In this document: piece after piece, positions 1 to 64,000 of the stretch
Layout of the letters: every line of letters begins with the position of its first letter
How positions within the stretch are numbered: position 1 is the stretch's first letter
Assembly: GCA_031291955.1 (NCBI GenBank)
Contig: JARLIA010000005.1
Coordinates: 74,034 to 138,033 of the forward strand
From: Minisyncoccota bacterium
GTDB taxonomy: Bacteria; Patescibacteriota; Minisyncoccia; Moranbacterales; UBA2206
Length of the DNA: 64,000 bases
Reading direction: 5' to 3'
Made by a program: the position numbers and the translations under genes
Notes under the pieces: model-generated
Seen by the model: only the letters and a program-made list of their open reading frames with translations
Databases searched by the model: none
What the model was told of the DNA's origin: nothing

Positions 1-239
1 AAAGCGGGGAAATAAATTCCGACGTGGCCGATAAGGAGGCGGTAATAGAAAAGCTAAGGGGAAAATATGCCGACGGAAAACTGGATACGCTCGACGGCAT
101 CCGGATCGATTATCCCGACTGGTGGTTTAATGTCCGCCCAAGTAACACCGAACCGAAACTGCGTCTTAATCTGGAAGCCAAGACCGAAAAATTGATGGCG
201 GAGAAAAGAGACGAAGTTTTGGCGATAATACGAAATTAA
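1..239 (+). CDS. phosphomannomutase/phosphoglucomutase, C-terminal fragment (5' end lies outside the window)
   Basis: The frame of the 24..239 ORF stays open back to base 3. The tail carries the alpha-D-phosphohexomutase domain-4 motif RPSNTEPKLRLNLEA. Confidence 0.8.
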   Translation, partial: SGEINSDVADKEAVIEKLRGKYADGKLDTLDGIRIDYPDWWFNVRPSNTEPKLRLNLEAKTEKLMAEKRDEVLAIIRN

Positions 240-245
240 AAAAAT

Positions 246-275
246 AGCCGTTTCTTTTTAAAGAAACAGCCGGCT
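246..275. terminator. bidirectional hairpin between convergent genes
   Basis: AGCCG-TTTCTTT...AAAGAAA-CGGCT inverted repeat in an A/T-rich context between the PMM stop and the 274..477 stop. Confidence 0.5.
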
Positions 276-477
276 AGAGGTTGTTGTACACGAAATCCAG
301 TTCGTCTTGGATCTTTTCGGCCACTTTCGGCCAATGAGGTTTCAGATAATTTATAATACCCTCGAAGTTCCAGCCAAGGGCTTCGCCTTCTTCTAAAAAT
401 TTCTGATAGAAAGCCTCATCGTCCAAGTCCCAATAGCGAATACAAAAGAGTTTTATTTTTTCTGCCAGTGTTTGCAT
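274..477 (-). CDS. hypothetical small acidic protein (67 aa)
   Basis: ATG-initiated ORF filling the gap between two genes. No family recognised. Confidence 0.45.
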   Translation of the reverse strand: MQTLAEKIKLFCIRYWDLDDEAFYQKFLEEGEALGWNFEGIINYLKPHWPKVAEKIQDELDFVYNNL

Positions 478-498
478 TTCGCATCCCTCTGAAAGATA

Positions 499-1485
499 CT
501 ACAGAACAAATCCGATTTTCTTTTTCACTTCCTCCATTTTGGCGGTCGCCAGCAGCCGGACTTTTTCGGCTCCGGCCCGCAAGATTTCCAGCACTTTTTC
601 GTCGTCGTATTCTTTGAGTTTTTTCTGGAACGGTTCCAAGAAAGCGATCGTCACATCGGCGAGACCGTTTTTGAATTCGGCGTAGCCTTTGCCGGCGTAT
701 TCTTTCTCAATCTCTTCCGGCTTTTTGTCGGCCAGCAAGGAATAAATATTGATCAGATTTTTCAGGGCCGGTTTCTCGTCGGAATAAACTATTTCCGAAC
801 CGGAATCGGTGACGGCTTTTTTGATTTTCCGCCGCACCGTTTCTTCGTCGTCGGTGAGCGCGATGTAATTATATTCGGATTTCGCCGATTTAGACATCTT
901 TTTGGTCGGGTCATCCAAGCCCATAATGTTGGCGCTTTCTTTGGTTGTGTAGCCTTTGGGAAGGATGAAAGTCTCGCCAAATTTATTATTAAACCGGCTG
1001 GCCAAATCTCTTGTCAGCTCAATGTGTTGCATTTGATCTTTGCCGACCGGAACTAAATTAGTATCATAAAGAATAATATCGGCCGCCATGAGTACGGGGT
1101 AGTCAAACAGCCCCATACTAATCTTTGATTTGTCCAGCTTTTCCGATTTATCCTTGAATTGCGTCATTCTTTCCATCTCGGGAATTTTGGTAATCGTATT
1201 TAAAATCCAAGCCAACTCGGTGTGTTCAGAAACGTGCGACTGGATGAAGATAGAACACTTGGACGGATCGATGCCGGCGGCCAGATATATTTTGGCGATT
1301 TCGATGGTTTTTTTCTTGAGGGCTTCCGGATCCTGGGGGACGGTGATGGCGTGGAGATCGACCACGCAAAAAATCGAGTCGTACTCGTCCTGGAGTTTGG
1401 CCCAATTTTTGATGGCGCCCAAATAGTTGCCTAAATGCAGGTTGCCACTCGGCTGGATGCCGGAAAAGATGCGAGGTTTATTCAT
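499..1485 (-). CDS. trpS: tryptophanyl-tRNA synthetase
   Basis: Class I signatures GNLHLGNY (HIGH-type) and KMSKS. Start moved to the ATG at 1485 (MNKPRIFSGIQPSG); the 36-aa upstream extension in the track reads through an intergenic repeat. Confidence 0.93.
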   Translation of the reverse strand: MNKPRIFSGIQPSGNLHLGNYLGAIKNWAKLQDEYDSIFCVVDLHAITVPQDPEALKKKTIEIAKIYLAAGIDPSKCSIFIQSHVSEHTELAWILNTITKIPEMERMTQFKDKSEKLDKSKISMGLFDYPVLMAADIILYDTNLVPVGKDQMQHIELTRDLASRFNNKFGETFILPKGYTTKESANIMGLDDPTKKMSKSAKSEYNYIALTDDEETVRRKIKKAVTDSGSEIVYSDEKPALKNLINIYSLLADKKPEEIEKEYAGKGYAEFKNGLADVTIAFLEPFQKKLKEYDDEKVLEILRAGAEKVRLLATAKMEEVKKKIGFVL

Positions 1486-1490
1486 ATAGC

Positions 1491-1524
1491 AAGTATAAAG
1501 TATCAAGTATAAAGTATCAAGTAG
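1491..1524. repeat. tandem 14-nt word repeat (AAGTATAAAGTATC, about 2.4 copies)
   Basis: Direct reading. Lies in the divergent trpS/pilin intergenic region. Confidence 0.8.
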
Positions 1525-1616
1525 AGACGGCGATTCATCGCGCTGTCCGCCGTATCTTGTGTGGAACGGTTTTTTGGAATAGAATAAAAGCATAAATCAA
1601 AACATCAAATCCGGCC

Positions 1617-2099
1617 ATGCAAAATAAAAACAAAAAAGGATTCACCTTGATAGAAATTTTGACAATCGTGGCCATAATTTCTATTTTGGTGTCGATGATT
1701 TTGGTCAGCATCTATGGAGCCAAAGTCAAGGCGGGGGACAACGCCGCTTTTACCAGCATTCAGTCTTCGGCTTCGGCCGCCTACATGTGTCTTTTGGCTG
1801 AATCGTCAGGAGTTAGTCTGACTGTACCACATGACGCGTCTTCGCCCGATGTTTGTTCTGTGGGCGGTTCGTCGTCATGGCCGCCACTGACCAAGGATAG
1901 TTGGCACTACGATGTTTCCGGAAGCGACGGTTTTTTCTGGTGTTCTATAAATGGAAGCAACCCGCCAAATACTTGCAGTTCTCCCGGATCGGGCGGTTGC
2001 GGTTACGTGGCTACGAGTGGCACTTTTTGCTATATTCTGCAAAATGGAACCAAAAAAATGTGGTGCACGGTTGACGGCTGCCGCAAGACGGGATTTTAA
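1617..2099 (+). CDS. type IV pilin-like protein (prepilin N-terminal cleavage/methylation domain), Cys-rich C-terminus
   Basis: N-terminus KKGFTLIEILTIVAIISILVSMILV is the classic G|FTLIE prepilin signal plus hydrophobic helix. Confidence 0.8.
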   Translation: MQNKNKKGFTLIEILTIVAIISILVSMILVSIYGAKVKAGDNAAFTSIQSSASAAYMCLLAESSGVSLTVPHDASSPDVCSVGGSSSWPPLTKDSWHYDVSGSDGFFWCSINGSNPPNTCSSPGSGGCGYVATSGTFCYILQNGTKKMWCTVDGCRKTGF

Positions 2100-2125
2100 A
2101 ATATATTTCTTTTGGGTGAAAAGAA

Positions 2126-2148
2126 AAAAACGGACTTAGTCCGTTTTT
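2126..2148. terminator. bidirectional rho-independent terminator
   Basis: AAAAACGGAC-TTA-GTCCGTTTTT perfect hairpin with A and T tracts between convergent genes. Confidence 0.7.
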
Positions 2149-2156
2149 CTTTTTAT

Positions 2157-2981
2157 TTATTTGCAAGGTTGGGTGAGGATGGGCATGGCGCCGCCGGAAC
2201 AGTGGGGAGGAAATTTTTTGATAACCTGTCTGGTTTGGATCCCTTGGTTGCAAGTGTTCCAATTGCTGTAGGCAAAATTCTGACACTCAAGCGGGACGTA
2301 GTCGCTGCTTTCCGGGCCGCAACTGACTTGGTTTTTGGTAACAAAAATCAGAGCGATAACCAAGAGAACGACAGCAACGAGACCCAAAAAGGTCAGACCT
2401 TTCCAGGTGCGCACCTTTTTCCGGCTGGCCACCACCACTCCGTTTTGCCAAAAGTTTCCCAGCTCGCCCGCGATCTTGTCAATCTCTCGGTCCGAGTCCT
2501 CCTTGAGGCGGGTTTCCATTTGACGGGAACCTTTTCGGACCGTTCCTAAATAATCGGCCAGCGTTACGATGCCGACAATATTTTTCTCGCTATCCACGAC
2601 CGGAAAAGTAGTGAACTTGGTTTCTTTGACTTTGTCCATCAGTGTTGCCACGTCGTCTTCAACTGAAAGCGTCAAAGGATTGGCAGTCATAATGTCTTCG
2701 GCTTTGGCCGTGGCAAGAGTTTCGATCTTTTTTTTCAAATCACTCGGCAAGTGCTCGGCCACTTGGCTTTCTTCCAAGAATTTCAGATAGGTTGGGAAAT
2801 ATATGTCGTCAAATTTCTTGAGGAAGAAGTCGTCTTCGGTGATAAGGCCGACCACTTTTTTTCCTTCTGTTACCGGCACGCCATGGAAGCGATTGGTGAA
2901 CATCAGATCGGAAACTTTGGCAATAGCGGTTTCCGGCGAAACGGTGACGACGTCCCTGGTCATTATGTCTTTTATTTGCAT
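2157..2981 (-). CDS. CBS-pair protein with one TM helix and a C-terminal extracytoplasmic Cys-rich module
   Basis: Two CBS repeats (MTRDVVTVSPET..., MTANPLTLSVEDD...). TM segment GLTFLGLVAVVLLVIALIFV. Tail CGPESSDYVPLECQNFAYSNWNTCNQGIQTRQVIKKFPPHCSGGAMPILTQPC. Confidence 0.8.
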   Translation of the reverse strand: MQIKDIMTRDVVTVSPETAIAKVSDLMFTNRFHGVPVTEGKKVVGLITEDDFFLKKFDDIYFPTYLKFLEESQVAEHLPSDLKKKIETLATAKAEDIMTANPLTLSVEDDVATLMDKVKETKFTTFPVVDSEKNIVGIVTLADYLGTVRKGSRQMETRLKEDSDREIDKIAGELGNFWQNGVVVASRKKVRTWKGLTFLGLVAVVLLVIALIFVTKNQVSCGPESSDYVPLECQNFAYSNWNTCNQGIQTRQVIKKFPPHCSGGAMPILTQPCK

Positions 2982-3115
2982 ATTTTTTATTTTGGTACAG
3001 TGACTTAGTCTTTGTTAAATTATAGCAAAAATGAGACAGTAGGACAAATGACTGTTTTTGTGCTAGACTTTATCAGCTGGCCGGAAGGCTTATTTAATTT
3101 TTTAAAAATGAAATT

Positions 3116-3469
3116 ATGCGAGACATCCAAGAAGTTTATAATGAACTGCAGGAGAACAAAAAAGAGCAGAAAAGCATCAAGCGCGAATACAAGGACGCCT
3201 TGGTCAATGCCAACGAATATGAAGAGACGGTCGAGGAGACGAAAAAACTGCGCGAAAAGAAAAAGCAGATCGAGACTATGACTCAATCCCGTCTCGGTGC
3301 CCGCTGGGACGAATTCGAAACACTGAAAGCCAAGGCTGATGAACTGGCCCAAATGATGACCGATATCGCCATGAGCAATTTGGCTGAAGGCAAAACCATC
3401 GCCGTGAAAGACCAATTTGGGAATGACTATGAGCCGGTGTATAAAATTTCTTTCAAGAAGATCGGGTAA
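3116..3469 (+). CDS. hypothetical coiled-coil protein (117 aa)
   Basis: Charged heptad-like sequence, followed by a terminator. No family recognised. Confidence 0.5.
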   Translation: MRDIQEVYNELQENKKEQKSIKREYKDALVNANEYEETVEETKKLREKKKQIETMTQSRLGARWDEFETLKAKADELAQMMTDIAMSNLAEGKTIAVKDQFGNDYEPVYKISFKKIG

Positions 3470-3492
3470 CTCGGAATCATGGAGCGTGGAAC

Positions 3493-3520
3493 AAAAACAC
3501 TACAGGGGGTAGTGTTTTTT
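3493..3520 (+). terminator. rho-independent terminator
   Basis: ACACTAC-AGGGG-GTAGTGT hairpin followed by a T tract. Confidence 0.65.
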
Positions 3521-3577
3521 GTTTGGGTGCATATTGAGTAGAGGCCTCTATGGAAGCCTCTATCTTTTAAAATAAAA

Positions 3578-3609
3578 AAAGTCCAGGCGAGACGCGACGC
3601 CTGGACTTT
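3578..3609 (-). terminator. rho-independent terminator of the 3630..3818 gene
   Basis: AAAGTCCAGGCG...CGCCTGGACTTT 12-bp stem with flanking A/T tracts. Confidence 0.65.
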
Positions 3610-3629
3610 GTGGGAAGGGATAAAACTTT

Positions 3630-3818
3630 TTATCGAACCCAAATTCGCGGAATGACACGTGGACCATCTTCTTTGAGTTTGGCCCGTAAAATTGCATCCT
3701 CTTTGGGATCGAGTTTCAAAATAGATTCTAAAGAACTGTCTTCTGCGAGTAAAAACCGCTTTCCTTTTGGGTCAAACTTTTTTATTGCTCGCTCTAATTC
3801 TTCATCTGTTACAGTCAT
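3630..3818 (-). CDS. hypothetical small protein (62 aa)
   Basis: ATG ORF between RNase J and a terminator. No family recognised. Confidence 0.4.
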   Translation of the reverse strand: MTVTDEELERAIKKFDPKGKRFLLAEDSSLESILKLDPKEDAILRAKLKEDGPRVIPRIWVR

Positions 3819-3854
3819 GGCAGATCTCCTGTCTTTGGCATAATATATAGTATT

Positions 3855-5654
3855 TTACACTTCGATCACCACTGGCAGAACCATCGGTCGCCGCTCCGTC
3901 TTTTGGAAAAGGTAGAGGCCGACAACTTCGCGGATTTTGTCTTCGATGAATTTCTTTTCGACAGAAGTGTTCTTGGAAGTTGTTTCTTTGATGGCCTTTT
4001 GGATCTTGCGTTTGGCTTCGTTCACCAGGTCGAAGTTATCCTTGACGTAGATGAAGCCGCGGGAAGTGACTTGGATGTTGCCGACCACTTTTTTGGTCTT
4101 GCTGTCCAGAAGGATGGTGATGACAAACATTCCGTCTTCGGAAAGGACTTGGCGGTCGCGGAGAACCACCTGGCCGATGTCGCCGATGCCCAGTCCATCG
4201 ACAAAGACGTAGCTCGTGTCGACTTTTTTAGCCAGCACCCGGGCCACGCCCCGTTGTATTTCCAAAACATTTCCATTATCCAAAACGAAAATATTTTCCT
4301 TCCGAAAGCCGATATGTTCGGCCAGTTTGGCGGCCTCTTTCAGCATATAGTGGTTGGCGTAGACCGGTACGAAAATGTCCGGGCGGACCTGGCGCAGCAT
4401 CTCCTCGATATCCGGGGCGCTACAGTGTCCGCTGGTGTGGAGATCCATCAGATTGCCGTGGATGACATTGTCGCATTTCCGGTAAAGGTTGTCTTTCAGC
4501 CGTTGGATGGTGCGTTCGTTGCCTGGAATGACGGAAGAAGAGAAAATTATTGTGTCGGTCTTTTTTATTTTGACGTGGCGATCATTGTCGGTGATGATCC
4601 GGGAAAGCGCGGCGTTATCTTCACCCTGCGCTCCGGTGCAAATGACCACGATCCGGTTTTCCGGAAACTTTCCGATCTCGGAAACCGGAATGAGCGTCTC
4701 TTTATGCGCCTTGATATAGCCCAGGCTTTTGGCGATCTCCACGTTCATCTTCATGCTATATCCCATAAGCGCCACCTTCTTGCCGATTTTTTCGGAGTAT
4801 TCCAGGATATGCCCGATCCTTTTGATCTGGGAAGAAAACGTGCCGATAATGATTTTTCCGGAAGCGGCGCTGATCAGTTTTTCCAAATTGCGATACATCT
4901 CCGCTTCAGTGGTGCGGTTGGGATTGGTAACGATGGCGCCCAAGCTCTCCAGCATCAGGATGCGCGGACTGGGAAGTCCTGTCAGGTGATGATAGGAAAT
5001 CGTTTTGCCCGAAGCGCTGTCTTTTTCCATTGTCCAGTCCCCGGGATGAATGACCGTTCCATCGGGAGTGCGGATGATCACGCCGACCGCGTCCATGATG
5101 GAATGCTCGACTTCAAAGAACGAAATTTCAAATTTGCCCAAGCGTATTTTGTCATCGGCCGAAGCGACTCGTCTGGTTTTGAGATTTTGAGATGAACCTT
5201 TTTCAAAATCTTCCATCCTTCTTTTTACCATGGCGATAGTCAGGTCGCGGCCGATGATCGGCGGATAGCCCAAGCTCTTGAGCAGGATCGGCGCCGCGCC
5301 GATGTGGTCAAGATGGCCGTGGCTCAAGATGACGCCGCGGATGTTTTTTTCTTTCCCTTTCAGATAGCTGATATTGGGAATGATGTAGTCGATACCGGGC
5401 ATGTCTTCCTCAGGGAATTGGATGCCCATATCTAAAATCACGATATCTCCGGCGTATTCGAAGACCGTCATGTTGCGGCCGACTTCCTCGTTTCCTCCCA
5501 AGGGGATGATGCGCAAAGTATCTCTGGTCGAGCCATGTGCTGGACGTCGAGAAGGGGATGATTGTGATTTGGTTGGCTTATTATCAGTCGCGGGAATTGC
5601 GTCCATGTTGTGTGTCCGGCCATAATGGTCAGGTCTGTTTTTTGGCTTATGCAT
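3855..5654 (-). CDS. rnj: ribonuclease J (metallo-beta-lactamase / beta-CASP), paralog 1
   Basis: HGHLDHIG metal motif, beta-CASP body and an RNase J C-terminal domain. Colinear similarity to the neighbouring paralog. Confidence 0.9.
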   Translation of the reverse strand: MHKPKNRPDHYGRTHNMDAIPATDNKPTKSQSSPSRRPAHGSTRDTLRIIPLGGNEEVGRNMTVFEYAGDIVILDMGIQFPEEDMPGIDYIIPNISYLKGKEKNIRGVILSHGHLDHIGAAPILLKSLGYPPIIGRDLTIAMVKRRMEDFEKGSSQNLKTRRVASADDKIRLGKFEISFFEVEHSIMDAVGVIIRTPDGTVIHPGDWTMEKDSASGKTISYHHLTGLPSPRILMLESLGAIVTNPNRTTEAEMYRNLEKLISAASGKIIIGTFSSQIKRIGHILEYSEKIGKKVALMGYSMKMNVEIAKSLGYIKAHKETLIPVSEIGKFPENRIVVICTGAQGEDNAALSRIITDNDRHVKIKKTDTIIFSSSVIPGNERTIQRLKDNLYRKCDNVIHGNLMDLHTSGHCSAPDIEEMLRQVRPDIFVPVYANHYMLKEAAKLAEHIGFRKENIFVLDNGNVLEIQRGVARVLAKKVDTSYVFVDGLGIGDIGQVVLRDRQVLSEDGMFVITILLDSKTKKVVGNIQVTSRGFIYVKDNFDLVNEAKRKIQKAIKETTSKNTSVEKKFIEDKIREVVGLYLFQKTERRPMVLPVVIEV

Positions 5655-5691
5655 AGTTAGGTAATAATTTTTTAATTTAAAATTTTATTTG

Positions 5692-7506
5692 TTAAACTTC
5701 TATTACAACCGGCAGAATCATGGGTCTTCTTTCCGTTTTTTGGTAGAGATATTGGCCGACGACTTCCCGGATGTTGTTTTTGACGTAGTCCCAGTTGACG
5801 GCTTGGTCGGGAGAAGTTTTTTGGGCCACTACTTCTTCGACTTTTTTCTTGGTGGCGTTCACGAGATCAAAGTTTTCTTTCACAAAAATAAATCCGCGAG
5901 AAGTGACTTGAGGTTTCCCGATGATCTTTTTCGTTTTGCTGTCGATAACCACGGTGATGACAAACATCCCGTCTTTGGCCAGGAGCTGGCGGTCGCGCAG
6001 CACTACTTGTCCCACGTCGCCCACTCCCAGTCCGTCCACCATGACGTTGGAAAGCGGAATTTTTTCGTTGGTCACCTTGCCGTTGCTGCGATAATCTAAT
6101 TCGATGACCCGGCCGTTTTCGCCAATGAGAATTTTGTCTTCTTTCATTCCGACCGCGAGTCCCAGTTCGCCGTGGAGTTTCAGCATGAAATAGTTGCCAT
6201 GGACGGGAATCAAGTATTTCGGCCGGATGAGATTGATCATCATCTTGAGATCTTCCTGGCGCGCGTGACCGCCAGCGTGGACATCCATCATTTTATAGTT
6301 GATGACTTTGGCGTCGTGGCGATAGATCGTGTCCATAATTCCTTGGACCGTCCGTTCATTTCCCGGAATGACCGAAGACGAAAGGACGAAGGTGTCATTT
6401 TTGTGGACTTTTACGAACCGGTGTTCGCCATTGACGATCCGCATGAGGACCGCATTGGATTCGCCTTGCGAGCCGGTGCAGAGAATGGCCACTTTGTTGT
6501 CGGGATATTCATTGACTTTGGAAATAGGAATGAACGTATTCTTTTTAGTCTGGAGATATCCGAGCGAGCGGGCGATTTCTACATTGGTTTTCATGGAATA
6601 GCCGTCCACGGCCACTTTTCGGCCGTGTTTTTCGGCGGCCGCTACCACCGATTGGATGCGGCTAATGAGCGAGGAGAAGGTGGCAAAAATAAGGCGCCCC
6701 TCCCGGGTCTGTTCAAAGATCTCATCCAGGGTTTTGGCAATCTTGGATTCGGACAGGGAATATCCGGGTGTGCGCGAATCGGTCGAGTCGCTCATGAGGG
6801 CTAGGACATTTTCGCTGCCGAGCCGGGCGATCTTGGCCACGTCGGCCGGTGCGTCAGAGATGGGGGAATGATCGAACTTGAAATCACCAGTGTGGACCAC
6901 GGTGCCGACCGGCGTAGTGATGGCCAGGCCCACCGCGTCGGGGATGGTATGGTTGACGTGGAAAAATTCTATGGAAAACGACCCGAGCCGGATGCGGTCG
7001 ATTTTTTTGACGGTGTGAATATTGAGCGGAGCCTTGTCTTGGTAATCCTCTTGGCGTTTCATAACGATGCCGCGGGTCAGTTCGGTCATATAGATCGGAG
7101 GATTGCCGAGTTTTTCCATCAGGTGCGGAATGGCGCCGATGTGGTCATAGTGTCCATGGGTGATTAAAACGCCGCGGATGTTATTTTCTTTGCCTTTCAA
7201 GTACGTTACGTCCGGGATGAGATAATCGATGCCGGGCATGTCCTCGTCCGGGAATTGCAGTCCCATGTCGACGATGATGATGTCCTGGCCATACTCAAAA
7301 ACGGTCATATTGCGGCCAATCTCCTCGAGGCCACCGAGCGGAATGATCCGGAGACTAGGGTTGCCACGGCCAAAAACGTGCGCCGCTGGCTTTCTCTGGG
7401 CGATGACGCCGGTTTTTATGACCGGGGCAACAGCTAAACCAGTCTGGCCAAAGTCGGCCGGTTCCTTCGGTTTTCTGAACATAAATTTGGAAGTGAAGTT
7501 GCTCAT
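5692..7506 (-). CDS. rnj: ribonuclease J, paralog 2
   Basis: HGHYDHIG motif. Colinear with paralog 1 over the whole length. ATG at 7506 preferred over the TTG at 7515. Confidence 0.9.
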   Translation of the reverse strand: MSNFTSKFMFRKPKEPADFGQTGLAVAPVIKTGVIAQRKPAAHVFGRGNPSLRIIPLGGLEEIGRNMTVFEYGQDIIIVDMGLQFPDEDMPGIDYLIPDVTYLKGKENNIRGVLITHGHYDHIGAIPHLMEKLGNPPIYMTELTRGIVMKRQEDYQDKAPLNIHTVKKIDRIRLGSFSIEFFHVNHTIPDAVGLAITTPVGTVVHTGDFKFDHSPISDAPADVAKIARLGSENVLALMSDSTDSRTPGYSLSESKIAKTLDEIFEQTREGRLIFATFSSLISRIQSVVAAAEKHGRKVAVDGYSMKTNVEIARSLGYLQTKKNTFIPISKVNEYPDNKVAILCTGSQGESNAVLMRIVNGEHRFVKVHKNDTFVLSSSVIPGNERTVQGIMDTIYRHDAKVINYKMMDVHAGGHARQEDLKMMINLIRPKYLIPVHGNYFMLKLHGELGLAVGMKEDKILIGENGRVIELDYRSNGKVTNEKIPLSNVMVDGLGVGDVGQVVLRDRQLLAKDGMFVITVVIDSKTKKIIGKPQVTSRGFIFVKENFDLVNATKKKVEEVVAQKTSPDQAVNWDYVKNNIREVVGQYLYQKTERRPMILPVVIEV

Positions 7507-7867
7507 AACGAGCAAACTTTGTTAGTTGCTGCGAATTGAAAATAATACGCGGCAATTTTGATTAAAGACTTTATTAATTCAAATCAAGCTATGATTTTTG
7601 AAGCAAAAGATTCAGAAATATTTTCCGAATTGAAGTGAAATAAAAAAAGTGGCGCCTTGATGAAGAGTTGAACTTCAAAGCCAAAAACTATTTTTTGACT
7701 ACTAACCTGTAAGGCAAAAGATTTTGCGAATAATACAAATAATACTAAAGAAGAAAACAAAAAGAAGACAAAAAGCGAAAGACGGAAGAAGAAGCTGATG
7801 AAGCTATTGTATCACAAGAGTATACACGAGGACAGGGAGAAAGTCAAGTCAAGTAGGATAATCAGGC

Positions 7868-9259
7868 TTATTTAGAGGTTTTTTTGTCCCGGTTGTAGAC
7901 GTCTTCATAGCGGATAATGTCATCTTCGCCCAGGTAGCTTCCGGTTTGGACTTCGATGATTTCCAGATTTATTTTGCCGGGGTTGCTGAGGCGATGTTTG
8001 TTGCCCATCGGAATAAAAGTACTTTCGTTTTCATGGAGGGTGATTTCTTTTTCACCGTTGACGATTTGGGCCGTCCCATAGACCACGATCCAGTGTTCGG
8101 CCCGGTGATTGTGGGACTGCAGGCTCAATTTGGCGCCGGGGTAAACCGTGATTTTTTTCACCTGGTGCTGCGAGCCGGCGATCAAGACTTCATATTTCCC
8201 CCAGGGGCGGTGGACGATGATGTTATGCTCCAGTTCCGGCATCTTGTTTTCCTTGAGATAATCAACTATCTTTTTGACGTCCTGGCCGCAGCCTTTCCGG
8301 TGGACCAGGATGCTGTCGGTGTTTTCCACAATAACCAAGTCTTTCACGCCAACGGTGGCAATCAGTTTGTTGCCGGCCGAAAGGGCGTAGATGTTGTCGG
8401 AATCGACGGCGACAGTGCGGGTGCGGTTGTCTTTGCCTTGGATCTCGCTCAAGTTTTCGAACGAGCCGATGTCGCTCCAACCGAAGTTGCCTTCAAAAAC
8501 GACCATGGTTGTAGATTTTTCACTGATAGCGTAGTCGATGGAAGTGGACGGAAGGTTAGAAAAATTTTTAAGCAGTTCAGAGAGACTTCCTGCGGCAATT
8601 TTGGAAATTTCCGGCGCGTGAAGAGCCAGTTCCCGCCAGAAGGCGGCCGGTGTAAAGAGATACATCCCGCCGTTCCAGACGTAAGCGCCCGAGGCTAAAT
8701 ATTTTTCGGCCGTTTCCTTATCTGGTTTTTCGGAAAAACCGGAAACAGTGGAATAGGCACCCTTGTCTTGGTCTTTTTTAATGTAACCGTAGCCGGTTTC
8801 CGGTCGGGTGGGCGTGATGCCGATGGTGCCGATGTTGGCGCCGACGTTTTCAAAGGCGTTTTTTAGGACGGCTAGATATTTCTCCCGATCGCCGATGTAG
8901 TGGTCGGAAGGCAAAAATGCGATCGGTTCGTTTTTCCCGACGCCGAATTTTTCTTCCATATATTTAACAGCGAGCGTGATAGCCGGCGCGGTATTGAGGC
9001 TTTCTGGTTCCACGATGATTTGCGTTTCGTTGAAATCTCCGTTTTCCATTTCCTTGATCTGGTTGGCCACATTGAAAAAACTTTCGTAATTAGTGATGAA
9101 AAAAATGTGGTCGGCCGGCATGAGAGCCCGCATCCGGGAGTATGTTTCCTGGATGAGTGAACGATCGCTGAAAAGGTCGAGGAATTGCTTGGGGAAATTT
9201 TTTCGGGAAAGCGGCCAGAGGCGCGAGCCCGATCCGCCGCAAAGAATGACGCTATACAT
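7868..9259 (-). CDS. manC: mannose-1-phosphate guanylyltransferase / mannose-6-phosphate isomerase (bifunctional type)
   Basis: N-terminal GGSGSRLWPLSR nucleotidyltransferase motif and a C-terminal cupin with HNHRAEHW. Confidence 0.9.
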   Translation of the reverse strand: MYSVILCGGSGSRLWPLSRKNFPKQFLDLFSDRSLIQETYSRMRALMPADHIFFITNYESFFNVANQIKEMENGDFNETQIIVEPESLNTAPAITLAVKYMEEKFGVGKNEPIAFLPSDHYIGDREKYLAVLKNAFENVGANIGTIGITPTRPETGYGYIKKDQDKGAYSTVSGFSEKPDKETAEKYLASGAYVWNGGMYLFTPAAFWRELALHAPEISKIAAGSLSELLKNFSNLPSTSIDYAISEKSTTMVVFEGNFGWSDIGSFENLSEIQGKDNRTRTVAVDSDNIYALSAGNKLIATVGVKDLVIVENTDSILVHRKGCGQDVKKIVDYLKENKMPELEHNIIVHRPWGKYEVLIAGSQHQVKKITVYPGAKLSLQSHNHRAEHWIVVYGTAQIVNGEKEITLHENESTFIPMGNKHRLSNPGKINLEIIEVQTGSYLGEDDIIRYEDVYNRDKKTSK

Positions 9260-9279
9260 ATCGATAAATTTATTTGTTA

Positions 9280-10839
<1,560 letters not shown>

Positions 10840-10850
10840 TTACTTAGCCT

Positions 10851-12665
10851 ATGTCGCCAAAACATATCGCCATTTTGGATTTCGGTTCGCAATATACCCA
10901 TCTTGTCGCCAGAAACATTCGCGAGTTTGGCGTTTTAGCCAAAATTTATCCGACCGACGTGCCGGTTGAAGACTTGAAAGACGCCGAGGGAGTGATTCTT
11001 TCCGGCGGTCCGCAGGCAGTGTATGTCGAAAATTCACTTACTATTGATCCGGATATTTTGAACTTAGGCGTGCCGGTCCTGGGGCTTTGTTACGGACATC
11101 AGTTGTTGGCGCATATCCTGGGCGGGGAAGTGTCGTTGGGAAAAGTAAAAGAGTTTGGTAAGGCAAAATTGACCATCTTAAAGGACAGCCTCATTTTCAG
11201 AGACATCGTCCAAGAGTCGCAGGTCTGGATGAGTCACGGTGACGCAGTCGTCAAAGTGCCGGCTGGATTTGAAATCATCGGAACGACCGTCGATTGTCCG
11301 GTGACGGCTATGGTCGATCCGGCGCGGAAATTTTACGGATTTCAATTTCATCCGGAAGTGGCGCATACGCAAGAAGGCAAAGTCATGTTGTCTAATTTTG
11401 TCCTGGATATTTGCCAAGCGGAAAAAAACTGGCGCGTTGAGAATCTGGTTGACGATCTTTTGGAGAGAATAAAAAAGCAAGTGGGTGAAAAAAAAGTTTT
11501 CATTCTTATGAGCGGCGGCGTCGATTCCAATGTGGCTTTTGCTCTCCTCACTCGGGCGCTCGGTGCTGAGCGGGTGTTGGGACTCTACATCGACACTGGT
11601 TTTATGCGGCAAGACGAGTCGGCGGAAATAAAGCGAGGGTTTGCGCTGGCCGGATTTGAAAACATTCGGACGGTGGACGCCAGCGCCGATTTTTATGCCA
11701 AATTGGAAAATATTTATGAACCGGAGAAGAAAAGAAAAATTATCGGACAAGCCTTTTTGGAAGTTAAGGATAAAATTTCTCAGAACTTAGGACTTAATCC
11801 GGACGAGTGGCTGTTGGGCCAGGGGACGATTTATCCTGACACCATCGAATCGGGCGGCACCCGAAACGCTGACAAGATCAAGACCCACCACAATCGGGTG
11901 GACGCCATTGCCGAAATGATCGAAAAAAGCTTGGTGGTGGAACCCTTGGTGGATTTCTATAAAGATGAAGTGCGGCGCTTGGGGAAATTGCTGGGTCTTC
12001 CGGCGGACCTGATCAACCGCCATCCTTTTCCCGGACCAGGATTGGCCATTCGGACGCTTTGCCGTTCATTGGACCAGGAAGAAAATCTGGTTTTAGTCGA
12101 GCGGAAAGCGGAAGAATTTATTCACAAGAATTTCAAAAATATTTTCAACCGCGTTCTGCCGGTCCGCTCAGTCGGTGTCCAGGGAGACAATCGCACTTAT
12201 TCCCATCCCGTGGCGATCTGGGGCGAGTGCGACTGGCAAAAACTCGGAGAAATTTCCGCGGCGATCACCAATAGCACTCCGGAGATAAATCGGGTGCTCT
12301 TGCTTTTGAACCCGGGAGAAAAAAACGAACTCTTGTCGTCCGGAGAAAATTCATATCTTACTCGGGAAAGAGTGGAAAAATTGCGCCGCATCGATGAAAT
12401 AGTCAATCGGAGCATTAGAGAAGTGGGAATTTACGATTCCATCTGGCAGTTTCCGGTTGTCCTAATCCCAGTCACGGACGAAAGAAAAAAAGAATCAATC
12501 GTGCTTCGGCCGATCAATTCCCGGGATGCCATGACCTTGGATTTTTTTCAAATGGATAAAAAATTGCTGGAAAAAATTACCCAAGATATCTTAGCCACCG
12601 GAGAGATTGGCTATGTCTTTTATGATCTTACTAATAAGCCGCCAGGTACGGTGGAATGGGAATAA
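10851..12665 (+). CDS. guaA: GMP synthase (glutamine-hydrolysing), long form (604 aa)
   Basis: GATase catalytic GLCYGHQL and PP-loop SGGVDS. The extended C-terminal dimerisation region ends in GTVEWE. Confidence 0.92.
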   Translation: MSPKHIAILDFGSQYTHLVARNIREFGVLAKIYPTDVPVEDLKDAEGVILSGGPQAVYVENSLTIDPDILNLGVPVLGLCYGHQLLAHILGGEVSLGKVKEFGKAKLTILKDSLIFRDIVQESQVWMSHGDAVVKVPAGFEIIGTTVDCPVTAMVDPARKFYGFQFHPEVAHTQEGKVMLSNFVLDICQAEKNWRVENLVDDLLERIKKQVGEKKVFILMSGGVDSNVAFALLTRALGAERVLGLYIDTGFMRQDESAEIKRGFALAGFENIRTVDASADFYAKLENIYEPEKKRKIIGQAFLEVKDKISQNLGLNPDEWLLGQGTIYPDTIESGGTRNADKIKTHHNRVDAIAEMIEKSLVVEPLVDFYKDEVRRLGKLLGLPADLINRHPFPGPGLAIRTLCRSLDQEENLVLVERKAEEFIHKNFKNIFNRVLPVRSVGVQGDNRTYSHPVAIWGECDWQKLGEISAAITNSTPEINRVLLLLNPGEKNELLSSGENSYLTRERVEKLRRIDEIVNRSIREVGIYDSIWQFPVVLIPVTDERKKESIVLRPINSRDAMTLDFFQMDKKLLEKITQDILATGEIGYVFYDLTNKPPGTVEWE

Positions 12666-12668
12666 ACA

Positions 12669-12740
12669 AGTTGAAAGTTAAAAAGTAAAAGGTAAAAGTT
12701 CTATTGCCTTTATTTTTAACTTTTATCTTTTATCTTTTAA
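12669..12740. repeat. word-stutter imperfect palindrome (GTAAAAG words / CTTTTAT words)
   Basis: Left arm GTTAAAAAGTAAAAGGTAAAAGTT. Right arm AACTTTTATCTTTTATCTTTTAAC. Sits between guaA and the amidohydrolase gene. Confidence 0.7.
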
Positions 12741-12748
12741 CTAACCTT

Positions 12749-14182
12749 ATGCCATATAAAAAACTTCACGCCAAAATAAAAAAGTCTGTTCGGGCGACTA
12801 ATCTTTTGGAAGACGACGAGCATAGCCGGTTTCGGGTGAATAATCCGCGCTATCGAACCGTGCTCATTGAGAATATTCCATTCATTTTTACCTGCGATGA
12901 GAAGAATAAATTGGTCTGCCGCAAAAACTATTCCCTCATTATCAAAGGTGACACTATCGCCGAAGTTTTGCCGTCACAAAAAGTGACCGGCCGCAATTTT
13001 GACTTGATTTATGACGCCGGCCGGCGGGGCGGCATCGTGGTGACGCCGGGCCTCATCAACGCTCACGCCCATCCGCCGATGTATCTTCTGCGGAGCGCCA
13101 TGATGCTGGACGAAGGGGAAAGCGTGGACGAGACGATCGCAGCCATGCCTCTCTGGGAGCGGGCCATGACCGAGGAAGACTACGCTTTGGCGGCTGTTGG
13201 CGATCTCACTGAAGAACAAAAAAGCGGCATCACTACTACTTTGAGTCACTTCGCCGCTTTTGCTCCGATCGAAGCGGCTGCTCGGGCGACTAAACAAAAC
13301 ACCATTAACGCCGTCAGCGTTGCTTCCAACACCCATCCGCAAAATTCGCCCCGCCTCATCCGGGAAATTCTTGAGAAACACGGAGATGATTTGGAGGCGC
13401 GGCTGGCCATGGCCATCCACTATGTCTATCGGGCCGACGACAAAATATTGGAAGAAGTGAAAGCGCTTTCTGAAGAATATAACCTCCTTCTGACTTGCCA
13501 CATGGCCGAAAGCGAAGGCGTAGCCAGAAAGTGCGTCGAGCGGCACGGCTCGCGGGAAGTGGCGACTTTAGAGCGTAGCGGCCTTTTGAATTCCCGGACA
13601 ATTGTCTCTCATGCTGTCCACATCAACGAACGGGAAATCGAAAAACTGATTGAAAACAAAGTCGGGATCGTCCATCTGCCCACCTCCAACGTCATCCATA
13701 AATCCGGTACCTTCCCGCTCTGGAAATTTTTCGATCTGGAAAAACTCTCGTCGGTAGCGCTTGGGACCGACAGTGTGGTCAGCAAAAGCCGCCTGGATCT
13801 TTTGACGGAAGCCTACCAAGCCCGCCTCACCCATATCTATTCCCGGACGGTAAAATTCGGCACCCTTTTCAAAATGATGACGGTTAATGGCGCCCGTGTG
13901 TTGAATATGCCTGACCGCGGCAAGGTTTTGCCCGGCCTGAAAGCCGACCTGGCTTTTTGGAAGCTGAAAGACCGCGGTTTCATTCCGTTTGACGAGAAAA
14001 ATCCCATGAGCCTTCTCGGGAATCTCATTACCCACGGCGGCCGGACAGTGAGAGACTTGATGATAAATGGCCGTTTTGTCATCAAGGGCCGGCGCCATCA
14101 GCTCATCGACGAATCGAAACTCTTGGAGACGCTCCAGGAAAAACATATGCAAATGCGCCGAAGAGTAAAAAAAGAAAAATAA
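12749..14182 (+). CDS. amidohydrolase-superfamily deaminase (MtaD / guanine deaminase / chlorohydrolase-like)
   Basis: GLINAHAHPPMYLLRS metal-binding HxH motif, with internal H and D ligands typical of the ATZ/TRZ group. ATG at 12749 preferred over the TTG at 12704. Confidence 0.75.
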   Translation: MPYKKLHAKIKKSVRATNLLEDDEHSRFRVNNPRYRTVLIENIPFIFTCDEKNKLVCRKNYSLIIKGDTIAEVLPSQKVTGRNFDLIYDAGRRGGIVVTPGLINAHAHPPMYLLRSAMMLDEGESVDETIAAMPLWERAMTEEDYALAAVGDLTEEQKSGITTTLSHFAAFAPIEAAARATKQNTINAVSVASNTHPQNSPRLIREILEKHGDDLEARLAMAIHYVYRADDKILEEVKALSEEYNLLLTCHMAESEGVARKCVERHGSREVATLERSGLLNSRTIVSHAVHINEREIEKLIENKVGIVHLPTSNVIHKSGTFPLWKFFDLEKLSSVALGTDSVVSKSRLDLLTEAYQARLTHIYSRTVKFGTLFKMMTVNGARVLNMPDRGKVLPGLKADLAFWKLKDRGFIPFDEKNPMSLLGNLITHGGRTVRDLMINGRFVIKGRRHQLIDESKLLETLQEKHMQMRRRVKKEK

Positions 14183-14190
14183 AAAATGAT

Positions 14191-14799
14191 TTAACCAACC
14201 ACCGGCAGTCCGTCTAAGTCTTCTTTGGCGATCGATTTGTAGAGCGGATTTTTCTTGAGAGCCGGCTGGCCGTCGTGCTCGACGACGTAATAGGCAAATC
14301 CCCGCATCTTTTTCACCAAAGTGTAATCGGCGTGACCGGGAAAACTGGTCGGATCGCGTTCTTCAAAATCGACCGGACTGTCGTCGGCCGTGACAAAATA
14401 AGTTTCACCGGTGTTAACCAGGAGATGGCCATATCCTGGCGCCATGTAGATCCGGTTGCCGGGTTTTGTGACAATCGCTTTAAATTCTTCGACCTTGTCG
14501 GCGATCATTTCGCCATTTTCATCCATAGCCAGTTTTTGCACGAGGGCGATGCCTTGGCCGAATAAAATATCATAGTTCTCGTCCAATTGTCCGACGTGAT
14601 AGTGGCCATAGGTTTTGATGTATTCGCCCGAAACGGTGCCTGGCTCCCAGACGGTGATGTTTTTCTGGTTCTTACCGCCGCGGATCATATAGTAGTGGAT
14701 GGAGGGACCGACGCCATTGGGATCCATCAAAACGTCTTCCATCTTTTCGTGCGTTCGGGCTGCGTAGTGCTTAGGGACATTTTTAAAATCGATGTCCAT
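14191..14799 (-). CDS. cupin-type glucose-6-phosphate isomerase (archaeal cPGI family)
   Basis: PGTVSGEYIKTYGHYHVGQLDENYDILFGQGIALVQK and KPGNRIYMAPGYGHLLVNTG align by eye to Pyrococcus cPGI (PGKVGKEFFFTKGHFHAK..AEVY.., EPGTVVYVPPYWAHRTVNIG). Confidence 0.7.
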   Translation of the reverse strand: MDIDFKNVPKHYAARTHEKMEDVLMDPNGVGPSIHYYMIRGGKNQKNITVWEPGTVSGEYIKTYGHYHVGQLDENYDILFGQGIALVQKLAMDENGEMIADKVEEFKAIVTKPGNRIYMAPGYGHLLVNTGETYFVTADDSPVDFEERDPTSFPGHADYTLVKKMRGFAYYVVEHDGQPALKKNPLYKSIAKEDLDGLPVVG

Positions 14800-14835
14800 G
14801 GGTTTTTGTTTTAATAATTATTTTGTAAAACAAGA

Positions 14836-16479
14836 CTATTTCCATATTCTCTTTGTCGCGATGTACCATTGATCTACGTTCCAGAAGCGGTCTTCCGGAG
14901 AAATGAGGGTTTGAGCATCAAGGCCATGGAGATTTGTGCTGGTTGGATAGACGTATTCGGGACTATAAAGGAAGACGGCCGGAACCTCTTTTTCCAGAGC
15001 TTGTTGGAATTGGATATAATCCTCCGCACGCTTTTTTTGATCTACTTCTGTCCGGCCATTTTCAATCAGGGTGTCACTGGTGGAGTCGCCATAAAGGGAC
15101 AAGTTTAGTCCGGGATCTTTTTTGTTGTCGGAATGCCAGAAAGAATAGGGGTCAGGATCAGCGCCGACCACTTGGCCGAAAAGGAGGGCATCGTATTCCC
15201 GCGGCCGGATATAATTCTGTTGGATGTCGGAAATAGTATAGGTGCTGACGTTTACCTTGGCTCCGACTTTCTCCCATTGATTTTTCAGGATATCGGCTGT
15301 CTGCGACAACTGGTCCCAGTCGGTTGTAACCAGATTTATAACGAGAGCCGTTCCGTTCTTGGCTCGGAAGCCGTCTTTCCCGCGAGCCCAGCCGGAAGAA
15401 TCGAGAATCTGATTGGCTTTTTCTAAATTAAACGTGCGCGCGCCAATGTCGGTCGAGTAACCAAGCATGCCGGGCAGAAACGGCGAATAAGCCGGCTGAC
15501 CGTCGCCGTTCAGAACTTGGTTGACGATGCCTTGCCGGTCAGTGGCATAATCCAGCGCCAATCTGACGTTGTCGTCGGCCAGCGGCAGGCTTTTGGTCTG
15601 ATTGAAAAAGACGGCATAATAGCGCGGGATGTTATATTTATAGACCGTTACACTTTTTTGGTTTTTGATATTGGCGACATTTTGTGAAGACAAGACACTG
15701 ATGCCCATGATCTTTTTGCTGTTGAGATCAGTTAGGGCCGAATTTTCGTCAGTATAGAAATTGAAAGTGATTTTAGCGATATTGGGCCGGCCACCGAAGT
15801 AGGCCGGATTGGCGTCTAGCGTATAGGCAAGGATATTCCCGCTGTTATCTTTTTGGAGTGAGTCGAATTTGTAGGGACCTGATCCAATCGGCTCCAGATT
15901 GAGTGGGTTAAGGCTGAAACTGTCGGAGGTAACCGAATCCCAGAGATGTTTTGGCAGGATGCTAAAAGTCAGATTATTGAGGAAAGCGGCGTAAGGCGTC
16001 GTAATCTTAAATTGCAACGTGTGATCGTCCACCTTGGTAGTGGTAATGCCTTGCCAATTTGAGCGAAGGGGAGATTTATAGGCCGGATCAGAAAGCAGGT
16101 TGATGGTGAAGACAACATCATTAGCGGTTACCGGCTGGTTGTCTTGCCAAGCGGCATTCTTTTGAAGGCGGACTGTATAAGTGGTGTGGTCGGAAGACAG
16201 GTCATAGCCCTCAGCCAGATCGGGCACAAGCTTTCCTTGCCCGTCATACTTAAAAAGACTGGAGTAAACCAGGCCGGAGATATCGGCGTCTGTCTGATTG
16301 GTTTCGGCCAAAAGCGGATTGATGTTTCGCGGTTGGCCGACGATGCCTTCGATATATTGCCCGCCGTAAGCGGCTACCGGCTTTGTTTTTGAATAATAAT
16401 AAAAAAGGCCCCAGCTGACGACCGAGCCGAGGAACACTAAAACAAGAAAATAAAAAAGCAATTTTTCCTTAAAACTCAT
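14836..16479 (-). CDS. ABC transporter substrate-binding protein, family 5 (peptide/nickel type), membrane-anchored
   Basis: N-terminal TM anchor. SBP_bac_5-like body (GPYKFDS, NPAYFGG, VNLVTTD). No permease or ATPase genes adjacent. Confidence 0.8.
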   Translation of the reverse strand: MSFKEKLLFYFLVLVFLGSVVSWGLFYYYSKTKPVAAYGGQYIEGIVGQPRNINPLLAETNQTDADISGLVYSSLFKYDGQGKLVPDLAEGYDLSSDHTTYTVRLQKNAAWQDNQPVTANDVVFTINLLSDPAYKSPLRSNWQGITTTKVDDHTLQFKITTPYAAFLNNLTFSILPKHLWDSVTSDSFSLNPLNLEPIGSGPYKFDSLQKDNSGNILAYTLDANPAYFGGRPNIAKITFNFYTDENSALTDLNSKKIMGISVLSSQNVANIKNQKSVTVYKYNIPRYYAVFFNQTKSLPLADDNVRLALDYATDRQGIVNQVLNGDGQPAYSPFLPGMLGYSTDIGARTFNLEKANQILDSSGWARGKDGFRAKNGTALVINLVTTDWDQLSQTADILKNQWEKVGAKVNVSTYTISDIQQNYIRPREYDALLFGQVVGADPDPYSFWHSDNKKDPGLNLSLYGDSTSDTLIENGRTEVDQKKRAEDYIQFQQALEKEVPAVFLYSPEYVYPTSTNLHGLDAQTLISPEDRFWNVDQWYIATKRIWK

Positions 16480-16587
16480 TACCCGAACTATTCTCGGCCA
16501 TTGGCTGATCTTGAAATGGGACTGGTTTTGGGAAATGGGGTTACGAATATTTTTTGGAATTAATGATAAAACGCGCGAATAAGTTTA

Positions 16588-16809
16588 TTATTTGGCTAGG
16601 AACAGGCTGGCGATGGCCAACAGGATGAAAATGACCGAGAGAACAACGGAGAAAGTGGTCAAGAATTTCTCAAATCCGCGTCGGGTATAATAGCCGCCAA
16701 AACTGCCGCCGAAAGTGCCAGAAAGCCCAGCCCCGCGGTTTTGCAAGAGTATTGAAATGATAAGGAGGGCGGCAATGATGATTTCGGCAAGGTTGATTAT
16801 TTTAGCCAT
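16588..16809 (-). CDS. secG: preprotein translocase subunit SecG
   Basis: 73 aa with two TM helices and the LLQNRGAGLSGTFGG signature. Confidence 0.85.
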   Translation of the reverse strand: MAKIINLAEIIIAALLIISILLQNRGAGLSGTFGGSFGGYYTRRGFEKFLTTFSVVLSVIFILLAIASLFLAK

Positions 16810-16826
16810 TTTTTTATTCTTATTTC

Positions 16827-17180
16827 TTATTCTTTAATAACAGACAATATGACGTAATTTACTAATCCAATGACAACCGTTCCCCACAGCGCCGCCCAGA
16901 AGCCGGCAATGGATAGGGTTGGGAGGAGCCAGGCCACAAAAAGGAGACATGCAATGTTGACGATAACTGTGAATAAGCCGAGCGTCAGAAGTATTACCGG
17001 CAGAGTCACTAATTTTAAAATCGGTCGGACGAACGAGTTGACAATGCCCAGTACCAAGCCGGCCGCGAGCAGATCCCACATGCCGCCGTGAAAATTAAAG
17101 CCGGGGACGAGCCGCCCGGCCGCCCAGATGGCAGCCGCGTTGGCCAAAATCATGACAATGAGCTTTCCAATCAACTTCAT
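16827..17180 (-). CDS. phage-holin-4_2 / YvlD (DUF360)-family membrane protein
   Basis: 117 aa with four TM helices. The GIVNSFVRPILKLVTLPVILLTLGLF pattern is typical of the family. Confidence 0.7.
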   Translation of the reverse strand: MKLIGKLIVMILANAAAIWAAGRLVPGFNFHGGMWDLLAAGLVLGIVNSFVRPILKLVTLPVILLTLGLFTVIVNIACLLFVAWLLPTLSIAGFWAALWGTVVIGLVNYVILSVIKE

Positions 17181-17208
17181 AGAATGGTAGCAAAGCCAAA
17201 GATAAAAG

Positions 17209-17457
17209 TCAACGGCTTTTATCGCTGGCCCTTGGTTTTGTTTTCTTAATGATTATTTCTCTAATTTTCAGGACGCTTTTGCCCGAGACTGGCATTTTCG
17301 GTTTCTTCTTGTTTTCTCGCTTCTCAGCCCCGCCTGCCGCGCTATGCCGCCAATAATCATTTTCATATTGACTGGCAAAGTTTTTGTCTAGCATTAACCC
17401 TTTGAAGTTATCCCCAGACGCGGCATTGCGGGCAGGTTTTGTTTTTTTGGCAGACAT
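17209..17457 (-). CDS. doubtful ORF (82 aa, highly basic) that spans a GC-rich bracket hairpin
   Basis: ATG ORF of low complexity. Contains the 17333..17436 hairpin and a 12-mer motif, so it may be non-coding. Confidence 0.25.
   Translation of the reverse strand: MSAKKTKPARNAASGDNFKGLMLDKNFASQYENDYWRHSAAGGAEKRENKKKPKMPVSGKSVLKIREIIIKKTKPRASDKSR
17333..17436. repeat. long imperfect hairpin with GC-rich bracket (CCTGCC..ATGCCGC / GCGGCAT..GGCAGG)
   Basis: 17333-17350 pairs with 17420-17436 (about 16 bp). On the minus strand the bracket reads CCTGCCCGC...GGCAGGCGGGG, the same cores as the linkers of the nested tRNA locus. Confidence 0.7.
17406..17417 (+). promoter_or_regulatory. variant of the DnaA-box-like 12-mer (AGTTATCCCCAG)
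   Basis: One mismatch to AGTTATCCACAG. Followed by ACGCGGCATTGCGGG, compared with GCGCTTGC at the other copies. Confidence 0.4.
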
Positions 17458-17506
17458 GATTTAATTATAGCACAAGTCGTGGAACGCAAAACACGAAAGC
17501 GAAAAC

Positions 17507-17534
17507 TTGACGAGGATGGCGGTAGTGTTATAAT
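17507..17534 (+). promoter_or_regulatory. sigma-70-type promoter (TTGACG, 16-nt spacer, TGT-TATAAT extended -10)
   Basis: Direct reading. Positioned to drive the 17554 ORF and uvrB. Confidence 0.65.
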
Positions 17535-17553
17535 AACATGCGATTTTAATCTT

Positions 17554-17838
17554 ATGGAATTCCATAACATTAAAAACGAAGCCGGTTCTAATGGTTTTAT
17601 TCTCTCATCTTCGCGCTGGATAAAAAAGAATCCGAAACTGGCCGGGAATGTTCGCGACTGCGCGGATGTGACGCAATTGGTGTGCTTAGCTAATCTTGAA
17701 AATCTTAACGCCGAATATATCCGCGCCGGATTGCCGCAAAAAGAGCGATTGCTAAACCTGAACCAAAGCGCCATTTCCCAAATGAAATCGTTGGCGGACA
17801 GTCCGGGAATCAGGAAGTTGGAAAACAAAAAATTTTGA
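17554..17838 (+). CDS. hypothetical protein (94 aa), possible HTH near the C-terminus
   Basis: First good ATG after the predicted promoter. The LNLNQSAISQMK segment resembles an XRE-type recognition helix. The track version starts at a GTG inside a repeat (17479). Confidence 0.4.
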   Translation: MEFHNIKNEAGSNGFILSSSRWIKKNPKLAGNVRDCADVTQLVCLANLENLNAEYIRAGLPQKERLLNLNQSAISQMKSLADSPGIRKLENKKF

Positions 17839-17845
17839 CAAGTTT

Positions 17846-20068
17846 ATGGAAAACAAATTCAAAATATCCTCCAAATTCAAGCCCGAAGGCGATCAGCCGC
17901 AGGCGATTGAAAAATTGACCGCGGGGCTTGAGGCTGGAAAAAAGTTCCAGACGCTTTTGGGCGTGACGGGGTCGGGGAAGACTTTTACCATTGCCAACGT
18001 CATTGAAAATATCCAAAAACCGACTTTGGTCATTGCGCCCAACAAGACTTTGGCGGCGCAACTGGCGCAGGAATTTCGGACTTTCTTTCCCAAAAGCGCG
18101 GTGGAATATTTCGTTTCCTATTATGATTATTATCAGCCGGAAGCCTACATCGCTTCCTCCGACACATACATCGAAAAGGAATCCCAGATCAACGACGAGA
18201 TCGACCGGCTTCGCCACGCGGCCACCGCGGCGCTCATGAGTCGCCGCGATGTCATCATTTGCGCTTCGGTGTCGTGTATCTACGGTTTGGGCAGCCCGGA
18301 ATATTATCGGAATATTACGCTGGAATTGGCGGTGGAGGACGGTTATTCGCAGGTTCGGGCGTCCACGCCCGAACCGCATAGTCCTGGTAAAACAAAATTA
18401 TCAGTCAAATCTGAATCGAAAATTTCCGCAGATAATAAAAAATTACCAGAAATGGCAGGTTCAATCGGGACGATTGAACCTGCAAAAAAAAATAATAGGG
18501 ACGAGATTGTAAAAAAATTGATCGACATGCAATATAATCGGAGCGATGTTTTGGCGCGGGGGAAATTCCGGCTGACCGGGAATACTCTGGAAATTATGCC
18601 GCCCGGACGGGAAATTGTAACGAGGATTGAAATGGAAGGGGGCAGTATTAAAAAAATATTCGAGTACGATTTTCTTACCGGCGAGGAACTGGGAAAGCTG
18701 GAAAAAGCGGTCATCTATCCAGCCAAACATTTCGTGGTGCCCGAACCGGTGATGGAAGGCGCTTTGGAAAAAATTCAAAAAGAAATGGAAGAGCAAGTGG
18801 AATTTTTCAAGCGTCAGGGAAAGATTCTGGAAGCGGAAAGGATTTCCCGTCGGACGCGCCAGGACATTGAAATGATGAGGGAAATCGGCTACTGCAATGG
18901 AATTGAAAACTATTCCCGCTTTCTCACTGAACGCCAGCCCGGTGAACCCCCCTACACTTTGATCGATTATTTTCCCGACGATTTTCTCATGGTGATTGAC
19001 GAATCGCATGTGACCGTGCCGCAACTCAACGGAATGTATAACGGCGACCACGCCCGGAAAGTCTCACTGATCGACAACGGCTTCCGCCTGCCTTCGGCTT
19101 TTGATAACCGCCCGCTTAAATTTCCGGAGTTCGAGAAAAAAATAAACCAGCTGATTTTCACGTCGGCGACACCGGCAAAATATGAAATGGAAAAATCAAA
19201 AATAGACCCCCTCTCCCGTAATCGGGAGAGGGTTGGGGAGAGGGCAACGCGGAACTCGGCGCCCTCTCTGTCGCGAGTACGCGACATCTCTCCCGAGTAC
19301 GGGGGAGAGGGAAATATTGTGGAACAAATTATTAGGCCGACCGGACTGATTGATCCAGAGCTGGAAATCAAGCCGACCAGAGGACAGGTGAAAGATGTGA
19401 CGGAGGAGATCAAAAAAATAATCGCCCGGAAGGAGCGGGTGCTTATCACCACGCTGACTAAAAAAATGGCCGAAGACTTGTCGGATTTCTTGAAAGAGAG
19501 CGAAGTGAAAGCTGAATATCTCCATTCCGGCGTGGACACTTTGGACCGGGTGCGGATTTTGGAACAATTGCGCCGGGGAAAATTTGATGTTCTGGTCGGA
19601 GTAAATTTGCTGCGGGAAGGGCTCGATCTTCCCGAAGTTTCTTTGGTGGCGATTCTCGACGCGGACAAAGAAGGATTTTTGCGGAGCGAAACGTCGCTCA
19701 TCCAAACCATCGGCCGCGCCGCGCGGAATGTCAAAGGAAAAGTTATTCTCTACGCCGACACCATTACCGGTTCGATGAAACGAGCTATCGACGAGACAAA
19801 CCGTCGCCGGGCAATCCAGACGGAATATAACAAAAAACATCGTATCACTCCAAAAACCATCAAGAAGAAAATCCAGTCGATCGTCGACCATGAAATCAAA
19901 CCTCAGGTGACGCGCGACTTTTCCCAATTGGAATCATTGGAGGATATGGCCGGCTACATTAAACAACGCGAGCGCGAAATGAAAGACGCGGCCCGGAATT
20001 TGGAATTTGAAAAAGCGGCGATCATCCGGGACGAGATAAGTGAGTTGAGGAAGCTGCAGATAAAATAG
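17846..20068 (+). CDS. uvrB: excinuclease ABC subunit B (740 aa, with two in-frame insertions)
   Basis: Walker A GVTGSGKT, helicase motifs, EQIIRPTGL, and C-terminal UVR domain EFEKAAIIRDEISELRKL. Confidence 0.95.
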   Translation: MENKFKISSKFKPEGDQPQAIEKLTAGLEAGKKFQTLLGVTGSGKTFTIANVIENIQKPTLVIAPNKTLAAQLAQEFRTFFPKSAVEYFVSYYDYYQPEAYIASSDTYIEKESQINDEIDRLRHAATAALMSRRDVIICASVSCIYGLGSPEYYRNITLELAVEDGYSQVRASTPEPHSPGKTKLSVKSESKISADNKKLPEMAGSIGTIEPAKKNNRDEIVKKLIDMQYNRSDVLARGKFRLTGNTLEIMPPGREIVTRIEMEGGSIKKIFEYDFLTGEELGKLEKAVIYPAKHFVVPEPVMEGALEKIQKEMEEQVEFFKRQGKILEAERISRRTRQDIEMMREIGYCNGIENYSRFLTERQPGEPPYTLIDYFPDDFLMVIDESHVTVPQLNGMYNGDHARKVSLIDNGFRLPSAFDNRPLKFPEFEKKINQLIFTSATPAKYEMEKSKIDPLSRNRERVGERATRNSAPSLSRVRDISPEYGGEGNIVEQIIRPTGLIDPELEIKPTRGQVKDVTEEIKKIIARKERVLITTLTKKMAEDLSDFLKESEVKAEYLHSGVDTLDRVRILEQLRRGKFDVLVGVNLLREGLDLPEVSLVAILDADKEGFLRSETSLIQTIGRAARNVKGKVILYADTITGSMKRAIDETNRRRAIQTEYNKKHRITPKTIKKKIQSIVDHEIKPQVTRDFSQLESLEDMAGYIKQREREMKDAARNLEFEKAAIIRDEISELRKLQIK
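18352..18483 (+). repeat. in-frame palindromic module 1 inside uvrB
   Basis: GGTTCGGGCG-TCCA-CGCCCGAACC (18352-18375) and GCAGGTTCAATCG-GGA-CGATTGAACCTGC (18455-18483) flank an A-rich word region. Confidence 0.85.
19209..19309 (+). repeat. in-frame palindromic module 2 inside uvrB (four consecutive hairpins)
   Basis: CCCTCTCCCG-TAAT-CGGGAGAGGG; GAGAGGGC-N15-GCCCTCTC; GTCGCG-AGTA-CGCGAC; CTCTCCCG-AGTA-CGGGGGAGAG. Confidence 0.85.
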
Positions 20069-20075
20069 TGAAAAA

Positions 20076-20087
20076 AGTTATCCACAG
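20076..20087 (+). promoter_or_regulatory. 12-mer AGTTATCCACAG containing a perfect DnaA-box consensus TTATCCACA
   Basis: Direct reading. 8 nt after the uvrB stop and 8 nt upstream of a -35 element. Confidence 0.6.
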
Positions 20088-20095
20088 GAGGGCGC

Positions 20096-20123
20096 TTGCT
20101 CATTCTTGTCGGAGTTCTATAAT
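20096..20123 (+). promoter_or_regulatory. promoter (TTGCTC, 16-nt spacer, TATAAT)
   Basis: Direct reading. Preceded by GGCGCTTGC. Confidence 0.55.
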
Positions 20124-20219
20124 TGAAACAGGCAAGGTTTGGAAACAAAGATACAATTAATGTTTCCGCGTATGAAATGCTATTTGGCTGGAAAATTAAA
20201 TGGCATTGCAATCATAATG

Positions 20220-20243
20220 AACACGTTTTAGGCGTGTTTTTTT
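20220..20243 (+). terminator. small rho-independent terminator
   Basis: AACACG-TTTTAGG-CGTGTT followed by TTTTT. Confidence 0.5.
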
Positions 20244-20259
20244 GTTCCCCGAAAACCCC

Positions 20260-20288
20260 TTGCAATTTTTCTCGAAACGTGCTATAGT
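20260..20288 (+). promoter_or_regulatory. promoter (TTGCAA, 17-nt spacer, TATAGT)
   Basis: Direct reading. Confidence 0.6.
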
Positions 20289-20294
20289 CGGCCG

Positions 20295-20615
20295 TTAGGA
20301 TAGGAAGATGGTTCTTTCAAAACTTGGTGCGTTTCAATTCTTAAATTAAACTTAGCTGTCTCACTAAAGACAATATGTATGGATGTTATTTTTAGCGAGG
20401 CAGTTAAGTTCTCAATATAAATTTTGCTCGCAGGAGCCACTTGAGCGAAGCACTCGTGGCATTTATCCGAAAGGATTTATACCATGCGCTCGGGAAAGGC
20501 CACTTCTGGGAAGCACTCGCGGCGGAAATCTCACCGTGCCCTAAAGGAGAGAAAAATTTATCTCTGCCAAGCCTCCGGGAAAGAAAGACATGTCTTTCTT
20601 TCCCATCCTCATTTT
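20295..20615 (+). ncRNA. candidate structured RNA or long leader (about 320 nt), class unknown
   Basis: Delimited by the 20260 promoter and the perfect 14-bp palindrome GGGAAAGAAAGACA/TGTCTTTCTTTCCC (20577-20604) plus a T tract. Contains two related 25-nt hairpin units (20436-20460, 20499-20523). No convincing ORF. Confidence 0.35.
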
Positions 20616-20677
20616 TGTTTGATTATACGGAAAAAGCAGTTATGCAGTTATAAAGTTTATTAGGAAAGGAGTTTGCC

Positions 20678-20890
20678 ATGTACGCTGCAAATGCGATGAG
20701 TGAGAGTCTGGTTTTGGCGGCAGTAACACTGGCGCCTCAGCCTGAGATGGCAGCAGTTCAGGGGATGTTCTTGTGTCGCCGCTGCGATGATTGTGGCGTT
20801 AGAGCTGATTTAAAATCAGCGGAGGGCAGCAGAGTAGTTCTTCAATGCCCCCGGTGTCAGAGGGAGTACACCTTTTTCAGTAGGGAGTAA
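20678..20890 (+). CDS. small zinc-ribbon protein (70 aa)
   Basis: Strong RBS GGAAAGGAG 7 nt upstream of the ATG. CRRCDDCG...CPRCQ, two CxxC pairs. Confidence 0.5.
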   Translation: MYAANAMSESLVLAAVTLAPQPEMAAVQGMFLCRRCDDCGVRADLKSAEGSRVVLQCPRCQREYTFFSRE

Positions 20891-20970
20891 TAAAAATGAA
20901 AACATTGAGGATTGAGACCGTGCCGGTAATCGGGACTTGTCAAAAGCATTGCTGACGAGTCCCTTTAAAT

Positions 20971-20999
20971 TTGTCTAAAAATAAATACTAATGTAGAAT
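20971..20999 (+). promoter_or_regulatory. promoter (TTGTCT, 17-nt spacer, TAGAAT)
   Basis: Direct reading, upstream of the 21028 gene. Confidence 0.55.
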
Positions 21000-21027
21000 A
21001 TGGCAGTAACTAATAAGAATAAAATAA

Positions 21028-22065
21028 ATGACGAACATGACGAAAAAAATAATCCTCATCGTGGTGATTGTGATTGTCGCGCTGGGGCTGGCGGGGTATA
21101 AATTTGCCAAGCCGGATTTTTCCAAGATTTTTGCCAAAAGCCAGACGACTAAGGTTCTGACGCCAGACCAGGCTAAAGTCAAAGCCCTGGATTATATCGA
21201 CAATAATCTGGTGCAAAAGGGCACAAAAGTAAGCGTGAAAAACATTGCTGAAGCGAACGGTCTTTATAAATTGGACCTGGATGTCAGCGGCCAGACCATT
21301 ACAGCCTATATGACCGAGGACGGTTCGCAGTTTTTTCCGAACGCTATGGACATGAATGCCGCGCCGGCCAAGCCAGCGGCGGCCGATCAGCAGCAAGCCG
21401 CCCAACAGCCGATTCCCAAAACAGACACGCCAAGCGTTCAACTTTTTGTGATGAGCTATTGTCCTTATGGCACGCAGATAGAAAAAGGGATTTTGCCGGC
21501 TCTTTCCGCTTTGGGAAGCAGTGTGAAATTTAATCTTGAATTTGTCGATTATTCCATGCACAACGATGCTTCGACCGGCGATCAGAAAGAACTCAACGAA
21601 AATTTGCGTCAGTATTGCATCCAGAAGCTCCAGCCGGATAAATTGGGAACTTACTTGAATTGCTTTTTGCAAAAAGGCCAGGGCACGGAAAGCGCTTGTA
21701 TGACCCAAGCCGGTGTGGACGCGGCGCCGGTCGCGACTTGTATGACAGCGACCGACAACCAATACAGCGTCAGTAAGAACTTTAAAGATCAAAGCACCTA
21801 CAATGGTCAGTTCCCGACGTTCAAAGTCGACGAAGCGGATAATCAGAAATATAACGTTCAAGGCTCGCCGACTTTGGTGATCAATGGAGTGGTTGATCAG
21901 GCTGGAAACCGTGATTCGGCTTCGCTGCTTAAGGATATTTGTTCAGCTTTCAATACAGCACCGGCCGCTTGCAGTACCGCTAAACTTTCTTCCACCGCGC
22001 CGTCGCCGGGATTCGGCACCGGTACGGACACGAGCGGTTCAAGCGCTAGTTGCGCGACGAAATAG
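21028..22065 (+). CDS. membrane-anchored secreted thioredoxin-fold-like protein
   Basis: N-terminal TM anchor. VQLFVMSYCPYGTQ resembles a thioredoxin/glutaredoxin active-site region but has only one Cys in the motif. Low-complexity S/T/G tail. Confidence 0.5.
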   Translation: MTNMTKKIILIVVIVIVALGLAGYKFAKPDFSKIFAKSQTTKVLTPDQAKVKALDYIDNNLVQKGTKVSVKNIAEANGLYKLDLDVSGQTITAYMTEDGSQFFPNAMDMNAAPAKPAAADQQQAAQQPIPKTDTPSVQLFVMSYCPYGTQIEKGILPALSALGSSVKFNLEFVDYSMHNDASTGDQKELNENLRQYCIQKLQPDKLGTYLNCFLQKGQGTESACMTQAGVDAAPVATCMTATDNQYSVSKNFKDQSTYNGQFPTFKVDEADNQKYNVQGSPTLVINGVVDQAGNRDSASLLKDICSAFNTAPAACSTAKLSSTAPSPGFGTGTDTSGSSASCATK

Positions 22066-22094
22066 AGTCGCGAAAGCAGAGCGAATGGTTAGCG

Positions 22095-22128
22095 AATAAG
22101 AGCGAATCCTTAAAGATTCGCTCTTATT
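22095..22128 (+). terminator. rho-independent terminator embedded in a GCGAAT/ATTCGC word palindrome (22081-22150)
   Basis: AATAAGAGCGAATC-CTTAAA-GATTCGCTCTTATT 14-bp perfect stem. Confidence 0.7.
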
Positions 22129-22162
22129 ATTATTCGCTTTAATTCGCTCATCATTTGCGATT

Positions 22163-22174
22163 AGTTATCCACAG
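22163..22174 (+). promoter_or_regulatory. 12-mer AGTTATCCACAG (perfect DnaA-box consensus inside)
   Basis: Direct reading. 7 nt upstream of the lexA -35 element, same arrangement as at 20076. Confidence 0.6.
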
Positions 22175-22181
22175 CCGGCGC

Positions 22182-22210
22182 TTGCGATGATATTTAATCA
22201 GTGCTAGAAT
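22182..22210 (+). promoter_or_regulatory. lexA promoter (TTGCGA, 17-nt spacer, TAGAAT) with overlapping inverted repeat CAGTG-N9-CACTG (22199-22217)
   Basis: Direct reading. Confidence 0.55.
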
Positions 22211-22241
22211 AACACTGTAATAAACTTAGATAATAAAAAAT

Positions 22242-22919
22242 ATGCAAAACACACAATCGCTTACCGGAAAGCAAAAGAACCTGCTCGAAACGATCCGGGA
22301 ATATGTTGACCAGCGAAATGAAAATCCGACCAGTTATCGCCTGCATAAATACTTGGAAGCGCAGGGCGTGAGAGACAGTTTGAAGTCTGTCATGCAAGTC
22401 ATTGAAGCTTTGGAGAAAAAAGATCTGGTGAAACGTGACGGCGACAAGCGGCTCTATCTCATTGAGAACGGCAATTATGCCAATCTGAAAAACATTTTTT
22501 CCGTGCCGGTCTATGGCTTGGCCTCTTGCGGCGAAGCCTTGGCCTACGCCGAGGACAACGTGGATGGGTTTTTGCAAATCTCCAAAGCCTTGTTTCGCGG
22601 GGCCGACTCGGCCAAACTTTTCGCCGTCAAAACTTTGGGTGATTCGATGGACAAAGATGGCATAAACGATGGCGATTACGTTATCTTTGAAAAATACGAA
22701 TACGACAAAGGAGAGGAGCTGGAAGGGAAAATCGTGGTGGCGGTCATCAATGGAATGGCGACGATCAAGAGATATAAAAAAGTGAGCGACGAAATCATCG
22801 GTCTTTTCCCGCGCTCGAAAAACACCGTCCACCAGCCGATCTTCATCCATTCTTCCGACTCGATCCTGGTCGCCGGGATTTTCCGGAAAGTGCTGCCGGT
22901 GAAATACGTAAGTTTGTAG
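22242..22919 (+). CDS. lexA: LexA-like repressor (wHTH plus S24 peptidase domain)
   Basis: GDSMDKDGINDGDYVIF (Ser nucleophile) and ATIKRY (Lys). Putative cleavage region VYGLASCGEALAY. Confidence 0.88.
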   Translation: MQNTQSLTGKQKNLLETIREYVDQRNENPTSYRLHKYLEAQGVRDSLKSVMQVIEALEKKDLVKRDGDKRLYLIENGNYANLKNIFSVPVYGLASCGEALAYAEDNVDGFLQISKALFRGADSAKLFAVKTLGDSMDKDGINDGDYVIFEKYEYDKGEELEGKIVVAVINGMATIKRYKKVSDEIIGLFPRSKNTVHQPIFIHSSDSILVAGIFRKVLPVKYVSL

Positions 22920-23014
22920 GCTTGCTTAAAATATTTTTCCGTACTACCCTGTATTAGATAAAAGTAAATACTAAGTACCCGATCTGGGGAAATTTTTGGC
23001 GTTGGGAAATTTTT

Positions 23015-26000
23015 ATGGACAAAATCATCATAAAAGGCGCGCGGGAGCATAATTTGAAGAACGTCGACTTGGAGCTGCCGCGGAATAAATTTATCGTTTT
23101 TACGGGAATTTCTGGGTCAGGGAAGTCGACCATGGCTTTTGATACTATTTTTGCCGAGGGGCAACGGCGCTATCTCGAAAGTCTTTCCAGTTACGCTCGG
23201 CAGTTTTTGGGGCAAATGAATAAGCCTGACGTGGACTATATTGAAGGTCTGTCGCCGGCCATTTCCATCGACCAGAAAGCGGCGTCCCACAATCCGCGTT
23301 CGACGGTTGGAACGGTGACGGAAATCCACGATTATTTGCGATTGCTATATGCCAAGATCGGCCGGCCACATTGTCCGATCTGCTCCCGGGAAATTACGAA
23401 GTTGTCGACAGATGAGATTGTTGATCGGATTTTGGAGATGTGCGCCGCGAAACCTCATCCGCCCCGGAGTACTGGGGCACCTTCTCCTTATAAAGGAGAA
23501 GGAGATAATGGAAGGGGCTGTTCTATCGAAATTCTATCGCCGGTGGTTCGCCAGCGGAAAGGGGAATATTCGACGATGCTGGCTGAGATGTTCCGGCGGG
23601 GGTTTTCCCGCGCTTACGTCAATGGGGAAAAATACGAACTGTCGGCCAAGATCGGAGACGAGTTGGAATTGGCCCGCTACAAAAAACATAATATTGATAT
23701 CGTGGTAGATGAGGTGGAGATATCTAGCGACAACATTTCGCGAATATTTGAAGGAGTGGAAAAGGCGCTGAAGTTGTCGGACGGACTGGTCAAGATAAGA
23801 TCCGAAATCCGAAATACGAAATCCGAAACAATGTCAAAATCAAAAATTAAAAATTCAAAACAAAACAATACGGAAATTGTTTTCAACCAAAAACTTTCTT
23901 GTCCGATCCATGAGATTGAGTTTCCGGAGTTGGAGCCGCGTTTGTTTTCTTTCAACAGTCCGTTTGGCGCTTGTCCGGCTTGCGAAGGATTGGGAACGAA
24001 AAAAGAAATCGACCCGGCGCTGGTGGCGCCGGATAAAAACAAAACGATTGCTGAGGGTGGCATCTTCCCTTGGAGCTACAAACGGAATAACTGGCAAGGG
24101 TCGGTTCTCCGGGCGGTTTGCAATCATTTCCACATCAAAGACAATGTGCGCCTCCGTGACCTTTCGGAAGATGACCTCAACATCTTAATGTTCGGCGGAC
24201 CGGATGCGACCGATATGATAGATAAGGAAGAAGCGGAAGAAATACCCGTCACTTTGAAATCAAAAACCGGTTCAAGCTGGAAATATTACATGACCTGGCG
24301 CGGAGCGGTCGGATATCTTCAAGATCGATATTTCAAGACCGATTCGGATGCGGTGCGGGCGGATATTGAAAAATATATGTCGCAAAATCCGTGTTCGGTC
24401 TGTCACGGCGCGCGTTACAAAAAAGAAGTCTTGCTGGTGACGGTCGGCGAATCCCGCCCGCAACGCTTCGCTAACGCAAGTGTTAGCTTGCGTAGCGATG
24501 CGGGCGGGAAAAATATTGTCGAAGTCTCAAATGTGTCTGTGGCTGAGACGCTTAAATTTTTCGAAAGACTGGAATTGAATAAAAATGAGCAGATCATCGC
24601 CGGGAGAATTTTGAAGGAAATTATTAATCGCCTAGGCTTTTTGGAAAACGTGGGACTGGGATATTTGACTTTGGCCAGATCCGCGGCGACACTAGCCGGC
24701 GGGGAAGCGCAACGGATCCGCTTGGCATCGCAAATCGGTTCGGGTCTCACCGGCGTTTTGTATATTTTGGACGAACCGTCGGTCGGTCTTCACTCGCGCG
24801 ACAACACTAAATTGCTCGAGACGCTTTTTCATCTGCGCGATCTGGGAAACACGCTAATCGTGGTTGAGCACGATGAAGAGACGATGCGGGAGGCCGACTA
24901 TTTGGTTGACATCGGACCGGGAGCGGGAAAATTGGGAGGTAAAATTGTGGCGCATGGCACGCCGGTAGAAGTTATTCGCGATAAAAAATCTTTAACCGCG
25001 GCATATTTGCGGGGTGACGCGAAAATAGAAATGCCGAAATTCCGCCGGCCAGTCAAGAATAAAAAAACGATTGTTGTCCGCGGCGCGCGCGAACACAATT
25101 TGAAAAACATTACCGTCGAGTTTCCTTTAAAAGTTTTGACGTGTGTGACGGGCGTGTCCGGCTCGGGGAAATCCACATTGGTAGAGGACATCCTTTATAA
25201 AGCCTTGGCGTCAAAAATCATGCGGACGCTCGACCGGCCGGGGAAACATTCGGAGATTGTCGGCACGCAATATGTTAACAAAGTGATCATGATCGACCAG
25301 TCGCCGATCGGTCGGACGCCGCGCTCCAATCCGGCGACTTATACCGGGCTCTTTACGCCGATCCGGGAATTATTTTCCCAGACCCGGGACGCCAAATCCA
25401 AGGGTTATGGTCCGGGGCGCTTTTCGTTCAACATCCGGGGCGGACGCTGTGACAACTGCCAAGGCGACGGCCAGCTTAAAATTGAGATGCAGTTCATGCC
25501 GGATGTCTATTTGCCTTGCGATGTCTGTCACGGAAAAAGATACAACAGTGAGACCTTGAAAGTGAAATACAAGGACAAAAACATTTCCGAAGTTTTGGAC
25601 ATGACGGTCAGCGAAGGGCGCGAGTTTTTTGAGAATTTTCCGGCTATTCACGACAAGCTGGCGGTTTTGGAAGACGTCGGCTTGGGCTATATCCAACTCG
25701 GGCAGTCCGCCACCACACTTTCCGGCGGGGAAGCGCAAAGGATAAAACTGGCCACGGAACTGGCAAGGAGGGCGACCGGCGACACTTTGTATATTCTGGA
25801 CGAACCGACGACTGGCCTCCATTTTGACGACATTAAAAAACTTTTGAATGTTTTGAACCGCTTGGTCGATGCCGGCAACACAGTGGTGGTGATCGAACAC
25901 AATTTGGACGTCGTCAAAACCGCCGATTGGATCATTGACTTGGGTCCGGAAGGCGGAGAAGGCGGCGGAAAAATTATCGTTACCGGTCCGCCGGAAGAAG

Positions 26001-26062
26001 TGGCGAAATATCATAAGGAAAGCTGGACGGGAAAGTATCTGAGAGATGTATTGAAAAAGTAG
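23015..26062 (+). CDS. uvrA: excinuclease ABC subunit A (1015 aa, with several in-frame insertions)
   Basis: Two ABC ATPase modules ([18 protein letters not shown]), LSGGEAQR signatures and zinc modules CxxC. Confidence 0.95.
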   Translation: MDKIIIKGAREHNLKNVDLELPRNKFIVFTGISGSGKSTMAFDTIFAEGQRRYLESLSSYARQFLGQMNKPDVDYIEGLSPAISIDQKAASHNPRSTVGTVTEIHDYLRLLYAKIGRPHCPICSREITKLSTDEIVDRILEMCAAKPHPPRSTGAPSPYKGEGDNGRGCSIEILSPVVRQRKGEYSTMLAEMFRRGFSRAYVNGEKYELSAKIGDELELARYKKHNIDIVVDEVEISSDNISRIFEGVEKALKLSDGLVKIRSEIRNTKSETMSKSKIKNSKQNNTEIVFNQKLSCPIHEIEFPELEPRLFSFNSPFGACPACEGLGTKKEIDPALVAPDKNKTIAEGGIFPWSYKRNNWQGSVLRAVCNHFHIKDNVRLRDLSEDDLNILMFGGPDATDMIDKEEAEEIPVTLKSKTGSSWKYYMTWRGAVGYLQDRYFKTDSDAVRADIEKYMSQNPCSVCHGARYKKEVLLVTVGESRPQRFANASVSLRSDAGGKNIVEVSNVSVAETLKFFERLELNKNEQIIAGRILKEIINRLGFLENVGLGYLTLARSAATLAGGEAQRIRLASQIGSGLTGVLYILDEPSVGLHSRDNTKLLETLFHLRDLGNTLIVVEHDEETMREADYLVDIGPGAGKLGGKIVAHGTPVEVIRDKKSLTAAYLRGDAKIEMPKFRRPVKNKKTIVVRGAREHNLKNITVEFPLKVLTCVTGVSGSGKSTLVEDILYKALASKIMRTLDRPGKHSEIVGTQYVNKVIMIDQSPIGRTPRSNPATYTGLFTPIRELFSQTRDAKSKGYGPGRFSFNIRGGRCDNCQGDGQLKIEMQFMPDVYLPCDVCHGKRYNSETLKVKYKDKNISEVLDMTVSEGREFFENFPAIHDKLAVLEDVGLGYIQLGQSATTLSGGEAQRIKLATELARRATGDTLYILDEPTTGLHFDDIKKLLNVLNRLVDAGNTVVVIEHNLDVVKTADWIIDLGPEGGEGGGKIIVTGPPEEVAKYHKESWTGKYLRDVLKK
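23461..23502 (+). repeat. in-frame double hairpin inside uvrA
   Basis: GCCCCGG-AGTA-CTGGGGC (23461-23478) and CCTTCTCCTT-ATA-AAGGAGAAGG (23480-23502). Confidence 0.85.
24452..24509 (+). repeat. in-frame 58-nt long hairpin inside uvrA
   Basis: Outer stem TCCCGCCCGC/GCGGGCGGGA (10 bp). Inner stem GCTA(A)CGCAAG/CTTGCGTAGC. Confidence 0.85.
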
Positions 26063-26067
26063 AAATT

Positions 26068-27327
26068 ATGACGACCATCCTCCAAAAGCTGAAAAACCTG
26101 CCTCAATCACCGGGGGTGTATATTTTCTATGATAAAAATAGAAATATTTTGTACGTGGGAAAAGCGACGTCGCTTAAAGATAGGGTTGGTTCGTATTTTC
26201 AGAATAAGATTGGGGCGGTGCGGACGATTGAGATGTATATGAATGAAGTGACGGATCTGGAGATCAAGAAAACCGACACGGTTTTGGAAGCGTATATTTT
26301 GGAACAATCTTTGATCAAAAAACTTCAGCCGAAATATAACGCGATGGGGAAAGACGATAAGTCATTTACGTACGTACTTCTTTCTAAGGAAGAATTTCCG
26401 AGATTCGCGGTGGTACGGGAAACTGATTTGGATAGTGTAAAATCATCGCCCCGTGGGGGGCAAAAATCTTTGCCCCCCACGGCGAAGGTTTATGGTCCGT
26501 ATACGTCGAAACGGCAAATTGAGGCGGCCTTGAAAATCTTACGGAAAATTTTTCCCTATCACAACCGGCCGGAACATTCGGAGTCCCGGTGTTTTGATTA
26601 TCATCTTGGGCTTTGCCCCGGACCGTATGACGGGAAGATTTCCAAAAAAGAATACGTCAAAAATATCCGGGCGATAAAAATGATCTTGGAAGGGAAGAAG
26701 AAAGGACTTATAAACCGGATGAAAAAAGAGATGGAAGAATGTTCAGACAAGGCTGAATTTGAAAAGGCGGCGGAGGTGCGGAACAGGATTTTTGCGTTGC
26801 AACACATCCAGGACGTGGCGCTGATATCTGATCATAGAGACGCAATTAATCGCGTCTCTGTGGACGACGCAATGATGCGCATCGAAGGTTATGATATTTC
26901 CAATATTTCCGGGAAATTTGCGACTGGTTCGATGGTGGTGTTTGATAATTCAGACGGTGAAATGCAGCCGAATAAATCGCAATATCGTAAATTCAAAATC
27001 AAAAATGTTGAAGGCGCCAATGACGTGGGGGCAATGGAAGAAATGCTTACCAGGAGATTTCGGAACAATTGGCCGCGGCCGAATTTGATTTTGCTCGACG
27101 GCGGAGCCGGGCATTTGAATATGGCGCGGAAAGTCCTGCGGAATCACAAAATAGAAATTCCCTTGCTGGCGGTGGCCAAAGGGCCGGCGCGGAAAAAACT
27201 GGATCTGCGAAGTTTCGGGACCGTGCCGGAACTGCCAAAAAATATCATCGAACAAGTGAGAAACGAAGCGCATCGCTTCGCGATCAGTTATCATAGGAAA
27301 TTGAGAGGTAAATCGTTCACGGATTAA
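26068..27327 (+). CDS. uvrC: excinuclease ABC subunit C, compact form (419 aa)
   Basis: GIY-YIG (GVYIFYDKNRNILYVGKA), UVR domain (AEFEKAAEVRNRIFALQ), endonuclease domain (RIEGYDISN...EAHRFAISYHR). Ends right after that motif. Confidence 0.9.
   Translation: MTTILQKLKNLPQSPGVYIFYDKNRNILYVGKATSLKDRVGSYFQNKIGAVRTIEMYMNEVTDLEIKKTDTVLEAYILEQSLIKKLQPKYNAMGKDDKSFTYVLLSKEEFPRFAVVRETDLDSVKSSPRGGQKSLPPTAKVYGPYTSKRQIEAALKILRKIFPYHNRPEHSESRCFDYHLGLCPGPYDGKISKKEYVKNIRAIKMILEGKKKGLINRMKKEMEECSDKAEFEKAAEVRNRIFALQHIQDVALISDHRDAINRVSVDDAMMRIEGYDISNISGKFATGSMVVFDNSDGEMQPNKSQYRKFKIKNVEGANDVGAMEEMLTRRFRNNWPRPNLILLDGGAGHLNMARKVLRNHKIEIPLLAVAKGPARKKLDLRSFGTVPELPKNIIEQVRNEAHRFAISYHRKLRGKSFTD
26447..26484 (+). repeat. 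in-frame hairpin inside uvrC
   Basis: CCGTGGGGGGCAAA-AATC-TTTGCCCCCCACGG, a perfect 14-bp stem (26451-26482). Confidence 0.9.
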
Positions 27328-27407
27328 GCCTTGAAGTGGCCAATGCTTTGACATCTCTTGCCAAATCCTCTACAATACATCTCTAGTAAGCAATCTTCTT
27401 TCAAACT

Positions 27408-30221
27408 ATGCCCACTCAAAAATCTTCTCCTAAAAATACTTTCTCACTGAAGGATAAAATCGTCATCCGTGGCGCGCGGGTGAATAATTTGAAGAACATC
27501 GACGTGGACATTCCGCGGGATAAATTGGTCGTAGTGACAGGTCTTTCCGGGTCGGGGAAATCTTCTTTGGCTTTTGACGTGGTCTACGCCGAAGGCAATC
27601 GGCGGTATCTGGAAGGCATGTCGAGCTACGCCCGGCAGTTTTTGGATGTTTCGGCTAAACCGGACGTGGACAAAATAGAGAATTTGAGCCCGACCATCTC
27701 AATTGATCAAAAAAGCTTGAGTCGTTCACCTCGCTCGACGGTCGGGACGCTCACGGAAATTTACGATTATTTGCGAGTGCTCTACGCCAAAGTGGGAACG
27801 CCCTATTGTCCTCATTGTCTCTTGCCGATGGGGCGCAAAAAGAACCAGGAAATTTTGGAGGAAATTTTGGTTTTGCCGGAAAATACCCAAGTGGCGGTCC
27901 TGGCTCGGATAAAAAATGAAGGTCAGAGTGTTAAGGATATTCTCAAAAACATCAGTCAGCTTGGTTATGCCCGGGCGCGGGTTGGCGGTAAAATCGTCTT
28001 GATTGCCGACGCCTTGCTTTTTCCGGAAGAAAACTTGAGCGGCAACGTCGAAATCGTGGTTGACCGGATCAATCTCAAGAAAAAAAATCCCGATCACGAA
28101 CGGATGTTGGATTCTATTGAGACTGCTTTTAAATTGGGGAAAGGTTTTATGGCGGTCGCAATCGATAATGGTGAGAGCCGGATTTATAATCAAAATTTTG
28201 TTTGCAGCAACTGCTATTTCAAAATTTCGGAAATCACGCCCAAGAATTTTTCTTTCAACAGTCCCGAAGGCGCCTGCGAACATTGCGCGGGAATGGGTAC
28301 TATCCAGGAAGTGGACGAGGATCTGATCATTCCTAACAGAAATCTCACTTTGGCCGAAGGAGCTATTATGCCGCTCGCCAAGTCCGGCGGCCGGGCTGGG
28401 TATCTCGATACTCTCACCAAGATCGGCGAGAAAGCGGGTTTTTCCGTGAATGAACCGGCGCGGAACATTTCCAAGGAAAATTTGAAAGTTATTTTTCATG
28501 GTTTTGGTGTGCCTGGTACTCCTGGTTATTTTGAGGGAGTGGTGCCGATGATTCGAAAAAAATATACCGAAGCGGCCACTCAGACGGCCCGGACCGACAT
28601 CGAAAAATATATGCTGGAAAAAGATTGTCCCGAGTGTGGAGGCAAGCGTTTGAAAAAAGAATATTTATCCGTCTTGATGAGCGGGAAATCGATCGACGAT
28701 TTGGTCCGGATGGATATCGATACTCTCATTTTATTTTTAGAAAATTTACGGACTGCCGATTTGAGTGCCGCCAAAGCGGAAATCGTGGCGCCATTGGCAA
28801 AAGAAATGATCGCCAAAGCCAAGGCGCTCAAGAACGTCGGCTTGGAATATCTGTCACTTTCCCGCCGGGCCGATTCCATTTCCGGCGGCGAAGGTCAGCG
28901 CATCCGGCTCGCAACTCAAATTGGATCGGAACTTTCCGGTATTATCTATGTTCTGGACGAACCGTCTATCGGTCTCCATTCCCGAGACAATGAAAAGTTG
29001 ATCGACACGATGGAAAAGCTGAAAGAGAACGGCAATTCTCTGATCGTGGTCGAGCATGACAAAGACATTATCGAGTGCGCCGATTGGGTGATCGACATGG
29101 GTCCCGGGGCAGGGGAGTTCGGCGGGGAAGTTATCTTTTCCGGTTCGGTGAAAAAAATGGAGAGCGTCGCGACATCCACTGCCAAGTTCCTTTCCGGCCG
29201 GGAAAAAGTAACGGTTAAGAAGAAACCGCGAACGGCATCGAAGAACTTTTTGGAAATCCTGGGTGCCGCAGAACACAATTTGAAAAATATCGACGTCCGG
29301 ATTCCACTCGGCCGTTTTGTTGCCGTCTCGGGCGTGTCCGGTTCGGGGAAATCCACTTTGGTAACCGACATTCTGGCTCGAGAGCTGGCCCGGCATTTTT
29401 GGAAGGCTAAGAAAAATCCCGGAAAGCATGATAAAATCACTGGTCTTAACCGCTTGGATAAAGTGATTAATATCGATCAATCGCCGATCGGCCGGACGCC
29501 GCGTTCCAATGCCGCCACCTACACCGGTGTCTTTTCACTTATTCGGGAACTTTTCTCCGCCACCGAAGAGGCGAAAAAACGGGGCTACGATGCCAGTCGC
29601 TTCAGTTTTAATGTCCGGGGCGGCCGTTGCGAAGATTGCCAAGGCGACGGAACAAAAAAGATCGAGATGCATCTTTTGCCGGATATGTATGTCAAATGCG
29701 AAACTTGCCAGGGAACGCGCTATAACGCCAAGACGCTTGATATTGAATATCAGGGTGCTACCGTCGCCCAGGTGCTGGATATGAGTGTTTCCTACGCGCT
29801 TCGCTTTTTCCATAAATCGCCGCTTATCGCGGCTAAACTGAAAACGCTGGAAGAAGTCGGCCTGGGCTACATCAAACTGGGACAGAGCGCCACAAATCTT
29901 TCCGGCGGAGAAGCGCAGCGGATAAAATTGGCTACCGAGCTCGCCCGGAAATCGACCGGCAAGACTTTGTATATTTTAGATGAACCGACCATCGGGTTGC
30001 ACTTTGAAGATGTGCGGAAATTGCTTCAGGTGCTGGACGCGCTGGTCGAAAAAGGCAACACTGTTCTTGTGGTGGAACATAATTTGGACGTCATCAAGAA
30101 CGCCGACTGGGTGATTGATCTCGGGCCGGAAGGCGGAAACGGGGGCGGCGAAATTGTTTACGCCGGCGAACCGAAGGGGCTGAAGAAAGCGAAGAGGAGT
30201 TGGACAGGAAAATATCTGTAA
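27408..30221 (+). CDS. uvrA: excinuclease ABC subunit A, second paralog (937 aa, no obvious insertions)
   Basis: Same domain order as 23015..26062: [23 protein letters not shown] signatures and zinc modules. Confidence 0.93.
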
Positions 30222-30360
30222 AAAATTTTCAATTTTCAATTTTCAATTTACAATCAATTTTCAATGATTCAATTTTCAATTCAGAAGACGATGCGGACTT
30301 GAAAATTGATAATTATTTGAGTTGATCATTCATTGATGATTGATTATTGTAAATTGATAA
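30222..30360. repeat. AT-rich word-stutter imperfect palindrome (TTTTCAA words), copy 1
   Basis: TTTTCAATTTTCAATTTTCAATTT at 30226-30249 is identical to 56742-56765. The right half carries complementary TTGA-type words (AAAATTGATAATT...). Confidence 0.8.
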
Positions 30361-30363
30361 TTG

Positions 30364-31326
30364 ATGACCAATGGATTATCAAAAAAAATTCTCGCTACTA
30401 TTATTTATTACGATATTTTAGATTATCCGCTCACTTCCTTTGAAGTCTGGAAGTATCTTCTGGCAGTGAACGGTGAGCAGGAATCAGTGAATAATAAAAA
30501 GGAGAAAATGAGTTTGGCTGAGGTCATGAAAGAGTTGGAAAGTGAAGACTTGCAAAAACATACTGAGGAATATCGCGGATTCTATTTTTTAAAAGGAAGA
30601 AGAGATCTTGTTGCCCAAAGACTGGAGCGGAACAAAATTTCCGAGCGGAAGCTTAAAAAAATACAGCAGACGGTTTTTTGGCTGCGAATGGCGCCGTTTG
30701 TCCGGATGGCGGCGGTCACGGGACGAGTGGCCATGAAGAACGCCACTAGAAAAAGCGATCTGGATCTTCTGATCGCGCTTAAAAACAATCGCATTTTTAC
30801 CGGGCGACTGCTGGTTACGCTTCTGGTGCATGCTTTGGGTCGGCGGCGTCATGGAAGCAAAATGACTGATCGGATCTGCCTCAACTATTTTATTACCGAT
30901 GGTTCGCTTGAAATCGGATCGCACGATATTTTTTCCGCTCACGAATATTCTTTCACCGTGCCGGTCTTTGGCGGCGAAGTTTTTCAGGAGTTTCAAAAAG
31001 AGAACAGCTGGATCGCGGAACATAAACCCGCTTTCGCGCCGGACGTGGTTTTGGGGATAAAAATTTTGGAAGATACTTCTTGGGTTAGGGCGGTCAGGGA
31101 GTTTGGGGAAAAAATATTCAACTCTGACAAACTGGAGGCGCGCCTCAAAAAATGGCAGATGGACCGGATTGTCGCTGACCCGCGGACTTATCAAAAAGGG
31201 AGCGGGGTGACGGCTGGTAGCGACGCGTTGGTTTTTCTGCCCGATCCGCAGGGACCGCGGGTTTATGAAAAATATCGTGAGAGGGTTGACGCTTTGGCGG
31301 AATCAGCTACAATATATAGTGGTTAG
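30364..31326 (+). CDS. hypothetical protein with nucleotidyltransferase-fold-like core
   Basis: GRVAMKNATRKSDLDLLI resembles the G-x-x...D-x-D NTase motif. ATG at 30364 preferred over the TTG at 30361. Confidence 0.5.
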   Translation: MTNGLSKKILATIIYYDILDYPLTSFEVWKYLLAVNGEQESVNNKKEKMSLAEVMKELESEDLQKHTEEYRGFYFLKGRRDLVAQRLERNKISERKLKKIQQTVFWLRMAPFVRMAAVTGRVAMKNATRKSDLDLLIALKNNRIFTGRLLVTLLVHALGRRRHGSKMTDRICLNYFITDGSLEIGSHDIFSAHEYSFTVPVFGGEVFQEFQKENSWIAEHKPAFAPDVVLGIKILEDTSWVRAVREFGEKIFNSDKLEARLKKWQMDRIVADPRTYQKGSGVTAGSDALVFLPDPQGPRVYEKYRERVDALAESATIYSG

Positions 31327-31349
31327 CACTCTTCGAGCGCGACTGCTAA
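31323..31349 (+). promoter_or_regulatory. CIRCE operator (HrcA binding site)
   Basis: TTAGCACTC-N9-GACTGCTAA, one mismatch to the consensus TTAGCACTC-N9-GAGTGCTAA. Overlaps the stop codon of the upstream gene, 87 nt upstream of groEL. Confidence 0.8.
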
Positions 31350-31354
31350 CGGTT

Positions 31355-31428
31355 CATGTAAACATATTAACATTTAAACATATTAACATGTTAAAAAAGT
31401 CTTTTGTTAACATGCTAATATGCTAACA
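31355..31428. repeat. TTAACAT-word repeat block, copy a
   Basis: TTAACATTTAAACAT at 31367-31381 is identical to 44326-44340. Confidence 0.75.
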
Positions 31429-31435
31429 GGCGAAC

Positions 31436-33073
31436 ATGAGTAAAATAATCAAGTACGACGAAGAAGCCCGGGAAAAAATCAAGGCCGGCATCGATGCTGT
31501 AGCCGACGCGGTAAAAATCACGCTTGGGCCGCGAGGACGGAATGTTCTTTTGGATAAGGGTTTTGGAACGCCGATTGTCACCAATGACGGCGTTTCTATA
31601 GCCAAGGAAATCGAACTGGAAGACAAGTTTGAGAATATGGGAGCGGAACTTATCAAAGAAGTAGCCAATAAGACCAATGATGTGGCTGGTGACGGAACAA
31701 CAACTGCGACGGTCCTTACCCAAGCTATTATCGCGGAAGGTCTGAAACTGATGGCGGCCGGTATGAATCCAATTATGGTACGCCAGGGAATCGAAGAAGC
31801 CAAAAATGAAATAATAAAAGAACTCAAGAATAATTCCAAGGCTGTCTCCGGGCGTGAAGAGATTGCACAGGTAGCCACCATCTCGGCCGAAAATCCAGAA
31901 ATGGGTAAAATGATTGCCGACGTGATGGCTGAGACCGGACGGGACGGCGTCATTACTGTTGAAGAATCACAGACCTTCGGGTTGTCCAGGGAAATCGTAG
32001 AGGGGACCAGTTTTGACAAAGGCTACATTTCTCACTATATGATGACCGACAGCGAATCTTTGAAAGCGGAATTGAAAGATCCGTATATCATCATCACTGA
32101 CAAGAAAATTTCCAGCATTCAGGACATCCTGCCGCTTCTGGAAAAGATCGCGGCCTCCGGGAAAAAGGAAATTGTCATCATTGCCGATGACGTGGAAGGG
32201 GAGGCGCTGACGACCTTGGTGTTGAATAAATTGCGAGGTATTTTGAATGTTTTAGCGGTCAAAGCCCCCGAATTCGGCGACACCAAAAAGGAAATGTTGG
32301 AAGATATTGCTATTCTCACCGGCGGGAAAGTAATTACTGAAGAGCGCGGAATGAAAATTGAAAACGCCACACTCTCTGACCTTGGCCAAGCGACTAAAGT
32401 TATTGCTACAAAGGACTTGACCACTGTTGTCAGCGGAAAAGGCAAGAAGAAAGAAATTGAAGCGCGTATCTTGCAACTCAAAACTCGGATCGAAAAATCG
32501 GACAGCAAGTATGACAAGGAAAAACTGCAAAAGCGTTTGGCGAAAATTTCCGGCGGCGTAGCGGTCATTAAAGTCGGGGCGGCCACCGAAACAGAACTGA
32601 CTTATATGAAACACAAAATGGAAGACGCGCTGGCAGCGACGCGCGCGGCTTACGCCGAAGGGGTGGTGGCCGGCGGCGGGACGGCTCTTTTCAAAGCGGC
32701 GGTCGCGGTCGCCAGCAAAATGGAAAACAGCCGGAAAAGCGACGAATACAAAGCTGGCTTTGCCATCCTGGTGAGAGCTTTGGAAGAACCGCTTCGCCAG
32801 ATTGCCAAAAATGGCGGGAAAAAAGATCCGGGCGTAGTGGCCAATGAAGTTTCTAAAAATAAAGGCAAGAACTATGGCTACAATGCTCGAGAAGATCAAT
32901 ATGTTGAAGATATGATAAAGGCTGGTATTATTGATCCGCTGAAAGTGACGCGGACGGCGCTTGAAAACGCGGTGAGCGTGGCAGCTATTCTACTCACCAC
33001 CGAAGCAGCTGTGGCCGAAAAGCCGGCGGAAAAACACGAGTCAGGCATGCCATCGATGCCGATGGGAATGTAA
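31436..33073 (+). CDS. groL: chaperonin GroEL
   Basis: Full-length Cpn60 (DGTTTATVL, VAGGGTAL, Met/Gly-rich tail MPSMPMGM). Confidence 0.96.
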   Translation: MSKIIKYDEEAREKIKAGIDAVADAVKITLGPRGRNVLLDKGFGTPIVTNDGVSIAKEIELEDKFENMGAELIKEVANKTNDVAGDGTTTATVLTQAIIAEGLKLMAAGMNPIMVRQGIEEAKNEIIKELKNNSKAVSGREEIAQVATISAENPEMGKMIADVMAETGRDGVITVEESQTFGLSREIVEGTSFDKGYISHYMMTDSESLKAELKDPYIIITDKKISSIQDILPLLEKIAASGKKEIVIIADDVEGEALTTLVLNKLRGILNVLAVKAPEFGDTKKEMLEDIAILTGGKVITEERGMKIENATLSDLGQATKVIATKDLTTVVSGKGKKKEIEARILQLKTRIEKSDSKYDKEKLQKRLAKISGGVAVIKVGAATETELTYMKHKMEDALAATRAAYAEGVVAGGGTALFKAAVAVASKMENSRKSDEYKAGFAILVRALEEPLRQIAKNGGKKDPGVVANEVSKNKGKNYGYNAREDQYVEDMIKAGIIDPLKVTRTALENAVSVAAILLTTEAAVAEKPAEKHESGMPSMPMGM

Positions 33074-33105
33074 GAAAGAAAAATTAAACACGGATTTAAT
33101 TTTGC

Positions 33106-33135
33106 AAAACCCCGTTTAGGCGGGGTTTTTGATTT
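33106..33135 (+). terminator. rho-independent terminator of groEL
   Basis: AAAACCCCG-TTTAGG-CGGGGTTTT followed by a T tract. Confidence 0.75.
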
Positions 33136-33145
33136 TTAAAATTGG

Positions 33146-33157
33146 CTGTGGATAACT
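33146..33157 (-). promoter_or_regulatory. 12-mer AGTTATCCACAG in inverse orientation
   Basis: The plus strand reads CTGTGGATAACT. Sits between the groEL terminator and the promoter of the 33230 gene. Confidence 0.55.
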
Positions 33158-33229
33158 TTTTTTGGCAAGATATGACAAAACTGAATTTTTGTTATATAAT
33201 TCAAGCAATAAAAAATAAAATAAAAAACA

Positions 33230-35971
33230 ATGAGAAAAATAAAACTTCTAGTTGTCTTAATGGTGCTGTCTTTTTTGGCGGTCTCGCCGGCTCTCGCGCA
33301 GACAGCCGCGCCGAATCAACCGGACGACACTGGTGTTGTAGTTATGCAAACAGTGTCGATTGCCAATGCTAAAATAGTTTCGCAAGATAAGAACAATGTG
33401 AAAGTTTCTTTCGATATCTATGCCGGACCGCAAGTCCAATCGGATGTGCGCTATGGAATAAGTCTGGAACCATTAGACGGGTCTGCTGTTTATGAAAAAG
33501 CGTTCCCAGACAACCTTACTATAGGAGCAAGTAAATCCGTTCACGAAGAAATCACTTATCAGGCTCCGGACTTCCTCGTTGGAGACTATCAACTGTATGT
33601 TGTCAGCAAAAATTCCCGCGGACTGCTTTTGAGCGAGAGATTGGCGGGCCAAGTAAATTTCAGCGGAACCGGCCAATGGATCGAGTTGGGGGATTGTTAC
33701 ATGACAATTCAAGGAGAAGCTGCTGCTACCCACTATGATCTTAATCAGGGCGTAGACATTAAACCCAGCGAAGTTTTGAAGGCTCATTGCAGTGCGACAA
33801 GTCATCTGTCTTCCCAGGCGACACTTCAGCCGTCTTTCGAAATAATGAGGCGGGGAAGTTACGGAGAAAGCGTACTAGTTCCTCAGGATGCTCTCCAGCC
33901 GCTTACCATCGCTCCAAATGAGACCAAAACATTGGATTTCGTCCTGCCGAAAGCTATGGAGCCTCAGGCTTATGATACGATTCTGACCTACAAAAATGCC
34001 AGCGGAGCGTCGGTGTCCAACGACATCGCTTTTCATTATGTTATTTTCGGAGAAAGCGCCACAATTCAAGGCGTTCAGCTTGACAAAAATTCCTACGCCG
34101 CCGGCGATACGGCCCAGGTGAGTTTCTTTTGGACGCCTTCCGCTGATATTTTTTCCGGCTCGCGATTTGGGGGAACTCCGGATAAAACAGCTCAAATAAA
34201 AATATCCATAACCGATTCTAATGGCCAAAAATGCGCCAATGATGTCGAGAAGGCGCTTGTGGATGTTTCGGGACTAGACAAGATGACTGTTTCAGTGGCG
34301 ATATCCAGCGCTTGCGCTAGTCCCAATGTCGCGGTGTCCATCGTGGACAGCACTGGCAATCAAACACTGGACGCGCTTTCTTTTGATATGACTCGCGGAA
34401 AGAATCCAACCACCGCCTCTCCTTCGCCATCCGCGAAAACATCCGGCAGTGATCTGAAAAAAGCAATCGCCCTTATTGTCGGCTTGCTGTTTCTCATTTC
34501 AATTATCTTTATTATCATAAAAAGAAACAACAAAGCGCGGATGATGATTTTTGTCTGCGGCCTCCTGGGAAGCGCGGCTATGTTCTTGGGAGTCGGCAGT
34601 GCCCGGGCGGATACACTGTTCAGTGTTGACAGGCGTTGCACAAAGGTAAATGGCGTAAACCATTGTGACGGTCCTACTGAATATCTTGTGCATATTGATG
34701 GTGTTAATAACGATATAATTGGCTATAATGCTAACGGTTGGCCGGAATTCACGCCAAATTCAAAAATAGATGTTTACGGAGAAACAGAATATAACACCAA
34801 CTGCAGCAATGGCCGCATACAAGGATCAATTTTGGATGTAACAATGAATAAAGGTTCCCAAGGCACCAATTCGTTTAATCTTTATGATACGATATATAGT
34901 TCATCCGGGGCCAATGCCCAAGGCCGTGTCACTCTTTATAACTCCACCAGCCAAAAGGTTACCTTAAGCTATGATTTTAGTACGATGATTACTGACGGGT
35001 CGGGGAAGAGTTATTATTTGTACGGTGAGCGTAGCGCCAAGGTAGCGCCTACTTTGATCATTCCGGCAGCCACCACCAGTAGGAAAGGAATAATAATTCC
35101 GGGTAAAAAAGTTGCAAATGTAATTGCGACAGATTCAGGCCCCAGCTATAACATATCAGGACCGGATAATTTTACGGTCAGCCAGGCTCTAGATGATGGA
35201 TGGTGGGGCGACGATTCTCAATCCGGTAATTACCAACCTGTCTCAGGCGTCACGGCGGAACTAGCTAATAAGGCAAAAATATCAGGCGGAAATTACAAGG
35301 ATTACGCTAAAGGAGACAGCATTGTGAATGCTCCAAGTACTCCAAATATGCTTACTGAGTGGGGCCATTTGTTTAATTATCCGTATTATGTTAAGTTTAC
35401 AGGCCATTTGGGATCAGTGGGCGGAACGCGGAATTATACAAACTCAACTGATATTTCTTATCTTGTCGTGGTCCCTGGCGTCTGCGACAGTGCTACTAAC
35501 GGCAAAACTCTTCCTTCTGTCCCAGCCACTAATTTATGCAGCGCTGGCACCGCTAGTCCAGTTGTTACCAGCACAAGTCCCTGGACGTGGACCTGCCAAG
35601 GAACTGTCGGAACTGCTCCGGCTAAATGCTTCGCCAACCAAACAGCATCCACTTCCTGCACCAACTCAACCCCCCCGGATTCTCATAGTTTAAAGTGCAA
35701 CAATAAAGCTCCGCTCACTAACACTTCCACTAATAAATTAGTTTCCAGTTGTAGCGGCTCAGACAATAATGGATATTGTGAATATTATTGCAATGGATAC
35801 AAATACCAAAACGGAAAATGTGTCCCTAAAGATCCTTCCTGCAGTCCGACCACTTGTCCGCCAGCGAATCAGATATGTTCCGGCGCATCATGCACCGAAA
35901 TCGACAAGTATTGCCATTCGACAAACATTCCCGGCACTAAAACTTGCAATTGGAGAGAAGTAGCGCCGTAA
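33230..35971 (+). CDS. large surface protein (913 aa): signal peptide, ectodomain, TM hairpin, second Cys-rich ectodomain
   Basis: N-terminal signal VLSFLAVSPALAQT. Central AIALIVGLLFLISIIFIII-KRNNKAR-MMIFVCGLLGSAAMFLGVGSARA. C-terminal CxxGxxSP..PWTWTCxG and multi-Cys tail. Confidence 0.8.
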   Translation: MRKIKLLVVLMVLSFLAVSPALAQTAAPNQPDDTGVVVMQTVSIANAKIVSQDKNNVKVSFDIYAGPQVQSDVRYGISLEPLDGSAVYEKAFPDNLTIGASKSVHEEITYQAPDFLVGDYQLYVVSKNSRGLLLSERLAGQVNFSGTGQWIELGDCYMTIQGEAAATHYDLNQGVDIKPSEVLKAHCSATSHLSSQATLQPSFEIMRRGSYGESVLVPQDALQPLTIAPNETKTLDFVLPKAMEPQAYDTILTYKNASGASVSNDIAFHYVIFGESATIQGVQLDKNSYAAGDTAQVSFFWTPSADIFSGSRFGGTPDKTAQIKISITDSNGQKCANDVEKALVDVSGLDKMTVSVAISSACASPNVAVSIVDSTGNQTLDALSFDMTRGKNPTTASPSPSAKTSGSDLKKAIALIVGLLFLISIIFIIIKRNNKARMMIFVCGLLGSAAMFLGVGSARADTLFSVDRRCTKVNGVNHCDGPTEYLVHIDGVNNDIIGYNANGWPEFTPNSKIDVYGETEYNTNCSNGRIQGSILDVTMNKGSQGTNSFNLYDTIYSSSGANAQGRVTLYNSTSQKVTLSYDFSTMITDGSGKSYYLYGERSAKVAPTLIIPAATTSRKGIIIPGKKVANVIATDSGPSYNISGPDNFTVSQALDDGWWGDDSQSGNYQPVSGVTAELANKAKISGGNYKDYAKGDSIVNAPSTPNMLTEWGHLFNYPYYVKFTGHLGSVGGTRNYTNSTDISYLVVVPGVCDSATNGKTLPSVPATNLCSAGTASPVVTSTSPWTWTCQGTVGTAPAKCFANQTASTSCTNSTPPDSHSLKCNNKAPLTNTSTNKLVSSCSGSDNNGYCEYYCNGYKYQNGKCVPKDPSCSPTTCPPANQICSGASCTEIDKYCHSTNIPGTKTCNWREVAP

Positions 35972-36094
35972 AAATTGCACCGATCTTTGCTAAAAATAAA
36001 AGAGAACGCTTCCGCGTTCTCTTTTTTTACAGGAGTTGCTGCTGCTGTTTTTGTTCTTTGATTTATGGTATAATAATTTCAGAAATAAAAAGCA

Positions 36095-37078
36095 ATGCCC
36101 AAAAACAAAATGCGATTTATCAATGATATTAATTTAAAAAAACAAGCCGATGATTTGGGGGTGAAGGTTTGGCAGACACCCAGTTTTCTTTTTATAATGA
36201 TGGGCTTAATCGCTGTTATCGTAATGACGGCTACCTATTATATTTCCGAAAGATACAATGATCCGCGGATAGTGGTTGTTTCTGAAAGTATTGTCGTGTC
36301 AGTGATTCTTATTATCGGCACGATTATCACTCGGATGGTAGACGAAATCATTCGATTGGACAAAATGAAAAGCGATTTCGTGTCTGTGGCTTCCCATCAA
36401 CTCCGGACGCCTCTTTCAGCGGTCAAATGGGAGACGGAAATTTTATTAGAAAAAGAAAATAAAGGTCTGACCGACAAACAGTTGAAAAATATTGAAAGTA
36501 TCGCGTTTCTCAACCAAAGGATGATCCGGTTGGTAAATGACCTGCTGGATGTAGCCCGTATCGAACAAAAGCGTTTGATCATCCGACAGCGCCGCTTTGA
36601 TTTTGCTAAATTGGTCGGGGATGTGTTTCGCCAGTTTCAGCCGACTTTTGAAGAGAGACATTTGGAAGTGGTTTTGAATGTAAAAAAGAATCTTCCCTGG
36701 GCAGTGGCCGATCCGGAAAAGATAAAAATCGTGGTGGAGAATCTGATCGGGAATGCCGTAAAATATACCACCAGCGGAGGGAAGGTGGAAACTTTGATTT
36801 ATTCTAAAGACGGATTTCTGATTTTTGAAGTCAAAGACAACGGAGTTGGCATTCCCGAGGAGCAGATTAGTCGGATTTTCAACAAGTTTTTCCGATCTGA
36901 CAACGCTGTCAAATATCAGACCGAAGGAACAGGCCTGGGTCTTTACATTGCTAAAAATATCGTGGAGCAATCCAGGGGGAAAATATGGTTTCAGTCTATT
37001 GAAAATGTCGGTTCGCTGTTTGCTTTTTCCATACCGGAAGCCAAAGAAGAACCCGATAAAACCGGGAAAAATGATTGA
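36095..37078 (+). CDS. sensor histidine kinase
   Basis: Two TM helices, H box SHQLRTPLS, N box NLIGNAVKYT, G boxes DNGVGIP and GTGLGL. Confidence 0.9.
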   Translation: MPKNKMRFINDINLKKQADDLGVKVWQTPSFLFIMMGLIAVIVMTATYYISERYNDPRIVVVSESIVVSVILIIGTIITRMVDEIIRLDKMKSDFVSVASHQLRTPLSAVKWETEILLEKENKGLTDKQLKNIESIAFLNQRMIRLVNDLLDVARIEQKRLIIRQRRFDFAKLVGDVFRQFQPTFEERHLEVVLNVKKNLPWAVADPEKIKIVVENLIGNAVKYTTSGGKVETLIYSKDGFLIFEVKDNGVGIPEEQISRIFNKFFRSDNAVKYQTEGTGLGLYIAKNIVEQSRGKIWFQSIENVGSLFAFSIPEAKEEPDKTGKND

Positions 37079-37124
37079 TCCGCAAAGTTATCAAACATAA
37101 TTTTAAAACGGGGGAAAACCAATT

Positions 37125-37502
37125 ATGAACGAGCAAAAAAAAATATTAATCATTGAAGATGAGGCGGCGCTTCAACAGGCCTTGATCGAGTTTTTGGGCG
37201 CGGAAAATTTTGCGGTGGTAAGCGCAGTTGATGGGCAGCAGGGGTTGGAATTGGCCAAATCAGAGGATCCCGATCTAGTACTTTTGGATATAATCCTGCC
37301 CAAGCTGGATGGTTACGCGGTTTTGGAAGAATTGAAAAAAAATGCTGTCACTAAAAACACCCCCGTTATTCTGCTGACGAATTTGGAAAGTGCCGAAGAT
37401 ATCCAAAAAGCATTCGATAAAGGAGCGACGACTTATCTGGTAAAATCGGAATATAGATTGGAAGATATTGTGAAAAAAATAAAAGAAACATTAAAGATGT
37501 AA
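37125..37502 (+). CDS. single-domain response regulator (CheY-like receiver)
   Basis: DLVLLDIILPKLDG phospho-acceptor region and a conserved Lys in YLVKS. Confidence 0.9.
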   Translation: MNEQKKILIIEDEAALQQALIEFLGAENFAVVSAVDGQQGLELAKSEDPDLVLLDIILPKLDGYAVLEELKKNAVTKNTPVILLTNLESAEDIQKAFDKGATTYLVKSEYRLEDIVKKIKETLKM

Positions 37503-37503
37503 C

Positions 37504-39270
37504 ATGCGAATCAGCAATACGCAACTTAGGGATTTTATCAAAGACTCCTCCCTGGTCAAGGATGACGAGCTGGAGGCGTCTTTTGCGGAAGCCGAGAGGG
37601 ACAAGAAGAAGTTGGGGGATGTAATGCTTGAGAAAAAACTGGTTGACGGAATCCAACTAAGGAAACTTTACGCGTATATTTTAGGCGTGCCTTACGTGGA
37701 AATTTCCAAGGAAGTCATTCCGCGTGAAATTTTGCAGATCATTCCCGAACCAATCGCTAAAAAATACAAAATCGTGGCTTTTGAAAAAAGCGGCCATGAA
37801 TTGAAAGTGGCCATGCTTAGCCCGGACGATATCCAGACAATTGACTTTATTCGCAAAAAAACCGGCCTCCGGATCGTTTCCTGTTTGACGTCGGAAGAAA
37901 GCATTGAAACGGTGCTTAAGCAATACAGCAAAAGCTTGAAGGCGGAATTTGGAGATATTATAAGCAAAAACGCGGAAGAAATTTCCGAAGCAGAAGATGG
38001 GGAAGATGAACAGGATTCGGAAGATTTGGAGAAAGTGGCCCAGGGACTTCCCATTATTCGGATTGTTGATACACTCATAAAACACGCCATTTTGCAAAAC
38101 GCCAGCGATATCCACATTGAGCCGGACGAAAAAGAAGTGCGGGTCCGGTATCGCATCGACGGGATTTTGCACGAAGCCATGATTCTTCCCAAGCAAGTGC
38201 GCGACGGGATCATTGCCCGCATTAAGGTGCTTTCCAATTTGAAGTTGGACGAGCATCGCGTGCCGCAAGACGGCCGATTCAAAATTGAGCAGGATGGTCT
38301 CAAAATTTCTTTTCGGGTCAGTATTTTGCCAATTTTCGATGGAGAGAAAATTGTGATGCGGTTGCTCAACGAATCATCCAAGGGATTGACACTGGAAGCG
38401 ATGGGACTCTCTGGAGATGGCTTGGAGGCTATTCATCGCGAGATCAAACGTCCCAATGGCATGATTTTGGTAACTGGACCGACCGGTTCAGGCAAAACCA
38501 CCACCTTGTATACGATTATGGATATTCTCAACACGCCCGACGTCAACATCAGCACTGTGGAGGACCCGGTGGAATATCGGATGCCGCGCATTAATCAGAC
38601 CCAGGTCCACCCGCAAGTTGGTCTCACTTTTGCTGCGGGCTTGCGTTCGCTGTTGCGGCAGGACCCGGATATCATCATGGTTGGCGAAATCCGTGACAAA
38701 GAGACGATGGAAATGGCTGTTCAAGCAGCCATGACCGGACACTTGGTGCTTTCAACGCTCCACACCAACAGCGCCGCCGGAACTTTGCCGCGGCTTATTG
38801 ATATGGGAGCCGAACCGTTTTTGGTGGCTTCGACTGCCAACGTGATTATGGCTCAGCGTCTGGTGCGGAAACTTTGCCACGATTGCAAGAAAGAATATGT
38901 GATGAACGACAAAGAACTCAAGACGCTCAAAGACAATTACGATATGGATGACATTCTGGAAAAGATAAAAGGAAACGATTTGCTGGTCGGCAAGCTGAAA
39001 GCCAAGGATGGTTGGGAGGACGTCAAGTTTTATCAACCGGTCGGCTGTGAGCAATGTAATCACGAGGGTTATCATGGCCGGAGCGGAATTTTCGAAGTAC
39101 TGCCGGTGGATGACGATATCAAAAAAATGATCACTCAAAAAGCCACCTCGGAAGAATTGGAGACAAAGGCCAAGGAAAAGGGGATGCTGACCATGATCGA
39201 TGACGGTTTTATTAAAGCCATTCTGGGAGTAACATCAGTGGAGGAAATTTTGCGAGTGACGAAAGAATAG
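37504..39270 (+). CDS. pilB: type IV pilus assembly ATPase PilB (GspE family)
   Basis: Walker A GPTGSGKTTT, Asp and His boxes, C-terminal tetracysteine CHDC...CEQC. Confidence 0.93.
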   Translation: MRISNTQLRDFIKDSSLVKDDELEASFAEAERDKKKLGDVMLEKKLVDGIQLRKLYAYILGVPYVEISKEVIPREILQIIPEPIAKKYKIVAFEKSGHELKVAMLSPDDIQTIDFIRKKTGLRIVSCLTSEESIETVLKQYSKSLKAEFGDIISKNAEEISEAEDGEDEQDSEDLEKVAQGLPIIRIVDTLIKHAILQNASDIHIEPDEKEVRVRYRIDGILHEAMILPKQVRDGIIARIKVLSNLKLDEHRVPQDGRFKIEQDGLKISFRVSILPIFDGEKIVMRLLNESSKGLTLEAMGLSGDGLEAIHREIKRPNGMILVTGPTGSGKTTTLYTIMDILNTPDVNISTVEDPVEYRMPRINQTQVHPQVGLTFAAGLRSLLRQDPDIIMVGEIRDKETMEMAVQAAMTGHLVLSTLHTNSAAGTLPRLIDMGAEPFLVASTANVIMAQRLVRKLCHDCKKEYVMNDKELKTLKDNYDMDDILEKIKGNDLLVGKLKAKDGWEDVKFYQPVGCEQCNHEGYHGRSGIFEVLPVDDDIKKMITQKATSEELETKAKEKGMLTMIDDGFIKAILGVTSVEEILRVTKE

Positions 39271-39348
39271 TCAGAACCACTGATTAACACTGATTATGCT
39301 GATTACACGTGAATTAATTTTTTTAATAAGAAATATAAACAACTTAGA

Positions 39349-40569
39349 ATGAAAGTTTTTTATTCGGCTAAAAGTTTCTCCGGCGAAACCAAGAGCGGAG
39401 AAATGGAAATCAAGGACGAGCGGGATCTGGCCATGCAGCTGCGCGCTGATGGTTATATTTTGACGTCCTTTAAAGAACTGAAAAGCAATAAGGAAAAAAC
39501 GGGGCGGATAAAATTCATGAACCGCTTTATTCGAATTTCGCTCACGGACAAACTCATGTTTACCCGTAATTTGAGCGTTATGGTTTCTTCGGGCTTGCCG
39601 CTTTCCAAGGCGTTGAAAAATATCGCCCTGCAGACCAAGAAAAAAAAGTTCGCCTCCATCCTTAATAAAGTATATGATGAAATCCAAGCCGGCAATTCCT
39701 TGGCCGACGGATTGAAGGAATATCCGGGAATTTTCAACGATCTTTTCGTCAATATGATCCGGGTCGGTGAAGCTAGCGGCAACTTGGACGAAGTGTTGGA
39801 CATTCTGGCCATTCAACTGGAAAAAGAACATGATCTGATCAGCAAGATCAAAGGCGCCCTGACTTATCCGGCCGTTATTCTTGTGGCCATGTTTGGAATA
39901 GGAATCATTATGTTGACCTATGTTCTGCCAAAAATTCTTGGGGTCTTTGCGGGGATGAATGTAGAGTTGCCAGAATCGACGAAGGTCGTGATAGCCATCA
40001 GCGATTTCTTGCGCTTCCATAGCATTTTGGCGATTTCTCTTTTTGTGGGCGTGATAGTTTTTCTGAAGTTCTATTTCATGACCGAGTCTGGCAAAAAAAC
40101 CTTGGGATTTCTGGCTATAAACACTCCGCTAGTCAGCAATATGGTCATCAAAATCAATTGCGCCAGATTCGCCAGGATCTACAGCTCACTTCTCAAATCT
40201 GGCGTGTCGGTGGTTGAATCGCTGCGCATTATTTCCGACACTCTGAATAATTATTATTATCATAACGCTTTTTTGGATGGCATGGACAAAGTGCAAAAAG
40301 GAATTCCGCTTTCCGATGTGATCGCCAAAAATACGAAAATCTTTCCCGTTCTGGTGTCTCAGATGATCCAAGTGGGGGAGGAAACCGGCAAGACCGACAT
40401 GGTGCTTTTGAAGCTGGCTGAATTTTATGAAGCGGAAGTTGATCAGCTGTCCAAAAACATGTCTTCCATCATTGAACCGGTGCTGATGATCGTTATCGGT
40501 TCAGCGGTTGGCTTTTTTGCTGTTTCCATGCTTGAGCCGATGTATTCCATCATGAACCAGATACAATAA
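39349..40569 (+). CDS. pilC: type IV pilus platform protein PilC (GspF family)
   Basis: Two T2SSF repeats and three TM segments. Typical length of 406 aa. Confidence 0.9.
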   Translation: MKVFYSAKSFSGETKSGEMEIKDERDLAMQLRADGYILTSFKELKSNKEKTGRIKFMNRFIRISLTDKLMFTRNLSVMVSSGLPLSKALKNIALQTKKKKFASILNKVYDEIQAGNSLADGLKEYPGIFNDLFVNMIRVGEASGNLDEVLDILAIQLEKEHDLISKIKGALTYPAVILVAMFGIGIIMLTYVLPKILGVFAGMNVELPESTKVVIAISDFLRFHSILAISLFVGVIVFLKFYFMTESGKKTLGFLAINTPLVSNMVIKINCARFARIYSSLLKSGVSVVESLRIISDTLNNYYYHNAFLDGMDKVQKGIPLSDVIAKNTKIFPVLVSQMIQVGEETGKTDMVLLKLAEFYEAEVDQLSKNMSSIIEPVLMIVIGSAVGFFAVSMLEPMYSIMNQIQ

Positions 40570-40570
40570 T

Positions 40571-40667
40571 CGCAAAACGCAAAACGTGGAACGTAAAACG
40601 AAAACAAAATGAGGAAAAAAATTAAAAAAATAAACAGCGCTCCACGCTCCACGCTCCACGCCCCACG
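40571..40667 (+). repeat. CGCAAAAC/GTGGAACG word palindrome that encloses the start codon of the next gene
   Basis: Left arm CGCAAAACGCAAAACGTGGAACGTAAAACG (40571-40600). Right arm GCGCTCCACGCTCCACGCTCCACGCCCCACG (40637-40667). The ATG at 40609 lies in the A-rich centre. Confidence 0.75.
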
Positions 40668-42012
40668 ATTTTCGGGGTTTACTCTCATCGAAGCCATGAC
40701 CTTGCTTTTTCTTTTTACCGTTATTGTTCTGACTTTTTATCAAGTATTAACGAAAGGAACGGGGTATATGGATTATTCCAAAAACCGCCTGGGGGCTTTG
40801 GCGGTGGCCAACGAGAAAATGGAAATCGCCCGGAACCTGGATTATGCCGATGTCGGCGCGACAGGAGAAGTTGCAAGTGGCAACATTCCCCAAGACGAAG
40901 ACGTGACCCAGAATGGCCATACTTATCACGTCCACACATTGGTGACTTATGTGGACGATCCGTTTGACGGAAAACTGGGCGGATCGCCCAATGATATGAT
41001 ACCCGAAGATTATAAATTGGTGGAAATTACTGTTTCCTGGAACACTGGCGGAGCGAATGCCGGAAGCGTTTCGCTCTCGTCCCGTTTCGTGCCGAATGGA
41101 TTGGAAATAGCCGATCCGAACACCGGCATTTTGTCGATCAATGTTATCGGGAGCGATGGTTCGGCTGTGACTGGTGCGGCCGTTCATATCGTCAATTCCA
41201 ATGTCGGCATCAATGAAACGCTCCAAACTGACGCGAGCGGAAACGCGATGCTGGTGGGCGCTCCGGCCATCCAAGATTATCAGATCATGGTTTCAAAATC
41301 TGGCTATGAAACCGTGGCAACTTTGCCGCCCTATCCGACTACGCCCTACAATCCAACCTATCCGTATCAGTCGGTGATAGCCGGTTCGCTCAACATAGCC
41401 AATATTATCGAAGATAAAACGTCCAATCTCACCGTCTCAACCACGGACCAATCCGGAAGTCCCGTGCCAGGTGTCGCTTTCAAGCTCTCCGGCGGACGCG
41501 TGCTGGGAACGCAGGCAATACCGCCGTTCGCGTCGGTCTATGATACTGATAATGTCAGCAACCAGACCGGGACGAACGGAACAAAGGAGTATGATGCCAT
41601 CAGTCCGGGCCAGTATACTTTTTCGCTCTCCGGTCCAGTGAGCGGCTACACGCTGGTTGGTATCGAGCCGACCTCGCCGTTCCCGCTGGCGCCAGGACAG
41701 AGTCTTAGTTTGAATGTGGGGCTGGCCAGTACGTCTGTCACCTCTGCTTTGATCAGCGTGTTCGACAGTGTGACTAACAAGGCTCTATCTGGTGCCAGTG
41801 TGGAATTGTCTAGTGCTTCCGGCTATGACAAAACGGTGACCACGGACAGTAATGGTACGGCTTATTTTCCCGTGACTGCCGGAGACGCGACATTTATCGC
41901 TGGCAACTATACGCTTAAAGTCAGCGCCAGCAGCTACCAAGCTGACACGGAGACAGTCATGGTGAGCAATGGCACACTTTTAAACAAATCGGTTTCACTG
42001 GTTGGCAATTAA
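40609..42012 (+). CDS. large prepilin-type protein (minor pilin / pilus-associated, 467 aa)
   Basis: G|FTLIEAMTLLFLFTVIV prepilin signal after an unusually long leader. Body of repeated beta-sandwich-like segments. Confidence 0.8.
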   Translation: MRKKIKKINSAPRSTLHAPRFSGFTLIEAMTLLFLFTVIVLTFYQVLTKGTGYMDYSKNRLGALAVANEKMEIARNLDYADVGATGEVASGNIPQDEDVTQNGHTYHVHTLVTYVDDPFDGKLGGSPNDMIPEDYKLVEITVSWNTGGANAGSVSLSSRFVPNGLEIADPNTGILSINVIGSDGSAVTGAAVHIVNSNVGINETLQTDASGNAMLVGAPAIQDYQIMVSKSGYETVATLPPYPTTPYNPTYPYQSVIAGSLNIANIIEDKTSNLTVSTTDQSGSPVPGVAFKLSGGRVLGTQAIPPFASVYDTDNVSNQTGTNGTKEYDAISPGQYTFSLSGPVSGYTLVGIEPTSPFPLAPGQSLSLNVGLASTSVTSALISVFDSVTNKALSGASVELSSASGYDKTVTTDSNGTAYFPVTAGDATFIAGNYTLKVSASSYQADTETVMVSNGTLLNKSVSLVGN

Positions 42013-42014
42013 AT

Positions 42015-42653
42015 ATGATTATTAACCGAAAAAAAATATTTCAAAACCGTTCCGGTTTGACGCTTGTGGAAATGATGATGGCCATTCTGATTTTTGTCAT
42101 TGGCATGGTCGGTTTCACGTTGCTTTTTTCCCGGACCTGGCAGATAAATTCCTACACGCTCCAGTTGGGCCAGGCTTCTCTCCAGGCTTCTCAAGGGATA
42201 AACAAATTAACCGATTATATCCGGGAAGTCAGCCAGGCGGACAGCGGCGCTTATCCGATTGTGTCGGCCAATAGCAATGATCTGGTGGTTTATTCCGATT
42301 ACAATAATGACGGCGCAGTAGAGCGGCTTCATTTTTATAAATCCGGCTCGAATATTCTTATGGGCGTTACCAATCCGACAACAACTCTGCCAAAAACCTA
42401 TCCGGTTGGCGATCAGCAGACATTTACGCTGGTATCCAATGTCGTCAATAGCGGCGTTCAACCGATCTTTTCTTATTACAACAATAATTATCCCGGCGAT
42501 ACGACCAATAATCCATTGGCCGTCCCCGCTGCGGTGGCCAATATCAGGCTGGTGGAAGTGCACTTGGAAATAAACACCAATCCTGCCCGGATGGCAAATA
42601 ATGTCGAAATGCAAACATTTGTGGAAATGCGGAATATGAATGACTATGATTGA
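42015..42653 (+). CDS. prepilin-type minor pilin (212 aa)
   Basis: SG|LTLVEMMMAILIFVIGMVG signal. Confidence 0.8.
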   Translation: MIINRKKIFQNRSGLTLVEMMMAILIFVIGMVGFTLLFSRTWQINSYTLQLGQASLQASQGINKLTDYIREVSQADSGAYPIVSANSNDLVVYSDYNNDGAVERLHFYKSGSNILMGVTNPTTTLPKTYPVGDQQTFTLVSNVVNSGVQPIFSYYNNNYPGDTTNNPLAVPAAVANIRLVEVHLEINTNPARMANNVEMQTFVEMRNMNDYD

Positions 42654-42667
42654 TCATATAGCGCACA

Positions 42668-44311
42668 ATGCGAAATCCGAATATGAAGAAAAAAAATAAC
42701 ACAATAAAAAACGTTCCACGTTTTACGCTACGCGTTTCGCGACGCGAAGGATCGGCTTTGGCATACGCTTTAATTATTATGTTGGCTGTGATGATTATTC
42801 TGACGTCCCTTATCAGTTATATCGTGAGCCAAATGAACTACAGTTCCAACCAGGCGGAGAGGCAGGAAGCTTTCGAAGTGGCGGAAGCGGGCGTCTCTTG
42901 GTATAACTGGTATCTGGCCCACCAAACCGACGGCAAAACGGCCCAGCAGATCAATAACTTTTGGCAGGGAACAAGTCCCAGTCCTTTAGGCATTGGTTCT
43001 CTCTATCAGCAAACCTTTACCGCTCCGGACGGACAGACGCTGGGAAGTTACAGTCTGGATGTTCAGCGCCCCGTTCTTGGCTCGACGATCGTGATAGTTA
43101 AATCGACCGGTTGGACCAATCGGGCGCCGAATGAAAAGCGGACGATCCAAGTTCGGTTTCGTCGTCCTTCCTGGAGTGAATATGCTGTTCTGGCTAACGA
43201 TGTGATGAGGTTCGGACAAGGAACGGTGATCAATGGAAAGATCCAATCCAATTATGGTATTCGTATGGATGGAACGGCTAATAACGTCGTCTCCAGTTCA
43301 GTGGCTTCCTATGACGATCCCGACCACAGCGGCAAAGTGGAGTATGGGGTGCATACGCATCTCATTCCGCCGGCAGATACAAGCCTGGCCGATCCTTATC
43401 TTAATAACGAAGCCCCGGCCAACAACGGTCTCATCCCGCCGGATCGGCCGGATGTTTTCAAGGCCGGCCGTAAATTTCCAGTGCCGACAGTGAGCTTTAC
43501 CGGCGTAACTTCCGATTTGGCTTATATGAAAACTCAAGCGCAATCCGGTAGCGGGAAATATTTTGACAATACCGGCAAAGGGCGTCAAATAATCTTGAAT
43601 TCGAACGGTACCTATACGGTTTATACTGTCAATTCTTATGACGCGCCGCCCTCTCCCTTGCCTTCTTCAACTTCCAACACCAATTCCATCACTGGTTACG
43701 CGGGTACCAAAAATTCCAACGGAACCGGCTCGGCTTGCACGGCGTTAGTAACAATGAACGGGCCAAACACGCAATGCAAAAACAAAACAACCGGCTCTAC
43801 TTGCTATTGTTCTTCAGCGACTTATACTATTCCCAATAATGGCATTATTTTCGTAGAGGACAATATTTGGCTGGAGGGCACAATCAATAAAGAAAAGGTG
43901 ACGATTGTGGCCGCCAATATGGGCAGCGGAACGCAGGCCAATATTTTTGTCGGCAACAACAATATTCTTTATACCAATTTTGACGGGCAAGATATTCTGG
44001 GCGTGATTGCTCAAGATGACGTGGAAGTGATCAAAAACAGTCAGACCACTCTGACTTTGGACGGTGCCTTCATCGCTCAGAACGGCCGGGTGGGGCGCGA
44101 TAACTACGGCACTTCTGACTATAAAAATTCCATCACTGTCAATGGCTCCATCGCGACCAATCAGCGTTATGGTTTTTCTTGGACAGATGGATTTAATAGC
44201 TGGGGATATGACGATCGCATCCTGAACTTCGACAACAATTTGATCTATTATCCGCCGCCCTATTTTCCGACCGGTACCGAGTATTCCATAGATCTATGGA
44301 AAGAGCTGTGA
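42668..44311 (+). CDS. PilX-like N-terminal-domain pilus protein (547 aa)
   Basis: REGSALAYALIIMLAVMIILTSL matches the PilX_N pattern. The start may instead be the ATG at 42683. Confidence 0.7.
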   Translation: MRNPNMKKKNNTIKNVPRFTLRVSRREGSALAYALIIMLAVMIILTSLISYIVSQMNYSSNQAERQEAFEVAEAGVSWYNWYLAHQTDGKTAQQINNFWQGTSPSPLGIGSLYQQTFTAPDGQTLGSYSLDVQRPVLGSTIVIVKSTGWTNRAPNEKRTIQVRFRRPSWSEYAVLANDVMRFGQGTVINGKIQSNYGIRMDGTANNVVSSSVASYDDPDHSGKVEYGVHTHLIPPADTSLADPYLNNEAPANNGLIPPDRPDVFKAGRKFPVPTVSFTGVTSDLAYMKTQAQSGSGKYFDNTGKGRQIILNSNGTYTVYTVNSYDAPPSPLPSSTSNTNSITGYAGTKNSNGTGSACTALVTMNGPNTQCKNKTTGSTCYCSSATYTIPNNGIIFVEDNIWLEGTINKEKVTIVAANMGSGTQANIFVGNNNILYTNFDGQDILGVIAQDDVEVIKNSQTTLTLDGAFIAQNGRVGRDNYGTSDYKNSITVNGSIATNQRYGFSWTDGFNSWGYDDRILNFDNNLIYYPPPYFPTGTEYSIDLWKEL

Positions 44312-44313
44312 GT

Positions 44314-44409
44314 CATATTAGCATGTTAACATTTAAACATGTTAACAAGAAATTTTTTCAATAAAAATGTTAATATGCTAAAATAATAATGTGCTAAAAT
44401 GTTAAAATG
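44314..44409. repeat. TTAACAT-word repeat block, copy b
   Basis: Shares TTAACATTTAAACAT with 31367-31381. Shares AATGTTAATATGCT (44366-44379) with 47920-47933. Confidence 0.75.
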
Positions 44410-44414
44410 ATCCC

Positions 44415-45482
44415 ATGGCTTTTTGGAATAGAAAAATAATTAATTTGGAAGACGAGTATGTCGGAATCGAGCTGGGTGATTCTTCGGTAAAGATTTTCGA
44501 ATTGGAAAAAAATGGCAATCTGGATCGGATCAGAAGTTTCAGTTCAAAAATCATTCCTGCTGGCTGCGTCAAGGATGGAAAGATTTTGGAAAAAGAAAAG
44601 GTGGCCCGGATCATAAAGGAGGCTTTCGAACAGTCGGGGCCGAAGAAAATAAAAACTAAGAAAGTGGTCTGCTCAGTACCGGAATCAAAAGTTTTTTTGC
44701 GCATCATCAGCATTCCAAAAGTCAGCGAAGAAGAAGCTGCTGAGGCGGTCAAGTGGGAAATCGAGTCCAGTATTCCCTTGGCAGTCGACCAGGTCTATTA
44801 CGACTGGCAGTTTTTGGGAATTGCCGGCGGGAAACAGAATGTCTTGACAGTGGCGGTTGTGAAAGACGTGGCAGACCAACGGCTTGAAGTGCTCAAGCTG
44901 GCCGGATTGTCGGTTTATGGGCTGGAAATGGAGTCAATAGCTGAGACGAGAAGCCTGATACCGAGAAATGCGTCTCCCGAACAAATATTTCTGATTGTCG
45001 ACATTGGAGAAGAAAAGACCAGTTTTATAATCAGCGAAGGATCTGTCCCATATTTTACTTCGAGTATCCCATTTTCTTCGGCCGGGCTGACCGATGTCAT
45101 ATCCAAAGCCACTAGTTCCAGCATGGAAGACGCGGAAAAAATTAAGGCTACTCAAGGAATCGAACATTCTTTCGAAAACAATTCCATTTTTAAGTCAGTC
45201 CAGCCACTTCTGGAAAACCTGTCGGTGGAAATAGAAAAGACTATTGATTTTTATCAAAATATTTCCCAACAGCCGGGTGAAATAGGGCGGATAATTATTT
45301 CTGGAGGCGGTGCCGGCCTGAAAGGATTGTTGCCCTATCTTACTACTCGATTGGAAAAGGAAGTGGTTTTGGGCGATCCTTGGATAAATCTGAATCTGGG
45401 AAAAAACCTGCCGCCCATTAGTAAAGAGGATTCGTTGCGCTTCGCGACTGTCATCGGGCTGGCCATGCGCCGTCCGGACTAA
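44415..45482 (+). CDS. pilM: type IV pilus assembly protein PilM (actin-like ATPase)
   Basis: GIELGDSSVKIFEL N-terminus and ISGGGAGLKGL near the C-terminus. Confidence 0.88.
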   Translation: MAFWNRKIINLEDEYVGIELGDSSVKIFELEKNGNLDRIRSFSSKIIPAGCVKDGKILEKEKVARIIKEAFEQSGPKKIKTKKVVCSVPESKVFLRIISIPKVSEEEAAEAVKWEIESSIPLAVDQVYYDWQFLGIAGGKQNVLTVAVVKDVADQRLEVLKLAGLSVYGLEMESIAETRSLIPRNASPEQIFLIVDIGEEKTSFIISEGSVPYFTSSIPFSSAGLTDVISKATSSSMEDAEKIKATQGIEHSFENNSIFKSVQPLLENLSVEIEKTIDFYQNISQQPGEIGRIIISGGGAGLKGLLPYLTTRLEKEVVLGDPWINLNLGKNLPPISKEDSLRFATVIGLAMRRPD

Positions 45483-45522
45483 GGTATTGTTACAAATTTT
45501 GATTTTTTTAATTTAAATCCCC

Positions 45523-46077
45523 ATGGATATTCGTTTAAATCTTATCCCACCCAGAGAAAAGGAGGGTATTCTTAAAAAGAAACGGTTGAAGATGGTTATC
45601 CGCCTCGAAATTTCCGCGTCGGTCTTTTTGGTGATGTTTTTCGGCGTGCTGGTAAGTTTCAGATATATTTTGAATACGGGCTTGGCGGCTGATCAGCGCG
45701 CCCAGCAACAAAGTGAAGAAAGTTCCCAATATGGCCAGATCAAGCAGTATGACCAACAGTTCACCAAGATCAACGCGCAAGTTTCCCAGCTGACGGGAAT
45801 TGACCGGGAGCAGCTCTATTGGTCAAGGCTTTTAGACAAATTGGATAATCTTGTTTTTCCCGGCATCACACTTTCCTCGCTCACGACCAATGACTATGTC
45901 GTCAGCATGGGCGGCGTGGCCGATAACCGGGATGACCTGGTGCTTCTCAAGGAAAAACTGGGAAGTGAAAAATGTTTTTCAAATGTTGATCTGCCGCTTT
46001 CAGACCTGGTGGATCGGAACAATGTGTCGTTTCAGATCAATTTCGATATTCAACCAAGCTGTTTGGAAAACAAATAA
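45523..46077 (+). CDS. pilN: PilN-like fimbrial assembly protein
   Basis: INLIP N-terminus, a single TM helix and position after pilM. Confidence 0.75.
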   Translation: MDIRLNLIPPREKEGILKKKRLKMVIRLEISASVFLVMFFGVLVSFRYILNTGLAADQRAQQQSEESSQYGQIKQYDQQFTKINAQVSQLTGIDREQLYWSRLLDKLDNLVFPGITLSSLTTNDYVVSMGGVADNRDDLVLLKEKLGSEKCFSNVDLPLSDLVDRNNVSFQINFDIQPSCLENK

Positions 46078-46085
46078 TTCAAAAG

Positions 46086-46096
46086 AGTTATCCCAG
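46086..46096 (+). promoter_or_regulatory. degenerate copy of the 12-mer (AGTTATCC-CAG)
   Basis: 8 nt after the pilN stop. One base is missing relative to AGTTATCCACAG. Confidence 0.3.
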
Positions 46097-46127
46097 GGCA
46101 AGTCCTTGGAATGAGCTTTTAAAAAAA

Positions 46128-46811
46128 GTGAAAAATATTTGGACAAATCATAGAATATCGGTCATTGTTCTAGGTTATGCTGTCGCGGTCGCGGTTGTCA
46201 GCTATTTTGTTTTTTGGCCGCTGGTGGCGGACATTCGGAACACTGCGGACGCGATTCAGGAAAATCTGCTTGATCAGCAGATCGACAAAACGCGCCTTCA
46301 AAATCTAGCTGGAATGCAAAAAGACGGAGTGGACTATCAAGCTGAAAAAAATTCTTTGAATGTTATTTTGGATCCGGGCAGTGAGGTGGGTTTTATTGAA
46401 GGCGTGGAAGCGATCGCTTCCAACACTAAAAATGCCATCAATCTTCAAATCGGTGATCATTCCGATCCAGCTCAAATCGCCAAAATGGGGAAAGTCAATG
46501 CCGCTGCCAGTAAGTCGAAAGCTCCCCAGGGTATCTTGGACAGTCTAACCCACAATAACTATTATCCGGTCCAAATAAATCTGACTGGCGATTATTCGGG
46601 TCTGGTTAATTTCATCCACGCTTTGGAAAATATGCAGTTTTATGTCAACATTGTTTCGATCAGTGTTAATAAAAATCAGGTTCCGGCCGATTCTTCCGGG
46701 AGCGTGTCGGGCAATATTTTCTCCAGCCAGCCAAATGCCGGAAATAGCAATGCCGATCAAAAAGAAGTTTTAAATACAATTATAAACGCGGTAGTTTACA
46801 CGCAAAAATAA
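46128..46811 (+). CDS. pilO: PilO-like pilus assembly protein
   Basis: GTG start, a single TM helix then a coiled coil. Synteny after pilM and pilN. Confidence 0.6.
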   Translation: MKNIWTNHRISVIVLGYAVAVAVVSYFVFWPLVADIRNTADAIQENLLDQQIDKTRLQNLAGMQKDGVDYQAEKNSLNVILDPGSEVGFIEGVEAIASNTKNAINLQIGDHSDPAQIAKMGKVNAAASKSKAPQGILDSLTHNNYYPVQINLTGDYSGLVNFIHALENMQFYVNIVSISVNKNQVPADSSGSVSGNIFSSQPNAGNSNADQKEVLNTIINAVVYTQK

Positions 46812-47296
46812 TGGACCTCAATATAAACGGCGAAAATTTAAAAAATTTTTTCAAGTGGAGCAACGTCCGGGAAGGTTTTTTCGACTTTTTGGGACGCTGG
46901 GCTAAGTTGCTCTTACTTCTTCTGGCTGTTGCAGGCACGGCCTATTGTGTTTATCTTTGGTATATTTTTATTTATAATCCCGGTTGGAGCGATGTCCAAA
47001 AGCAGCACTATATCCAGACGAAAGGCCAGGGAGTTGTTTTTGACCAAGCCAAATTCAACGCTCTGGTGACGGTTGCCAAGAACCGGGACGTCGCCGAAAA
47101 ACAAGCGCTGACTAACGTGCTGGACATCTTTCGCCTGAAGTCGCTGATTGTGCCGCCCGGCGCGTCTGATTCCAGCACTACTCCCGCCGCCAATCCGCCC
47201 GCCAATTCCGCCACCACGTCCGACTCCAGCGCTGCTCCAGTCGCCAAGTCGCCAGCTTCCAGCCCGCCAGTCGTGGCGAGTCCTTCCGGAAACTAA
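46811..47296 (+). CDS. hypothetical membrane protein with Pro/Ala/Ser-rich tail (last gene of the pilus operon)
   Basis: TAATG overlap with pilO and one TM helix. Confidence 0.6.
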   Translation: MDLNINGENLKNFFKWSNVREGFFDFLGRWAKLLLLLLAVAGTAYCVYLWYIFIYNPGWSDVQKQHYIQTKGQGVVFDQAKFNALVTVAKNRDVAEKQALTNVLDIFRLKSLIVPPGASDSSTTPAANPPANSATTSDSSAAPVAKSPASSPPVVASPSGN

Positions 47297-47326
47297 AAAA
47301 CAATCCCGCCATGGAATTGTTTTTTT
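47295..47326. terminator. bidirectional terminator between the pilus operon and the tRNA block
   Basis: AAAAAACAATCC...GGAATTGTTTTTT hairpin with one bulge. Confidence 0.65.
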
Positions 47327-47386
47327 GTCGCGTGCGCCCTGAGGGATTCGAACCCCCGACCCCTTGGTCCCCCGCCTGCCACGCCG

Positions 47387-47569
47387 TGCCCTCGTCAGGA
47401 CTCGAACCTGAAACGCTTGTTCCGAAGACAAGTGTGATATCCCCGCCTGCCTACGCCTGTGCCCCCTAAAGGAATCGAACCTTTAACCTTCTGGTCCGAA
47501 GCCAGACGCTCTATCCATTGAGCTAAAGGGGCGCAGGCATAGGCGGGCACGGCGTTTCACCACGAGGGC
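47387..47569 (-). tRNA. middle tRNA-like gene (anticodon loop CUUCGGA) interrupted in the D loop by about 110 nt
   Basis: Acceptor GCCCTCG/CGAGGGC, D stem GTGA/TCAC, anticodon arm CTTGT-CTTCGGA-ACAAG, T arm TCAGG-TTCGAGT-CCTGA, discriminator A. Confidence 0.5.
47460..47532 (-). tRNA. tRNA-Arg (anticodon UCG), intact
   Basis: GCCCCTT-TA-GCTC-AATGGATA-GAGC-G-TCTGG-CTTCGGA-CCAGA-AGGTT-AAAGG-TTCGATT-CCTTT-AGGGGGC-A. 73 nt. Confidence 0.9.
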
Positions 47570-47664
47570 GTGTACGGCGGGCAGGGAAGCCAAGTACTCT
47601 ATCCACTGAGCTAAGGGCGCATAAATACATTCTGGCATTTCTTGGTAATTCCGTCCAGCGCGGA

Positions 47665-47682
47665 TACGTAATTAATTACGTA
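47665..47682. promoter_or_regulatory. perfect 18-bp palindrome TACGTAATTAATTACGTA upstream of the nested tRNA locus
   Basis: Direct reading. 45 nt upstream (minus-strand sense) of the outer tRNA 5' end. Confidence 0.5.
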
Positions 47683-47702
47683 CGCAGTTGATAAGACTAA
47701 TA

Positions 47703-47728
47703 AAAATGACCGGCAGTCCGGTCATTTT
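47703..47728 (-). terminator. terminator after tRNA-His
   Basis: AAAATGACCGG-CAGT-CCGGTCATTTT perfect 11-bp stem. Confidence 0.7.
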
Positions 47729-47741
47729 ATCATGCTCTATG

Positions 47742-47813
47742 GGCGGTCACTGGGAGTTGAACCCAGCTTCTCGGTACCACAAACCGATGTCTTACCGATA
47801 GACGATGACCGCC
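47742..47813 (-). tRNA. tRNA-His (anticodon GUG) with encoded G-1
   Basis: G-GCGGTCA-TC-GTCT-ATCGGTA-AGAC-A-TCGGT-TTGTGGT-ACCGA-GAAG-CTGGG-TTCAACT-CCCAG-TGACCGC-C. Confidence 0.9.
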
Positions 47814-47819
47814 ATATTG

Positions 47820-47892
47820 TGCGCCCACCAGGGCTCGAACCTGGGACCGTTTGCTTAAGAGGCAACTGCTCTACCAACTGAGCTATGGGCGC
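47820..47892 (-). tRNA. tRNA-Lys (anticodon CUU)
   Basis: GCGCCCA-TA-GCTC-AGTTGGTA-GAGC-A-GTTGC-CTCTTAA-GCAAA-CGGTC-CCAGG-TTCGAGC-CCTGG-TGGGCGC-A. Confidence 0.9.
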
Positions 47893-47937
47893 GAAAAATA
47901 AAACATTTTAATATGTTCGAATGTTAATATGCTTTTG

Positions 47938-48010
47938 TGCGCCGAGCAGGAATCGGACCTGCGACCAAAAGGTTAGAAACCTTCTGCTCTATCCACTGAG
48001 CTACCGGCGC
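47938..48010 (-). tRNA. tRNA-Arg (anticodon UCU), T loop reads TCCGATT
   Basis: GCGCCGG-TA-GCTC-AGTGGATA-GAGC-A-GAAGG-TTTCTAA-CCTTT-TGGTC-GCAGG-TCCGATT-CCTGC-TCGGCGC-A. Confidence 0.88.
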
Positions 48011-48082
48011 GGGATTCCCGACACACTCAAAATACTAGCGCATTTTAAGCCATTAGTCAACATCGGGACGTTTTCACAATTA

Positions 48083-49393
48083 TTACAAACCGTGCGCTTT
48101 TTTGTAAGCGTTCCACTGTTTGACTGACCAGGCGACCGGTTTTTCAGTTATGATGGTTGGTTGTTGGCCGGGATGGGGATAAAGGGAGGGCGATTTGTAA
48201 TTGCTTTTGAAATCATCCTGGAACATCAGCGCTCCGGTCTTGTCATAGACTTCCTGGGTCCAGACGGTCTTCATGGAGCCATCCGGGTTGCGCTCCAGGA
48301 TGGTTGGCCCGACGGTTTTAACTGTCCGTCCGTCATTGGTCCCATAAAAATCGAAAATCAATTGGGTGCCGACGACCCTTGTTTGGATAAGAATATAACC
48401 GGGTGTGTTGTTGACAAATTTAAGATCCGGAGCGGGGATATAGACAGTGGCGTCGGTACCTTGAGGACTATAATATCCGACTGGATAAGCGTGGTTTTCG
48501 CGCGCGGTTATTTTGAGGCCGGTATTGACGGCTGCTCGGAAAGCGGTAGTGGAAACTTGGCACATGCCGCCGCCGTATTCGGGGATGGTGGCGTTGCCGA
48601 CGATGGAAAGTTCCGGCAGATAGCCGTGCTCGGCGTCCACTGGCCCCAAGGTATTCAAGAAAGAAAATTCTTCATTCGGCTTTATCAATGTTCCGTTGAA
48701 TTTGGCGGCCCCGGTTTCAAGATTGATCACCCTGTTATGCGGAGAGCCGACGAAGTTGGATACGCCTTCACCGATGAGGCTGGTAACGCCCATTTTGCCG
48801 GCTAGGTCGGCAGTGACGGTCGGTTGGGTGGTTATAAAGGGCAAAGTCAGGGCGGTGGCCGGATGGTCTTCTTGCAAATAATTTTCGAGAATGGCGACAG
48901 TTTTGGTTTGGTCAATGGCGATACCGGAACTGCTCAAGGAAAAGGCGGTTATTTTTCCGTCAGTCACCTCGAAGGTGGCGTTCTGGGCGGCCTTGTCGGT
49001 TTCTTTGGTTAAAGTATTTTTCACATAATCAGTCAGTTTGTTTTTATCAAGACTTAACGTTGTAATTTTTTGGATGTGACTTTGGTTCGCGTAGGAAAAA
49101 GTCAGTTGACAGATGGCGCTATTTTCATATGGGCAATAGGCGGTGTCAGCCATCTCGCTTGAATATTCCGGATTATATTTAAGTTCAGTCTTTTCGTTGA
49201 GCCAACCCAGAATAGCGGCTTTGTTTGTGGCGTACGGCGTTTTGTTGACACTCAAGGTGATTTTGTCCGGCAGTTTGGCGGCAAAAGTTTCCTCGTCCAT
49301 TTTGCCGAGAGTGATTTCCTGGGCGCGGCAAAATCCTGGTGAAAGGGCCAGGCAAACAAACAAAACAGCCAAAGTGTGCTTCGCTAATTTCAT
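48083..49393 (-). CDS. VanW-family secreted protein
   Basis: YGGGMCQVSTTAFRAAVNTGLKITARENH is the VanW core. Signal peptide MKLAKHTLAVLFVCLALSPGFCRA, so the start is set to the ATG at 49393. Confidence 0.85.
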   Translation of the reverse strand: MKLAKHTLAVLFVCLALSPGFCRAQEITLGKMDEETFAAKLPDKITLSVNKTPYATNKAAILGWLNEKTELKYNPEYSSEMADTAYCPYENSAICQLTFSYANQSHIQKITTLSLDKNKLTDYVKNTLTKETDKAAQNATFEVTDGKITAFSLSSSGIAIDQTKTVAILENYLQEDHPATALTLPFITTQPTVTADLAGKMGVTSLIGEGVSNFVGSPHNRVINLETGAAKFNGTLIKPNEEFSFLNTLGPVDAEHGYLPELSIVGNATIPEYGGGMCQVSTTAFRAAVNTGLKITARENHAYPVGYYSPQGTDATVYIPAPDLKFVNNTPGYILIQTRVVGTQLIFDFYGTNDGRTVKTVGPTILERNPDGSMKTVWTQEVYDKTGALMFQDDFKSNYKSPSLYPHPGQQPTIITEKPVAWSVKQWNAYKKAHGL

Positions 49394-49479
49394 GCTTTCA
49401 ATATACCACAGAACGGGGAGTAAGAAAAACACGGAAGCGCTTCCGTGTTTTGCTTATATCTTTTGTGTTTTTTTGGATA

Positions 49480-50031
49480 TTAGAATCCGCGTACTTGGAT
49501 TTTCTTGGACCGGGTGTGATCGGCTTTAGGCATCCGAATGGTGAGAATTCCGTTTTTCATGGAGGCTTCAATCTTGTCGGCCAAAACGTCCACTGGAAGG
49601 ATCACCGAACGGGAAAAGCCGCCCCAATAACATTCCTGGTAATAATAATTCTCTTCAATCACTTCTTCGTCTTGGCGCCGTTCGCCGCGGATGGTGATCA
49701 TGTCGTTGGAAATGCTCACGTCCAAATCTTCCGGTTTCACGCCGGCAATGGTGGATTTGATGACGATGTCGTTGTCGGTTTGATAGACGTCAATGGTCAG
49801 CTGGCCCTCGCCGTCTTCCTGCGCCGGAGTGTTATAACTCATGCTTTCGCGCGGTCCGGTCTGGTGGTTGGTGGGAGTGATTATCATCTCTTCCTCGACG
49901 TCCTCGGTGTAGATGTTGGGGGATTGGTTAGACTGGTTGGGGGAGAAGCGCTGTTCTCTTTCAAACTCTTCTTCGTCCATTCGCCGGGCGCCGGTTAGTT
50001 TTTCGAAAAACGATTTTTTGACTTTGGTCAT
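49480..50031 (-). CDS. Hsp20 / alpha-crystallin small heat-shock protein
   Basis: ACD core: LTIDVYQTDNDIVIKSTIAGVKPEDLDVSI...GILTIRMPK. Confidence 0.88.
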   Translation of the reverse strand: MTKVKKSFFEKLTGARRMDEEEFEREQRFSPNQSNQSPNIYTEDVEEEMIITPTNHQTGPRESMSYNTPAQEDGEGQLTIDVYQTDNDIVIKSTIAGVKPEDLDVSISNDMITIRGERRQDEEVIEENYYYQECYWGGFSRSVILPVDVLADKIEASMKNGILTIRMPKADHTRSKKIQVRGF

Positions 50032-50121
50032 ACTTTTTACAAATTTTATTTTTATCCGGTCGGATAAAATTTCCGCCGGGAGAAATTATTAGTGGGCTGA
50101 TTTCATTATAGGGGAGAATGA

Positions 50122-50688
50122 TTATTTTGACAAGGATTTTGTTTTCAAATATCGCAAGCAGAGAAAAACGCCGAAGATAAGAAGGATTCCGTCAAGCAGC
50201 CAATAGTTGACGTTACCGATAATGGCCGCGTTAAAAAGGAAATGAATGACGATGCCGATGAGGAAAGCCGGCCAAGTCTTCGTTATCGATATTCCTCGGA
50301 GCATGAAAGTGTAGCCGTAAACCAGCGCCGTGACAGTGTGGACAAGAAGAAGGCCGGCGTAAACGCTTAGGAGGAATGATGAAAGATAAGGATAGAGGGC
50401 GGCGTTCTGGATTATTTCGGCCGCGGAAAAGCCTAGGCCGATGAGCATGGCTTGGGGGAAGATAAGATTTTTTTCTGACGCCTGGGCGGCCATTTTCCAG
50501 ACGAAGATGAATGCTAGAATCTCCTCAACCAAAACCAAGACAATCAGAGTGGAACTTAGCTGGGTCTCGAGCGCGGGGTTTATCATTGATGGAAAAATAA
50601 TACTCAAGAGAATCTCCAGAACCAAAGCTCCGGCGGCCGCAAGTATTCCCCAGAAGAAAAATTTGATGTTTGATTTCATAAGTTGCAT
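50122..50688 (-). CDS. polytopic membrane protein, PrsW/CPBP-like intramembrane protease candidate
   Basis: Six or seven TM helices with EE (VEEILAF) and HxxxN (HFLFN) motifs. Confidence 0.45.
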   Translation of the reverse strand: MQLMKSNIKFFFWGILAAAGALVLEILLSIIFPSMINPALETQLSSTLIVLVLVEEILAFIFVWKMAAQASEKNLIFPQAMLIGLGFSAAEIIQNAALYPYLSSFLLSVYAGLLLVHTVTALVYGYTFMLRGISITKTWPAFLIGIVIHFLFNAAIIGNVNYWLLDGILLIFGVFLCLRYLKTKSLSK

Positions 50689-50699
50689 TCCAATGCGGG

Positions 50700-51854
50700 T
50701 TACTTCAACTCCAAATTGGCGTCAGTTTCCAATTTTTTCCAGTTAGCTTTGCATATTTTTTTATCCGGCGCCAGCTTGTGCCGGTAATAGGCGGCGGCAG
50801 CGATCATGGCGGCGTTGTCTAAAGAGTAGCATGTATCAGGCATGATGTATAAAGTATTTTTTAATCCTTCTTTTATTTTTTCGCCGAGCTGGTGGCGTAA
50901 TTCGGAATTGGCGCTGACGCCGCCGGCCAAGAGGATTGTTTTAGGATTATATTTTTTGGCGGCGGAAATTGTTTTGGAAACCAGAACGTCACAGACTGCT
51001 TGCTGGAATTCGCGGCAAACTTCGGCCACAAATTTTTTATCCCCCAGCAATTTTTCATTTTTCTTCACCAAGTATAGCACGGCCGTCTTCAGTCCGGAAA
51101 AGGAAAAATTAAAATTCTTGGAGTTTATCATGGGCCGGGGAAGGGATATCGCATATCGCATATCGCGTAACGTGGAACCTGTATTTATTTTGCGCTCTGC
51201 GTTTTGCGCTTCATGCTCCACGCTTTGCGTTGCGCGTTTTGCGATTTCTGGTCCGCCGGGATAGCTCAAATTTAAGATGCGAGCCACTTTGTCAAAAGCT
51301 TCGCCGGCCGCGTCGTCCAGCGTCTGGCCGATGATTTCATAAACCAAATGTTTTTTCATCAGCACCAACTGCGTATGCCCGCCGGAAACGACGAGGCAGA
51401 GAATGGGGAATTGAATGGAAGAATTTTGAATTTGTTTGGGATTTGAGATTTTGGATTTAGTGCTTACGCGAATTTTGTCTTCGATAAAATTCGCGTAGAT
51501 GTGTCCTTCGATGTGATGGATGCCGATGAGCGGTGTGCGCCAAAGATAGGATAAAGTCTTGGCGGCTGTCGTTCCGACCAGAAGGGCGGGAATCAACCCT
51601 GGGCCGTTGGTGACAGCGATGAGATCGATGTCGCGCGAGGTTATGCCAGCTTCTTTCAGCGCGGCTTCGATTACGGGCGTAATATTTTTGAGATGTTCCC
51701 GGGCAGCCAGGTTCGGCACCACGCCGCCCCATTTGGCGTGGAGTTTGACTTGGGAAGAGACAATGCTCGAAAGCACCGTTAGATTATCTTTTTCTCCCGC
51801 CAAAACGGCCGCCGCCGTTTCATCGCAGGAAGTTTCAAGGCCGAGGATAAGCAT
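50700..51854 (-). CDS. tsaD: tRNA N6-adenosine threonylcarbamoyltransferase TsaD (384 aa, two in-frame insertions)
   Basis: GLETSCDETAAAV, HHIEGHIYA, VSGGHTQL, LAGGVSAN. Confidence 0.93.
   Translation of the reverse strand: MLILGLETSCDETAAAVLAGEKDNLTVLSSIVSSQVKLHAKWGGVVPNLAAREHLKNITPVIEAALKEAGITSRDIDLIAVTNGPGLIPALLVGTTAAKTLSYLWRTPLIGIHHIEGHIYANFIEDKIRVSTKSKISNPKQIQNSSIQFPILCLVVSGGHTQLVLMKKHLVYEIIGQTLDDAAGEAFDKVARILNLSYPGGPEIAKRATQSVEHEAQNAERKINTGSTLRDMRYAISLPRPMINSKNFNFSFSGLKTAVLYLVKKNEKLLGDKKFVAEVCREFQQAVCDVLVSKTISAAKKYNPKTILLAGGVSANSELRHQLGEKIKEGLKNTLYIMPDTCYSLDNAAMIAAAAYYRHKLAPDKKICKANWKKLETDANLELK
51146..51246 (-). repeat. in-frame word-palindrome module inside tsaD (CGCAAAAC/GTGGA words)
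   Basis: The coding strand reads ATCGCAAAACGCGCAACGCAAAGCGTGGAGC...GGTTCCACGTTACGCGATATGCGATATGC. It encodes TQSVEHEAQNAERKINTGSTLRDMRYAIS between conserved PGGPEIAK and LPRPM. Confidence 0.8.
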
Positions 51855-52072
51855 AAATTTAACTTATGATTCGTAGTAGTTACTATAGACCAAGGAAAAT
51901 ATTTTTGCAATTTGTCAACATGGCATAACAATCTTTTTTATTTTAATCAGAACAAGATATATTCAATCTGTCAATAAATAATGACTTTATTTTTATCCGA
52001 TCATGTGCTTTAATGGGGACGAATCCGGCGCTTGCCCAGTGAAAGATTGGGCGGCTGTCCGGAGTAATAGCT

Positions 52073-52690
52073 ATGTCTAAAAAATCACAAAAAGAAATAA
52101 TGCGGCCGGTCCTTGAAGTGGAGAAAGAGGATTTGTCCGACAATGAGCTGATAAAGCTCATTCGGCAGGATAATTCCGAGAGATACGCCGAAATTATCGA
52201 ACGCTATCAGGGCAAGCTTTTTGCTTATATTTACCGCCTGGTTGGTTCTCGCGATGAGGCGGAGGATTTGTTGCAGGATGTTTTCATCAAGGCTTACCGG
52301 AATCTCAAAAGTTATGACGCTGAACGGAAATTTTCTTCCTGGATCTATCGTATCGCCCATAATGAAGCCGTTAACCATATCAAGCGCCGGTCGCTGAAGC
52401 GGTTTATTCCTTGGGAGGATGTGACGGCTACCAAGGATAAGTTGGAAATGTCAAGTGCGGAAGAGGATGCCCAATCCAGTTGGATCCGGAAAGAAACCAG
52501 CCAGGAAGTGGACCAGGCTATCAACCGTCTGCCCTTCAAATACAAACAAGTGCTGGTCTTGCGCTACTATTCCGACAAATCTTATGAAGAAATCAGTGCC
52601 ATTCTCAGCCGTCCAGTCAACACGGTTGGAACCCTTATTAATCGAGCCAAGAAAAAGCTGGCGGAAGAATTGAAAGACAGGAAGAACTAA
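52073..52690 (+). CDS. ECF-type RNA polymerase sigma factor (sigma-70 family)
   Basis: Region 2 (DLLQDVFIKAYRNL, WIYRIAHNEAVNHIKR) and region 4 (VLVLRYYSDKSYEEISAIL...NTVGTLINRAKKKL). Confidence 0.9.
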   Translation: MSKKSQKEIMRPVLEVEKEDLSDNELIKLIRQDNSERYAEIIERYQGKLFAYIYRLVGSRDEAEDLLQDVFIKAYRNLKSYDAERKFSSWIYRIAHNEAVNHIKRRSLKRFIPWEDVTATKDKLEMSSAEEDAQSSWIRKETSQEVDQAINRLPFKYKQVLVLRYYSDKSYEEISAILSRPVNTVGTLINRAKKKLAEELKDRKN

Positions 52691-52711
52691 GAAATTAAGA
52701 AATTAGAAACT

Positions 52712-52912
52712 ATGAGTGGTAATTCAACTGAAAACGATCCTCAAAAAAATGTCCCAGATGTCAGGGGTAAGGTGATGGAAAAGATAAAATGCCGGGAAAT
52801 AAAAATGAAGAGCCGCCTGGCTTGCGTCACGGGAATTTTCGCGTGGTATTTTCTGGTGGCAGTGGTTATTCTCGGAGCGATGTTTGTCGTTTTGGGAATG
52901 ATGCGGCGTTGA
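52712..52912 (+). CDS. small single-TM protein, putative anti-sigma factor
   Basis: Position immediately after the ECF sigma gene, with one C-terminal TM helix. No zf-HC2 motif seen. Confidence 0.45.
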   Translation: MSGNSTENDPQKNVPDVRGKVMEKIKCREIKMKSRLACVTGIFAWYFLVAVVILGAMFVVLGMMRR

Positions 52913-53005
52913 GGTTGACTGGTTGATTTTTTCATGCTAACATATTCTTGACTTTGAAAGATAAAGTGAGCCGGAAGGCCGCTTTATTTGTTATTGTTCC
53001 AATAT

Positions 53006-53077
53006 GGCCTCATCGTCTAGCGGCTAGGACGCCAGGTTTTCATCCTGGTAACAGGGGTTCGATTCCCCTTGAGGCTA
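53006..53077 (+). tRNA. tRNA-Glu (anticodon UUC)
   Basis: GGCCTCA-TC-GTCT-AGCGGCTA-GGAC-G-CCAGG-TTTTCAT-CCTGG-TAAC-AGGGG-TTCGATT-CCCCT-TGAGGCT-A. Confidence 0.88.
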
Positions 53078-53082
53078 CGAAA

Positions 53083-53110
53083 AATAAGACTCTTCTCGAG
53101 TCTTATTTTT
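53083..53110. terminator. bidirectional terminator
   Basis: AATAAGACTC-TTCTC-GAGTCTTATT followed by a T tract. Confidence 0.7.
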
Positions 53111-53131
53111 TATTTGGCTTAAGTTCTAATT

Positions 53132-53551
53132 TTAATTCCGGCTCAAATTGCGGATGAAGTTTGGAGAGAACGTGCCGTCTGAAAAATGGCCGTAGGCGAC
53201 GAGGTGATCGTTCTTATTGATGTCGCTGATCTTAATTAGCGAACCGTTGCGGCCGACGATCCGGGCCGAGGAGACGTTGAAATAATAATCATTGTTTTGC
53301 GTTTGGATTTTCAAGTGGGACGGGCCGGCGTAAGTGACTGTCCCCATAAGAACCGTCATGTTTTGCCAGTGGTTATTTCCGGATTGGCTATTGTTCCAGT
53401 GCGAACGGTTGATCTGGGGATAATTATTCCGAGAAGCGGCGCTGGCTCCGCTGACGCTGAATGCTCCGGCGCCGAGAATGGCCAGTGTGGCCGCGAGAGC
53501 GAAGGGAGAGATGGCGCTTGTTCGATTTTTTTTCTTGGGATTCTTTTCCAT
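53132..53551 (-). CDS. secreted hypothetical protein (139 aa)
   Basis: Signal peptide SPFALAATLAILGAGAFSVSGASA. No family recognised with confidence. Confidence 0.6.
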   Translation of the reverse strand: MEKNPKKKNRTSAISPFALAATLAILGAGAFSVSGASAASRNNYPQINRSHWNNSQSGNNHWQNMTVLMGTVTYAGPSHLKIQTQNNDYYFNVSSARIVGRNGSLIKISDINKNDHLVAYGHFSDGTFSPNFIRNLSRN

Positions 53552-53777
53552 ATTGTTGTTTTTTTAACATTTAAAAACGGAAAAACTTCGGGCAATTGTA
53601 TATTAATACGCAAATTCTTTTTTGATTCTGTCATCAAGGCCATCCATTTATTTGACAAGGGCGAACTTTTACCAAATTGAAATAAGTGGTATAATAAAGT
53701 CAACGAAACTTTTAGAATGCGACCAGCTTAACGCAACGCTTTCTCCGGCCCGGCGAAGGATGTTTTGCGCCATAAAA

Positions 53778-55469
53778 ATGAAAAACAAAAAAGACATCGC
53801 CCCGATCGATGTGGCTTACTTTTCCATGGAGTTCGCTCTCTCAAGCGATATCCCCAACTATGCCGGGGGACTGGGAGTGCTCGCGGCCGACATGATGTAT
53901 TCGGCGACTGACTTGGGACTTCAAGCCGTCGGTGTTTCTTTGATTTATCATCAGAACGACGACCCGAAGCTGGCCTTCCCGCTCGCGAAATATCTTCAGC
54001 GTTGCCCGGAAACTATCGAGGTTAAGATTGAGAGCCGCGTTGTTAAGGTGGCGATTTGGAAAAAGGAAATCAAATCCGGGCGGCATCGCTTGCCGATTTA
54101 TTTTTTGAGCACTTATCTGCCGGAGAACGAACGCTGGGATCGCGATCTAACTAAGAATCTCTATTCTGATAATGCCTACACCCGGCTTTGTCAGGAAACA
54201 CTTTTGGGTGTGGGCGGCGTACGCGCGCTAGAGGCTTTGGGGTACACCGATATCCGGCGCTATCACATGAACGAAGGCCATTGCTCGCTTCTGACTTTGG
54301 AACTTTTGAAAAAGAACAATTACGACGAAAATAAAGTCCGCTCACTCTGTTCATTCACCACGCACACCCCGATCGCTTCCGGTCATGACTATTTCGACTA
54401 TGATCTGGCCTATCGGACGATCGGCGACGTGCTCACTTGGGACATCCGGCAGTTGGCTGGCAATGATCGGTTAGGCATGACTCAGCTTGGTCTGGCGCTC
54501 TCCGCTAAGGCCAACGCGGTTTCCCGGCGACACACCCAAGTGTGTCGGGAGATGTTTCCCGATCATAAATTTGAGAGCATTACTAACGGCGTCTATCATC
54601 CGCATTGGGCCGGCCGGCACATGCGCAATCTTTTGGATGAAAATTTCCCCGATTGGCGCGAGCGGCCGGAAGTTTTGGCGGACGCGCCCAGCCGACTGGC
54701 TGACAAGGAATTGCTCCGGGCGCGTAGAAGAGAGAAGGAAGATCTGGTTGAATGGATCAACTCAAATCCTGAATTTTTTCCTTTCCGAGATGTGACGGAT
54801 GAAGATTATTTTTCCGAAGACGTGCTGACGATCGGATTCGCCCGCCGTTTCGTGCCATACAAGCGGCCGGAACTGATTTTCCGCCAAGCAGAGGCACTCC
54901 GGAATATCGGAAACAAGAAACTTCAGTTGGTTTTTGCCGGTCATTGCGGGCCGACTGACAATTTTTGCAACAACATCATGCATACTATCGAGGATTATAC
55001 GCAAAAATTCCGCGGTGAGATCAAAGTGGCTTTGGTTCCGGATTATAAACTAGACATCGCTTTTCGCCTCGTCAGCGGTTGTGATGTTTGGCTCAATACA
55101 CCCATCCCGCCGAGAGAAGCCAGTGGAACGTCCGGCATGAAAGCGGCGCTCAATGGATGTCTCAATTTATCCATTCCGGACGGTTGGTGGGTCGAGGGAA
55201 TCAAAAAATATCCCGCATCTGGTTGGGCTTTTGGCAGTCGGACCGCGAGTCTGGACGAAGTCTGCCGGGACGATGAAGACGCGAAGGACCTCATTGCCAA
55301 GCTGCAGAATGTTATTTATTGCTATTATGAAAAAAAGGAAGAGTGGACCGAACGCATGAAATATTCCATCGCCCTTTTGTCATATTTTAATACCCACCGG
55401 GTCGTTCGCGAATATTGTGAAAAGATGTGGAATGTGGAAAATGCTTCGATAACGGATGAAGTGGATTAA
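53778..55469 (+). CDS. alpha-glucan (glycogen/maltodextrin) phosphorylase, short GT35 form
   Basis: YAGGLGVLAADMMYSATDLGL and the PLP-lysine region EASGTSGMKAALNG. Start set to ATG 53778 (MKNKKDIAPIDVAYFSMEF). Confidence 0.88.
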   Translation: MKNKKDIAPIDVAYFSMEFALSSDIPNYAGGLGVLAADMMYSATDLGLQAVGVSLIYHQNDDPKLAFPLAKYLQRCPETIEVKIESRVVKVAIWKKEIKSGRHRLPIYFLSTYLPENERWDRDLTKNLYSDNAYTRLCQETLLGVGGVRALEALGYTDIRRYHMNEGHCSLLTLELLKKNNYDENKVRSLCSFTTHTPIASGHDYFDYDLAYRTIGDVLTWDIRQLAGNDRLGMTQLGLALSAKANAVSRRHTQVCREMFPDHKFESITNGVYHPHWAGRHMRNLLDENFPDWRERPEVLADAPSRLADKELLRARRREKEDLVEWINSNPEFFPFRDVTDEDYFSEDVLTIGFARRFVPYKRPELIFRQAEALRNIGNKKLQLVFAGHCGPTDNFCNNIMHTIEDYTQKFRGEIKVALVPDYKLDIAFRLVSGCDVWLNTPIPPREASGTSGMKAALNGCLNLSIPDGWWVEGIKKYPASGWAFGSRTASLDEVCRDDEDAKDLIAKLQNVIYCYYEKKEEWTERMKYSIALLSYFNTHRVVREYCEKMWNVENASITDEVD

Positions 55470-55488
55470 TCCGGATAAATTTTTTGAC

Positions 55489-56739
55489 ATGAATCGACCG
55501 AAGCTCCTTATGTTCGGATGGGAATTTCCGCCGCATAACAGCGGCGGCTTAGGTGTAGCCTGTTTTGGTCTTTCCCGGGCTTTGTCCCGTCTGAACACTG
55601 AAATAATTTTCGTCCTGCCGCAAAAGATTCCGACCACAGCTGATTTTATGCGGGTAGTTTTTCCGGAAGATTATTTGAGCGAAGAGATTATCCGTCAGAG
55701 CCGCTTAACTGGAGATTTAATGTTGCACGCATATGTTACTTCCCAAGAATATCAAACCCAACTTGAGAAAGTCTCCTTGCTAAAAGGTGCGGTAACCTAC
55801 GCCAGTGATCTTTACGGCGAAGTGCGCCGCTACGGGGTGTTGGCTCGGGCGATCGCCAAAAAAGAAACTTTTGATGTTATTCATGCGCATGACTGGCTCT
55901 CTTTTCCTGCTGGCATCGAAGCTAAAAGAGTGAGTGGAAAACCGCTGATTGTCCATGTCCATGCTACAGAATTTGATCGCTGTGGCGGACCTGACATCAA
56001 TCGGCAGGTATTTGAAATCGAAAAAGAAGGTTTGGAGAAAGCGGATGGTATCGTGGCGATCAGTGAATTTGTGAAAAACAATATTATCCGAAATTACGGA
56101 GCTGATCCAAAAAAGATCCGGGTCATTCATAATGGCGTGGACGAAGAAGATTATGCGACTGATCCGGGCGCCCACGAAGGCTTCGAAGCGCTCAAGGCGG
56201 CCGGTAAAAAAATAGTTCTTTTCTTGGGACGGATTACTATTCAAAAAGGACCGGACTATTTTATTGAGGCAGCCAAAATTGTTCTCAACTACAATCCCGA
56301 TGTCATTTTTTTGGTGGCCGGCTCGGGCGACATGGAGCGGCAGATGATTCGGAAAGCCGCCGAACTGGGGATCGGAGACAAAGTTATTTTCACTGGATTT
56401 TTGCGCGGCAAGGAATGGCTCCAGGTTTTCCGCTCCGCCGATCTTTTCGTCATGCCATCCGTTTCCGAACCGTTTGGCCTTGTGGCGCTGGAATCGATGG
56501 TCAATGGTACGCCGGTTTTGATTTCCAAACAATCCGGAGTGTCGGAAGTGGCGCGAAATGTCCTCAAAACTGATTTTTGGGACACGGAAGAAATGGCTAA
56601 TAAGATTCTAGCAGTCTTGGGCAGCGAAGGCTTGCCGGCCGTGCTTAAAAAAGAAGGTTTTTCTGAAGCGCGCGAGATTAGCTGGAAAGAGGCGGCCAAA
56701 AAATGTATCGAATTTTATAACCAATTGGCACAGACATAA
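55489..56739 (+). CDS. glycogen-synthase-like glycosyltransferase (GT4/GT5 type)
   Basis: FPPHNSGGLGVA N-terminal motif, HAHDW, and C-terminal PSVSEPFGLVALESM. Start set to ATG 55489. Confidence 0.8.
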   Translation: MNRPKLLMFGWEFPPHNSGGLGVACFGLSRALSRLNTEIIFVLPQKIPTTADFMRVVFPEDYLSEEIIRQSRLTGDLMLHAYVTSQEYQTQLEKVSLLKGAVTYASDLYGEVRRYGVLARAIAKKETFDVIHAHDWLSFPAGIEAKRVSGKPLIVHVHATEFDRCGGPDINRQVFEIEKEGLEKADGIVAISEFVKNNIIRNYGADPKKIRVIHNGVDEEDYATDPGAHEGFEALKAAGKKIVLFLGRITIQKGPDYFIEAAKIVLNYNPDVIFLVAGSGDMERQMIRKAAELGIGDKVIFTGFLRGKEWLQVFRSADLFVMPSVSEPFGLVALESMVNGTPVLISKQSGVSEVARNVLKTDFWDTEEMANKILAVLGSEGLPAVLKKEGFSEAREISWKEAAKKCIEFYNQLAQT

Positions 56740-56862
56740 AATTTTCAATTTTCAATTTTCAATTTCTAAACAATTTCCAATGTATGAATTGATAAATTTT
56801 AAAATTGGTAAATTAAATAATTGTTTGAAAATTAAAAATTAGAAATTGAAAATTTAAATAAT
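56740..56862. repeat. AT-rich word-stutter imperfect palindrome (TTTTCAA words), copy 2
   Basis: 56742-56765 is identical to 30226-30249. The right half carries AAATTGAAAATT, the reverse complement of AATTTTCAATTT. Confidence 0.8.
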
Positions 56863-58071
56863 ATGCCTTCCATCTGTTTCTATTTCCAGGTCCATCAACC
56901 CATGCGGATTAAAAAATACCGCTTTTTTGACATCGGTCAGGATCATAATTATTTCAACGACCATAGCGACACCAACTTGAATAATGTCAAAATACTGAAA
57001 AAAGTGTCGGATAAATGTTATCTGCCAGCCAATCGGATCCTGCTGGAAATGATCAGGCAGCATCCGGAATTTAAGATTTCCTTTTCTTTTTCTGGCGTTT
57101 TTTTGGAACAGTTGGAAATGTTTATGCCGGAAGTTTTAGCATCCTTTCAAGAATTGGTGGCCACTGGCAATGTGGAAATTCTGGACGAAACCTACTATCA
57201 TTCTTTGTCTTTTCTTTATTCGCCGGAGGAATTCAAACATCAAGTGGGAAAGCACAAAAAAATGATCCGAAGACTGTTCGGTCTCACTCCGCGGGCTTTT
57301 CGGAATACCGAACTTATTTATAACAATGACCTGGCTCGAGCAGTGGAAGAAATGGGCTACAAAGTTATTCTGGCCGAAGGAGCCGACCACATCCTGGGCT
57401 GGCGCAGTCCCAATTTTCTCTATCGGCCGCAAGGCTTGGATAAAATTAAATTATTAGTTAAAAATTACAAACTGTCAGACGACATCGCCTTTCGTTTTTC
57501 GGAGCGTAGCTGGAAGGAACATCCGCTGACAGCCGGAAAATTCGCCCATTGGGTGGCTGAGCATAACGGCAATGGAGAAGTCATCAATCTCTTTATGGAT
57601 TATGAAACTTTCGGCGAGCACCAGTGGGCCGACACCGGTATTTTTGAATTTCTGCGCCATTTGCCCGCCGAATTGGCCCAAAAATCTGATATCGATTTTG
57701 TCACCCCGAGCGAGGCGGCCGCGCGCTACCGCCCGGTAGGTGAGTTGGACGCGCCGCATTTTGTTTCCTGGGCCGACACCGAGCGCGATCTCTCCGCCTG
57801 GCTCTCCAATGATATGCAACGGGAAGCGATGGAAAAAATCTATGCCCTGGAAGAGGAAATTAAAAATATTAATGACGATCGTTTGCTCGAAGACTGGCGG
57901 CGACTCCAGACTTCCGACCATTTCTATTACATGTGCACCAAATGGTGGAACGACGGGGACGTCCATAAATATTTCAATCCGTACGATTCTCCCTATGATG
58001 CTTTCATCGCTTTCATAAACGCCCTAAATGATGTAAAATTAAGAAGTCAGAACTTGGTCGCGAAAAAATAA
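56863..58071 (+). CDS. glycoside hydrolase family 57 enzyme (alpha-amylase / branching-enzyme-like)
   Basis: N-terminus ICFYFQVHQPMRIK and overall GH57-like catalytic region (ETFGEHQW). Confidence 0.75.
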   Translation: MPSICFYFQVHQPMRIKKYRFFDIGQDHNYFNDHSDTNLNNVKILKKVSDKCYLPANRILLEMIRQHPEFKISFSFSGVFLEQLEMFMPEVLASFQELVATGNVEILDETYYHSLSFLYSPEEFKHQVGKHKKMIRRLFGLTPRAFRNTELIYNNDLARAVEEMGYKVILAEGADHILGWRSPNFLYRPQGLDKIKLLVKNYKLSDDIAFRFSERSWKEHPLTAGKFAHWVAEHNGNGEVINLFMDYETFGEHQWADTGIFEFLRHLPAELAQKSDIDFVTPSEAAARYRPVGELDAPHFVSWADTERDLSAWLSNDMQREAMEKIYALEEEIKNINDDRLLEDWRRLQTSDHFYYMCTKWWNDGDVHKYFNPYDSPYDAFIAFINALNDVKLRSQNLVAKK

Positions 58072-58111
58072 AGACACCTATAAAAATAAATAATTATTAA
58101 AAAACAAACCT

Positions 58112-58474
58112 ATGCTTGATATGATCTTTGGACGATCGAGAAAGCAGACGGTCGATCTCAAGCCGATGAGAGCCAAAACAAAACCGGTGGTCAAAAGAAC
58201 CGCCGCCAAGGCGCCGACGCGTATTTTCATGGAAGCGACGGATGACATGTGCTTCTGGGTGAATAACGGTCCGGTGCTGAAGAATCTTCATGATCTGGCG
58301 AACGCGCTCGAAACCATGAGCGATGAGCAGTATGATTATCATACGCTCCGCGATGGCAACGATTTTGCCCGTTGGACAGAAGGCGTTTTGGGTGACAAGG
58401 ATTTGGCCAAAAAGATCGCTCGTGCCAAGAACTGTTCGGCGGCCGCGGCTGTGCTTCAAAAATATCTGGCCTAA
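58112..58474 (+). CDS. conserved hypothetical protein (120 aa) embedded in the glucan cluster
   Basis: ORF with a basic N-terminus and the FWVNNGPVLKNLHDLANAL...NDFARW core. Family not recognised. Confidence 0.55.
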   Translation: MLDMIFGRSRKQTVDLKPMRAKTKPVVKRTAAKAPTRIFMEATDDMCFWVNNGPVLKNLHDLANALETMSDEQYDYHTLRDGNDFARWTEGVLGDKDLAKKIARAKNCSAAAAVLQKYLA

Positions 58475-58560
58475 AACATTCATTTAATCAAAACACGTCC
58501 AGTTCTCTGATATTGGGAAATGGAAATGTTTTGGTGTAACTGAAAACATTGGTTAATAAC

Positions 58561-60234
58561 ATGCTTGGCAGTAAAAAAAAATATAATGGCCGGCAATGGT
58601 GGAAAGAAGCCGTGTTCTATCAGGTATATCCGCGCAGTTTTCGCGATACCAACGGCGACGGCAACGGAGATTTGGCGGGGATAATTGAAAAATTGGATTA
58701 CCTTCATGATTTGGGTGTGGATGCCATATGGCTGACGCCGATTTACGCTTCTCCTATGGCGGATAACGGTTATGATGTTTCTGATTACTATGCTGTCAAT
58801 CCGATGTTTGGCGCCATGGCTGATTTCGAGAAATTGCTCGAAGGTCTTCATTTCCGCGGGATGAAACTGATGATGGATCTGGTAATTAATCACACCTCCG
58901 TTTTTCATCCTTGGTTTTTAGAGTCGCGATCGAGCCTGGATAATCCGAAGCGTGATTGGTATATTTGGAGATATGGCCGCGATGGACACGAGCCGAACAA
59001 TTGGGCAAGTCACTTTATGACCTCAGCTTGGGAATTTGACGAAAAAACAAATCAATACTATTTACATATGTTTTCCAAAGAGCAAGCAGATTTGAATTGG
59101 AGAAATGCGGAAGTGAAGGAAGAAATTTTCCAGATGGTCAGATTTTGGCTGGGAAAAGGAGTGGATGCATTTCGCATGGATATGGCGAACTATCTCATGA
59201 AATCGGAAAGTCTGCCGGACGCTCCGCGGCGTGAGGGAGACACGCGTCCCTATGTCCATGGCGAAGGCTTGTATGCCAATCAGCCTGGGATGCGCGAGCT
59301 CCTGACTGAGCTTCGCTCTGAAGTTTTGGACAAATACGGCGCTGTCATTTTCGGCGAGATGTATTTTTTGACGCCGGAAACCGCCTTGGAATATGCGGCT
59401 TATGATCAGCGGAGGATGGACATGCTTTATCAATATGAAATCGTGGGCGCGAGAGGTGACTGGGAAAAAGTCAAAAAATCCGTCCGTGTTTGGTATGAGG
59501 CTTTTAAAGGGAAAGCGTGGAGCTCAATCACGTTTTCCAATCATGATTCGCCGCGGCCGGTTTCGATTTTTGGTGATGACAAAAACGCGCGCGCGGAGTC
59601 GGCCAAGTGCTTGGCAACTTTTCTTCTGACCGCTCCGGGGACGCCGTTTTTTCTGGAAGGGGAAGAGCTTGGCATGACCAATGTGACCTATCCTGATTTG
59701 GCCAGCTATTCTGATATCGAAATGAAAACCAAGTATGCGGAGCGGGTTTCCCGCGGTGAGGATCCGGGTTCTATTTTAATAGATCTTGCGCGTTGGAGCC
59801 GGGATAACGCCCGGACGCCGATGCAATGGAATGCTGAAACCGAGGCGGGCTTCACGACCGGACGGCCGTGGCTTCCCGTTAACCCGAATTATCCCGAAGT
59901 AAATGTTGATTTCGAACAGGAGGATACGGATTCAGTCTTGAATTTTTATAAAAAGCTCATCGCCCTCCGCCGCAAACACCGGGCGCTTATTTACGGCGAA
60001 TATGTTCCGCTCACGCCTGATGATTGGGAAACTTACGCTTATAAGCGCGTCTTGGGGGCGGACGTTTATATTATTATTCTCAACACTTCTCCCCGGGAAT
60101 GGCATATGAAGATACCGGACGAACTGAAAAACCACCGTCACAAGCTTCTGCTTTCTAGTCTCGCGCCAAACAGCGACATGGAAGAAGAATTTCTGCTCAA
60201 GCCGTGGGAAACAAGGATCTACAAGTCATCTTGA
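58561..60234 (+). CDS. GH13 alpha-glucosidase (oligo-1,6-glucosidase / trehalose-6-P hydrolase-like)
   Basis: WWKEAVFYQVYPRSF, DLVINHTS (region I), GVDAFRMDM (region II), FGEMY (region III), FSNHDSPR (region IV). Confidence 0.9.
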   Translation: MLGSKKKYNGRQWWKEAVFYQVYPRSFRDTNGDGNGDLAGIIEKLDYLHDLGVDAIWLTPIYASPMADNGYDVSDYYAVNPMFGAMADFEKLLEGLHFRGMKLMMDLVINHTSVFHPWFLESRSSLDNPKRDWYIWRYGRDGHEPNNWASHFMTSAWEFDEKTNQYYLHMFSKEQADLNWRNAEVKEEIFQMVRFWLGKGVDAFRMDMANYLMKSESLPDAPRREGDTRPYVHGEGLYANQPGMRELLTELRSEVLDKYGAVIFGEMYFLTPETALEYAAYDQRRMDMLYQYEIVGARGDWEKVKKSVRVWYEAFKGKAWSSITFSNHDSPRPVSIFGDDKNARAESAKCLATFLLTAPGTPFFLEGEELGMTNVTYPDLASYSDIEMKTKYAERVSRGEDPGSILIDLARWSRDNARTPMQWNAETEAGFTTGRPWLPVNPNYPEVNVDFEQEDTDSVLNFYKKLIALRRKHRALIYGEYVPLTPDDWETYAYKRVLGADVYIIILNTSPREWHMKIPDELKNHRHKLLLSSLAPNSDMEEEFLLKPWETRIYKSS

Positions 60235-60304
60235 ATTGTGTCGAATTTGAGTTGAAAGATAATTCAAGCTTGTTAATTTTTCATATTCTTCCTACAATAT
60301 ATTC

Positions 60305-60922
60305 ATGCTTGAACTCGGACAAGACATTTTTCAGTTTCTTCATCAATACGGCTATTTCGTCATGCTACCGCTTATGGTGATTGAGGGGCCGGTAGTGACG
60401 ATCATTGCCGCCATGTTGGCCTCGCTCGGCGCGTTCAATGTTTTCGCGGTTTTCGGTTTTTCCGTTTTGGGAGATCTTATTGGTGACGTAATTTTCTATT
60501 CTTTAGGCTGGAAATTCGGGATGGAGTTTGTGCGCGGATTCGGAAAATATTTGGGAATTACCGAAAGTCTAGTGCTCAAAATGGAAAAATATTTTGCCCG
60601 GCATGGCGGAAAAACCATCTTCGCCGTCAAATCTACGACCGGTCTTTGCTGGGCCACTTTCACGGCGGCGGGCATCGTGAAGATGGATTTCAAAAAATTC
60701 CTGAAATATTCTTTTTACGGCGGCTTGGTCTGGAGCGCTCTTTTGGTGGCTCTGGGGTATTTCTACGGCTATCTCTGGCGGGAAATTAAAACGTACATTG
60801 AATGGATCGGGTATGTGATTTTCTTTGCCGGCATCGCCACTATCGTGATTGTCAATATTTGGAAAGGCCGGGAGGCCAAACGGATTTTGGCGGAAAAAAA
60901 TAACGCCGAAGAAAATGAATAA
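60305..60922 (+). CDS. DedA-family membrane protein
   Basis: YGYFVMLPLMVIEGPVVTIIA and a multi-TM layout typical of DedA/SNARE-associated proteins. Confidence 0.8.
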   Translation: MLELGQDIFQFLHQYGYFVMLPLMVIEGPVVTIIAAMLASLGAFNVFAVFGFSVLGDLIGDVIFYSLGWKFGMEFVRGFGKYLGITESLVLKMEKYFARHGGKTIFAVKSTTGLCWATFTAAGIVKMDFKKFLKYSFYGGLVWSALLVALGYFYGYLWREIKTYIEWIGYVIFFAGIATIVIVNIWKGREAKRILAEKNNAEENE

Positions 60923-62057
60923 TCTTCAAAAAATCCGGGGCATTATTCTTTCGGATTTCAGGGCTTGCTATCGTCCGCAAGGCATTTTGGCTTCCAATCT
61001 TAACTTCAGCGATTTCTGGGCCCGGGACAGTTTTTGGGCATCGCTTGGAATGCTTCATGCCGGCGTCGACGTGGAAAAAGTGCGGGACTCGCTAGAACTT
61101 TTTTTGAAATATCAAAGAGAGGACGGCAAGATTCCGCGGAAAATCGTTCTGGACTACAATGGCCTGAAATACCTCGGCGCGAGAATCAAGCGGCGCGTGC
61201 CGCGCCCGATTTATTCCTCTTCGCTCAAATGGAATTTTTCGGTCGATGATAACCTGCTTTTCGCCATCGCTTTTTGCCGCTGGGTCGAAAAAACAGGGGA
61301 CACGGCTTTTGCCGAAAAATATTTTTCCCATGTGGCGCGTGCTTTGGAATTTTACGCGAAAAAGAATCTGCTCCGGGAGGATCTGATCTTTGAGACCGGT
61401 TTTGCCAATTGGGAGGATACGATTTATAAAAAGGGTTTCGTTTTATATTCCAACTGTCTTTGGTACGAAGCGGTGCGGAGTTTTGAAAAATTATGTGATA
61501 GATTAGAAAAAAATCACGAAAGCAAGATTCCGAATTCAGCTATGATTGTTTTTCAGATCCGAGACAAATTCTGGTTGGACGACAAAAATTATTTTGCTGA
61601 CAGTACCGTTGAAAATAAACCGGAGAAATATTTCGATCTGGCCGGAAATGCATTGGCAATCATTTTTGATATCGCCCATCCAGAGCAGGCGGAAAAAATA
61701 TTGCAGAATATAAATAATGAAAATGTTCTGCATCCCATAAATTATCCGCACTATCCATGGCATAAAATCAGCCCAGTGCTGTTTCTTTTCGGCATCCAAG
61801 ATTATCAGAACGGCATCTCTTGGTCCTGGATTGAAGCGCTTCTTATTCTCGCTCAACTCAAAGTGGGCAAAACGGAAGAAGCGAAAAAAACTTTTGAAAA
61901 CTTCGCGGAAATAATTTCCAAAAATAATCACATCCACGAAACTTACTTTCTCGACGGCCGACCGTTCGATCACTTGTTTTGGAAATCAGCCGTTCCCTTC
62001 GCCTGGGGCGCCGGGCTTCTACTTTGGACAATCTCCGAGTTGGAAAAAATCGCTTAA
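60915..62057 (+). CDS. (alpha/alpha)6-barrel glycoside hydrolase, glycogen-debranching (GDE_C)-like
   Basis: FSDFWARDSFWASLGML motif. The ATG at 60915 overlaps the DedA stop. Confidence 0.6.
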   Translation: MNNLQKIRGIILSDFRACYRPQGILASNLNFSDFWARDSFWASLGMLHAGVDVEKVRDSLELFLKYQREDGKIPRKIVLDYNGLKYLGARIKRRVPRPIYSSSLKWNFSVDDNLLFAIAFCRWVEKTGDTAFAEKYFSHVARALEFYAKKNLLREDLIFETGFANWEDTIYKKGFVLYSNCLWYEAVRSFEKLCDRLEKNHESKIPNSAMIVFQIRDKFWLDDKNYFADSTVENKPEKYFDLAGNALAIIFDIAHPEQAEKILQNINNENVLHPINYPHYPWHKISPVLFLFGIQDYQNGISWSWIEALLILAQLKVGKTEEAKKTFENFAEIISKNNHIHETYFLDGRPFDHLFWKSAVPFAWGAGLLLWTISELEKIA

Positions 62058-62143
62058 GAATTTCCGCCGCCGGAATATTTCGGGAAATGGTTCTTCTTTT
62101 GGGCGGCGGCCATCGCGCATTATCTGGATGGCTGACTGCAGCT

Positions 62144-62190
62144 AAGTCCGGGCGAGGAATTTCCTCTGCCCGGACTTGTTTTATTTTTTG
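62144..62190 (+). terminator. rho-independent terminator
   Basis: AAGTCCGGGC...GCCCGGACTT 10-bp stem with an inner GAGG/CCTC stem, followed by a T tract. Confidence 0.7.
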
Positions 62191-62231
62191 GATATAGTAG
62201 GCTTTAAAAAGCCTATCAAACCCTAGCCCGG

Positions 62232-62259
62232 TTGCTTAAACCGCGCTTTGGGGTAGAAT
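62232..62259 (+). promoter_or_regulatory. promoter (TTGCTT, 16-nt spacer, TAGAAT), probably giving a leaderless mRNA
   Basis: The -10 element ends 7 nt before the ATG at 62267. Confidence 0.5.
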
Positions 62260-62266
62260 ATAAAGT

Positions 62267-63088
62267 ATGGTCGAACGATTATTTAAGAAAGTCAAAAGCG
62301 TGCTCCTGGCGGACCCGGAGCTTTTATATAAGGAAGAGCGTAAATTGGCCAATCAGCCTTTTTATTTTCCCGGTGAAAACGGCCAGGCGGTCCTGTTGAT
62401 TCATGGCTGGACATCGGTGCCGTATGAAGTGCGGCGACTGGGGATATATCTCAATGAAAACGGCTACACCGTTTCCGGCCCGATGCTTCGCGGTCACGGG
62501 ACTGTGCCTAAAGACTTGGAGCGCGTCAAATGGACGGAATGGCTCCACGACGTGACGGCCGCTTACGACGAGCTCAAAAAAAACCATGAGAAAGTTTACG
62601 TGATCGGGACTTCCATCGGCGCTAGCCTTGCTGTCATCCTGGCTAAGAACCGTCAAGATGTCGCCGGAATGGTTCTTTTGGCCATGCCATACAAGATCCG
62701 GTTGGAGCGGACGGCTATTCTCCTCGCGAAACTTTCAAGTCTTTTTAGGAAGTACAACAAAAAATATTACCCGCCCACTTTCGGCGTCTCCACTACCATC
62801 ACCCGCGTCATTTCCTATCAGACCTACCCTATAAAATCCGCTTTGGAAGTTTTCGAACTGATAAAAATCTCGAGAAAAGAATTGCCCAAAGTCAAACAGC
62901 CATGTCTTCTTATGGAGTCGACCAGCGACCATATCACCGCCCGGAAAAATCTTGATATAATCCATAAAAAGATCGGTTCTAAAGTGAAAGAGAAAAAATA
63001 CATTCCGCGGGCGTACCACACTTTCATTTCGGACATTAAGAATGAAGGAGTGTTTGAAGATATATTGAATTTTATTGAAGAGAATTAA
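62267..63088 (+). CDS. alpha/beta-hydrolase (carboxylesterase / lysophospholipase-like)
   Basis: LLIHGWTS oxyanion region and nucleophile elbow GTSIGAS. Asp and His candidates (STSDH, AYHTF). Confidence 0.8.
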   Translation: MVERLFKKVKSVLLADPELLYKEERKLANQPFYFPGENGQAVLLIHGWTSVPYEVRRLGIYLNENGYTVSGPMLRGHGTVPKDLERVKWTEWLHDVTAAYDELKKNHEKVYVIGTSIGASLAVILAKNRQDVAGMVLLAMPYKIRLERTAILLAKLSSLFRKYNKKYYPPTFGVSTTITRVISYQTYPIKSALEVFELIKISRKELPKVKQPCLLMESTSDHITARKNLDIIHKKIGSKVKEKKYIPRAYHTFISDIKNEGVFEDILNFIEEN

Positions 63089-64000
63089 TGAATATTGCCA
63101 TCTTCACCAACAACTATCTTCCCAATCCCTATGGCGTAACTGGATCGGTTGAATCTTTTAGGAAAGAATTTGAAAAACGGGGGCACGCCGTTTTTATTTT
63201 CGCGCCGCGTTTTCCGGAATATGTTGATCGGAATCCGAATGTTTTCCGCTATCCGGCCATCGAAACCAATTTTAAATTCCGCTTTCCGTTGGCCATTCCG
63301 TATTCGTTCAGGATTCATAAAATTCTCAAAGATCTTGAAATCGACATTATCCATGCCCAGCATCCCAATCTTTTGGGCTCGGCGGCGGCGCGTTGGGCGA
63401 GAAAATTTACCCGCCGGCGAGGCGGGAAGAAAGTCCCACTGGTTTTTACCTGGCACACGCTCTACGACCACTACGCCCATTTTGCCAAATTCGTGCCGAA
63501 AAAATTGGCAGCCGGCTACATGATTAAAAAAGCCGCCCGTTATGCCAACCAGGCCGACGCGGTGGTGGTGCCAACTGATTCGATCATACCCATCCTGCGG
63601 AAATGGGGCGTAACGAATAAAAATATAATCCCGGTCGCGACGGGTGTGATTGAGGAAGAATTTGAAAATCCCGACCGCGAAGTTATCCGGAAAAAATATA
63701 ATATATCCAATGAAAATATTGTTTTGATTTTGATCACCCGGCTGACCGCCGAAAAAAATATCGAGTTTTTGTTTAGGGCAGTGAAAGATATTCTCAAGAA
63801 AAATAAAAATATTAAATTCATTCTGGGCGGCGGCGGGTATCTCCTGCCGGAAATAGAAAAACTGGCGCGGGAGGAAAATATTTCCGCGCAAGTGATTTTG
63901 CCAGGCGTGATTGCGCGAAACGAACTGAAAAACTATTTCGCGGCCGGCGATATTCTGGTGGACGCGTCACTTTCGGAAACGCAAGGGATGCATCTTTCTG
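63088..64000 (+). CDS. GT4-family glycosyltransferase, 3'-truncated by the window edge (absent from the supplied ORF track)
   Basis: My own translation from ATG 63088 (TAATG overlap) is open to base 64000: MNIAIFTNNYLPNPYGVTGSVESF...IIHAQHPNLLG...LVFTWHTLYDHY...RLTAEKNIEFL...ASLSETQG. The 63085..63891 minus-strand ORF is its antisense shadow. Confidence 0.8.
   Translation, partial: MNIAIFTNNYLPNPYGVTGSVESFRKEFEKRGHAVFIFAPRFPEYVDRNPNVFRYPAIETNFKFRFPLAIPYSFRIHKILKDLEIDIIHAQHPNLLGSAAARWARKFTRRRGGKKVPLVFTWHTLYDHYAHFAKFVPKKLAAGYMIKKAARYANQADAVVVPTDSIIPILRKWGVTNKNIIPVATGVIEEEFENPDREVIRKKYNISNENIVLILITRLTAEKNIEFLFRAVKDILKKNKNIKFILGGGGYLLPEIEKLAREENISAQVILPGVIARNELKNYFAAGDILVDASLSETQGMHLS

Follow-up and report, generated by a model that had tools for sequence, protein, structure and literature searches.

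The window, a 64-kb stretch of DNA with a G+C content of about 47%, carries a nucleotide-excision-repair/SOS gene cluster in the order uvrB, lexA, uvrA, uvrC and second uvrA, with groEL and a gene for a large secreted protein farther along. The nucleotide-excision-repair genes are all grouped with lexA (17846-30221), and the second uvrA paralogue encodes 937 aa. GC skew rises steadily through the window, indicating that the replication origin does not lie inside it.

Table 1. Genes, promoters and box copies in the window, in order of position.
Feature	Position	Strand	Remarks
Small basic-protein gene, 82 aa	17209-17457	-	unannotated; homologues in L036, L040, L013 and L028
uvrB	17846-20068		
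Box copy 1, AGTTATCCACAG	20076..20087	+	7 nt past the uvrB stop codon, 8 nt before a weak -35
Copy-1 promoter	20096..20123	+	TTGCTC (20096-20101), 16-nt spacer, TATAAT (20118-20123); read directly
Short transcript, about 115 nt	20130..20243	+	from the copy-1 promoter; hairpin with A-rich loop, terminator CACGTTTTAGGCGTG then T-run
Stretch of 2 kb without long ORF, then 345-aa gene	between uvrB and lexA		
Box copy 2	22163..22174	+	7 nt upstream of the lexA -35
lexA promoter	22182..22210	+	TTGCGA-17-TAGAAT; promoter scan
Candidate LexA operator	22186..22217	+	GATGATA-N7-AGTGCTAGAATAACACTG; overlaps the lexA -35 and -10; separate from the box
lexA	22242-22919	+	Pfam and NCBIfam matches
uvrA	23015-26062	+	Pfam and NCBIfam matches; with lexA downstream of box copy 2
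uvrC	26068-27327		
Second uvrA	27408-30221		
groEL	31436-33073		
Box copy 3, inverted	33146..33157	-	flanked by the groEL terminator and the 913-aa gene's promoter
Promoter near box copy 3	33172..33200	+	ATGACA-17-TATAAT; 16 nt from box copy 3; atypical spacing
Secreted protein gene, 913 aa	33230-35971	+	without known domain

An earlier note on this DNA had described a recurrent 12-mer, AGTTATCCACAG, at three sites, and our scan of the window found the exact sequence at all three, twice on the forward strand and once on the reverse. With up to one mismatch allowed there were four matches against 0.13 expected, and none of 100 shuffles reached four. The exact copies all fall outside genes, the first behind uvrB, the second ahead of lexA and the third in the gap from groEL to the 913-aa gene. 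The similarity among them extends over 12-17 nt, never beyond 17 nt. The promoters that had been placed behind the first two copies are both present, as TTGCTC-16-TATAAT and TTGCGA-17-TAGAAT. The -35 of the copy-1 promoter matches the consensus at three of six positions, which is too weak for a consensus promoter scan, and equivalent promoters were found in relatives. Near copy 3 the only good promoter is ATGACA-17-TATAAT, where the gap to the box is 16 nt and not 6-9 nt.

Several other elements of that description fell away. The sequence GCGCTTGC, put forward as a motif defining a promoter type, was found four times where 2.8 are expected, a count that 32 of 100 shuffles also attained; what recurs in relatives is 'TTGC' and a G+C-rich spacer alone, not GCGCTTGC. 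Its supposed instance before the ECF sigma gene (52028) is followed by no -10 at any usable distance. The near-copy at 17406 (AGTTATCCCCAG) lies inside the conserved small basic-protein gene, in whose homologues it is not conserved, some 100 nt away from the actual uvrB promoter (17507-17534), and the near-copy at 46086 differs by the deletion of one base and is followed by no promoter. The placement of copies 8 nt after a stop codon is a mere consequence of short intergenic spacers. The 82-aa product of the small basic-protein gene has a conserved tail, KKPKMxVSGKSVFKIxEI, and no Pfam or NCBIfam family was found for it.

We then compared the window with 65 related loci of Candidatus Moranbacteria/Moraniibacteriota (CPR/Patescibacteria), which were gathered by LexA similarity (61-85% identity to the LexA of the window) and together with it amount to 1.04 Mb. 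The 9-mer TTATCCACA occurred 89 times in this set, about 11-fold above the expected number of about 8, a count inflated by orthology since the lexA promoters of related species make up most of the sites. The distribution between coding and non-coding DNA, proposed as a check on the motif, was far from random: 67 of the 89 copies were intergenic, although called ORFs cover about 88% of the DNA. Unrelated bacterial groEL loci totalling 0.91 Mb (from a GroEL metagenome scan, identity 53-64%) served as a negative control and showed no enrichment of TTATCCACA, with 7 copies against 5.9 expected. Box-derived words were the most enriched intergenic 9-mers in the Moranbacteria loci, and the words of the LexA operator ranked behind them.

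The flanks of the intergenic boxes are conserved as well, with A at position -2 in 61 of 66 copies, G or C at -1 in 63 of 66 and G at +1 in 49 of 66, whereas the flanks of copies within genes are random. We therefore write the element as A-[G/C]-TTATCCACA-G; the flanked form is also given as an A[G/C]TTATCCACAG-type box. Single-mismatch variants in these loci were almost all coding. Five of them keep both the flanks and the intergenic context, three being TTATGCACA and two TTATCCCCA, and TTATGCACA changes position 5, the N of TTATNCACA and the sole degenerate position of the DnaA consensus. Another candidate for a functional variant, TTTTCCACA (66 copies), was rejected, with 63 of 66 inside called ORFs.

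The box is unchanged across species over the full range of LexA identity sampled, while the surrounding DNA is unalignable, and about 45 relatives share it upstream of certain weak promoters. The box is a real, selected and conserved upstream promoter element in a large part of Moranbacteria. No boxes joined to the SOS module were found in viral contigs. On an unrelated metagenome contig (L112, 53% G+C) there are boxes at 6073 and 6298, 225 bp apart, one of which has the same flanks (GAGTTATCCACAGG); this may be the oriC/dnaA-promoter region of another bacterium.

Next to the box, promoters are positioned with little freedom. A promoter of the form TTGNNN-N16-18-TANNNT starts 6-11 nt from the box in 59 of the 67 intergenic copies, compared with 4.7% of random intergenic positions, which puts the box where a bound protein could affect RNA polymerase, as expected of a DnaA-regulated promoter. 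The box occurs in either orientation, with its centre at about -46 to -50. Forward boxes follow the pattern TTATCCACAg-N7-11-TTGC... (gap 7-11 nt, mode 8) with a G+C-rich spacer after them, and reverse boxes the pattern cTGTGGATAActt-N3-4-TTGCNN-N17-TATAAT (gap 6-8 nt, mode 7). Atypical gaps to the -35 were seen at copy 3 of the window (16 nt) and at the copy upstream of rpoB in L056 (27 nt). The 12-mer proved to be a genuine promoter-tied element, with a constrained distance to the -35 and conservation at the lexA and post-uvrB promoters in dozens of Moranbacteria species.

The presence of the box is also linked to the quality of the -35. Among all predicted promoters, the -35 starts with TTGC in 44 of the 49 that have a box and in 62 of the 186 that lack one. 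Among the non-redundant promoters with a LexA operator, a TTGC -35 was found in 43 with a box and 1 without, and the consensus TTGACA in 2 with a box and 10 without (Fisher p = 2e-8 for box against -35 type, uncorrected for shared ancestry). Activator-dependent promoters classically pair a poor -35 with an upstream site and, where the site is missing, show a repaired -35. The weak -35 with the site and the repaired -35 without it are therefore likely to be the signature of an activator site.

That the box belongs to promoters is also seen in promoter modules that are duplicated within a genome (L050, L057, L037 and L052), in which identity starts with the box itself or no more than 1-2 nt from it. 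The modules concerned are the lexA promoter and the promoter of the upstream RhuM-like or ORF6N-like gene; in L050, about 130 nt at 8507 and 9630 are 100% identical, with the first base exactly at TTATCCACA. Because the identity of the duplicates begins at the box, the box marks the upstream edge of the functional promoter unit. These duplications lend some support to the idea of a promoter cassette that the earlier note had raised.

We examined the lexA promoter more closely. The proposal that one copy of the box controls lexA was upheld, as the position of the box at this promoter is conserved across dozens of Moranbacteria species. A sequence of the form AGTGATA-N7-AGTGMTAGAATAWCACTG lies over the -35 and -10 of all lexA promoters, box-less ones included, and we take it as the candidate LexA operator of the lineage. 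It has an architecture of two direct half-sites and one inverted half-site. The strong uvrB promoter TTGACG-16-TATAAT (region 17507-17545), which has no box, carries a weaker copy of the operator (tAGTGTTATAATAACATg) that overlaps its -10.

Box-less lexA promoters belong mainly to one clade (L019, L021-L027 and L063), with L012 and L040 in addition. No box with consistent flanks was present in about 170 kb from L019, L021-L027, L063, L154 and L160, the last two being further DNA from genomes of this clade. In the clade, the -35 of the lexA promoter is the consensus TTGACA, often with the terminator of the upstream gene directly before it, and no substitute motif was seen upstream of the -35 in box-less lexA promoters. 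The box-less clade thus offers a natural case in which the element was lost or gained.

The leaders around lexA contain further repeats. In the window, a hairpin of about 95 nt (22066-22162) with three AGCGAAT and three ATTCGCT repeats (MFE -46.6 kcal/mol, z = -7.0) stops one base short of the lexA box. Similar CGAAT/ATTCG repeat hairpins lie within the lexA 5' UTR of relatives, and CGAATCTAC/CGTAGATTC rank among the most enriched intergenic 9-mers. The hairpin may act as a terminator, belong to a MITE-like element or form an array for protein binding. Another pair of inverted repeats, CCCCCACCACTTTT...AAAAGTGGTGGGGG, is inserted in intergenic leaders (L014 at about 8090-8190, and the lexA leaders of L022-L025) and looks like a small mobile hairpin element.

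The copy after uvrB had been suggested to start a short transcript, and this was confirmed in that the promoter, hairpin and terminator of an RNA of about 115 nt are conserved in eight Moranbacteria loci (among them L001, L009-L011, L013, L014 and L028). The orthologous box is inverted in 11 relatives (including L002-L005, L036, L009-L011, L013 and L014) and forward in the window; in L001 and L028 the orthologous site carries TGTGCATAA. The RNA shows a covarying stem with a conserved A-rich loop (AAAATAAATATAAAA-like), then a conserved ATG, and its terminator is conserved as CACGYTTTAGGCGTG and a T-run. Single-sequence folds of the homologues show a common hairpin. A MAFFT/RNAalifold consensus of the eight homologues gave no structure, the alignment being poor, and Rfam returned no match for the post-uvrB RNA, either in the window at gathering thresholds or at permissive settings in 20000-21100. 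The transcript may be an sRNA, or else a leader that contains a tiny ORF. Downstream, in the region 20260-21027, a second promoter without a box, TTGCAA-17-TATAGT (20260-20288), has a conserved leader (agttctttcaaaa) and is followed by a 70-aa zinc-ribbon ORF (20678-20890) that has CRRCDDCG...C..C..EY.F in common with L009. At this position other relatives have an unrelated Cys-rich ORF of about 105 aa.

Beyond the repair genes, the box recurs at a small set of other promoters. Homologues of the 913-aa protein in two other genomes have a box upstream (L158 at 9817 and L161 at 7312), and these copies are the sole boxes in the two loci of 16-20 kb; an identical 913-aa protein is also found in NCBI assembly GCA_031291895.1. 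In relatives, boxes are located at SOS-operator promoters of RhuM-like and ORF6N-like genes, and, with looser geometry, before nrdR-nrd (L037) and before rpoB (L056).

These findings raised the question of which protein reads the box. The role of DnaA as a transcription factor is well established. The 12-mer is identical in sequence to high-affinity DnaA boxes: E. coli oriC R4 with its flanks is AGTTATCCACAG (12 of 12 positions) and R1 is TGTTATCCACAG (11 of 12), both confirmed between mnmG and mioC in thousands of E. coli chromosomes. The three copies in the window and the 67 intergenic copies of the set match TTATCCACA/TTATNCACA exactly, and the flanks, A-[G/C]...G, are the same as in E. coli R4 and R1. 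The 9-mer TTATCCACA is the DnaA-box consensus (PMC8203912). Together, the match to R4, the tolerated change at position 5 and the precedents described below make DnaA the most likely ligand.

Our favoured reading is that the box is a co-regulatory site bound by DnaA, with likely DnaA-dependent activation of promoters with a weak -35, and we give it a probability of about 0.55. The conservation, the geometry and the link to the -35 were observed directly; the binder, which we deduce from sequence identity, and the sign of the effect are what we infer. In the proposed mechanism, a single high-affinity box, forward or reverse and 6-11 bp ahead of the -35, would serve promoters with a poor, TTGC-type -35, namely the LexA-repressed lexA-uvrA and SOS-controlled accessory genes, the small RNA by uvrB and the large secreted protein. 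DnaA bound to the box would help RNA polymerase to use the weak -35. At SOS promoters, LexA on the overlapping operator would still repress, and expression would need relief from LexA plus DnaA.

Some points run counter to this proposal. The secreted-protein gene is an odd target for DnaA, and the wide gaps to the -35 at copy 3 and at the rpoB copy of L056 do not fit the usual geometry. DnaA is presumably still present in the box-less clade, for which the loss of a dedicated factor is simpler. Searches of all fetched loci for dnaA (tblastn with E. coli DnaA) found none, and nothing convincing emerged in them as clusters of at least three boxes. At the SOS genes of E. coli, moreover, DnaA represses rather than activates (PMC6015884).

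In the main rival reading, the box serves as operator for a dedicated transcription factor other than DnaA and specific to the lineage, whose site coincides with or was copied from the DnaA box. We consider this rather unlikely, but gain or loss of such a factor would account better for the all-or-none distribution across clades: loci with the box have it at two or more orthologous promoters, and one clade is box-less, its lexA promoter rebuilt with a consensus -35. The regulon, which takes in a secreted protein and RhuM/ORF6N-type mobile-element genes, also fits. On the other hand, the 12-bp identity to E. coli R4 and the commonest change falling at position 5 would then be a striking coincidence, DnaA would be expected to bind too (assuming that it keeps the usual box specificity), and no candidate for the factor was found in the window, which offers only LexA, the ECF sigma factor and a receiver-only response regulator. 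Scattered at about one per 20-40 kb as single perfect boxes with R1/R4-type flanks, the copies could instead be DnaA titration sites that time initiation without a transcriptional role, intergenic because coding sequence is constrained. Titration, however, does not require a fixed distance of 6-11 nt to the -35, does not produce the coupling to -35 quality and leaves the retention of the box at the same promoter across species unexplained, and we regard it as improbable.

Marginally less probable still is an element read by RNA polymerase itself, either UP-like (alpha-CTD) or an extended -35 (sigma). The location at about -45 to -52, adjoining the -35, and the tie to one -35 class (TTGC) would suit it; yet both orientations work, the spacing varies by up to 5 bp and the box is found at no more than 49 of 235 predicted promoters, a minority. 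An UP element would be an A+T-rich tract at -40 to -60 in fixed orientation, whereas the box is not A+T-rich and contains CCAC. That the box is part of the LexA operator, as the SOS box of the lineage, is very improbable. Most sampled copies do adjoin an AGTGATA-type operator, but the box is missing from the lexA promoters of 10 loci (TTGACA-type) that retain AGTGATA-N7-AGTGMTAGAATAWCACTG, it is present without an operator at 20076, at 33146 and at the post-uvrB sites, and the uvrB promoter of the window has an operator-like sequence without a box. A LexA operator would occur at the lexA promoter throughout the lineage and would have dyad or direct-repeat symmetry; the 12-mer is single and not palindromic, with no internal symmetry. 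Finally, the copies might be chance recurrences or functionless remnants of mobile repeats (MITE/REP-like), since short intergenic repeats are common and some promoter modules are duplicated within a genome. The similarity of the window copies stops at 12-17 nt, the enrichment of about 11-fold is lineage-specific, and the box is invariant between species where the flanking DNA cannot be aligned; neither extended similarity nor terminal inverted repeats were found, only a few intragenomic promoter duplications. This reading is effectively refuted.

A stronger form of the DnaA reading is that, in a large part of Moranbacteria, practically all of the LexA regulon and a few other promoters require DnaA as a co-activator. 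We put it forward tentatively, as a possibility that is more doubtful than DnaA binding itself. If it were true, expression of the SOS genes would demand both cleavage of LexA and availability of DnaA, and a perfect box 8 bp upstream of a crippled -35 would form a hard-wired AND gate of DNA damage and replication-initiation potential, which the sister clade would have dismantled through repair of the -35. A variant is that a new lineage-specific factor took over the DnaA-box sequence. CPR/Patescibacteria cannot be grown alone, and to our knowledge almost nothing is known of their gene regulation. The module (perfect box, weak -35 and LexA operator) is sharply defined and can be tested with recombinant proteins alone. 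In organisms that have very few transcription factors, it would couple DNA repair to the status of the replication initiator, and the clades with and without the box are a natural evolutionary experiment in which loss of an activator site is offset by repair of the -35. Furthermore, the motif can be used as a marker of promoters and of a small regulon in Moranbacteria metagenome bins.

The closest known systems are promoters of E. coli. There, uvrB, recN and dinJ are co-regulated by DnaA and LexA, with DnaA as a repressor (Wurihan et al. 2018, PMC6015884), and a further precedent for DnaA-LexA control of SOS genes is van den Berg et al. 1985, as cited in PMC8203912. As in these genes, the Moranbacteria promoters combine a DnaA box and a LexA operator in one DNA-repair promoter region, an arrangement that connects the state of the replication initiator with the response to damage. 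The E. coli SOS genes, however, have several boxes, mostly degenerate, of which the key one overlaps the LexA box, whereas Moranbacteria have one perfect box that is always upstream of a weak -35, implying activation, in an arrangement that is stereotyped over nearly all SOS promoters of the clade. Activation has a precedent in E. coli nrdAB, which likewise has high-affinity DnaA-type boxes in the promoter region and where DnaA bound to such boxes can stabilise the RNA polymerase-DNA complex (PMC8203912). This effect is ascribed there to DnaA-ADP or low DnaA-ATP (Augustin 1994 and Olliver 2010, as summarised in PMC8203912) and turns to repression at high DnaA-ATP (PMC8203912). Moranbacteria differ from nrdAB in the single box and in the gene set, the box just upstream of nrdR-nrd in L037 having an atypical geometry. 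R1 and R4 of E. coli oriC are origin sites, clustered with low-affinity sites to open the DNA; the Moranbacteria boxes are isolated and promoter-adjacent, and such a cluster was not seen in the fetched loci.

In B. subtilis and Caulobacter, DnaA also works as a transcription factor, with a modest regulon in which genes of DNA metabolism are included (PMC8203912, which summarises Goranov 2005, Ishikawa 2007 and Hottes 2005), and in B. subtilis stable DnaA binding is described at eight intergenic regions (Ishikawa 2007, PMC2533591). If DnaA binds the Moranbacteria box, the likeness would be that of an initiator doubling as the transcription factor of a modest regulon; the difference from B. subtilis is a single consensus box per target at a fixed promoter position. 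Co-regulation by DnaA and LexA is already known from E. coli and the kind of regulation is not new. What is new is the lineage, the stereotyped single-box architecture and the gain or loss of the element at the level of clades.

Follow-up and report, generated by a model that had tools for sequence, protein, structure and literature searches.

The island between uvrB (17846-20068) and the gene for a 345-amino-acid thioredoxin/GILT-like membrane protein (21028-22065) raises the question of what it encodes. A sequence-only reading of the 64-kb window (the whole stretch of DNA that was analysed) had proposed a short terminated transcript, here called Unit 1, followed by a structured RNA candidate of about 320 nt, Unit 2, with the layout of a riboswitch or attenuator leader or of an independent small RNA. 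All sequence features on which this proposal was built were present where they had been placed. Downstream of the thioredoxin-like gene the gene order is lexA, uvrA, uvrC, and a second uvrA, and those UvrB relatives from a protein search that carry names are metagenome-assembled genomes (MAGs) of the Parcubacteria group or of the Moranbacteria. The host is a Parcubacteria/Moranbacteria-like bacterium, and the island is part of its excision-repair/lexA gene cluster.

Known RNA families did not account for the island. At gathering thresholds Rfam 15 reported only five tRNAs, all of them elsewhere in the window, and when the region 19950-21050 was searched to E = 10 the best score was 21.7 bits, the threshold being 52.7, and all matches had E > 1. 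ARAGORN detected no tmRNA. Both programs thus bear out the earlier statement, made by eye, that signatures of RNase P, tmRNA, SRP, 6S RNA, and T-box elements are absent.

A metagenome search with the neighbouring 345-amino-acid protein yielded relatives from JGI metagenomes in which this protein was 45-66% and UvrB 70-76% identical to that of the window and which all lacked the island. The thioredoxin-like gene directly follows uvrB in L082 and L085, two unrelated genes follow uvrB in L086, different genes occupy the junction in L089 to L091, and an IS200/IS605 Y1 transposase gene is found there in L093. This varied content indicates that the uvrB-thioredoxin junction is a variable hotspot. 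The promoter and leader of the thioredoxin-like gene are conserved even in relatives without the island. A UvrB pattern scan of species genomes recovered only genes of about 50% identity from many phyla, the motifs being too universal.

Relatives that do carry the island were found by protein searches with UvrB and the thioredoxin-like protein and subsequent contig look-up. L088 has a UvrB with 84% and a thioredoxin-like protein with 91% identity; by the latter protein, identity is 81% for L095, 78% for L096 and its identical copy L097, and 76% for L098. L099 and L100 represent the same organism in other samples, and their island is identical to that of the window. A homologous island between uvrB and the thioredoxin-like gene is therefore present in five distinct lineages (window, L088, L095, L096, and L098), which are metagenomic, Parcubacteria/Moranbacteria-like, and divided into two clades, and which served as the comparison set. 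They share the order DnaA box, Unit 1, CU-rich box, 23-bp hairpin, ACUUCUAA-like motif, ribosome-binding site, ORF for a Cys-rich protein, closing hairpin, and promoter of the thioredoxin-like gene, except that L095 has only the first half of the CU-rich box and no 23-bp hairpin. The closing hairpin (GGGACTTGTC...GACGAGTCCC, plus strand, 20932-20963), which is conserved in L088, L095, and L098, ends the cassette just 5′ of the promoter of the thioredoxin-like gene (20971-20999). The nucleotide identity of the window to L088 amounts to 91.8% for box and hairpin, 86% for the thioredoxin-like gene and lexA, 82.6% for Unit 1, 78% for uvrB, and 67.5% for the small ORF.

Unit 1 (plus strand, 20130-20246), a small RNA or leader of about 115 nt, is conserved in all five lineages. 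Its putative promoter P1, read from the sequence as TTGCTC (20096-20101), a 16-nt spacer, and TATAAT (20118-20123), was not listed by the promoter scan of the window, but homologous sites were called in L088 (10 of 12 matches) and L098 (11 of 12). The predicted transcript comprises a 5′ hairpin (about 20140-20167), a hairpin H1 (20176-20185 with 20198-20207) that is present in all five lineages, and an intrinsic terminator (G+C-rich stem 20219-20239, T run directly after and hence inside the 0-2 nt expected of such a terminator), which the terminator scan detected and which is kept in all five lineages. Of the 17 base pairs of H1 and the terminator, eight vary among the lineages, and every variant still pairs, mostly via G-U (U-A to G-U, U-G to U-A, C-G to U-G, and A-U to G-U); the exceptions are the two outermost pairs of H1, which are open in L098 and L096. 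The reliance of these helices on G-U pairs points to selection acting on the plus-strand RNA. The fold z-score of Unit 1 is -2.5, and no antiterminator alternative to the terminator was found in it. Over 0.24 Mb of Patescibacteria loci, covariance model R2 recovered only the five training lineages, and model R1 likewise returned training sequences only.

The view of Unit 1 as a short promoter-to-terminator transcript is supported by its conservation in the five lineages and by helix changes that preserve pairing, and we take Unit 1 to be a real small RNA or leader segment. A 23-amino-acid peptide at 20160-20231, which had been offered as another possibility, is disfavoured: L088 lacks the ATG at 20160, and the ORF evolves like non-coding sequence, with all eight codon differences between the window and L088 being non-synonymous and none falling on the third position. 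A Shine-Dalgarno sequence is missing in front of the in-frame ATG at 20172.

A further feature lies directly in front of this promoter. The 12-mer AGTTATCCACAG (plus strand, 20076-20087), situated 8 nt 5′ of the -35 element of P1, contains a perfect DnaA-box nonamer (20078-20086). Three exact nonamers occur in the window where 0.29 are expected, and the other two also lie just 5′ of promoters, at 22165 (lexA) and, on the minus strand, at 33147. The 12-mers of these three promoters are at 20076, 22163, and 33144. In the relatives, too, a perfect nonamer precedes the -35 element of P1, in the same orientation in L095 and in the opposite one in L088 and L098, the contig of L096 beginning 3′ of that point; their lexA promoters likewise carry a DnaA box upstream. 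As P1 and the lexA promoter have the 12-mer and the same adjoining GGCGCTTGC in common, the comparison suggests that the two may be co-regulated, possibly via DnaA. Control of SOS genes by DnaA has been documented for uvrB of E. coli (PMC6015884). The LexA operator palindrome CAGTG-N9-CACTG is present at the lexA promoter only, with none in the island.

Unit 2 starts with the predicted promoter P2 (TTGCAA-17-TATAGT with a TG extension, plus strand, 20260-20288), which lies exactly where it had been proposed and is conserved in three lineages, namely the window, L088, and L095. The segment of about 65 nt that holds P2 is missing in L098 and L096, so that the Unit 1 terminator abuts the CU-rich box there; P1 is the sole promoter-like site 5′ of the ORF in L098, and none was seen in the truncated L096. 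The CU-rich box itself (GGTTCTTTCAAAACTTGGTGCGTTTCA, plus strand, 20310-20336) is near-invariant in the window, L088, L096, and L098 and represented by its first half in L095, the consensus across lineages being GGTTCTTT(C)AAA..GGTG..TTTCA.

It is followed by the 23-bp leader hairpin (plus strand, 20351-20408), which was analysed with RNAalifold and pair counts in an alignment of four sequences from two clades, anchored by the conserved flanks. In this alignment 96.7% of the cells were paired, and when the partner strand was slid by 1-3 columns as a control, this value fell to 36-57%. Changes on both sides were counted at 11 of the 23 pairs, and the covariation score was reached by none of 500 shuffles; these covariation counts stem largely from the split between the two clades. 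The G-U pairs of the hairpin fit the plus strand. The conserved part is thus a single plain hairpin whose helix is supported by covariation in four sequences from two clades. A likeness to integron attC sites, noticed by eye, was rejected, because L096 and L098 do not retain the GTTAAGT-like 3′ end and an unpaired central spacer is missing. These ~115 nt at the start of Unit 2, made up of P2, the CU-rich box, and the hairpin, are better conserved than any other segment of the locus, and we assign them as the predicted start of the 5′ UTR of a small zinc-ribbon ORF. With Unit 1 and the leader hairpin, a previously uncatalogued RNA module is present here, as judged from the comparison of lineages.

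Two candidate interactions between Unit 1 and the leader were tried and dismissed. For an antisense pairing of 20121-20148 with 20312-20339, the duplex energies were within the shuffled range; in L088 this pairing shows one double compensatory change but two breaks, and half of the 20121-20148 arm lies 5′ of the predicted transcript start. An 8-bp pairing of Unit 1 with the box (UGAAAUGC with GCGUUUCA) is kept in four lineages, yet a pairing of this length could arise by chance.

The small ORF (plus strand, 20678-20890) codes for a zinc-ribbon-like protein of 70 amino acids with a CxxC...CPxC arrangement. It is in frame in L088, and its Shine-Dalgarno sequence AGGAAAGGAG (plus strand, 20662-20671) is identical there, so the earlier description of the upstream region as a leader before a well-initiated small ORF is upheld. 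The proteins of the window and L088 are 54% identical, and the frame is kept over 70 codons despite a nucleotide divergence of 32%. The codon differences are 18 synonymous and 32 non-synonymous ones with a third-position excess (19/22/35), and the spacing of CxxC and CPxC is retained. The codon usage of the ORF is non-native. Judged by this pattern of change, it is probably a real, fast-evolving gene. Exact look-up and a word-indexed search among 5.8 billion proteins gave no homologue; with the FmdB-type zinc-ribbon model (TIGR02605/Zn_ribbon_8) the L088 homologue scored 21.2 bits at a cut-off of 31.3 and the window protein gave no match, the model nearest to the latter being dual-CXXC NF041197 (E = 0.025). 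The ORFs at this position differ between lineages: a zinc ribbon of 70 amino acids in the window and of 71 in L088, a protein of 155 amino acids in L095 and of 82 in L098, and two tandem ORFs in L096. A 48-residue motif is common to the proteins of L098 and L095 (E = 1e-11), and for none of these small ORFs was anything found above threshold in Pfam, NCBIfam, PHROGs, or PADLOC.

Between leader hairpin and ribosome-binding site the window carries a net extra of about 210 nt (plus strand), with ambiguous borders from 20409/20425 to 20620/20655. This strain-specific 5′ UTR segment is absent from L088, L095, L096, and L098 and is present only in the window and in the identical copies L099 and L100; correspondingly, the distance from the hairpin to the ribosome-binding site is 25-50 nt in the four relatives versus about 255 nt in the window. 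Missing conservation or covariation in relatives, named as a refuting outcome in the earlier reading itself, is what was found for the 3′ two-thirds of Unit 2, but not for Unit 1 or the 5′ third of Unit 2. With only the first ~115 nt conserved, neither a single structured RNA of ~320 nt nor a riboswitch is supported, and what looked like a 320-nt structured RNA appears to be a composite of a conserved leader and a strain-specific insert. The most eye-catching structure of the window is its least conserved part.

The elements that give the segment its appearance are real. A GAAA-capped stem (plus strand, 20461-20480) and a perfect palindrome of 28 nt (plus strand, 20577-20604) were found as described, and the G+C content is raised as claimed, with 0.46-0.55 in 20400-20599 versus 0.32-0.39 in the flanks and 0.50-0.55 in the strain-specific segment. 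Two 25-nt stretches (plus strand, 20436-20460 and 20499-20523) had been presented as related hairpin units; they are direct repeats with 21 of 25 positions identical (84%), but they do not form two hairpins, copy two breaking three of the eight pairs of the first. A second repeat pair, at 20475 and 20560, is 71% identical, which places the 25-nt copies within a degenerate 63/85-nt tandem duplication. The palindrome had been seen as closing Unit 2 together with a T tract, but this tract (20612-20616) begins 7 nt past the palindrome and the terminator scan made no call there, so that the combination is not a canonical terminator. Compared to shuffled sequences, the fold of 20289-20620 has z = -6.0 on the plus and -4.9 on the minus strand, and the strain-specific segment alone z = -3.65 and -2.1, respectively.

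The segment had no match in phage records, plasmid records, viral contigs, or Rfam, and DNA patterns in viral contigs gave none or two chance matches inside phage coding genes. The most parsimonious account of the extra ~210 nt would be an insertion in the leader UTR rather than a deletion elsewhere, because four lineages keep a linker of 25-50 nt. A deletion in L088, or two indels, is a possible alternative; a microhomology, TAAG/TAAAG, flanks one possible deletion, and the L088 linker resembles 20545-20563. Over 32 nt (20469-20500) the segment is similar to the region around the ribosome-binding site and ATG of the small ORF, with 23 of 1,000 shuffles reaching the score, which hints weakly at an origin of the segment by local duplication. 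Two other origins were rejected. As a duplicate of the 5′ end of the zinc-ribbon gene, the segment gave protein-level and stringent DNA alignments no better than those of shuffles, and as a remnant or homologue of a 116-amino-acid gene of L086, with which it shares a 'MSEAL' start, it scored at E > 1.

It is conceivable, though unlikely, that the additional sequence represents another small protein gene (70 amino acids, TTG 20441 to TAA 20654-20656) co-transcribed with the zinc-ribbon ORF and that its RNA structure is incidental. An open frame of 82 codons (20408-20653) covers the segment almost exactly, an AGGAG is located 4 nt before the TTG, the stop lies 21 nt before the next ATG with both ORFs in the same frame, the repeat spacing of 63 nt equals 21 codons, the N-terminal half resembles a helical protein sequence, and the two tandem small ORFs of L096 at the same place mean that a lineage may hold two cargo genes. 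Set against this, a HMMER search of 1.84 billion representatives gave no true homologue, the two matches being repeat-summed ones to unrelated repetitive proteins, and Pfam, NCBIfam, PHROGs, and PADLOC gave no match. The codon score of 20441-20653 is -10.5, similar to those of the other two frames (-13 and -12), whereas for real genes the mean is +30 and the 5th percentile +12.7; in addition, the start is a TTG with a short spacer, and the ORF encloses the perfect palindrome of 28 nt. The earlier statement that 20069-20677 holds no convincing ORF therefore needs qualification with respect to the open frame, but it agrees with the missing homologues and the non-native codon usage. A small non-autonomous mobile element or IS remnant in an insertion hotspot is a less probable source of the segment. 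Such an origin would fit the hotspot character of the junction, which holds nothing, other genes, or an IS200/IS605 Y1 transposase in relatives, as well as the elevated G+C content and the two similar hairpin-like direct repeats, which recall IS200/IS605 ends. Neither possible border, though, shows terminal inverted repeats or a target-site duplication, the segment is single-copy in the 64-kb window and in 1.9 Mb of related DNA (64 kb of the host genome being covered), the IS200-like ends of L093 do not resemble it, and phage, plasmid, and viral collections gave no match; the weak resemblance to the ribosome-binding-site/ATG region speaks for local duplication instead.

We regard it as very unlikely that the stretch of ~320 nt that begins at P2 and ends with the palindrome is a structured small RNA in its own right or a riboswitch-type attenuator with the palindrome as terminator. 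The strong plus-strand fold, the GNRA-capped stem, and a strong hairpin with a T run 5′ of a well-initiated ORF are what such an RNA would display, but the z-score is owed largely to the conserved hairpin and the perfect palindrome, the T run lies 7 nt from the stem, and copy two of the 25-nt repeat does not keep the hairpin of copy one. Moreover, no Rfam family matched above threshold even at E < 10, and the candidate aptamer (20409-20620) is absent from L088, L095, L096, and L098, four related lineages that keep the start of the leader and, in the case of L088, also the ORF. The lowest probability of all falls to a toxin-antitoxin-like pair, in which Unit 1 would act as an antitoxin small RNA on a small-toxin mRNA (type I-like) or the repeats, terminator, and ORF would form a type III-like system. 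A small RNA with its own promoter beside a small ORF with a long structured 5′ UTR, the location in a DNA-damage gene cluster, and the hypervariable cargo ORFs are in line with this idea, and the order of promoter, repeated RNA units, hairpin with T run, and ORF with a good ribosome-binding site recalls ToxIN. A type I toxin would be hydrophobic, but the cargo proteins are Cys-rich and soluble, and Unit 1 and the leader are no more complementary than expected by chance, with duplex energies within the shuffled range. In contrast to the near-identical repeat array and the ToxN/AbiEii toxin of ToxIN, the island has only two degenerate repeats of unequal length (84% over 25 nt), which are missing in relatives that keep the ORF, and this ORF encodes a 70-amino-acid zinc ribbon and not an endoribonuclease, with no ToxN-like protein and no PADLOC or Pfam family found.

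The reading that we prefer, with somewhat better than even confidence, is that of an accessory regulatory cassette that consists of the Unit 1 RNA and a P2-driven zinc-ribbon mRNA with a conserved leader, into whose UTR a strain-specific piece was inserted. From P1, flanked by the DnaA box, an RNA of about 115 nt with three hairpins would be formed that ends at the Unit 1 intrinsic terminator, and from P2 the mRNA of the small zinc-ribbon protein, whose 5′ UTR would open with the CU-rich box and the 23-bp hairpin. In predicted folds an ACUUCU motif is the partner of the ribosome-binding site for L095 and L098, and a different CU-rich stretch of the leader takes this role in L088, whereas the site is not masked in L096 and mostly unpaired in the window. 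According to these models, translation of the small ORF is most likely under the control of the leader, which would mask the ribosome-binding site; in the window, the insert would part the leader from this site and, according to the predicted fold, leave it largely unpaired. The insert itself would be a young, strain-specific folded piece of UTR, possibly arisen via local tandem duplication, and not a conserved RNA domain. In the ancestral layout Unit 1 probably formed the beginning of this leader, because lineages without P2 would reach the ORF only by read-through from P1 across the Unit 1 terminator. Alternatively, Unit 1 may be a separate small RNA.

Each part of the proposed cassette has counterparts among known systems. 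Like Shine-Dalgarno-masking 5′ UTR leaders (translational attenuators, RNA-thermometer-like, and small RNA-controlled leaders), the island combines a promoter, a hairpin leader of about 100 nt, CU-rich anti-ribosome-binding-site motifs, and a small ORF, but it matches no curated family, the masking is predicted and not in every lineage, and the cargo ORF differs among lineages while the leader stays. Unit 1 resembles small RNAs with Rho-independent terminators in its sigma-70-type promoter, a length of about 115 nt, two to three hairpins, a G+C-rich stem with a U run, and its nucleotide conservation; in contrast to these, it is continuous with the downstream leader in two lineages and may therefore be cis-acting. 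With DnaA-box-controlled genes for DNA damage or replication stress, of which sda of B. subtilis is one, the island shares a perfect DnaA box just 5′ of the -35 element, the location in a DNA-repair cluster that includes lexA, and a small protein gene downstream. It differs from them in that each promoter has a single putative box, and the 12-mer exceeds the nonamer and could belong to another factor.

A more far-reaching possibility, to which we give only a small chance, is that Unit 1 and the box-hairpin leader constitute an undescribed riboregulatory module, confined to a Parcubacteria/Moranbacteria-like clade and responsive to DnaA or replication stress, that gates interchangeable small Cys-rich proteins between uvrB and lexA. 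If this were true, a constant RNA would be combined with a variable cargo, and the cargo could be lineage-variable checkpoint factors for damage or replication, like Sda or SOS inhibitors. Non-homologous SOS cell-division inhibitors adjoin lexA in other phyla. The wider significance is modest, given the few metagenomic lineages, the inferred mechanism, and the ordinary kinds of elements involved, a small RNA and a leader. To our knowledge, very few regulatory RNAs have been described for Patescibacteria, and the damage response of these bacteria is known only from comparative genomics. A conserved RNA and leader in the uvrB/lexA/uvrA/uvrC cluster would provide a testable handle on the coupling of replication and repair in reduced genomes.

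Within the clade, the junction 3′ of uvrB is a hotspot for insertions, and its content varies between relatives. An IS200/IS605 Y1 transposase, genes for a membrane protein and a response regulator, or VWA-domain genes were found at the junction loci of three of them (L093:4900-5500, L086:2920-3810, and L089:5640-8330). In L093, a DnaA box and a promoter resembling P1, the promoter of Unit 1, are retained ahead of the insertion sequence. In the related metagenomic lineages L095 and L098, which carry a homologous island, the small, interchangeable cargo proteins encoded after the leader (L095:2894-3361 and L098:497-745) have the Cys-rich motif C..C...EGNxDC[FY]G...C..CK[YW]R in common and show 44% identity across 48 amino acids. 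No curated family matched this motif.

UvrB (17846-20068) comprises 740 amino acids, compared to 650 to 690 in most relatives, and contains two low-complexity stretches (approximately residues 165-215 and 470-510) that were apparently inserted. Downstream, uvrC is flanked on each side by a diverged uvrA paralogue (23015-26062 and 27408-30221); the two paralogues share ~73% DNA identity, in long blocks. Two pairs of intergenic repeats are present in the window: a 53-nt TTCAATTTTCAA-type repeat (30222-30274 and 56738-56790, 87% identity between the copies) and a AACATNTTAAACAT-type array with 8-nt periodicity (31354-31404 and 44305-44363); of the two array copies, one directly precedes groEL (31436). 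Between tRNA-His and tRNA-Arg, a minus-strand fragment resembling a tRNA 5′ half (47586-47620) shows similarity to an acceptor and D arm, followed by no T arm, and was called by neither ARAGORN nor Rfam.

The −10 region of the lexA promoter is spanned by a CAGTG-N9-CACTG palindrome (22199-22217), which occurs only once in the window and is absent from the island. The lexA promoters of relatives keep this palindrome, which is probably the LexA operator of the clade. Just 5′ of the −35 region of the same promoter lies the 12-mer AGTTATCCACAG (22163-22174, plus strand), which includes a perfect DnaA box. The 12-mer occupies the corresponding position at the Unit 1 promoter (20076-20087, plus strand) and at the promoter of a 913-amino acid orphan gene at 33230 (33144-33155, minus strand). 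Exact DnaA-box nonamers occur three times in the window, versus 0.29 expected, and in five relatives the lexA promoter likewise has a DnaA box just upstream of its −35 region. This shared arrangement suggests that the promoters with the DnaA-box 12-mer may form a small regulon.

Follow-up and report, generated by a model that had tools for sequence, protein, structure and literature searches.

An in-frame double hairpin in uvrA of a Moranbacterales bacterium is probably a copy of a dispersed palindromic repeat

The DNA analysed here, referred to as the window, is a stretch of 64 kb and all that was seen of this genome. It carries at 23015..26062 of the forward strand the gene uvrA, an intact open reading frame for a class I UvrA of 1015 aa with the Pfam domains UvrA_inter and UvrA_DNA-bind. 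The product matches solved UvrA structures with an E value of 5e-118, and its orthologs are the excinuclease ABC subunit A of Candidatus Moranbacteria. An earlier note on this DNA had described a double hairpin at 23461-23502 within the gene. Both inverted repeats are indeed found there in the uvrA reading frame, and the peptide encoded is PPRSTGAPSPYKGEG. The hairpins had been delimited correctly, but the start had not, as the unit begins 10 nt earlier at 23451, and a 3' tail had been omitted.

The repeat unit (23451-23502) consists of AACCTCATCC, hairpin 1, a single A and hairpin 2, followed by the tail, all on the forward strand. The 5' leader AACCTCATCC (23451..23460) corresponds to positions 1-10 of the covariance model R1 described below, and its part CCTCATCC is invariant in the family alignment; conservation in the family begins at -2/-1, and positions upstream beyond -2 are unconserved. 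Hairpin 1, GCCCCGG-AGTA-CTGGGGC (23461..23478), pairs over 7 bp, one of them G.T, around an AGTA loop according to the inverted-repeat check, and is the arm whose stem varies while its structure is conserved. Linker A and hairpin 2, CCTTCTCCTT-ATA-AAGGAGAAGG, occupy 23479..23502, the hairpin itself lying at 23480-23502, where 10 perfect bp enclose an ATA loop. Its polypyrimidine/polypurine stem forms the core of the unit, where sequence is conserved. The 3' tail AGATAATGGAAGGGGCT (23503..23519) resembles the tails behind the copies at the related loci L083 and L085. At its end, 23510-23519 are reverse-complementary to the leader-like AGCCCCTTCC, and R1 matches the minus strand over hairpin 2 and tail (23480-23519) with 25.8 bits, E 4.7e-6. 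In the minimum-free-energy structure the tail can pair with the 5' leader, closing a three-way junction. The folding z of the 81-nt region is -3.8 as RNA and -3.5 as DNA relative to dinucleotide shuffles. Five perfect stems of at least 10 bp occur in real genes of the 64-kb window, all in uvrB, uvrA and uvrC and hairpin 2 among them. Stems of at least 7 bp with an AGTA loop number only three in the window, namely hairpin 1 of uvrA and two in uvrB. The short pattern SSSAGTASSS is not enriched in the window (2 occurrences vs 2.4 expected); the AGTA loop is informative only with long stems.

Comparison with empty sites defined the whole inserted block as 23444..23518 (forward strand), 25 codons A144-G168 (AAKPHPPRSTGAPSPYKGEGDNGRG) flanked by two Cys codons; the peptide APSPYKGEGDNGR lies in the region so encoded. 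These 75 nt stand in place of the 6 nt (2 codons) of empty-site orthologs, a net gain of 69 nt. The corresponding position reads TGC-GGAGAA-TGC in the ortholog L207 and TGT-GGGACG-TGC in L208, and against these two empty sites no target-site duplication is seen at the uvrA site. UvrA residues 143-167 are a gap relative to M. tuberculosis UvrA (3zqj), which has 2 residues there, as does the corresponding loop in solved UvrA structures. In the AlphaFold2 model, residues 145-167 have pLDDT < 50 and form coil between a helix (132-143) and a strand (170-182). We take the insert to lie within the UvrB-binding domain, going by the UvrA domain map and a position obtained by structure alignment. The ortholog alignment that the earlier note had proposed was run; it covered 120 Moranbacteria orthologs, in which the shortest loops have 3-4 residues and the longest more than 40, and many of the inserts are unrelated. 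With the empty sites and the 2-residue loop of the structures, this bears out the view that an in-frame element sits at a non-conserved position, and the second uvrA paralog (27408..30221) is without the insert, as had been said. Net insert lengths at this site in orthologs are 33, 57, 69, 75 and 81 nt, all multiples of 3 and stop-free, and PSPYKGEG is kept in at least seven uvrA orthologs.

Model R1 was built from 36 copies in unrelated metagenome contigs, with no Moranbacteria uvrA copy included. It matches 23451-23502 of the window over all 45 model positions with 57.7 bits and an E value of 1.5e-15. In the family unit, 45-58 nt in all, the leader [A/C][A/C]CCTCATCC precedes a variable GC hairpin, and one A separates this from the hairpin CCTTCTCCYT-loop-ARGGAGAAGG; the window copy has all of these parts in the right order. 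The loop of most family copies is a TNC triloop, and AGTA is confined to one sub-family. Hairpin 1 stems covary across 61 variants, and 3/4 modelled pairs of hairpin 1 have changes on both sides. Of the cells, 97.4% are paired compared with 91.4% in shuffles, and compensatory changes are found in 8/14 pairs; none of 500 shuffles reached the observed values.

A pattern scan found the element in at least 120 contigs with GC contents of 27-70%, and in 592 kb of these R1 detected 164 copies. Several contigs carry 3-5 copies, and inverted doublets of a long and a short unit are common. By blastn the element was located at 818 places, spread over 237 records of plasmids or chromids that are mostly from Rhizobiaceae, the replicons rich in the element belonging to Rhizobium, Sinorhizobium and Shinella. 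R1 scores a copy at 930452-930498 of S. meliloti pSymB at 44.3 bits and one in mfd of X. sacchari at 46.5 bits. On low-GC contigs about 72 of 82 copies (~88%) are intergenic, in both orientations, and about 10 (~12%) lie within long ORFs, sense or antisense. Intergenic copies show no orientation preference relative to the flanking genes (16 '++', 13 '--'). The genes hosting copies include those for IleRS, ArgRS, RlmN, a MiaB-like protein, Fpg and FemAB. The unit is read as PSPYKGEG, PLLIKER or TFSLKREK in the three frames and as PSPLQGEGARRADEG in antisense; because three frames and the antisense strand are used, the unit is not a peptide module. Multi-copy, dispersed, mostly extragenic and often in inverted pairs, the family has the properties of REP-like repeats. 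The element matches no curated RNA family: with Rfam 15, tRNAs alone reach gathering scores in the window, and they alone reach E <= 1 in 46 kb of element-rich loci. A literature search with sequence strings of the element gave only primer coincidences, and the matching plasmid records carry no repeat annotation.

At the uvrA site, leader and hairpin 2 are 94-100% identical among five lineages, compared with 39-65% at flanking third codon positions. Hairpin 1 differs among lineages at this site and is fully compensated in every ortholog, the orthologous stems being GCCTCGG/CCGAGGC, GTCCCGCC/GGCGGGAC and GCCCCGACAT/ATGTCGGGGC. Many close orthologs have an intact uvrA without the element, among them L207, L208 and L082; in L084 it has decayed, and in L085 it is rearranged, a new hairpin standing beside what is left of the old. 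Which elements occupy the uvrA loop and two loops of uvrB differs from lineage to lineage. Conservation across phyla and, at one orthologous site, above the synonymous level is unusual for a purely selfish REP and may hint at a function.

The earlier note had regarded the uvrA element as the same kind of element as a module in uvrB, and the comparison agrees with this. The first half of the uvrB site-2 insert (19209..19245, minus strand) is a diverged short unit, inverted and without hairpin 1, which R1 matches with 16.6 bits, E 0.0025; it comprises CCCTCTCCCG-TAAT-CGGGAGAGGG and the leader-like GGGGAGAGGGC. The second half (19261..19308, forward strand) is a diverged long unit with AGTA loops, whose order of GCCCTCTCT, GTCGCG-AGTA-CGCGAC, A and TCTCTCCCG-AGTA-CGGGGGAGAG is that of the uvrA unit. 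We assign it to the family by this architecture, because its R1 score of 6.4 bits (E 2.8) alone is non-significant. This arrangement of a long unit with an inverted short one is common elsewhere, and the 9-mer GGGAGAGGG occurs six times in the uvrB module with alternating orientation. In the window the family is represented by one full copy and two diverged copies; all three lie in uvr genes, and no intergenic copy is seen. In L085 two canonical copies occupy the same two uvrB sites. They are identical to each other and differ from the uvrA copy of the window by one base, CCGGGGC for CTGGGGC, which leaves hairpin 1 perfectly paired; the 23-mer of hairpin 2 is as in the window, twice. A unit of ~53 nt, also one base off that of the window, is present once each in uvrA of L083, L209, L210 and L211, and variants are found in uvrC of L004 and L009. 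In the uvr genes of Moranbacteria, almost every copy has the sense orientation. The hairpin 1 type of L211 reappears at the unrelated locus L096.

Strong in-gene hairpins of the Moranbacteria loci, which were chosen around uvrA and in which some orthologous copies are counted repeatedly, fall in uvrA/B/C in 28 of 30 cases (106 kb) and in other ORFs in 2 of 30 (181 kb), a density about 25-fold that of other ORFs in these loci (binomial ~1e-10, uncorrected for shared ancestry). The uvrA2 paralog, counted among the other ORFs, has no strong hairpin. GTAG-type palindromes also occur in Moranbacteria uvr genes (GTAGAGACGC...GCGTCTCTAC and GTAGGGGG...CCCCCTAC). A UvrA protein search of genome contigs returned mostly distant phyla, with only about 10 Moranbacteria.

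Intragenic REPs tagged with GTAG or CGTC were described by Di Nocera, De Gregorio and Rocco (2013, BMC Genomics 14:522; PMC3733652). Like the element, these are short GC-rich stem-loops, mostly intergenic, which occur in either orientation and frequently form inverted pairs. A minority lies wholly in ORFs, adding 20-30 residues, sometimes as two inserts per gene, and is strikingly concentrated in uvrA, uvrB, uvrC, uvrD, recBCD, polA and dnaE2, in other phyla. The element differs in combining a leader with two different hairpins, in a primary sequence shared across phyla instead of one specific to a species or genus, and in its CPR host, which lies outside that survey. Neither GTAG nor CGTC is found at the two ends of the unit or in the family consensus, and we rejected membership of this REP superfamily for want of the terminal tetranucleotide. 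Palindromic repeats in uvr genes are an already published phenomenon, of which the present case is a new example and a variant in a CPR lineage; our literature search found no paper connecting REPs with CPR.

Rickettsia palindromic elements (RPEs; Ogata et al. 2000) also lie in frame within genes. By the accounts in PMC10969869 and PMC3184786, they resemble the element in occurring in unrelated housekeeping genes of a reduced-genome bacterium, translated and at what are thought to be surface positions compatible with folding; there they are 100-150 bp long, restricted to Rickettsia and marked by one conserved peptide per family. In contrast, the element measures ~52 nt (69 nt net insert), occurs in several phyla in any frame or orientation and is mainly intergenic. 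With a length of 45-58 nt, three frames, both orientations and hosts from CPR to Proteobacteria, it is not an RPE. By the comparison of empty with filled sites, the gap against solved structures and the coil in the model, the uvrA insertion is RPE-like in being in frame, in a housekeeping gene and at a position that leaves the fold undisturbed. Intergenic repeats of S. meliloti (RIMEs, Sm-repeats, 'AB' and 'C' palindromes) are mentioned in passing in PMC2573895, and as far as that mention goes, the two-palindrome 'AB' motif would fit the two-hairpin layout of the element, which is itself abundant in rhizobial replicons and whose pSymB copy fits R1.

REPIN/RAYT and IS200/IS605 systems share with the element hairpin-defined, non-autonomous units, the lack of target-site duplication and frequent inverted doublets. 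The element differs from IS200/IS605 in showing no replication-strand bias (39 vs 45 by flanking GC skew) and no conserved target tetranucleotide, nor is any other target motif clear. Transposition of the IS200/IS605 type is disfavoured because the predicted replication-strand bias is absent. An IS200/IS605-derived PATE was rejected for the lack of replication-orientation bias and the unconserved sequence upstream beyond -2, and a MITE for the lack of target-site duplication at uvrA and for termini, CCTCATCC and GGAGAAGG, that give an inverted match of only 6/8, with unconserved flanks.

Taken together, we consider the uvrA double hairpin to be a copy of a short, non-autonomous, dispersed palindromic repeat of REP/RPE-like character, which is tolerated and translated as a disordered surface loop, with a probability of roughly three in four. 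Membership of the family, its dispersal, in-frame insertion relative to empty sites, independence of frame, the conserved structure of hairpin 1, conservation at the nucleotide level and enrichment in uvrABC are direct results. The family resides mainly in intergenic DNA of many bacterial phyla, and an occasional copy would land in, or be copied into, coding sequence. Survivors would be those insertions that keep the frame, introduce no stop codon and lie in a permissive surface loop. The uvrA copy, in a loop at the start of the putative UvrB-binding domain, would be transcribed and translated as a disordered loop of 25 residues, and we infer that it has little effect on UvrA function. In Moranbacteria the family would still be active, or be homogenised by copying between copies, and one set of three or four loops in uvrA, uvrB and uvrC carries differing members of the family, or palindromes of other families, from one close relative to the next. 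For the mode of spread our preference is that the unit is either transposed as a single-strand hairpin or copied from a template by a trans-acting enzyme, for which a Y1 HUH transposase would be a candidate. Two Y1 transposase homologs were found in ~2 Mb of loci, neither flanked by the element: a Y1_Tnp gene of L211, 3 kb upstream of uvrA, whose flanking hairpins have TTTA loops and stems unlike those of the element, and a distant homolog in L198. A search of a phage collection gave no real match to the element and hence no sign of phage-borne spread.

Selection of the unit as a functional structured nucleic-acid module, acting at the level of RNA or single-stranded DNA, appears unlikely to us. 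Such a module could sequester the Shine-Dalgarno-like AAGGAG, act as a pause or stability element of uvr mRNA, or bind a conserved protein. It would account for the identity of leader and hairpin 2 far above that of third codon positions in five lineages, the compensation of hairpin 1 in all orthologs and across the family, a single primary sequence in genomes of 27-70% GC, the sense orientation of nearly all Moranbacteria uvr copies and the leader-tail three-way junction with its z of -3.8. However, the even orientation of intergenic copies disfavours a role at the RNA level, Rfam holds no matching family, and the element is missing in L207, L208 and L082 with intact uvrA, decayed in L084 and rearranged in L085. 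High identity could equally stem from recent copying or gene conversion, as the L085 pair and the L211 type at L096 suggest. It is conceivable, if rather doubtful, that the unit is a cross-phylum structured module instead of mere selfish DNA, selected even within coding DNA, and that its capture by nucleotide excision repair (NER) genes reflects a mechanistic link between hairpins and UvrABC. Its parts would then be a pyrimidine leader, a structure-only hairpin and an anti-Shine-Dalgarno-like arm paired with the AAGGAG arm.

The remaining accounts look far less probable. A local origin de novo, with the hairpins made at a loop prone to indels by template switching during replication or by inverted duplication, and with only a convergent likeness to uvrB, seems very improbable. 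The uvrA loop is indeed a hot spot of indels where many inserts are unrelated, six copies of one 9-mer in alternating orientation make up the uvrB module, and L085 has gained a hairpin beside an old remnant. Yet the same leader, linker and arms recur as a 52-nt unit at unrelated loci and in unrelated phyla, and an E value of 1.5e-15 came from a model without Moranbacteria uvrA copies, so that convergence of template switches on this sequence is not credible and is effectively refuted. Hardly more plausible, and to us slightly less so, is a lineage-specific protein loop, its 25 residues selected as a peptide that might modulate UvrB binding and its hairpins a by-product of codon choice. The presumed place of the insert in the UvrB-binding domain and PSPYKGEG in at least seven orthologs speak for it. 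Against it stand the use of three frames and both orientations in other genes, the mostly non-genic location of the DNA, the conservation of third codon positions as well, the pLDDT below 50 with no structure, and close relatives with no insert or an unrelated one; we rejected a peptide-level module on these grounds. That the insert is excised from the mRNA or passed over during translation, as in T4 gene 60 or the mitochondrial 'byp' elements, is barely conceivable: the stable in-gene hairpin and the GGA codons close to either end of the block recall such elements superficially, but no stop codon follows the take-off codon, and every insert at the site is in frame and stop-free, which would be needless if it were skipped. 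Programmed bypass was rejected accordingly.

With the dispersed repeat as the preferred reading, the family is now defined by a usable covariance model, and its primary sequence is common to bacteria from Rhizobiaceae through Patescibacteria, which is unexpected for REP-type repeats. The variation of UvrA, UvrB and UvrC by up to ~130 residues in these CPR bacteria is explained by translated repeat DNA. Much of their extra length is repeat DNA and not new domains, which matters for annotation, alignment and structure prediction in CPR. The accumulation of palindromic repeats in NER genes, seen again in a distant lineage and with different families, independently confirms the earlier survey; such capture has been found here in CPR and by others, with other palindromes, in Proteobacteria, Verrucomicrobia and Rickettsia. 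Were the link between hairpins and UvrABC real, it could lie in regulation of uvr expression or in contacts between the repair machinery and hairpin DNA. If the bias were mechanistic and not a matter of tolerance, it would tie the hairpins of genome parasites to a repair system that scans DNA for distortions.

The two stems reported in the earlier note are both present in uvrA. Hairpin 1 (GCCCCGG-AGTA-CTGGGGC, 23461-23478) has 7 bp including one G.T pair, and a single A separates it from hairpin 2 (CCTTCTCCTT-ATA-AAGGAGAAGG, 23480-23502), which forms 10 bp without a mismatch. The two are in frame with the 1015-aa ORF 23015..26062, which is UvrA by its Pfam domains, matches solved UvrA structures at E 5e-118, and has 120 orthologs; for several of these, which come from Candidatus Moranbacteria, the source gives the name excinuclease ABC subunit A. 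The organism accordingly belongs to the CPR/Patescibacteria. As an independently assembled contig encodes the identical UvrA protein, the feature is no assembly artefact. The repeated unit is longer than the note reported. Across the compared copies the leader, (C)AACCTCATCC, always precedes hairpin 1, and hairpin 2 follows after one A; in the lineage of the window a purine-rich tail comes last. A LexA-like gene (Peptidase_S24, 22242-22919) lies immediately upstream of uvrA, and the gene order is uvrB ... lexA, uvrA, uvrC, uvrA2 (27408-30221), the last being a second UvrA paralog.

The segment is inserted relative to empty orthologs, and the frame is kept. When 120 Moranbacteria UvrA proteins are aligned, the loop that separates DEIVDRIL-EM from IEILSPVVR shrinks to G-EGK or C-GE-C in some and holds dozens of differing inserts in other orthologs. 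In the nearest relatives with an empty site the sequence is TGC|GGA GAA|TGC (L207) or TGT|GGG ACG|TGC (L208); the window carries 75 nt there (23444-23518) and is 69 nt, or 23 codons, longer at this site. Residues 143-167 are matched by 2 residues in Mycobacterium tuberculosis UvrA (3zqj), and the corresponding place in the paralog (27408..30221) is free of any insert. The non-conserved position and the insert-free paralog, both proposed from the sequence, are thus borne out. In an AlphaFold2 model built from 56 sequences, of moderate overall quality (mean pLDDT 69), the inserted segment is a predicted disordered loop: helix 132-143 and strand 170-182 are joined by a coil, residues 145-167, whose pLDDT is < 50. 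At this site the inserts are a multiple of three in length and free of stops in every ortholog, which argues that they are translated and disfavours ribosomal bypass.

Two other uvrA inserts also fall on low-confidence coils of the model, residues 266-285 and 480-497. One of these inserts (23803-23860, residues ~264-283) consists of an A-rich repeat, GAAATCCGAAATACGAAATCCGAAACAATGTCAAAATCAAAAATTAAAAATTCAAAAC, and encodes EIRNTKSETMSKSKIKNSKQ; since it is identical at 52 of 58 positions to the insert at UvrB site 2 of the Moranbacteria locus L082, it is another dispersed element. The other (24452-24511, residues ~480-499) is an imperfect palindrome of ~60 nt, CCCGCCCGCAACGCTTCGCTAACGCAAG-TGTTAG-CTTGCGTAGCGATGCGGGCGGG, encoding SRPQRFANASVSLRSDAGG.

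The uvrA segment belongs to a dispersed palindromic repeat family. The 53-nt unit occurs twice in uvrB of a related genome, L085, and in uvrA of L083, L209, L210 and L211, and variants are found in uvrC of L004 (two) and in uvrA and uvrC of L009. A metagenome scan with the pattern CCTCATCC-N8-24-ACCTTCTCCYT-N3-4-ARGGAGAAGG returned at least 120 contigs with the unit, and the GC content of the matches listed ranges from 27% to 70%. Among these listed matches, the unconstrained N8-24 segment is nearly always a hairpin, with covarying stems (GCCC/GGGC, GGCC/GGCC, GGTC/GACC, GTCC/GGAC, GGCAC/GTGCC, GGCGCG/CGCGCC and others) and, in most metagenome copies, a TNC triloop. R1, a covariance model built from 36 metagenome copies, matches 23451-23502 on the plus strand (57.7 bits, E 1.5e-15) and 23480-23519 on the minus strand (25.8 bits); the unit's tail has at its end the complement of a second motif that resembles the leader. 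In uvrB it matches 19209-19245 on the minus strand (16.6 bits, E 0.0025) and 19261-19308 on the plus strand (6.4 bits, alone not significant); beyond these four, the 64-kb window holds no match. On the metagenome contigs R1 finds 164 copies in 592 kb. Many of them form doublets, in which a long unit is accompanied by a short one that is inverted and lacks hairpin 1, and the uvrB module is arranged alike. This shared layout and the match at 19209-19245 support the kinship of the uvrA and uvrB elements that the earlier note had suggested, and its interpretation as a whole is upheld and extended.

Pairing holds in 97.4% of cells against 91.4% in shuffles, with changes on both sides in 8 of 14 pairs and the observed values reached by no shuffle; these figures come from a model-fitted alignment, to which the tool's caveats on fitted alignments apply. 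By blastn the unit is found at 818 places in 237 plasmid or chromid records, chiefly of Rhizobium, Sinorhizobium and Shinella. R1 matches in named organisms include pSymB of S. meliloti 1021 and the mfd gene of Xanthomonas sacchari (NZ_CP010410.1). The latter holds two copies, at 182-217 and 302-346 of the locus, which form a pair of one long and one inverted short unit; mfd, the transcription-repair coupling factor of this gammaproteobacterium, is a further excision-repair-related host. No family in Rfam 15 matches the unit. The only Rfam matches in the window are tRNA genes, a cluster of four on the minus strand and one on the plus strand (47460-48010, 53006-53077).

The location of the copies was judged in contigs of low GC content, for which ORFs can be called reliably. 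Of the 82 copies there, about 72 are intergenic, often 4-80 nt beyond a stop codon, and no orientation preference was found among them. The other ~10 lie within long ORFs, half sense and half antisense, whose Pfam hosts are IleRS (two contigs, one site), ArgRS, RlmN, a MiaB-like enzyme, Fpg and FemAB. The two IleRS contigs, L117 and L142, are unrelated and carry the unit at one site near the C-terminal part; elsewhere the L117 IleRS has PSPYKGEG and PSPLQGEG in tandem as well as a palindrome of the ISRDAKFCVS type. The unit is read as PSPYKGEG, PLLIKER or TFSLKREK in the sense frames and as PSPLQGEGARRADEG in antisense, and a peptide-level module is therefore excluded.

Several results set the element apart from chance. 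A hairpin census of the 64-kb window, with perfect stems and loops of 3-8 nt, gave only five stems of at least 10 bp within real genes; uvrB holds three of them, uvrA and uvrC one each. The window has three AGTA-loop stems of at least 7 bp, each in uvrA or uvrB and in sense orientation; the bare AGTA loop motif is not over-represented in the window. Folded as RNA, 23444-23524 reaches -36.5 kcal/mol (z = -3.8, equalled by 0 of 200 shuffles), and folded as DNA it gives z = -3.5. Outside the real genes, a perfect 12-bp palindrome, GGGAAAGAAAGA-CATG-TCTTTCTTTCCC (20577-20604), lies in a poorly coding stretch between uvrB and the following gene, within a probably spurious ORF of 70 aa; the independent assembly L001 has it too.

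A comparison of lineages points to turnover at this place in uvrA. The unit occupies the identical site in five lineages, and hairpin 1 is fully paired in all: GCCCCGG-AGTA-CTGGGGC with one G.T in the window, GCCCCGG-AGTA-CCGGGGC in L083, GCCTCGG-AGTA-CCGAGGC in L209, GTCCCGCC-AA-GGCGGGAC in L210 and GCCCCGACAT-CAGA-ATGTCGGGGC in L211. The leader and hairpin 2 (34 nt) are 94-100% identical in every pair, and third codon positions in the 600 nt of flanking uvrA are just 39-65% identical. L084 has a decayed copy at the site, L085 a rearranged one in which a CCCCTCTCCTT-AAT-AAGGAGAGGGG hairpin is new, and L082, the closest relative (92% protein identity), an unrelated GGAGACGC-type palindrome. 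The hairpin 1 type of L211 reappears at the unrelated metagenome locus L096. Taken as a whole, these findings fit ongoing replacement or copying among family members better than quiet vertical descent, and selection may act on the sequence as well.

In-gene hairpins (perfect stems of at least 9 bp and at least 40% GC, in ORFs of at least 150 aa) were counted in 21 Moranbacteria loci and the window. There are 9 in UvrA (61 kb of ORF), 8 in UvrB (26 kb), 11 in UvrC (19 kb) and 2 in all other ORFs (161 kb), in loci picked around uvrA and with some counts being orthologous copies of one event; the second UvrA paralog has no palindromic insert in any locus examined (20 kb). This bias agrees with the published one, in which intragenic GTAG-/CGTC-tagged REPs of Opitutus, Thioalkalivibrio, Xanthomonas, Rickettsia and others cluster in uvrA, uvrB, uvrC, uvrD, recBCD, polA and dnaE2 (PMC3733652). 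Two UvrB loops are hot spots like the UvrA loop, occupied according to lineage by the two-hairpin unit, GTAG-type palindromes, a 24-bp perfect palindrome or an A-rich repeat. At UvrB site 1 (18340-18500, between LELAVEDG and DEIVKKLIDMQY) the window has an insert of ~50 codons with the unrelated perfect hairpins GGTTCGGGCG-TCCA-CGCCCGAACC (18352-18375) and GCAGGTTCAATCG-GGA-CGATTGAACCTGC (18455-18483); L207 has 5 residues there, L085 the two-hairpin unit, L083 the 24-bp palindrome and L082 a GTAGGGGG palindrome. The uvrC gene (26068..27327) holds two further in-frame palindromes (26451-26482 and 26836-26859), which resemble the GTAG-tagged REPs of the literature. CCGTGGGGGGCAAA-AATC-TTTGCCCCCCACGG (14 bp) matches the sequence of GCCCGTAGGGGGCAAA-AATT-TTTGCCCCCTACGGGC in L085 uvrC, and AGAGACGC-AATTAATC-GCGTCTCT belongs to the GTAGAGACGC...GCGTCTCTAC family of L004, L006 and L011 uvrC.

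The unit would spread by an enzyme acting in trans or by templated copying, and the uvrA insert would be tolerated rather than needed. Neither a target-site duplication nor a target motif was found, the copies show no strand bias (39 vs 45), and no transposase consistently adjoins them in ~2 Mb of loci. L211, a related Moranbacteria contig, has an IS200-like Y1 transposase gene (94-531; Y1_Tnp, PF01797, 145 aa) 3 kb upstream of uvrA, flanked by TTTA-loop hairpins unrelated to the unit; just one other Y1_Tnp homolog occurs in these loci. The nucleotide-level conservation could also mean that the unit is a functional module kept for its sequence or structure, and hairpin 2, as we read it, may resemble a Shine-Dalgarno/anti-Shine-Dalgarno duplex. 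We consider this unlikely, as intergenic copies are indifferent to orientation and the unit is lost or decayed in close relatives.

The unit behaves like intragenic REPs (PMC3733652) and Rickettsia palindromic elements (PMC10969869, PMC3184786). It lacks the GTAG/CGTC tag that defines the REP superfamilies and the hallmarks of a MITE, and differs from the Rickettsia elements in size, taxon and single-peptide features. It may be an annotated rhizobial repeat (RIME, Sm-repeat, AB or C palindromes; PMC2573895). In the literature searched, no such elements are described from CPR bacteria. The kind of element is already known, and what we describe is a new variant of it: a two-hairpin family with cross-phylum reach, conserved at the nucleotide level inside a gene, in a CPR setting.

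Follow-up and report, generated by a model that had tools for sequence, protein, structure and literature searches.

The 58-nt nested hairpin that lies within uvrA of a Moranbacteria-like bacterium, in the stretch of DNA analyzed here (64 kb in total, referred to below as the window), very probably belongs to a dispersed Patescibacteria family of short, imperfectly palindromic, non-autonomous mobile elements. We propose that the members of this family would be REP/RPE-like elements that encode nothing of their own. The comparison of filled with empty sites shows that this copy entered uvrA between the codons of Glu478 and Lys, adding exactly 57 nt without any duplication, and since the length of the insert is a multiple of three and its frame holds no stop codon, the gene would stay intact. 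The features on which this proposal draws are collected in Table 1.

Table 1. Genes, inserts, and shared tract in the window (positions are those of the window; L081 and L082 are related lineages)
Feature	Position	Strand	Remarks
uvrA (1015 aa)	23015..26062	+	PDB and Pfam matches
uvrA2, paralog, 50% identical to UvrA	27408..30221	+	None of the inserts; same-fold internal control
Nested hairpin in uvrA, 58 nt	24452..24509		z near -7 for either strand and for RNA as well as DNA parameters
Inserted element in uvrA, 57 nt, 19 codons	24452..24508	+	Filled versus empty site, L081/L082
126-nt block (insert, 20 nt to the left, 49 nt to the right)	24432..24557	+	One mismatch to L081
Second in-frame hairpin insert, uvrA	23456..23502	+	GCCCCGGAGTACTGGGGC + CCTTCTCCTTATAAAGGAGAAGG; encodes ...PRSTGAPSPYKGEG
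A-rich, non-hairpin in-frame insert, uvrA	23795..23861	+	IRSEIRNTKSETMSKSKIKNSKQ; 90% identical to an inserted segment of L081 uvrB
In-frame insert, uvrB, 147 nt	18343..18489	+	Two perfect hairpins (18352-18375, 18455-18483)
In-frame composite of GC-rich hairpins, uvrB, 105 nt	19207..19311	+	DPLSRNRERVGERATRNSAPSLSRVRDISPEYGGEG
In-frame hairpin, uvrC	26445..26488	+	CCGTGGGGGGCAAA-AATC-TTTGCCCCCCACGG; 14-bp perfect stem
GTAG-type hairpin, uvrC	26833..26862	+	AGAGACGC-AATTAATC-GCGTCTCT; encodes RDAINRV

The sequence of the hairpin, TCCCGCCCGCAACGCTTCGCTAACGCAAGTGTTAGCTTGCGTAGCGATGCGGGCGGGA, agrees with the description in the original prediction, and the predicted nested fold is borne out: stems of 11 (outer), 6, and 7 bp, separated by an asymmetric internal loop of 5 nt and a bulge of 1 nt, respectively, and closed by a loop of 4 nt. 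The RNA minimum-energy fold thus has 24 pairs (11 + 6 + 7), which by our own reading are 23 Watson-Crick pairs and one G-U pair, so that the earlier estimate of about 20 Watson-Crick pairs out of 26 was too low. It folds at -42.5 kcal/mol, whereas 200 dinucleotide shuffles give -21.0 +/- 2.9 and none of them is equally stable (z = -7.4 with RNA parameters); z is -7.0 for the minus strand and -7.4 with DNA parameters. Among all 60-nt segments of the window (mean, -11.6; standard deviation, 4.9), this one ranks first in stability. The hairpin is real and highly non-random. The outer bracket singled out in the original prediction, GCGGGCGGGA, has exact matches in the window at the hairpin's own two arms and at no further site, and matches with one mismatch are at chance level (8 found versus 5.7 expected); the family was therefore traced via relatives. 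Rfam covariance models gave no match at E <= 1 across 17000-31000 on either strand, and a known structured RNA family was rejected as a candidate on this ground.

That the hairpin was inserted in frame into uvrA, as had been claimed, is supported, with one correction to its extent. In the 90%-identical ortholog L082, the site is empty, with GGGGAA followed directly by AAAAATATT (i.e., a GAA/AAA junction), and the window carries 57 additional nucleotides with unambiguous boundaries and no target-site duplication. The final A of the 58-nt palindrome (24509) belongs to the host codon AAA, so the inserted DNA is 57 nt rather than 58. It encodes SRPQRFANASVSLRSDAGG, placed between LLVTVGE and KNIVEVSN in the loop VTVG-x/KNI. 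The 57-nt insert is missing from 118 of the 120 closest database UvrA orthologs, among which P0001 (92% identical) alone has it; alignment with solved UvrA structures and with 13 genome relatives also places an indel here, and the paralog UvrA2 lacks the insert. The same insert occupies the same site in an independent ENA assembly (L081). In the protein, it follows the CxxC pair C460/C463 and the strand 475-477, with the UvrA_DNA-bind domain (aa 333-453) upstream. The AlphaFold2 model renders residues 480-496 as coil with a pLDDT of <50, due partly to the lack of aligned homologs for those columns, and has confident strands on either side. We posit, from the preserved reading frame, that the insert would be translated, and from the model that it would be carried as a disordered 19-residue surface loop, as are Rickettsia palindromic elements (RPEs).

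The termini of the element, CCCGCCCGCAACGCTTCGC...GTAGCGATGCGGGCGGG, were found again on about 25 low-GC metagenome contigs, in both orientations. About three quarters of the loci in the metagenome scan were chance matches in genomes of 60 to 79% GC, and these were removed by composition and by demanding full termini. The window copy is in the "A" orientation, with CCCGCCCGCAACGCTTCGC as the 5' arm and GTAGCGATGCGGGCGGG as the 3' arm (family core CCCG...CGGG, 24453-24508), and it scores 75 bits (E = 8e-14) against a covariance model of the family (R1). Genes that host copies in frame encode a TrwB/VirD4-like protein, LigT, GatB, FtsX, an aminotransferase, peptide deformylase (Def), an M50 peptidase (RseP), and likewise UvrB and UvrA; about 14 more copies lie in short open reading frames (i.e., they are intergenic), and many independent JGI, ENA, and NCBI assemblies contain family members. 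Lengths range from 45 to 72 nt, and folding energies of all members range from -31 to -48 kcal/mol. By our own tally, copy length is divisible by three in about 8 of 11 genic versus 8 of 15 intergenic copies, which gives no clear contrast between the two. The termini are invariant in 15 copies, with changes on both sides at two of 20 scored pairs. Direct comparison of the innermost stem shows GCAAG/CUUGC in the window versus GCGAG/CUCGC in most copies, and two conserved 1x1 mismatches (A.A and T.T) make the arms asymmetric, such that GTAG is found on one arm only, opposite GAAG.

Five copies lie in Moranbacteria-like uvr loci. The uvrB gene of L081 has a family copy at a site that is empty in both the window and L082, and the uvrA genes of L083 and L084 have copies at about aa 397 and aa 808, respectively. 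In L081 uvrB and in L084 uvrA, the insertion amounts to exactly the 54-nt element, set between two codons with no duplication. A second series of filled, empty, and doubled sites was found in gatB of a Nealsonbacteria-named lineage and its 76 to 81% relatives, so that empty sites are at hand for uvrA, uvrB, and gatB. Across unrelated genes on unrelated contigs, termini of 19 nt and 17 nt are identical, and the frame in which this DNA is read changes from host to host. These sequence comparisons demonstrate that it is the DNA sequence, rather than the peptide, that is maintained. The suspicion that protein constraints could not account for the hairpin, with which no cause had been named, was thus well founded: 56 of 57 nucleotides are identical between two lineages and the same termini recur in other frames, and the peptide is not conserved.

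How might a filled allele move once it exists? The insert is 56/57 identical to that of L081, compared with 84% for uvrA as a whole and a mismatch of 35% at third positions. The 57-nt segments with one or no mismatch to L081 number 70 among 2956, and all lie inside 24432-24557, the only near-identical stretch of uvrA between lineages that are 16% apart. We regard this stretch, from its sequence, as a candidate co-conversion or transfer tract, and because the insert and its short flanks are near-identical at 16% divergence, we suggest that the filled allele may spread among related lineages partly by homologous recombination. Selection acting on the nucleotide sequence, and not recent transfer, could instead explain why insert and flanks are near-identical. 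The flanks in the empty-site lineage L082 are also below average divergence (5/69 by our own count on the alignment).

The element is not alone in these genes, and all six hairpin inserts of the window lie within uvrA, uvrB, and uvrC. All five perfect coding hairpins with stems of at least 10 bp are likewise in these three genes (5/5), and the density of stable hairpins per kb is 0.71 in UvrC, 0.54 in UvrB, and 0.26 in UvrA, compared with 0.18 in other coding sequences and 0.15 in UvrA2. The second uvrA hairpin insert is common to L082 (2/47 differences), with a different hairpin there in L081, and the AlphaFold2 pLDDT is <50 at the corresponding UvrA aa 145-167. The A-rich uvrA insert is missing from UvrA2 and many orthologs and, because an inserted segment of L081 uvrB matches it at 90% identity, it is judged on its sequence to be a second, unrelated mobile insert family. 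At the site of the 147-nt uvrB insert, sister lineages have two other, unrelated hairpins; the site of the 14-bp uvrC hairpin is variable in all relatives; and the GTAG-type uvrC hairpin is represented in relatives by GTAGAGACGCGA-TTAA-TCGCGTCTCTAC. In at least 14 further lineages, the UvrA loop that holds the family copy has palindromic inserts of other, unrelated sequence, and it is filled in 17 of 121 aligned proteins (the window included), always in frame and without stops. A common origin of these loop inserts was ruled out, their sequences being unrelated between lineages. Intron-like or excised elements were ruled out as well: the six window inserts and the 17/121 loop inserts keep the frame without stop codons, and a bulge-helix-bulge motif or intron-like structure was not found at the inserts.

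Is it possible that the structure itself is what selection has favored? A cis-acting mRNA or DNA structure in uvrA (e.g., a stability or RNase III element, a site of translational pausing, or a cruciform bound by protein) would tune expression of the nucleotide excision repair genes in this lexA-linked cluster. The extreme structure, nucleotide conservation between two lineages far above the gene average, a sole difference to L081 that changes the G-U pair to G-C, the occurrence of strong coding hairpins in uvrA, uvrB, and uvrC and of none in uvrA2, and the location of lexA between uvrB and uvrA would all suit such a role. We nevertheless consider it unlikely given that close orthologs, including one that is 90% identical, almost all lack the insert (118/120), that the same element turns up, in either orientation, between genes as well as within unrelated housekeeping genes, that the outer stem is invariant rather than covarying, that no Rfam family matches, and that unrelated sequences occupy the same site in different lineages. 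Even less likely is an adaptive role for the 19 residues as a new functional UvrA loop, to which the palindromic DNA would be incidental. The frame is kept, the loop adjoins the zinc module and the DNA-binding domain, and M. tuberculosis UvrA has extra residues in this same loop; set against this, the reading frame depends on the host (PARNAS..RSDAGG, PPASLRE..RSVAGG, ARIATR.., and, in the window, SRPQRF..), so there is no conserved peptide, the segment is predicted to be disordered, and most orthologs as well as UvrA2 do without it.

Formation of the palindrome de novo at its site, through template switching or hairpin-primed synthesis while DNA is replicated or repaired, would account for the missing target-site duplication without any mobility, and some family members do appear nested or duplicated (L089, L129, and L200). 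Yet neither arm copies flanking uvrA sequence, and the identical 19-nt and 17-nt termini of the dispersed copies contradict such an origin, which we regard as highly improbable. That a chimeric junction or fold-back read produced the hairpin as an artefact of sequencing or assembly has a negligible probability: fold-back artefacts can yield palindromes, but the open reading frame is intact, the insert recurs at its site in the separately assembled L081, and the family extends across assemblies from three sources. Points counted against the reading of the hairpin as a copy of a dispersed mobile family include that model R1 finds a single family copy in the 64-kb window and that a Pfam scan of 40 window open reading frames revealed no transposase of any kind.

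From the absence of duplication and the conserved A.A and T.T mismatches, we speculate, with low confidence, that primary insertion may follow a single-strand hairpin pathway, for example one that relies on an IS200/RAYT-type transposase (HUH/Y1). At four dated insertions, the 5' flanks (GAAT, TTTC, GGGC, and ACCG) have no target motif in common, which does not fit IS200/IS605-type targeting. Searches by tblastn with RAYT and IS200 TnpA queries gave no match in the Moranbacteria-like loci; a match outside Moranbacteria (L037) was confirmed as Y1_Tnp and is flanked by a different, unrelated hairpin. A scan of IMG/VR viral contigs with the family's degenerate pattern recovered no low-GC family member, and hence no evidence for a phage vector; the matches there were to one different, high-GC hairpin family only, on contigs mostly of 13 to 15 kb.

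Do palindromic inserts home into nucleotide excision repair genes, or are they retained there, beyond mere tolerance? The reuse of inter-codon sites by different families, the near-identical tract, and the spared same-fold paralog give grounds for asking, and we regard a positive answer as rather doubtful. In one version, site-directed insertion would be followed by co-conversion, as with homing elements; in another, altered excision repair would favor the single-strand hairpin transposition of the elements or raise the mutability of the host.

Patescibacteria are a very large, largely uncultured bacterial group with tiny genomes that are usually described as repeat-poor. Phenomena of this kind are already known (Rickettsia RPEs and intragenic REPs in uvr genes), and what appears to be new is the family, together with the phylum in which it occurs; the range of protein-coding palindromes now takes in Patescibacteria in addition to Rickettsia and a few bacteria rich in REPs. 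Several element families insert repeatedly into core genes here, and it follows that some of the many lineage-specific protein "insertions" may represent selfish DNA and not adaptation. Such inserts give rise to spurious low-complexity peptide motifs (e.g., PARNAS..RSDAGG, PASTRGD..STRGG, and PPHQ..WCGG) and can mislead alignment, phylogeny, and structure prediction of their host proteins. The window also repeats, in a distant phylum, the unexplained uvrABC bias of intragenic palindromes, and it provides material for its study: dated filled and empty alleles, hotspots at which different families occupy the same nucleotide position, and a spared same-fold paralog. If homing or retention did operate, it would answer mechanistically the question raised by Di Nocera et al. 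2013 (PMC3733652), namely, why intragenic REPs occupy repair genes across phyla.

Among known systems, the IS200/IS605 palindrome-associated and RAYT/REP (HUH Y1) elements share with this family the lack of target-site duplication and an imperfect hairpin whose conserved mismatches tell the strands apart, and Y1_Tnp genes flanked by hairpins do occur in other Patescibacteria (L037). They differ in that no conserved 4- to 5-nt target lies 5' of the insertions, the uvrA element consists of a single hairpin and not of two subterminal hairpins, and the hairpin flanking the L037 Y1 gene has another sequence. A classical MITE (derived from a DDE transposon) was rejected, there being no duplicated bases at the junctions in uvrA, L081 uvrB, or L084 uvrA. 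The GC clusters of yeast mitochondria are also coding palindromes in organelle genes and have a different origin. Nematomorpha mitochondria likewise have hairpin-forming inverted repeats in frame in conserved protein genes, tolerated as extra peptide, but these are organellar and of other origin, being long, perfect, gene-internal duplications and not a dispersed family (PMC6649704).

Closer comparisons are provided by two bacterial systems. Intragenic REPs tagged with GTAG or CGTC have been described in replication and repair genes (Di Nocera, De Gregorio & Rocco 2013, BMC Genomics 14:522; PMC3733652) as short GC-rich stem-loops that encode 20 to 30 residues. In several phyla, they lie inside uvrA, uvrB, uvrC, uvrD, recBCD, polA, and dnaE2; often a species has no other REP-tagged coding sequences, and in some cases one gene contains two of the repeats. 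The concentration of coding hairpins in uvrA, uvrB, and uvrC of the window matches that description, and some neighboring inserts are GTAG-tagged (e.g., GTAGAGACGCGATTAATCGCGTCTCTAC in uvrC). In contrast, the uvrA element has no terminal GTAG or CGTC (its GTAG is internal), it is longer than a single REP, the 40 window reading frames scanned include no RAYT gene, and Patescibacteria are not among the phyla named in those portions of Di Nocera et al. 2013 that we draw on here. Rickettsia palindromic elements, RPE-1 to RPE-10 (Ogata et al. 2000, 2002; Claverie & Ogata 2003, as cited in PMC3733652 and PMC10969869), are, as portrayed in these sources, dispersed palindromic repeats located in frame in many unrelated housekeeping genes whose reading frames remain intact; they are also intergenic, are thought to occupy surface loops, and reside in a small, reduced genome. 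Our family shows the same combination of a palindromic unit, dispersal, and in-frame residence in intact, unrelated genes with empty sites in relatives. It differs in its host phylum (Patescibacteria rather than Rickettsia), in its length (45 to 72 nt versus roughly 100 to 150 nt for RPE-1), and in its own termini, CCCGCC...GGCGGG, RPEs being compared here by description. Given that host and length differ, we suggest by analogy that the family works like RPEs rather than being a member of them.

The DNA at 24452-24509, read from the window as TCCCGCCCGCAACGCTTCGCTAACGCAAGTGTTAGCTTGCGTAGCGATGCGGGCGGGA, forms, as RNA, a nested hairpin with helices of 11, 6 and 7 pairs (23 Watson-Crick and one G-U) and lies within uvrA, where it encodes SRPQRFANASVSLRSDAGG. 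The original prediction of such a hairpin in this gene is confirmed by the fold, the comparison with shuffled sequences and the identity of the ORF; its claim of strong pairing stands, although its count of about 20 of some 26 stem pairs was too low. The folding energy is -42.5 kcal/mol, compared with -21.0 +/- 2.9 for 200 dinucleotide-preserving shuffles (z = -7.4), none of which reaches the observed stability, and the result is the same on the complementary strand (z = -7.0) and with DNA parameters (z = -7.4). No other 60-nt window of the 64 kb is as stable (scan mean -11.6, sd 4.9), and an Rfam search returned nothing similar to the hairpin.

That this hairpin is an in-frame insertion, as had also been claimed, is borne out by alignment to orthologs and to the paralog, UvrA2, which lacks the segment along with most of the 120 orthologs. 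Solved UvrA structures show a gap at this position, the loop being a few residues longer in M. tuberculosis UvrA, and all 13 relatives (Moranbacteria and other Patescibacteria, species genomes, at most 75% identical) read VTVGx/KNI (a slash marks a junction) without the 19-residue segment. Of the 120 database proteins nearest to this UvrA (73-92% identical), P0001 (92%) alone has the same 19 residues, while P0002 (90%) reads VTVGE/KNIVEVSN, with no insert. At the DNA level, the contig of P0002 (L082) has the empty site GGGGAA/AAAAATATT, and the window and the contig of P0001 (L081) have 57 nt more at that point. The boundaries are fixed, with no 1-base shift possible and no duplicated bases, and the palindrome's 58th base, an A, belongs to the host gene, so the inserted DNA is 57 nt long.

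Between the window and L081, uvrA differs at 15.8% of positions (35% at third codon positions) and the insert at 1 of 57, a change that turns the G-U pair into G-C. Of 2956 windows of 57 nt, the 70 that have no more than one mismatch all fall inside a block at 24432-24557, comprising the insert with 20 nt and 49 nt of flank. This block looks, from its sequence, like a recent conversion or transfer tract; alternatively, strong local constraint may account for it.

Within UvrA, the insert comes after the zinc knuckle C460-x2-C463 and a strand at 475-477, with the DNA-binding (insertion) domain (aa 333-453) upstream. In an AlphaFold2 model (40 orthologs in the alignment; mean pLDDT 72), residues 480-496 are coil with pLDDT < 50 between confident flanking elements, and segments 145-167 and 266-285, also window-specific, are likewise low-confidence coil with confident flanks. 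The model fits a tolerated surface loop, the low pLDDT being partly expected for columns without aligned homologs. Every one of the six hairpin inserts of the window keeps the frame with no stop codons, as do the inserts at this UvrA loop in 17 of 121 aligned proteins (window counted), which points to their translation, not their removal.

Coordinates of features in the window and in contigs of other lineages (L-handles)
Feature	Locus	Position	Strand	Description
uvrA, hairpin host ORF	window	23015..26062	+	full-length match to solved UvrA structures; Pfam UvrA_inter, UvrA_DNA-bind
uvrA2	window	27408-30221		paralog, 50% identical to UvrA; without the 19-residue insert
Nucleotide excision repair and SOS cluster	window	17846-30221		compact; kept in L081, L082, L084
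lexA	window	22242-22919		Peptidase_S24
RNase J paralogs, two in tandem	window	3855-5654; 5692-7515	-	
uvrB site	window	18343-18489		147-nt double hairpin
uvrB site	L081	about 1050-1100		GTAGGGGGAAAAAATTTTTTGCCCCTAC
uvrB site	L082	about 3430-3475		20-bp perfect palindrome TCCTAAGGTTGAACCTTTGG-AAT-CCAAAGGTTCAACCTTAGGA
Relative of L082 uvrB palindrome	L083	15243-15286		in uvrC
GTAG...CTAC uvrC hairpin	window; L003; L005; L010; L008; L084	26833-26862; 14232; 3436; 3742; 3412; 14725		GTAGAGACGCGA-TTAA-TCGCGTCTCTAC, encodes RDAINRVST
PASTRGD..STRGG palindrome	L084; L008; L081	11408-11452; 802-846 and 2104-2145; 499-542		CCCGCCTCGACTCGCGGAGA...GTCGACGCGAGGCGGG, 42-45 nt
MITE-like element in uvrA	L008	about 1534-1641		about 108 nt; 18-bp perfect terminal inverted repeats CCCCCACACCAACTAAAC...GTTTAGTTGGTGTGGGGG; A-rich interior
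A-rich 67-nt segment	window (uvrA); L081 (uvrB)	23795-23861; 1844-1910		TCCGAAA + AAATTCAAAA repeats; encodes IRSEIRNTKSETMSKSKIKNSKQ
AT-rich inverted repeats, intergenic	window	56739-56858; 30220-30364; 12661-12742		TTTCAATTTTCAA-like units
82-aa ORF upstream of uvrB	window	17209-17457	-	contains ...KPARNAAS...HSAAGG...
Counterpart of 82-aa ORF	L081	279-386		weak match to family model, 17 bits
Y1_Tnp (IS200/RAYT-like) gene	L037; L012	5642-6313; about 5786-6151		223 aa; Saccharibacteria-named contigs; about 4 kb upstream of uvrA

The uvrA insert is one member of a dispersed family. A second copy, in uvrB of L081 (DYF/PARNASPVSAGSRSDAGG/PGDFL, a site empty in the window and L082), has 19 nt (CCCGCCCGCAACGCTTCGC) and 15 nt (AGCGATGCGGGCGGG) in common with the window hairpin, and uvrA has a copy in L083 (about aa 397) and another in L084 (about aa 808). 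A metagenome scan using the hairpin's two arms with a variable gap, from which chance matches in high-GC contigs were discarded, left about 25 members on contigs of 32-55% GC. Family copies occur in both orientations and follow the consensus CCCGCCCGCAACGCTTCGC-[variable inner hairpin]-GTAGCGATGCGGGCGGG, with unequal arms that contain two conserved 1x1 mismatches (A.A, T.T) and GTAG in one arm, GAAG in the other. Nine scan copies are in frame in long ORFs (a TrwB/VirD4-like ATPase, LigT, GatB, FtsX, a class I/II aminotransferase, peptide deformylase, an M50 (RseP-type) peptidase, UvrA and one unknown protein); about 14, in short ORFs, represent intergenic DNA. Because the reading frame of the element varies among hosts (PARNAS..RSDAGG, PPASLRE..RSVAGG, ARIATR..RSVAGG; in the window, SRPQRF for the 5' arm and RSDAGG for the 3' arm), the conserved entity is the DNA, not a peptide. 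The GatB host (L137, one copy) is 100% identical to an NCBI protein named Candidatus Nealsonbacteria, and in relatives 76-81% identical the site is empty in three proteins and holds a doubled copy in two. The doubled or nested GatB copy in P0243 and P0245 (Nealsonbacteria-like), PARIATRAGSPARLRSVAGRPARIATRSVAGG, indicates that a new element can land inside or beside one already present. Searched with a covariance model of the family, the window yields this single copy and the Moranbacteria-like loci yield uvr copies alone.

Possible older copies also exist. At the corresponding uvrB site of L001 (DYF/../PRDFL), a shorter AANNASHGNGG stands in place of the PARNASPVSAGSRSDAGG of L081; perhaps this is an eroded copy, in which case inserts would decay by internal deletion. 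The 82-aa ORF upstream of uvrB could be an old copy of the window's element that has since expanded. Separately, about 20 IMG/VR viral contigs (L205-L233, 62-70% GC, most 13-15 kb) have one conserved hairpin in common, GCGCCCGCATCGCT-(about 20 nt)-AGCGATGCGGGCGC, retrieved only through its fit to the search pattern, a fit that need not mean kinship with the Patescibacteria family.

Hairpins of this kind concentrate in the repair genes. All five perfect coding hairpins in the window with a stem of at least 10 bp lie in uvrB, uvrA or uvrC, which together make up about 15% of coding DNA; the window's remaining stems of that length are all A/T-flanked and mostly outside long ORFs (terminator-like). 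Across 16 related loci, picked around uvrA so that the densities are rough, very stable 44-nt windows number 0.71 per kb in UvrC, 0.54 in UvrB, 0.26 in UvrA, 0.18 in other coding DNA and 0.15 in UvrA2, whose three matches are ordinary GC-rich coding stretches, two at one conserved position near the 3' end. The cluster runs uvrB, two unknown ORFs, lexA, uvrA, a short uvrC (419 aa) and uvrA2.

Within these genes, different elements use the same sites. The UvrA loop holds other inserts in 14 or more further lineages of the 120-ortholog set (PASTRGDDRSSTRGG, ARNASRSEAGGG, GPPRVDERSPSRVEA, SHLTPNPSPSKGE and 27-39 residue elements with ends PPHQ and WCGG), and in L084 a 45-nt palindrome, CCCGCCTCGAC...GTCGACGCGAGGCGGG, occupies the exact nucleotide position of the window's insert, directly 5' of AAAAATAT. 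At GG/GRC (about aa 808), the L084-type palindromes and the window's family use one junction in different lineages. Although the window, L081 and L082 are equally distant from one another (about 80% nucleotide identity), each has its own, unrelated hairpin at a single uvrB site.

The PASTRGD..STRGG palindrome, whose termini are similar to the CCCGCC / GGCGGG of the window's family, occupies at least six different positions in UvrA across lineages, and the UvrA of L008 has two copies. Translated in frame, the MITE-like element gives LPPHQ...(K/N-rich)...WCGG; it occupies two UvrA sites across lineages (P0022, P0035, P0054, P0083, P0099). The GTAG...CTAC hairpin sits at one uvrC site common to several Moranbacteria-like lineages, and in L008 its stem differs on both sides (GTAGGGAACGCA/TGCGTTCCCTAC). 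The A-rich, non-hairpin segment, 90% identical between window uvrA and uvrB of the sister lineage, represents a second mobile in-frame insert family, unrelated to the hairpins; the intergenic TTTCAATTTTCAA-like units are similar to it.

How might the element move? It shows precise inter-codon insertion without duplication, presence or absence among close relatives, dispersal to unrelated genes, invariant termini and asymmetric arms. It is probably a non-autonomous mobile sequence whose intragenic copies persist only if length and frame are harmless, and homologous recombination may offer filled alleles a further route of spread. The window encodes no transposase genes. An HUH/Y1 pathway is attractive because of the missing duplication, the hairpin with its strand-marking mismatches and the hairpin-flanked Y1_Tnp of other Patescibacteria, but the four dated insertions have no common 5' target motif and no cognate gene is linked to the element, both of which count against this pathway, and we regard it as rather unlikely. 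The L037 Y1_Tnp gene is bracketed on both sides by one hairpin, CGCACCCCTGGGGTGCGATTATGGT, and has >1400 homologs, several with Patescibacteria, Berkelbacteria or Omnitrophica as source name.

In total, the uvrA finding is real and was correctly read at the outset, and its cause is probably a new family of a known kind, a selfish palindromic element. The wider pattern, in which several families share hotspots, uvrABC are favoured while the paralog is spared and one tract looks like conversion, merits attention and leaves this classification unchanged. A full-text literature search, of incomplete coverage, returned no reports of such elements in Patescibacteria. The classic case is that of the Rickettsia palindromic elements, palindromic repeats in frame in many housekeeping genes (PMC10969869). 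Di Nocera et al. (2013) describe GTAG- and CGTC-tagged REPs within genes of several phyla, with uvrA, uvrB, uvrC, uvrD, recBCD, polA and dnaE2 among the hosts, often a species' sole REP-tagged coding sequences and at times two per gene, a pattern for which its authors had no explanation (PMC3733652); the window presents the same pattern in Patescibacteria, and the GTAG tag is also on some neighbouring inserts, such as the uvrC hairpin. However, we reject membership in a REP family as defined, and a classical MITE, because the element exceeds a single REP in length, has no terminal GTAG/CGTC tag and made no duplication. By analogy, the window's element would work like a Rickettsia palindromic element or an intragenic REP.
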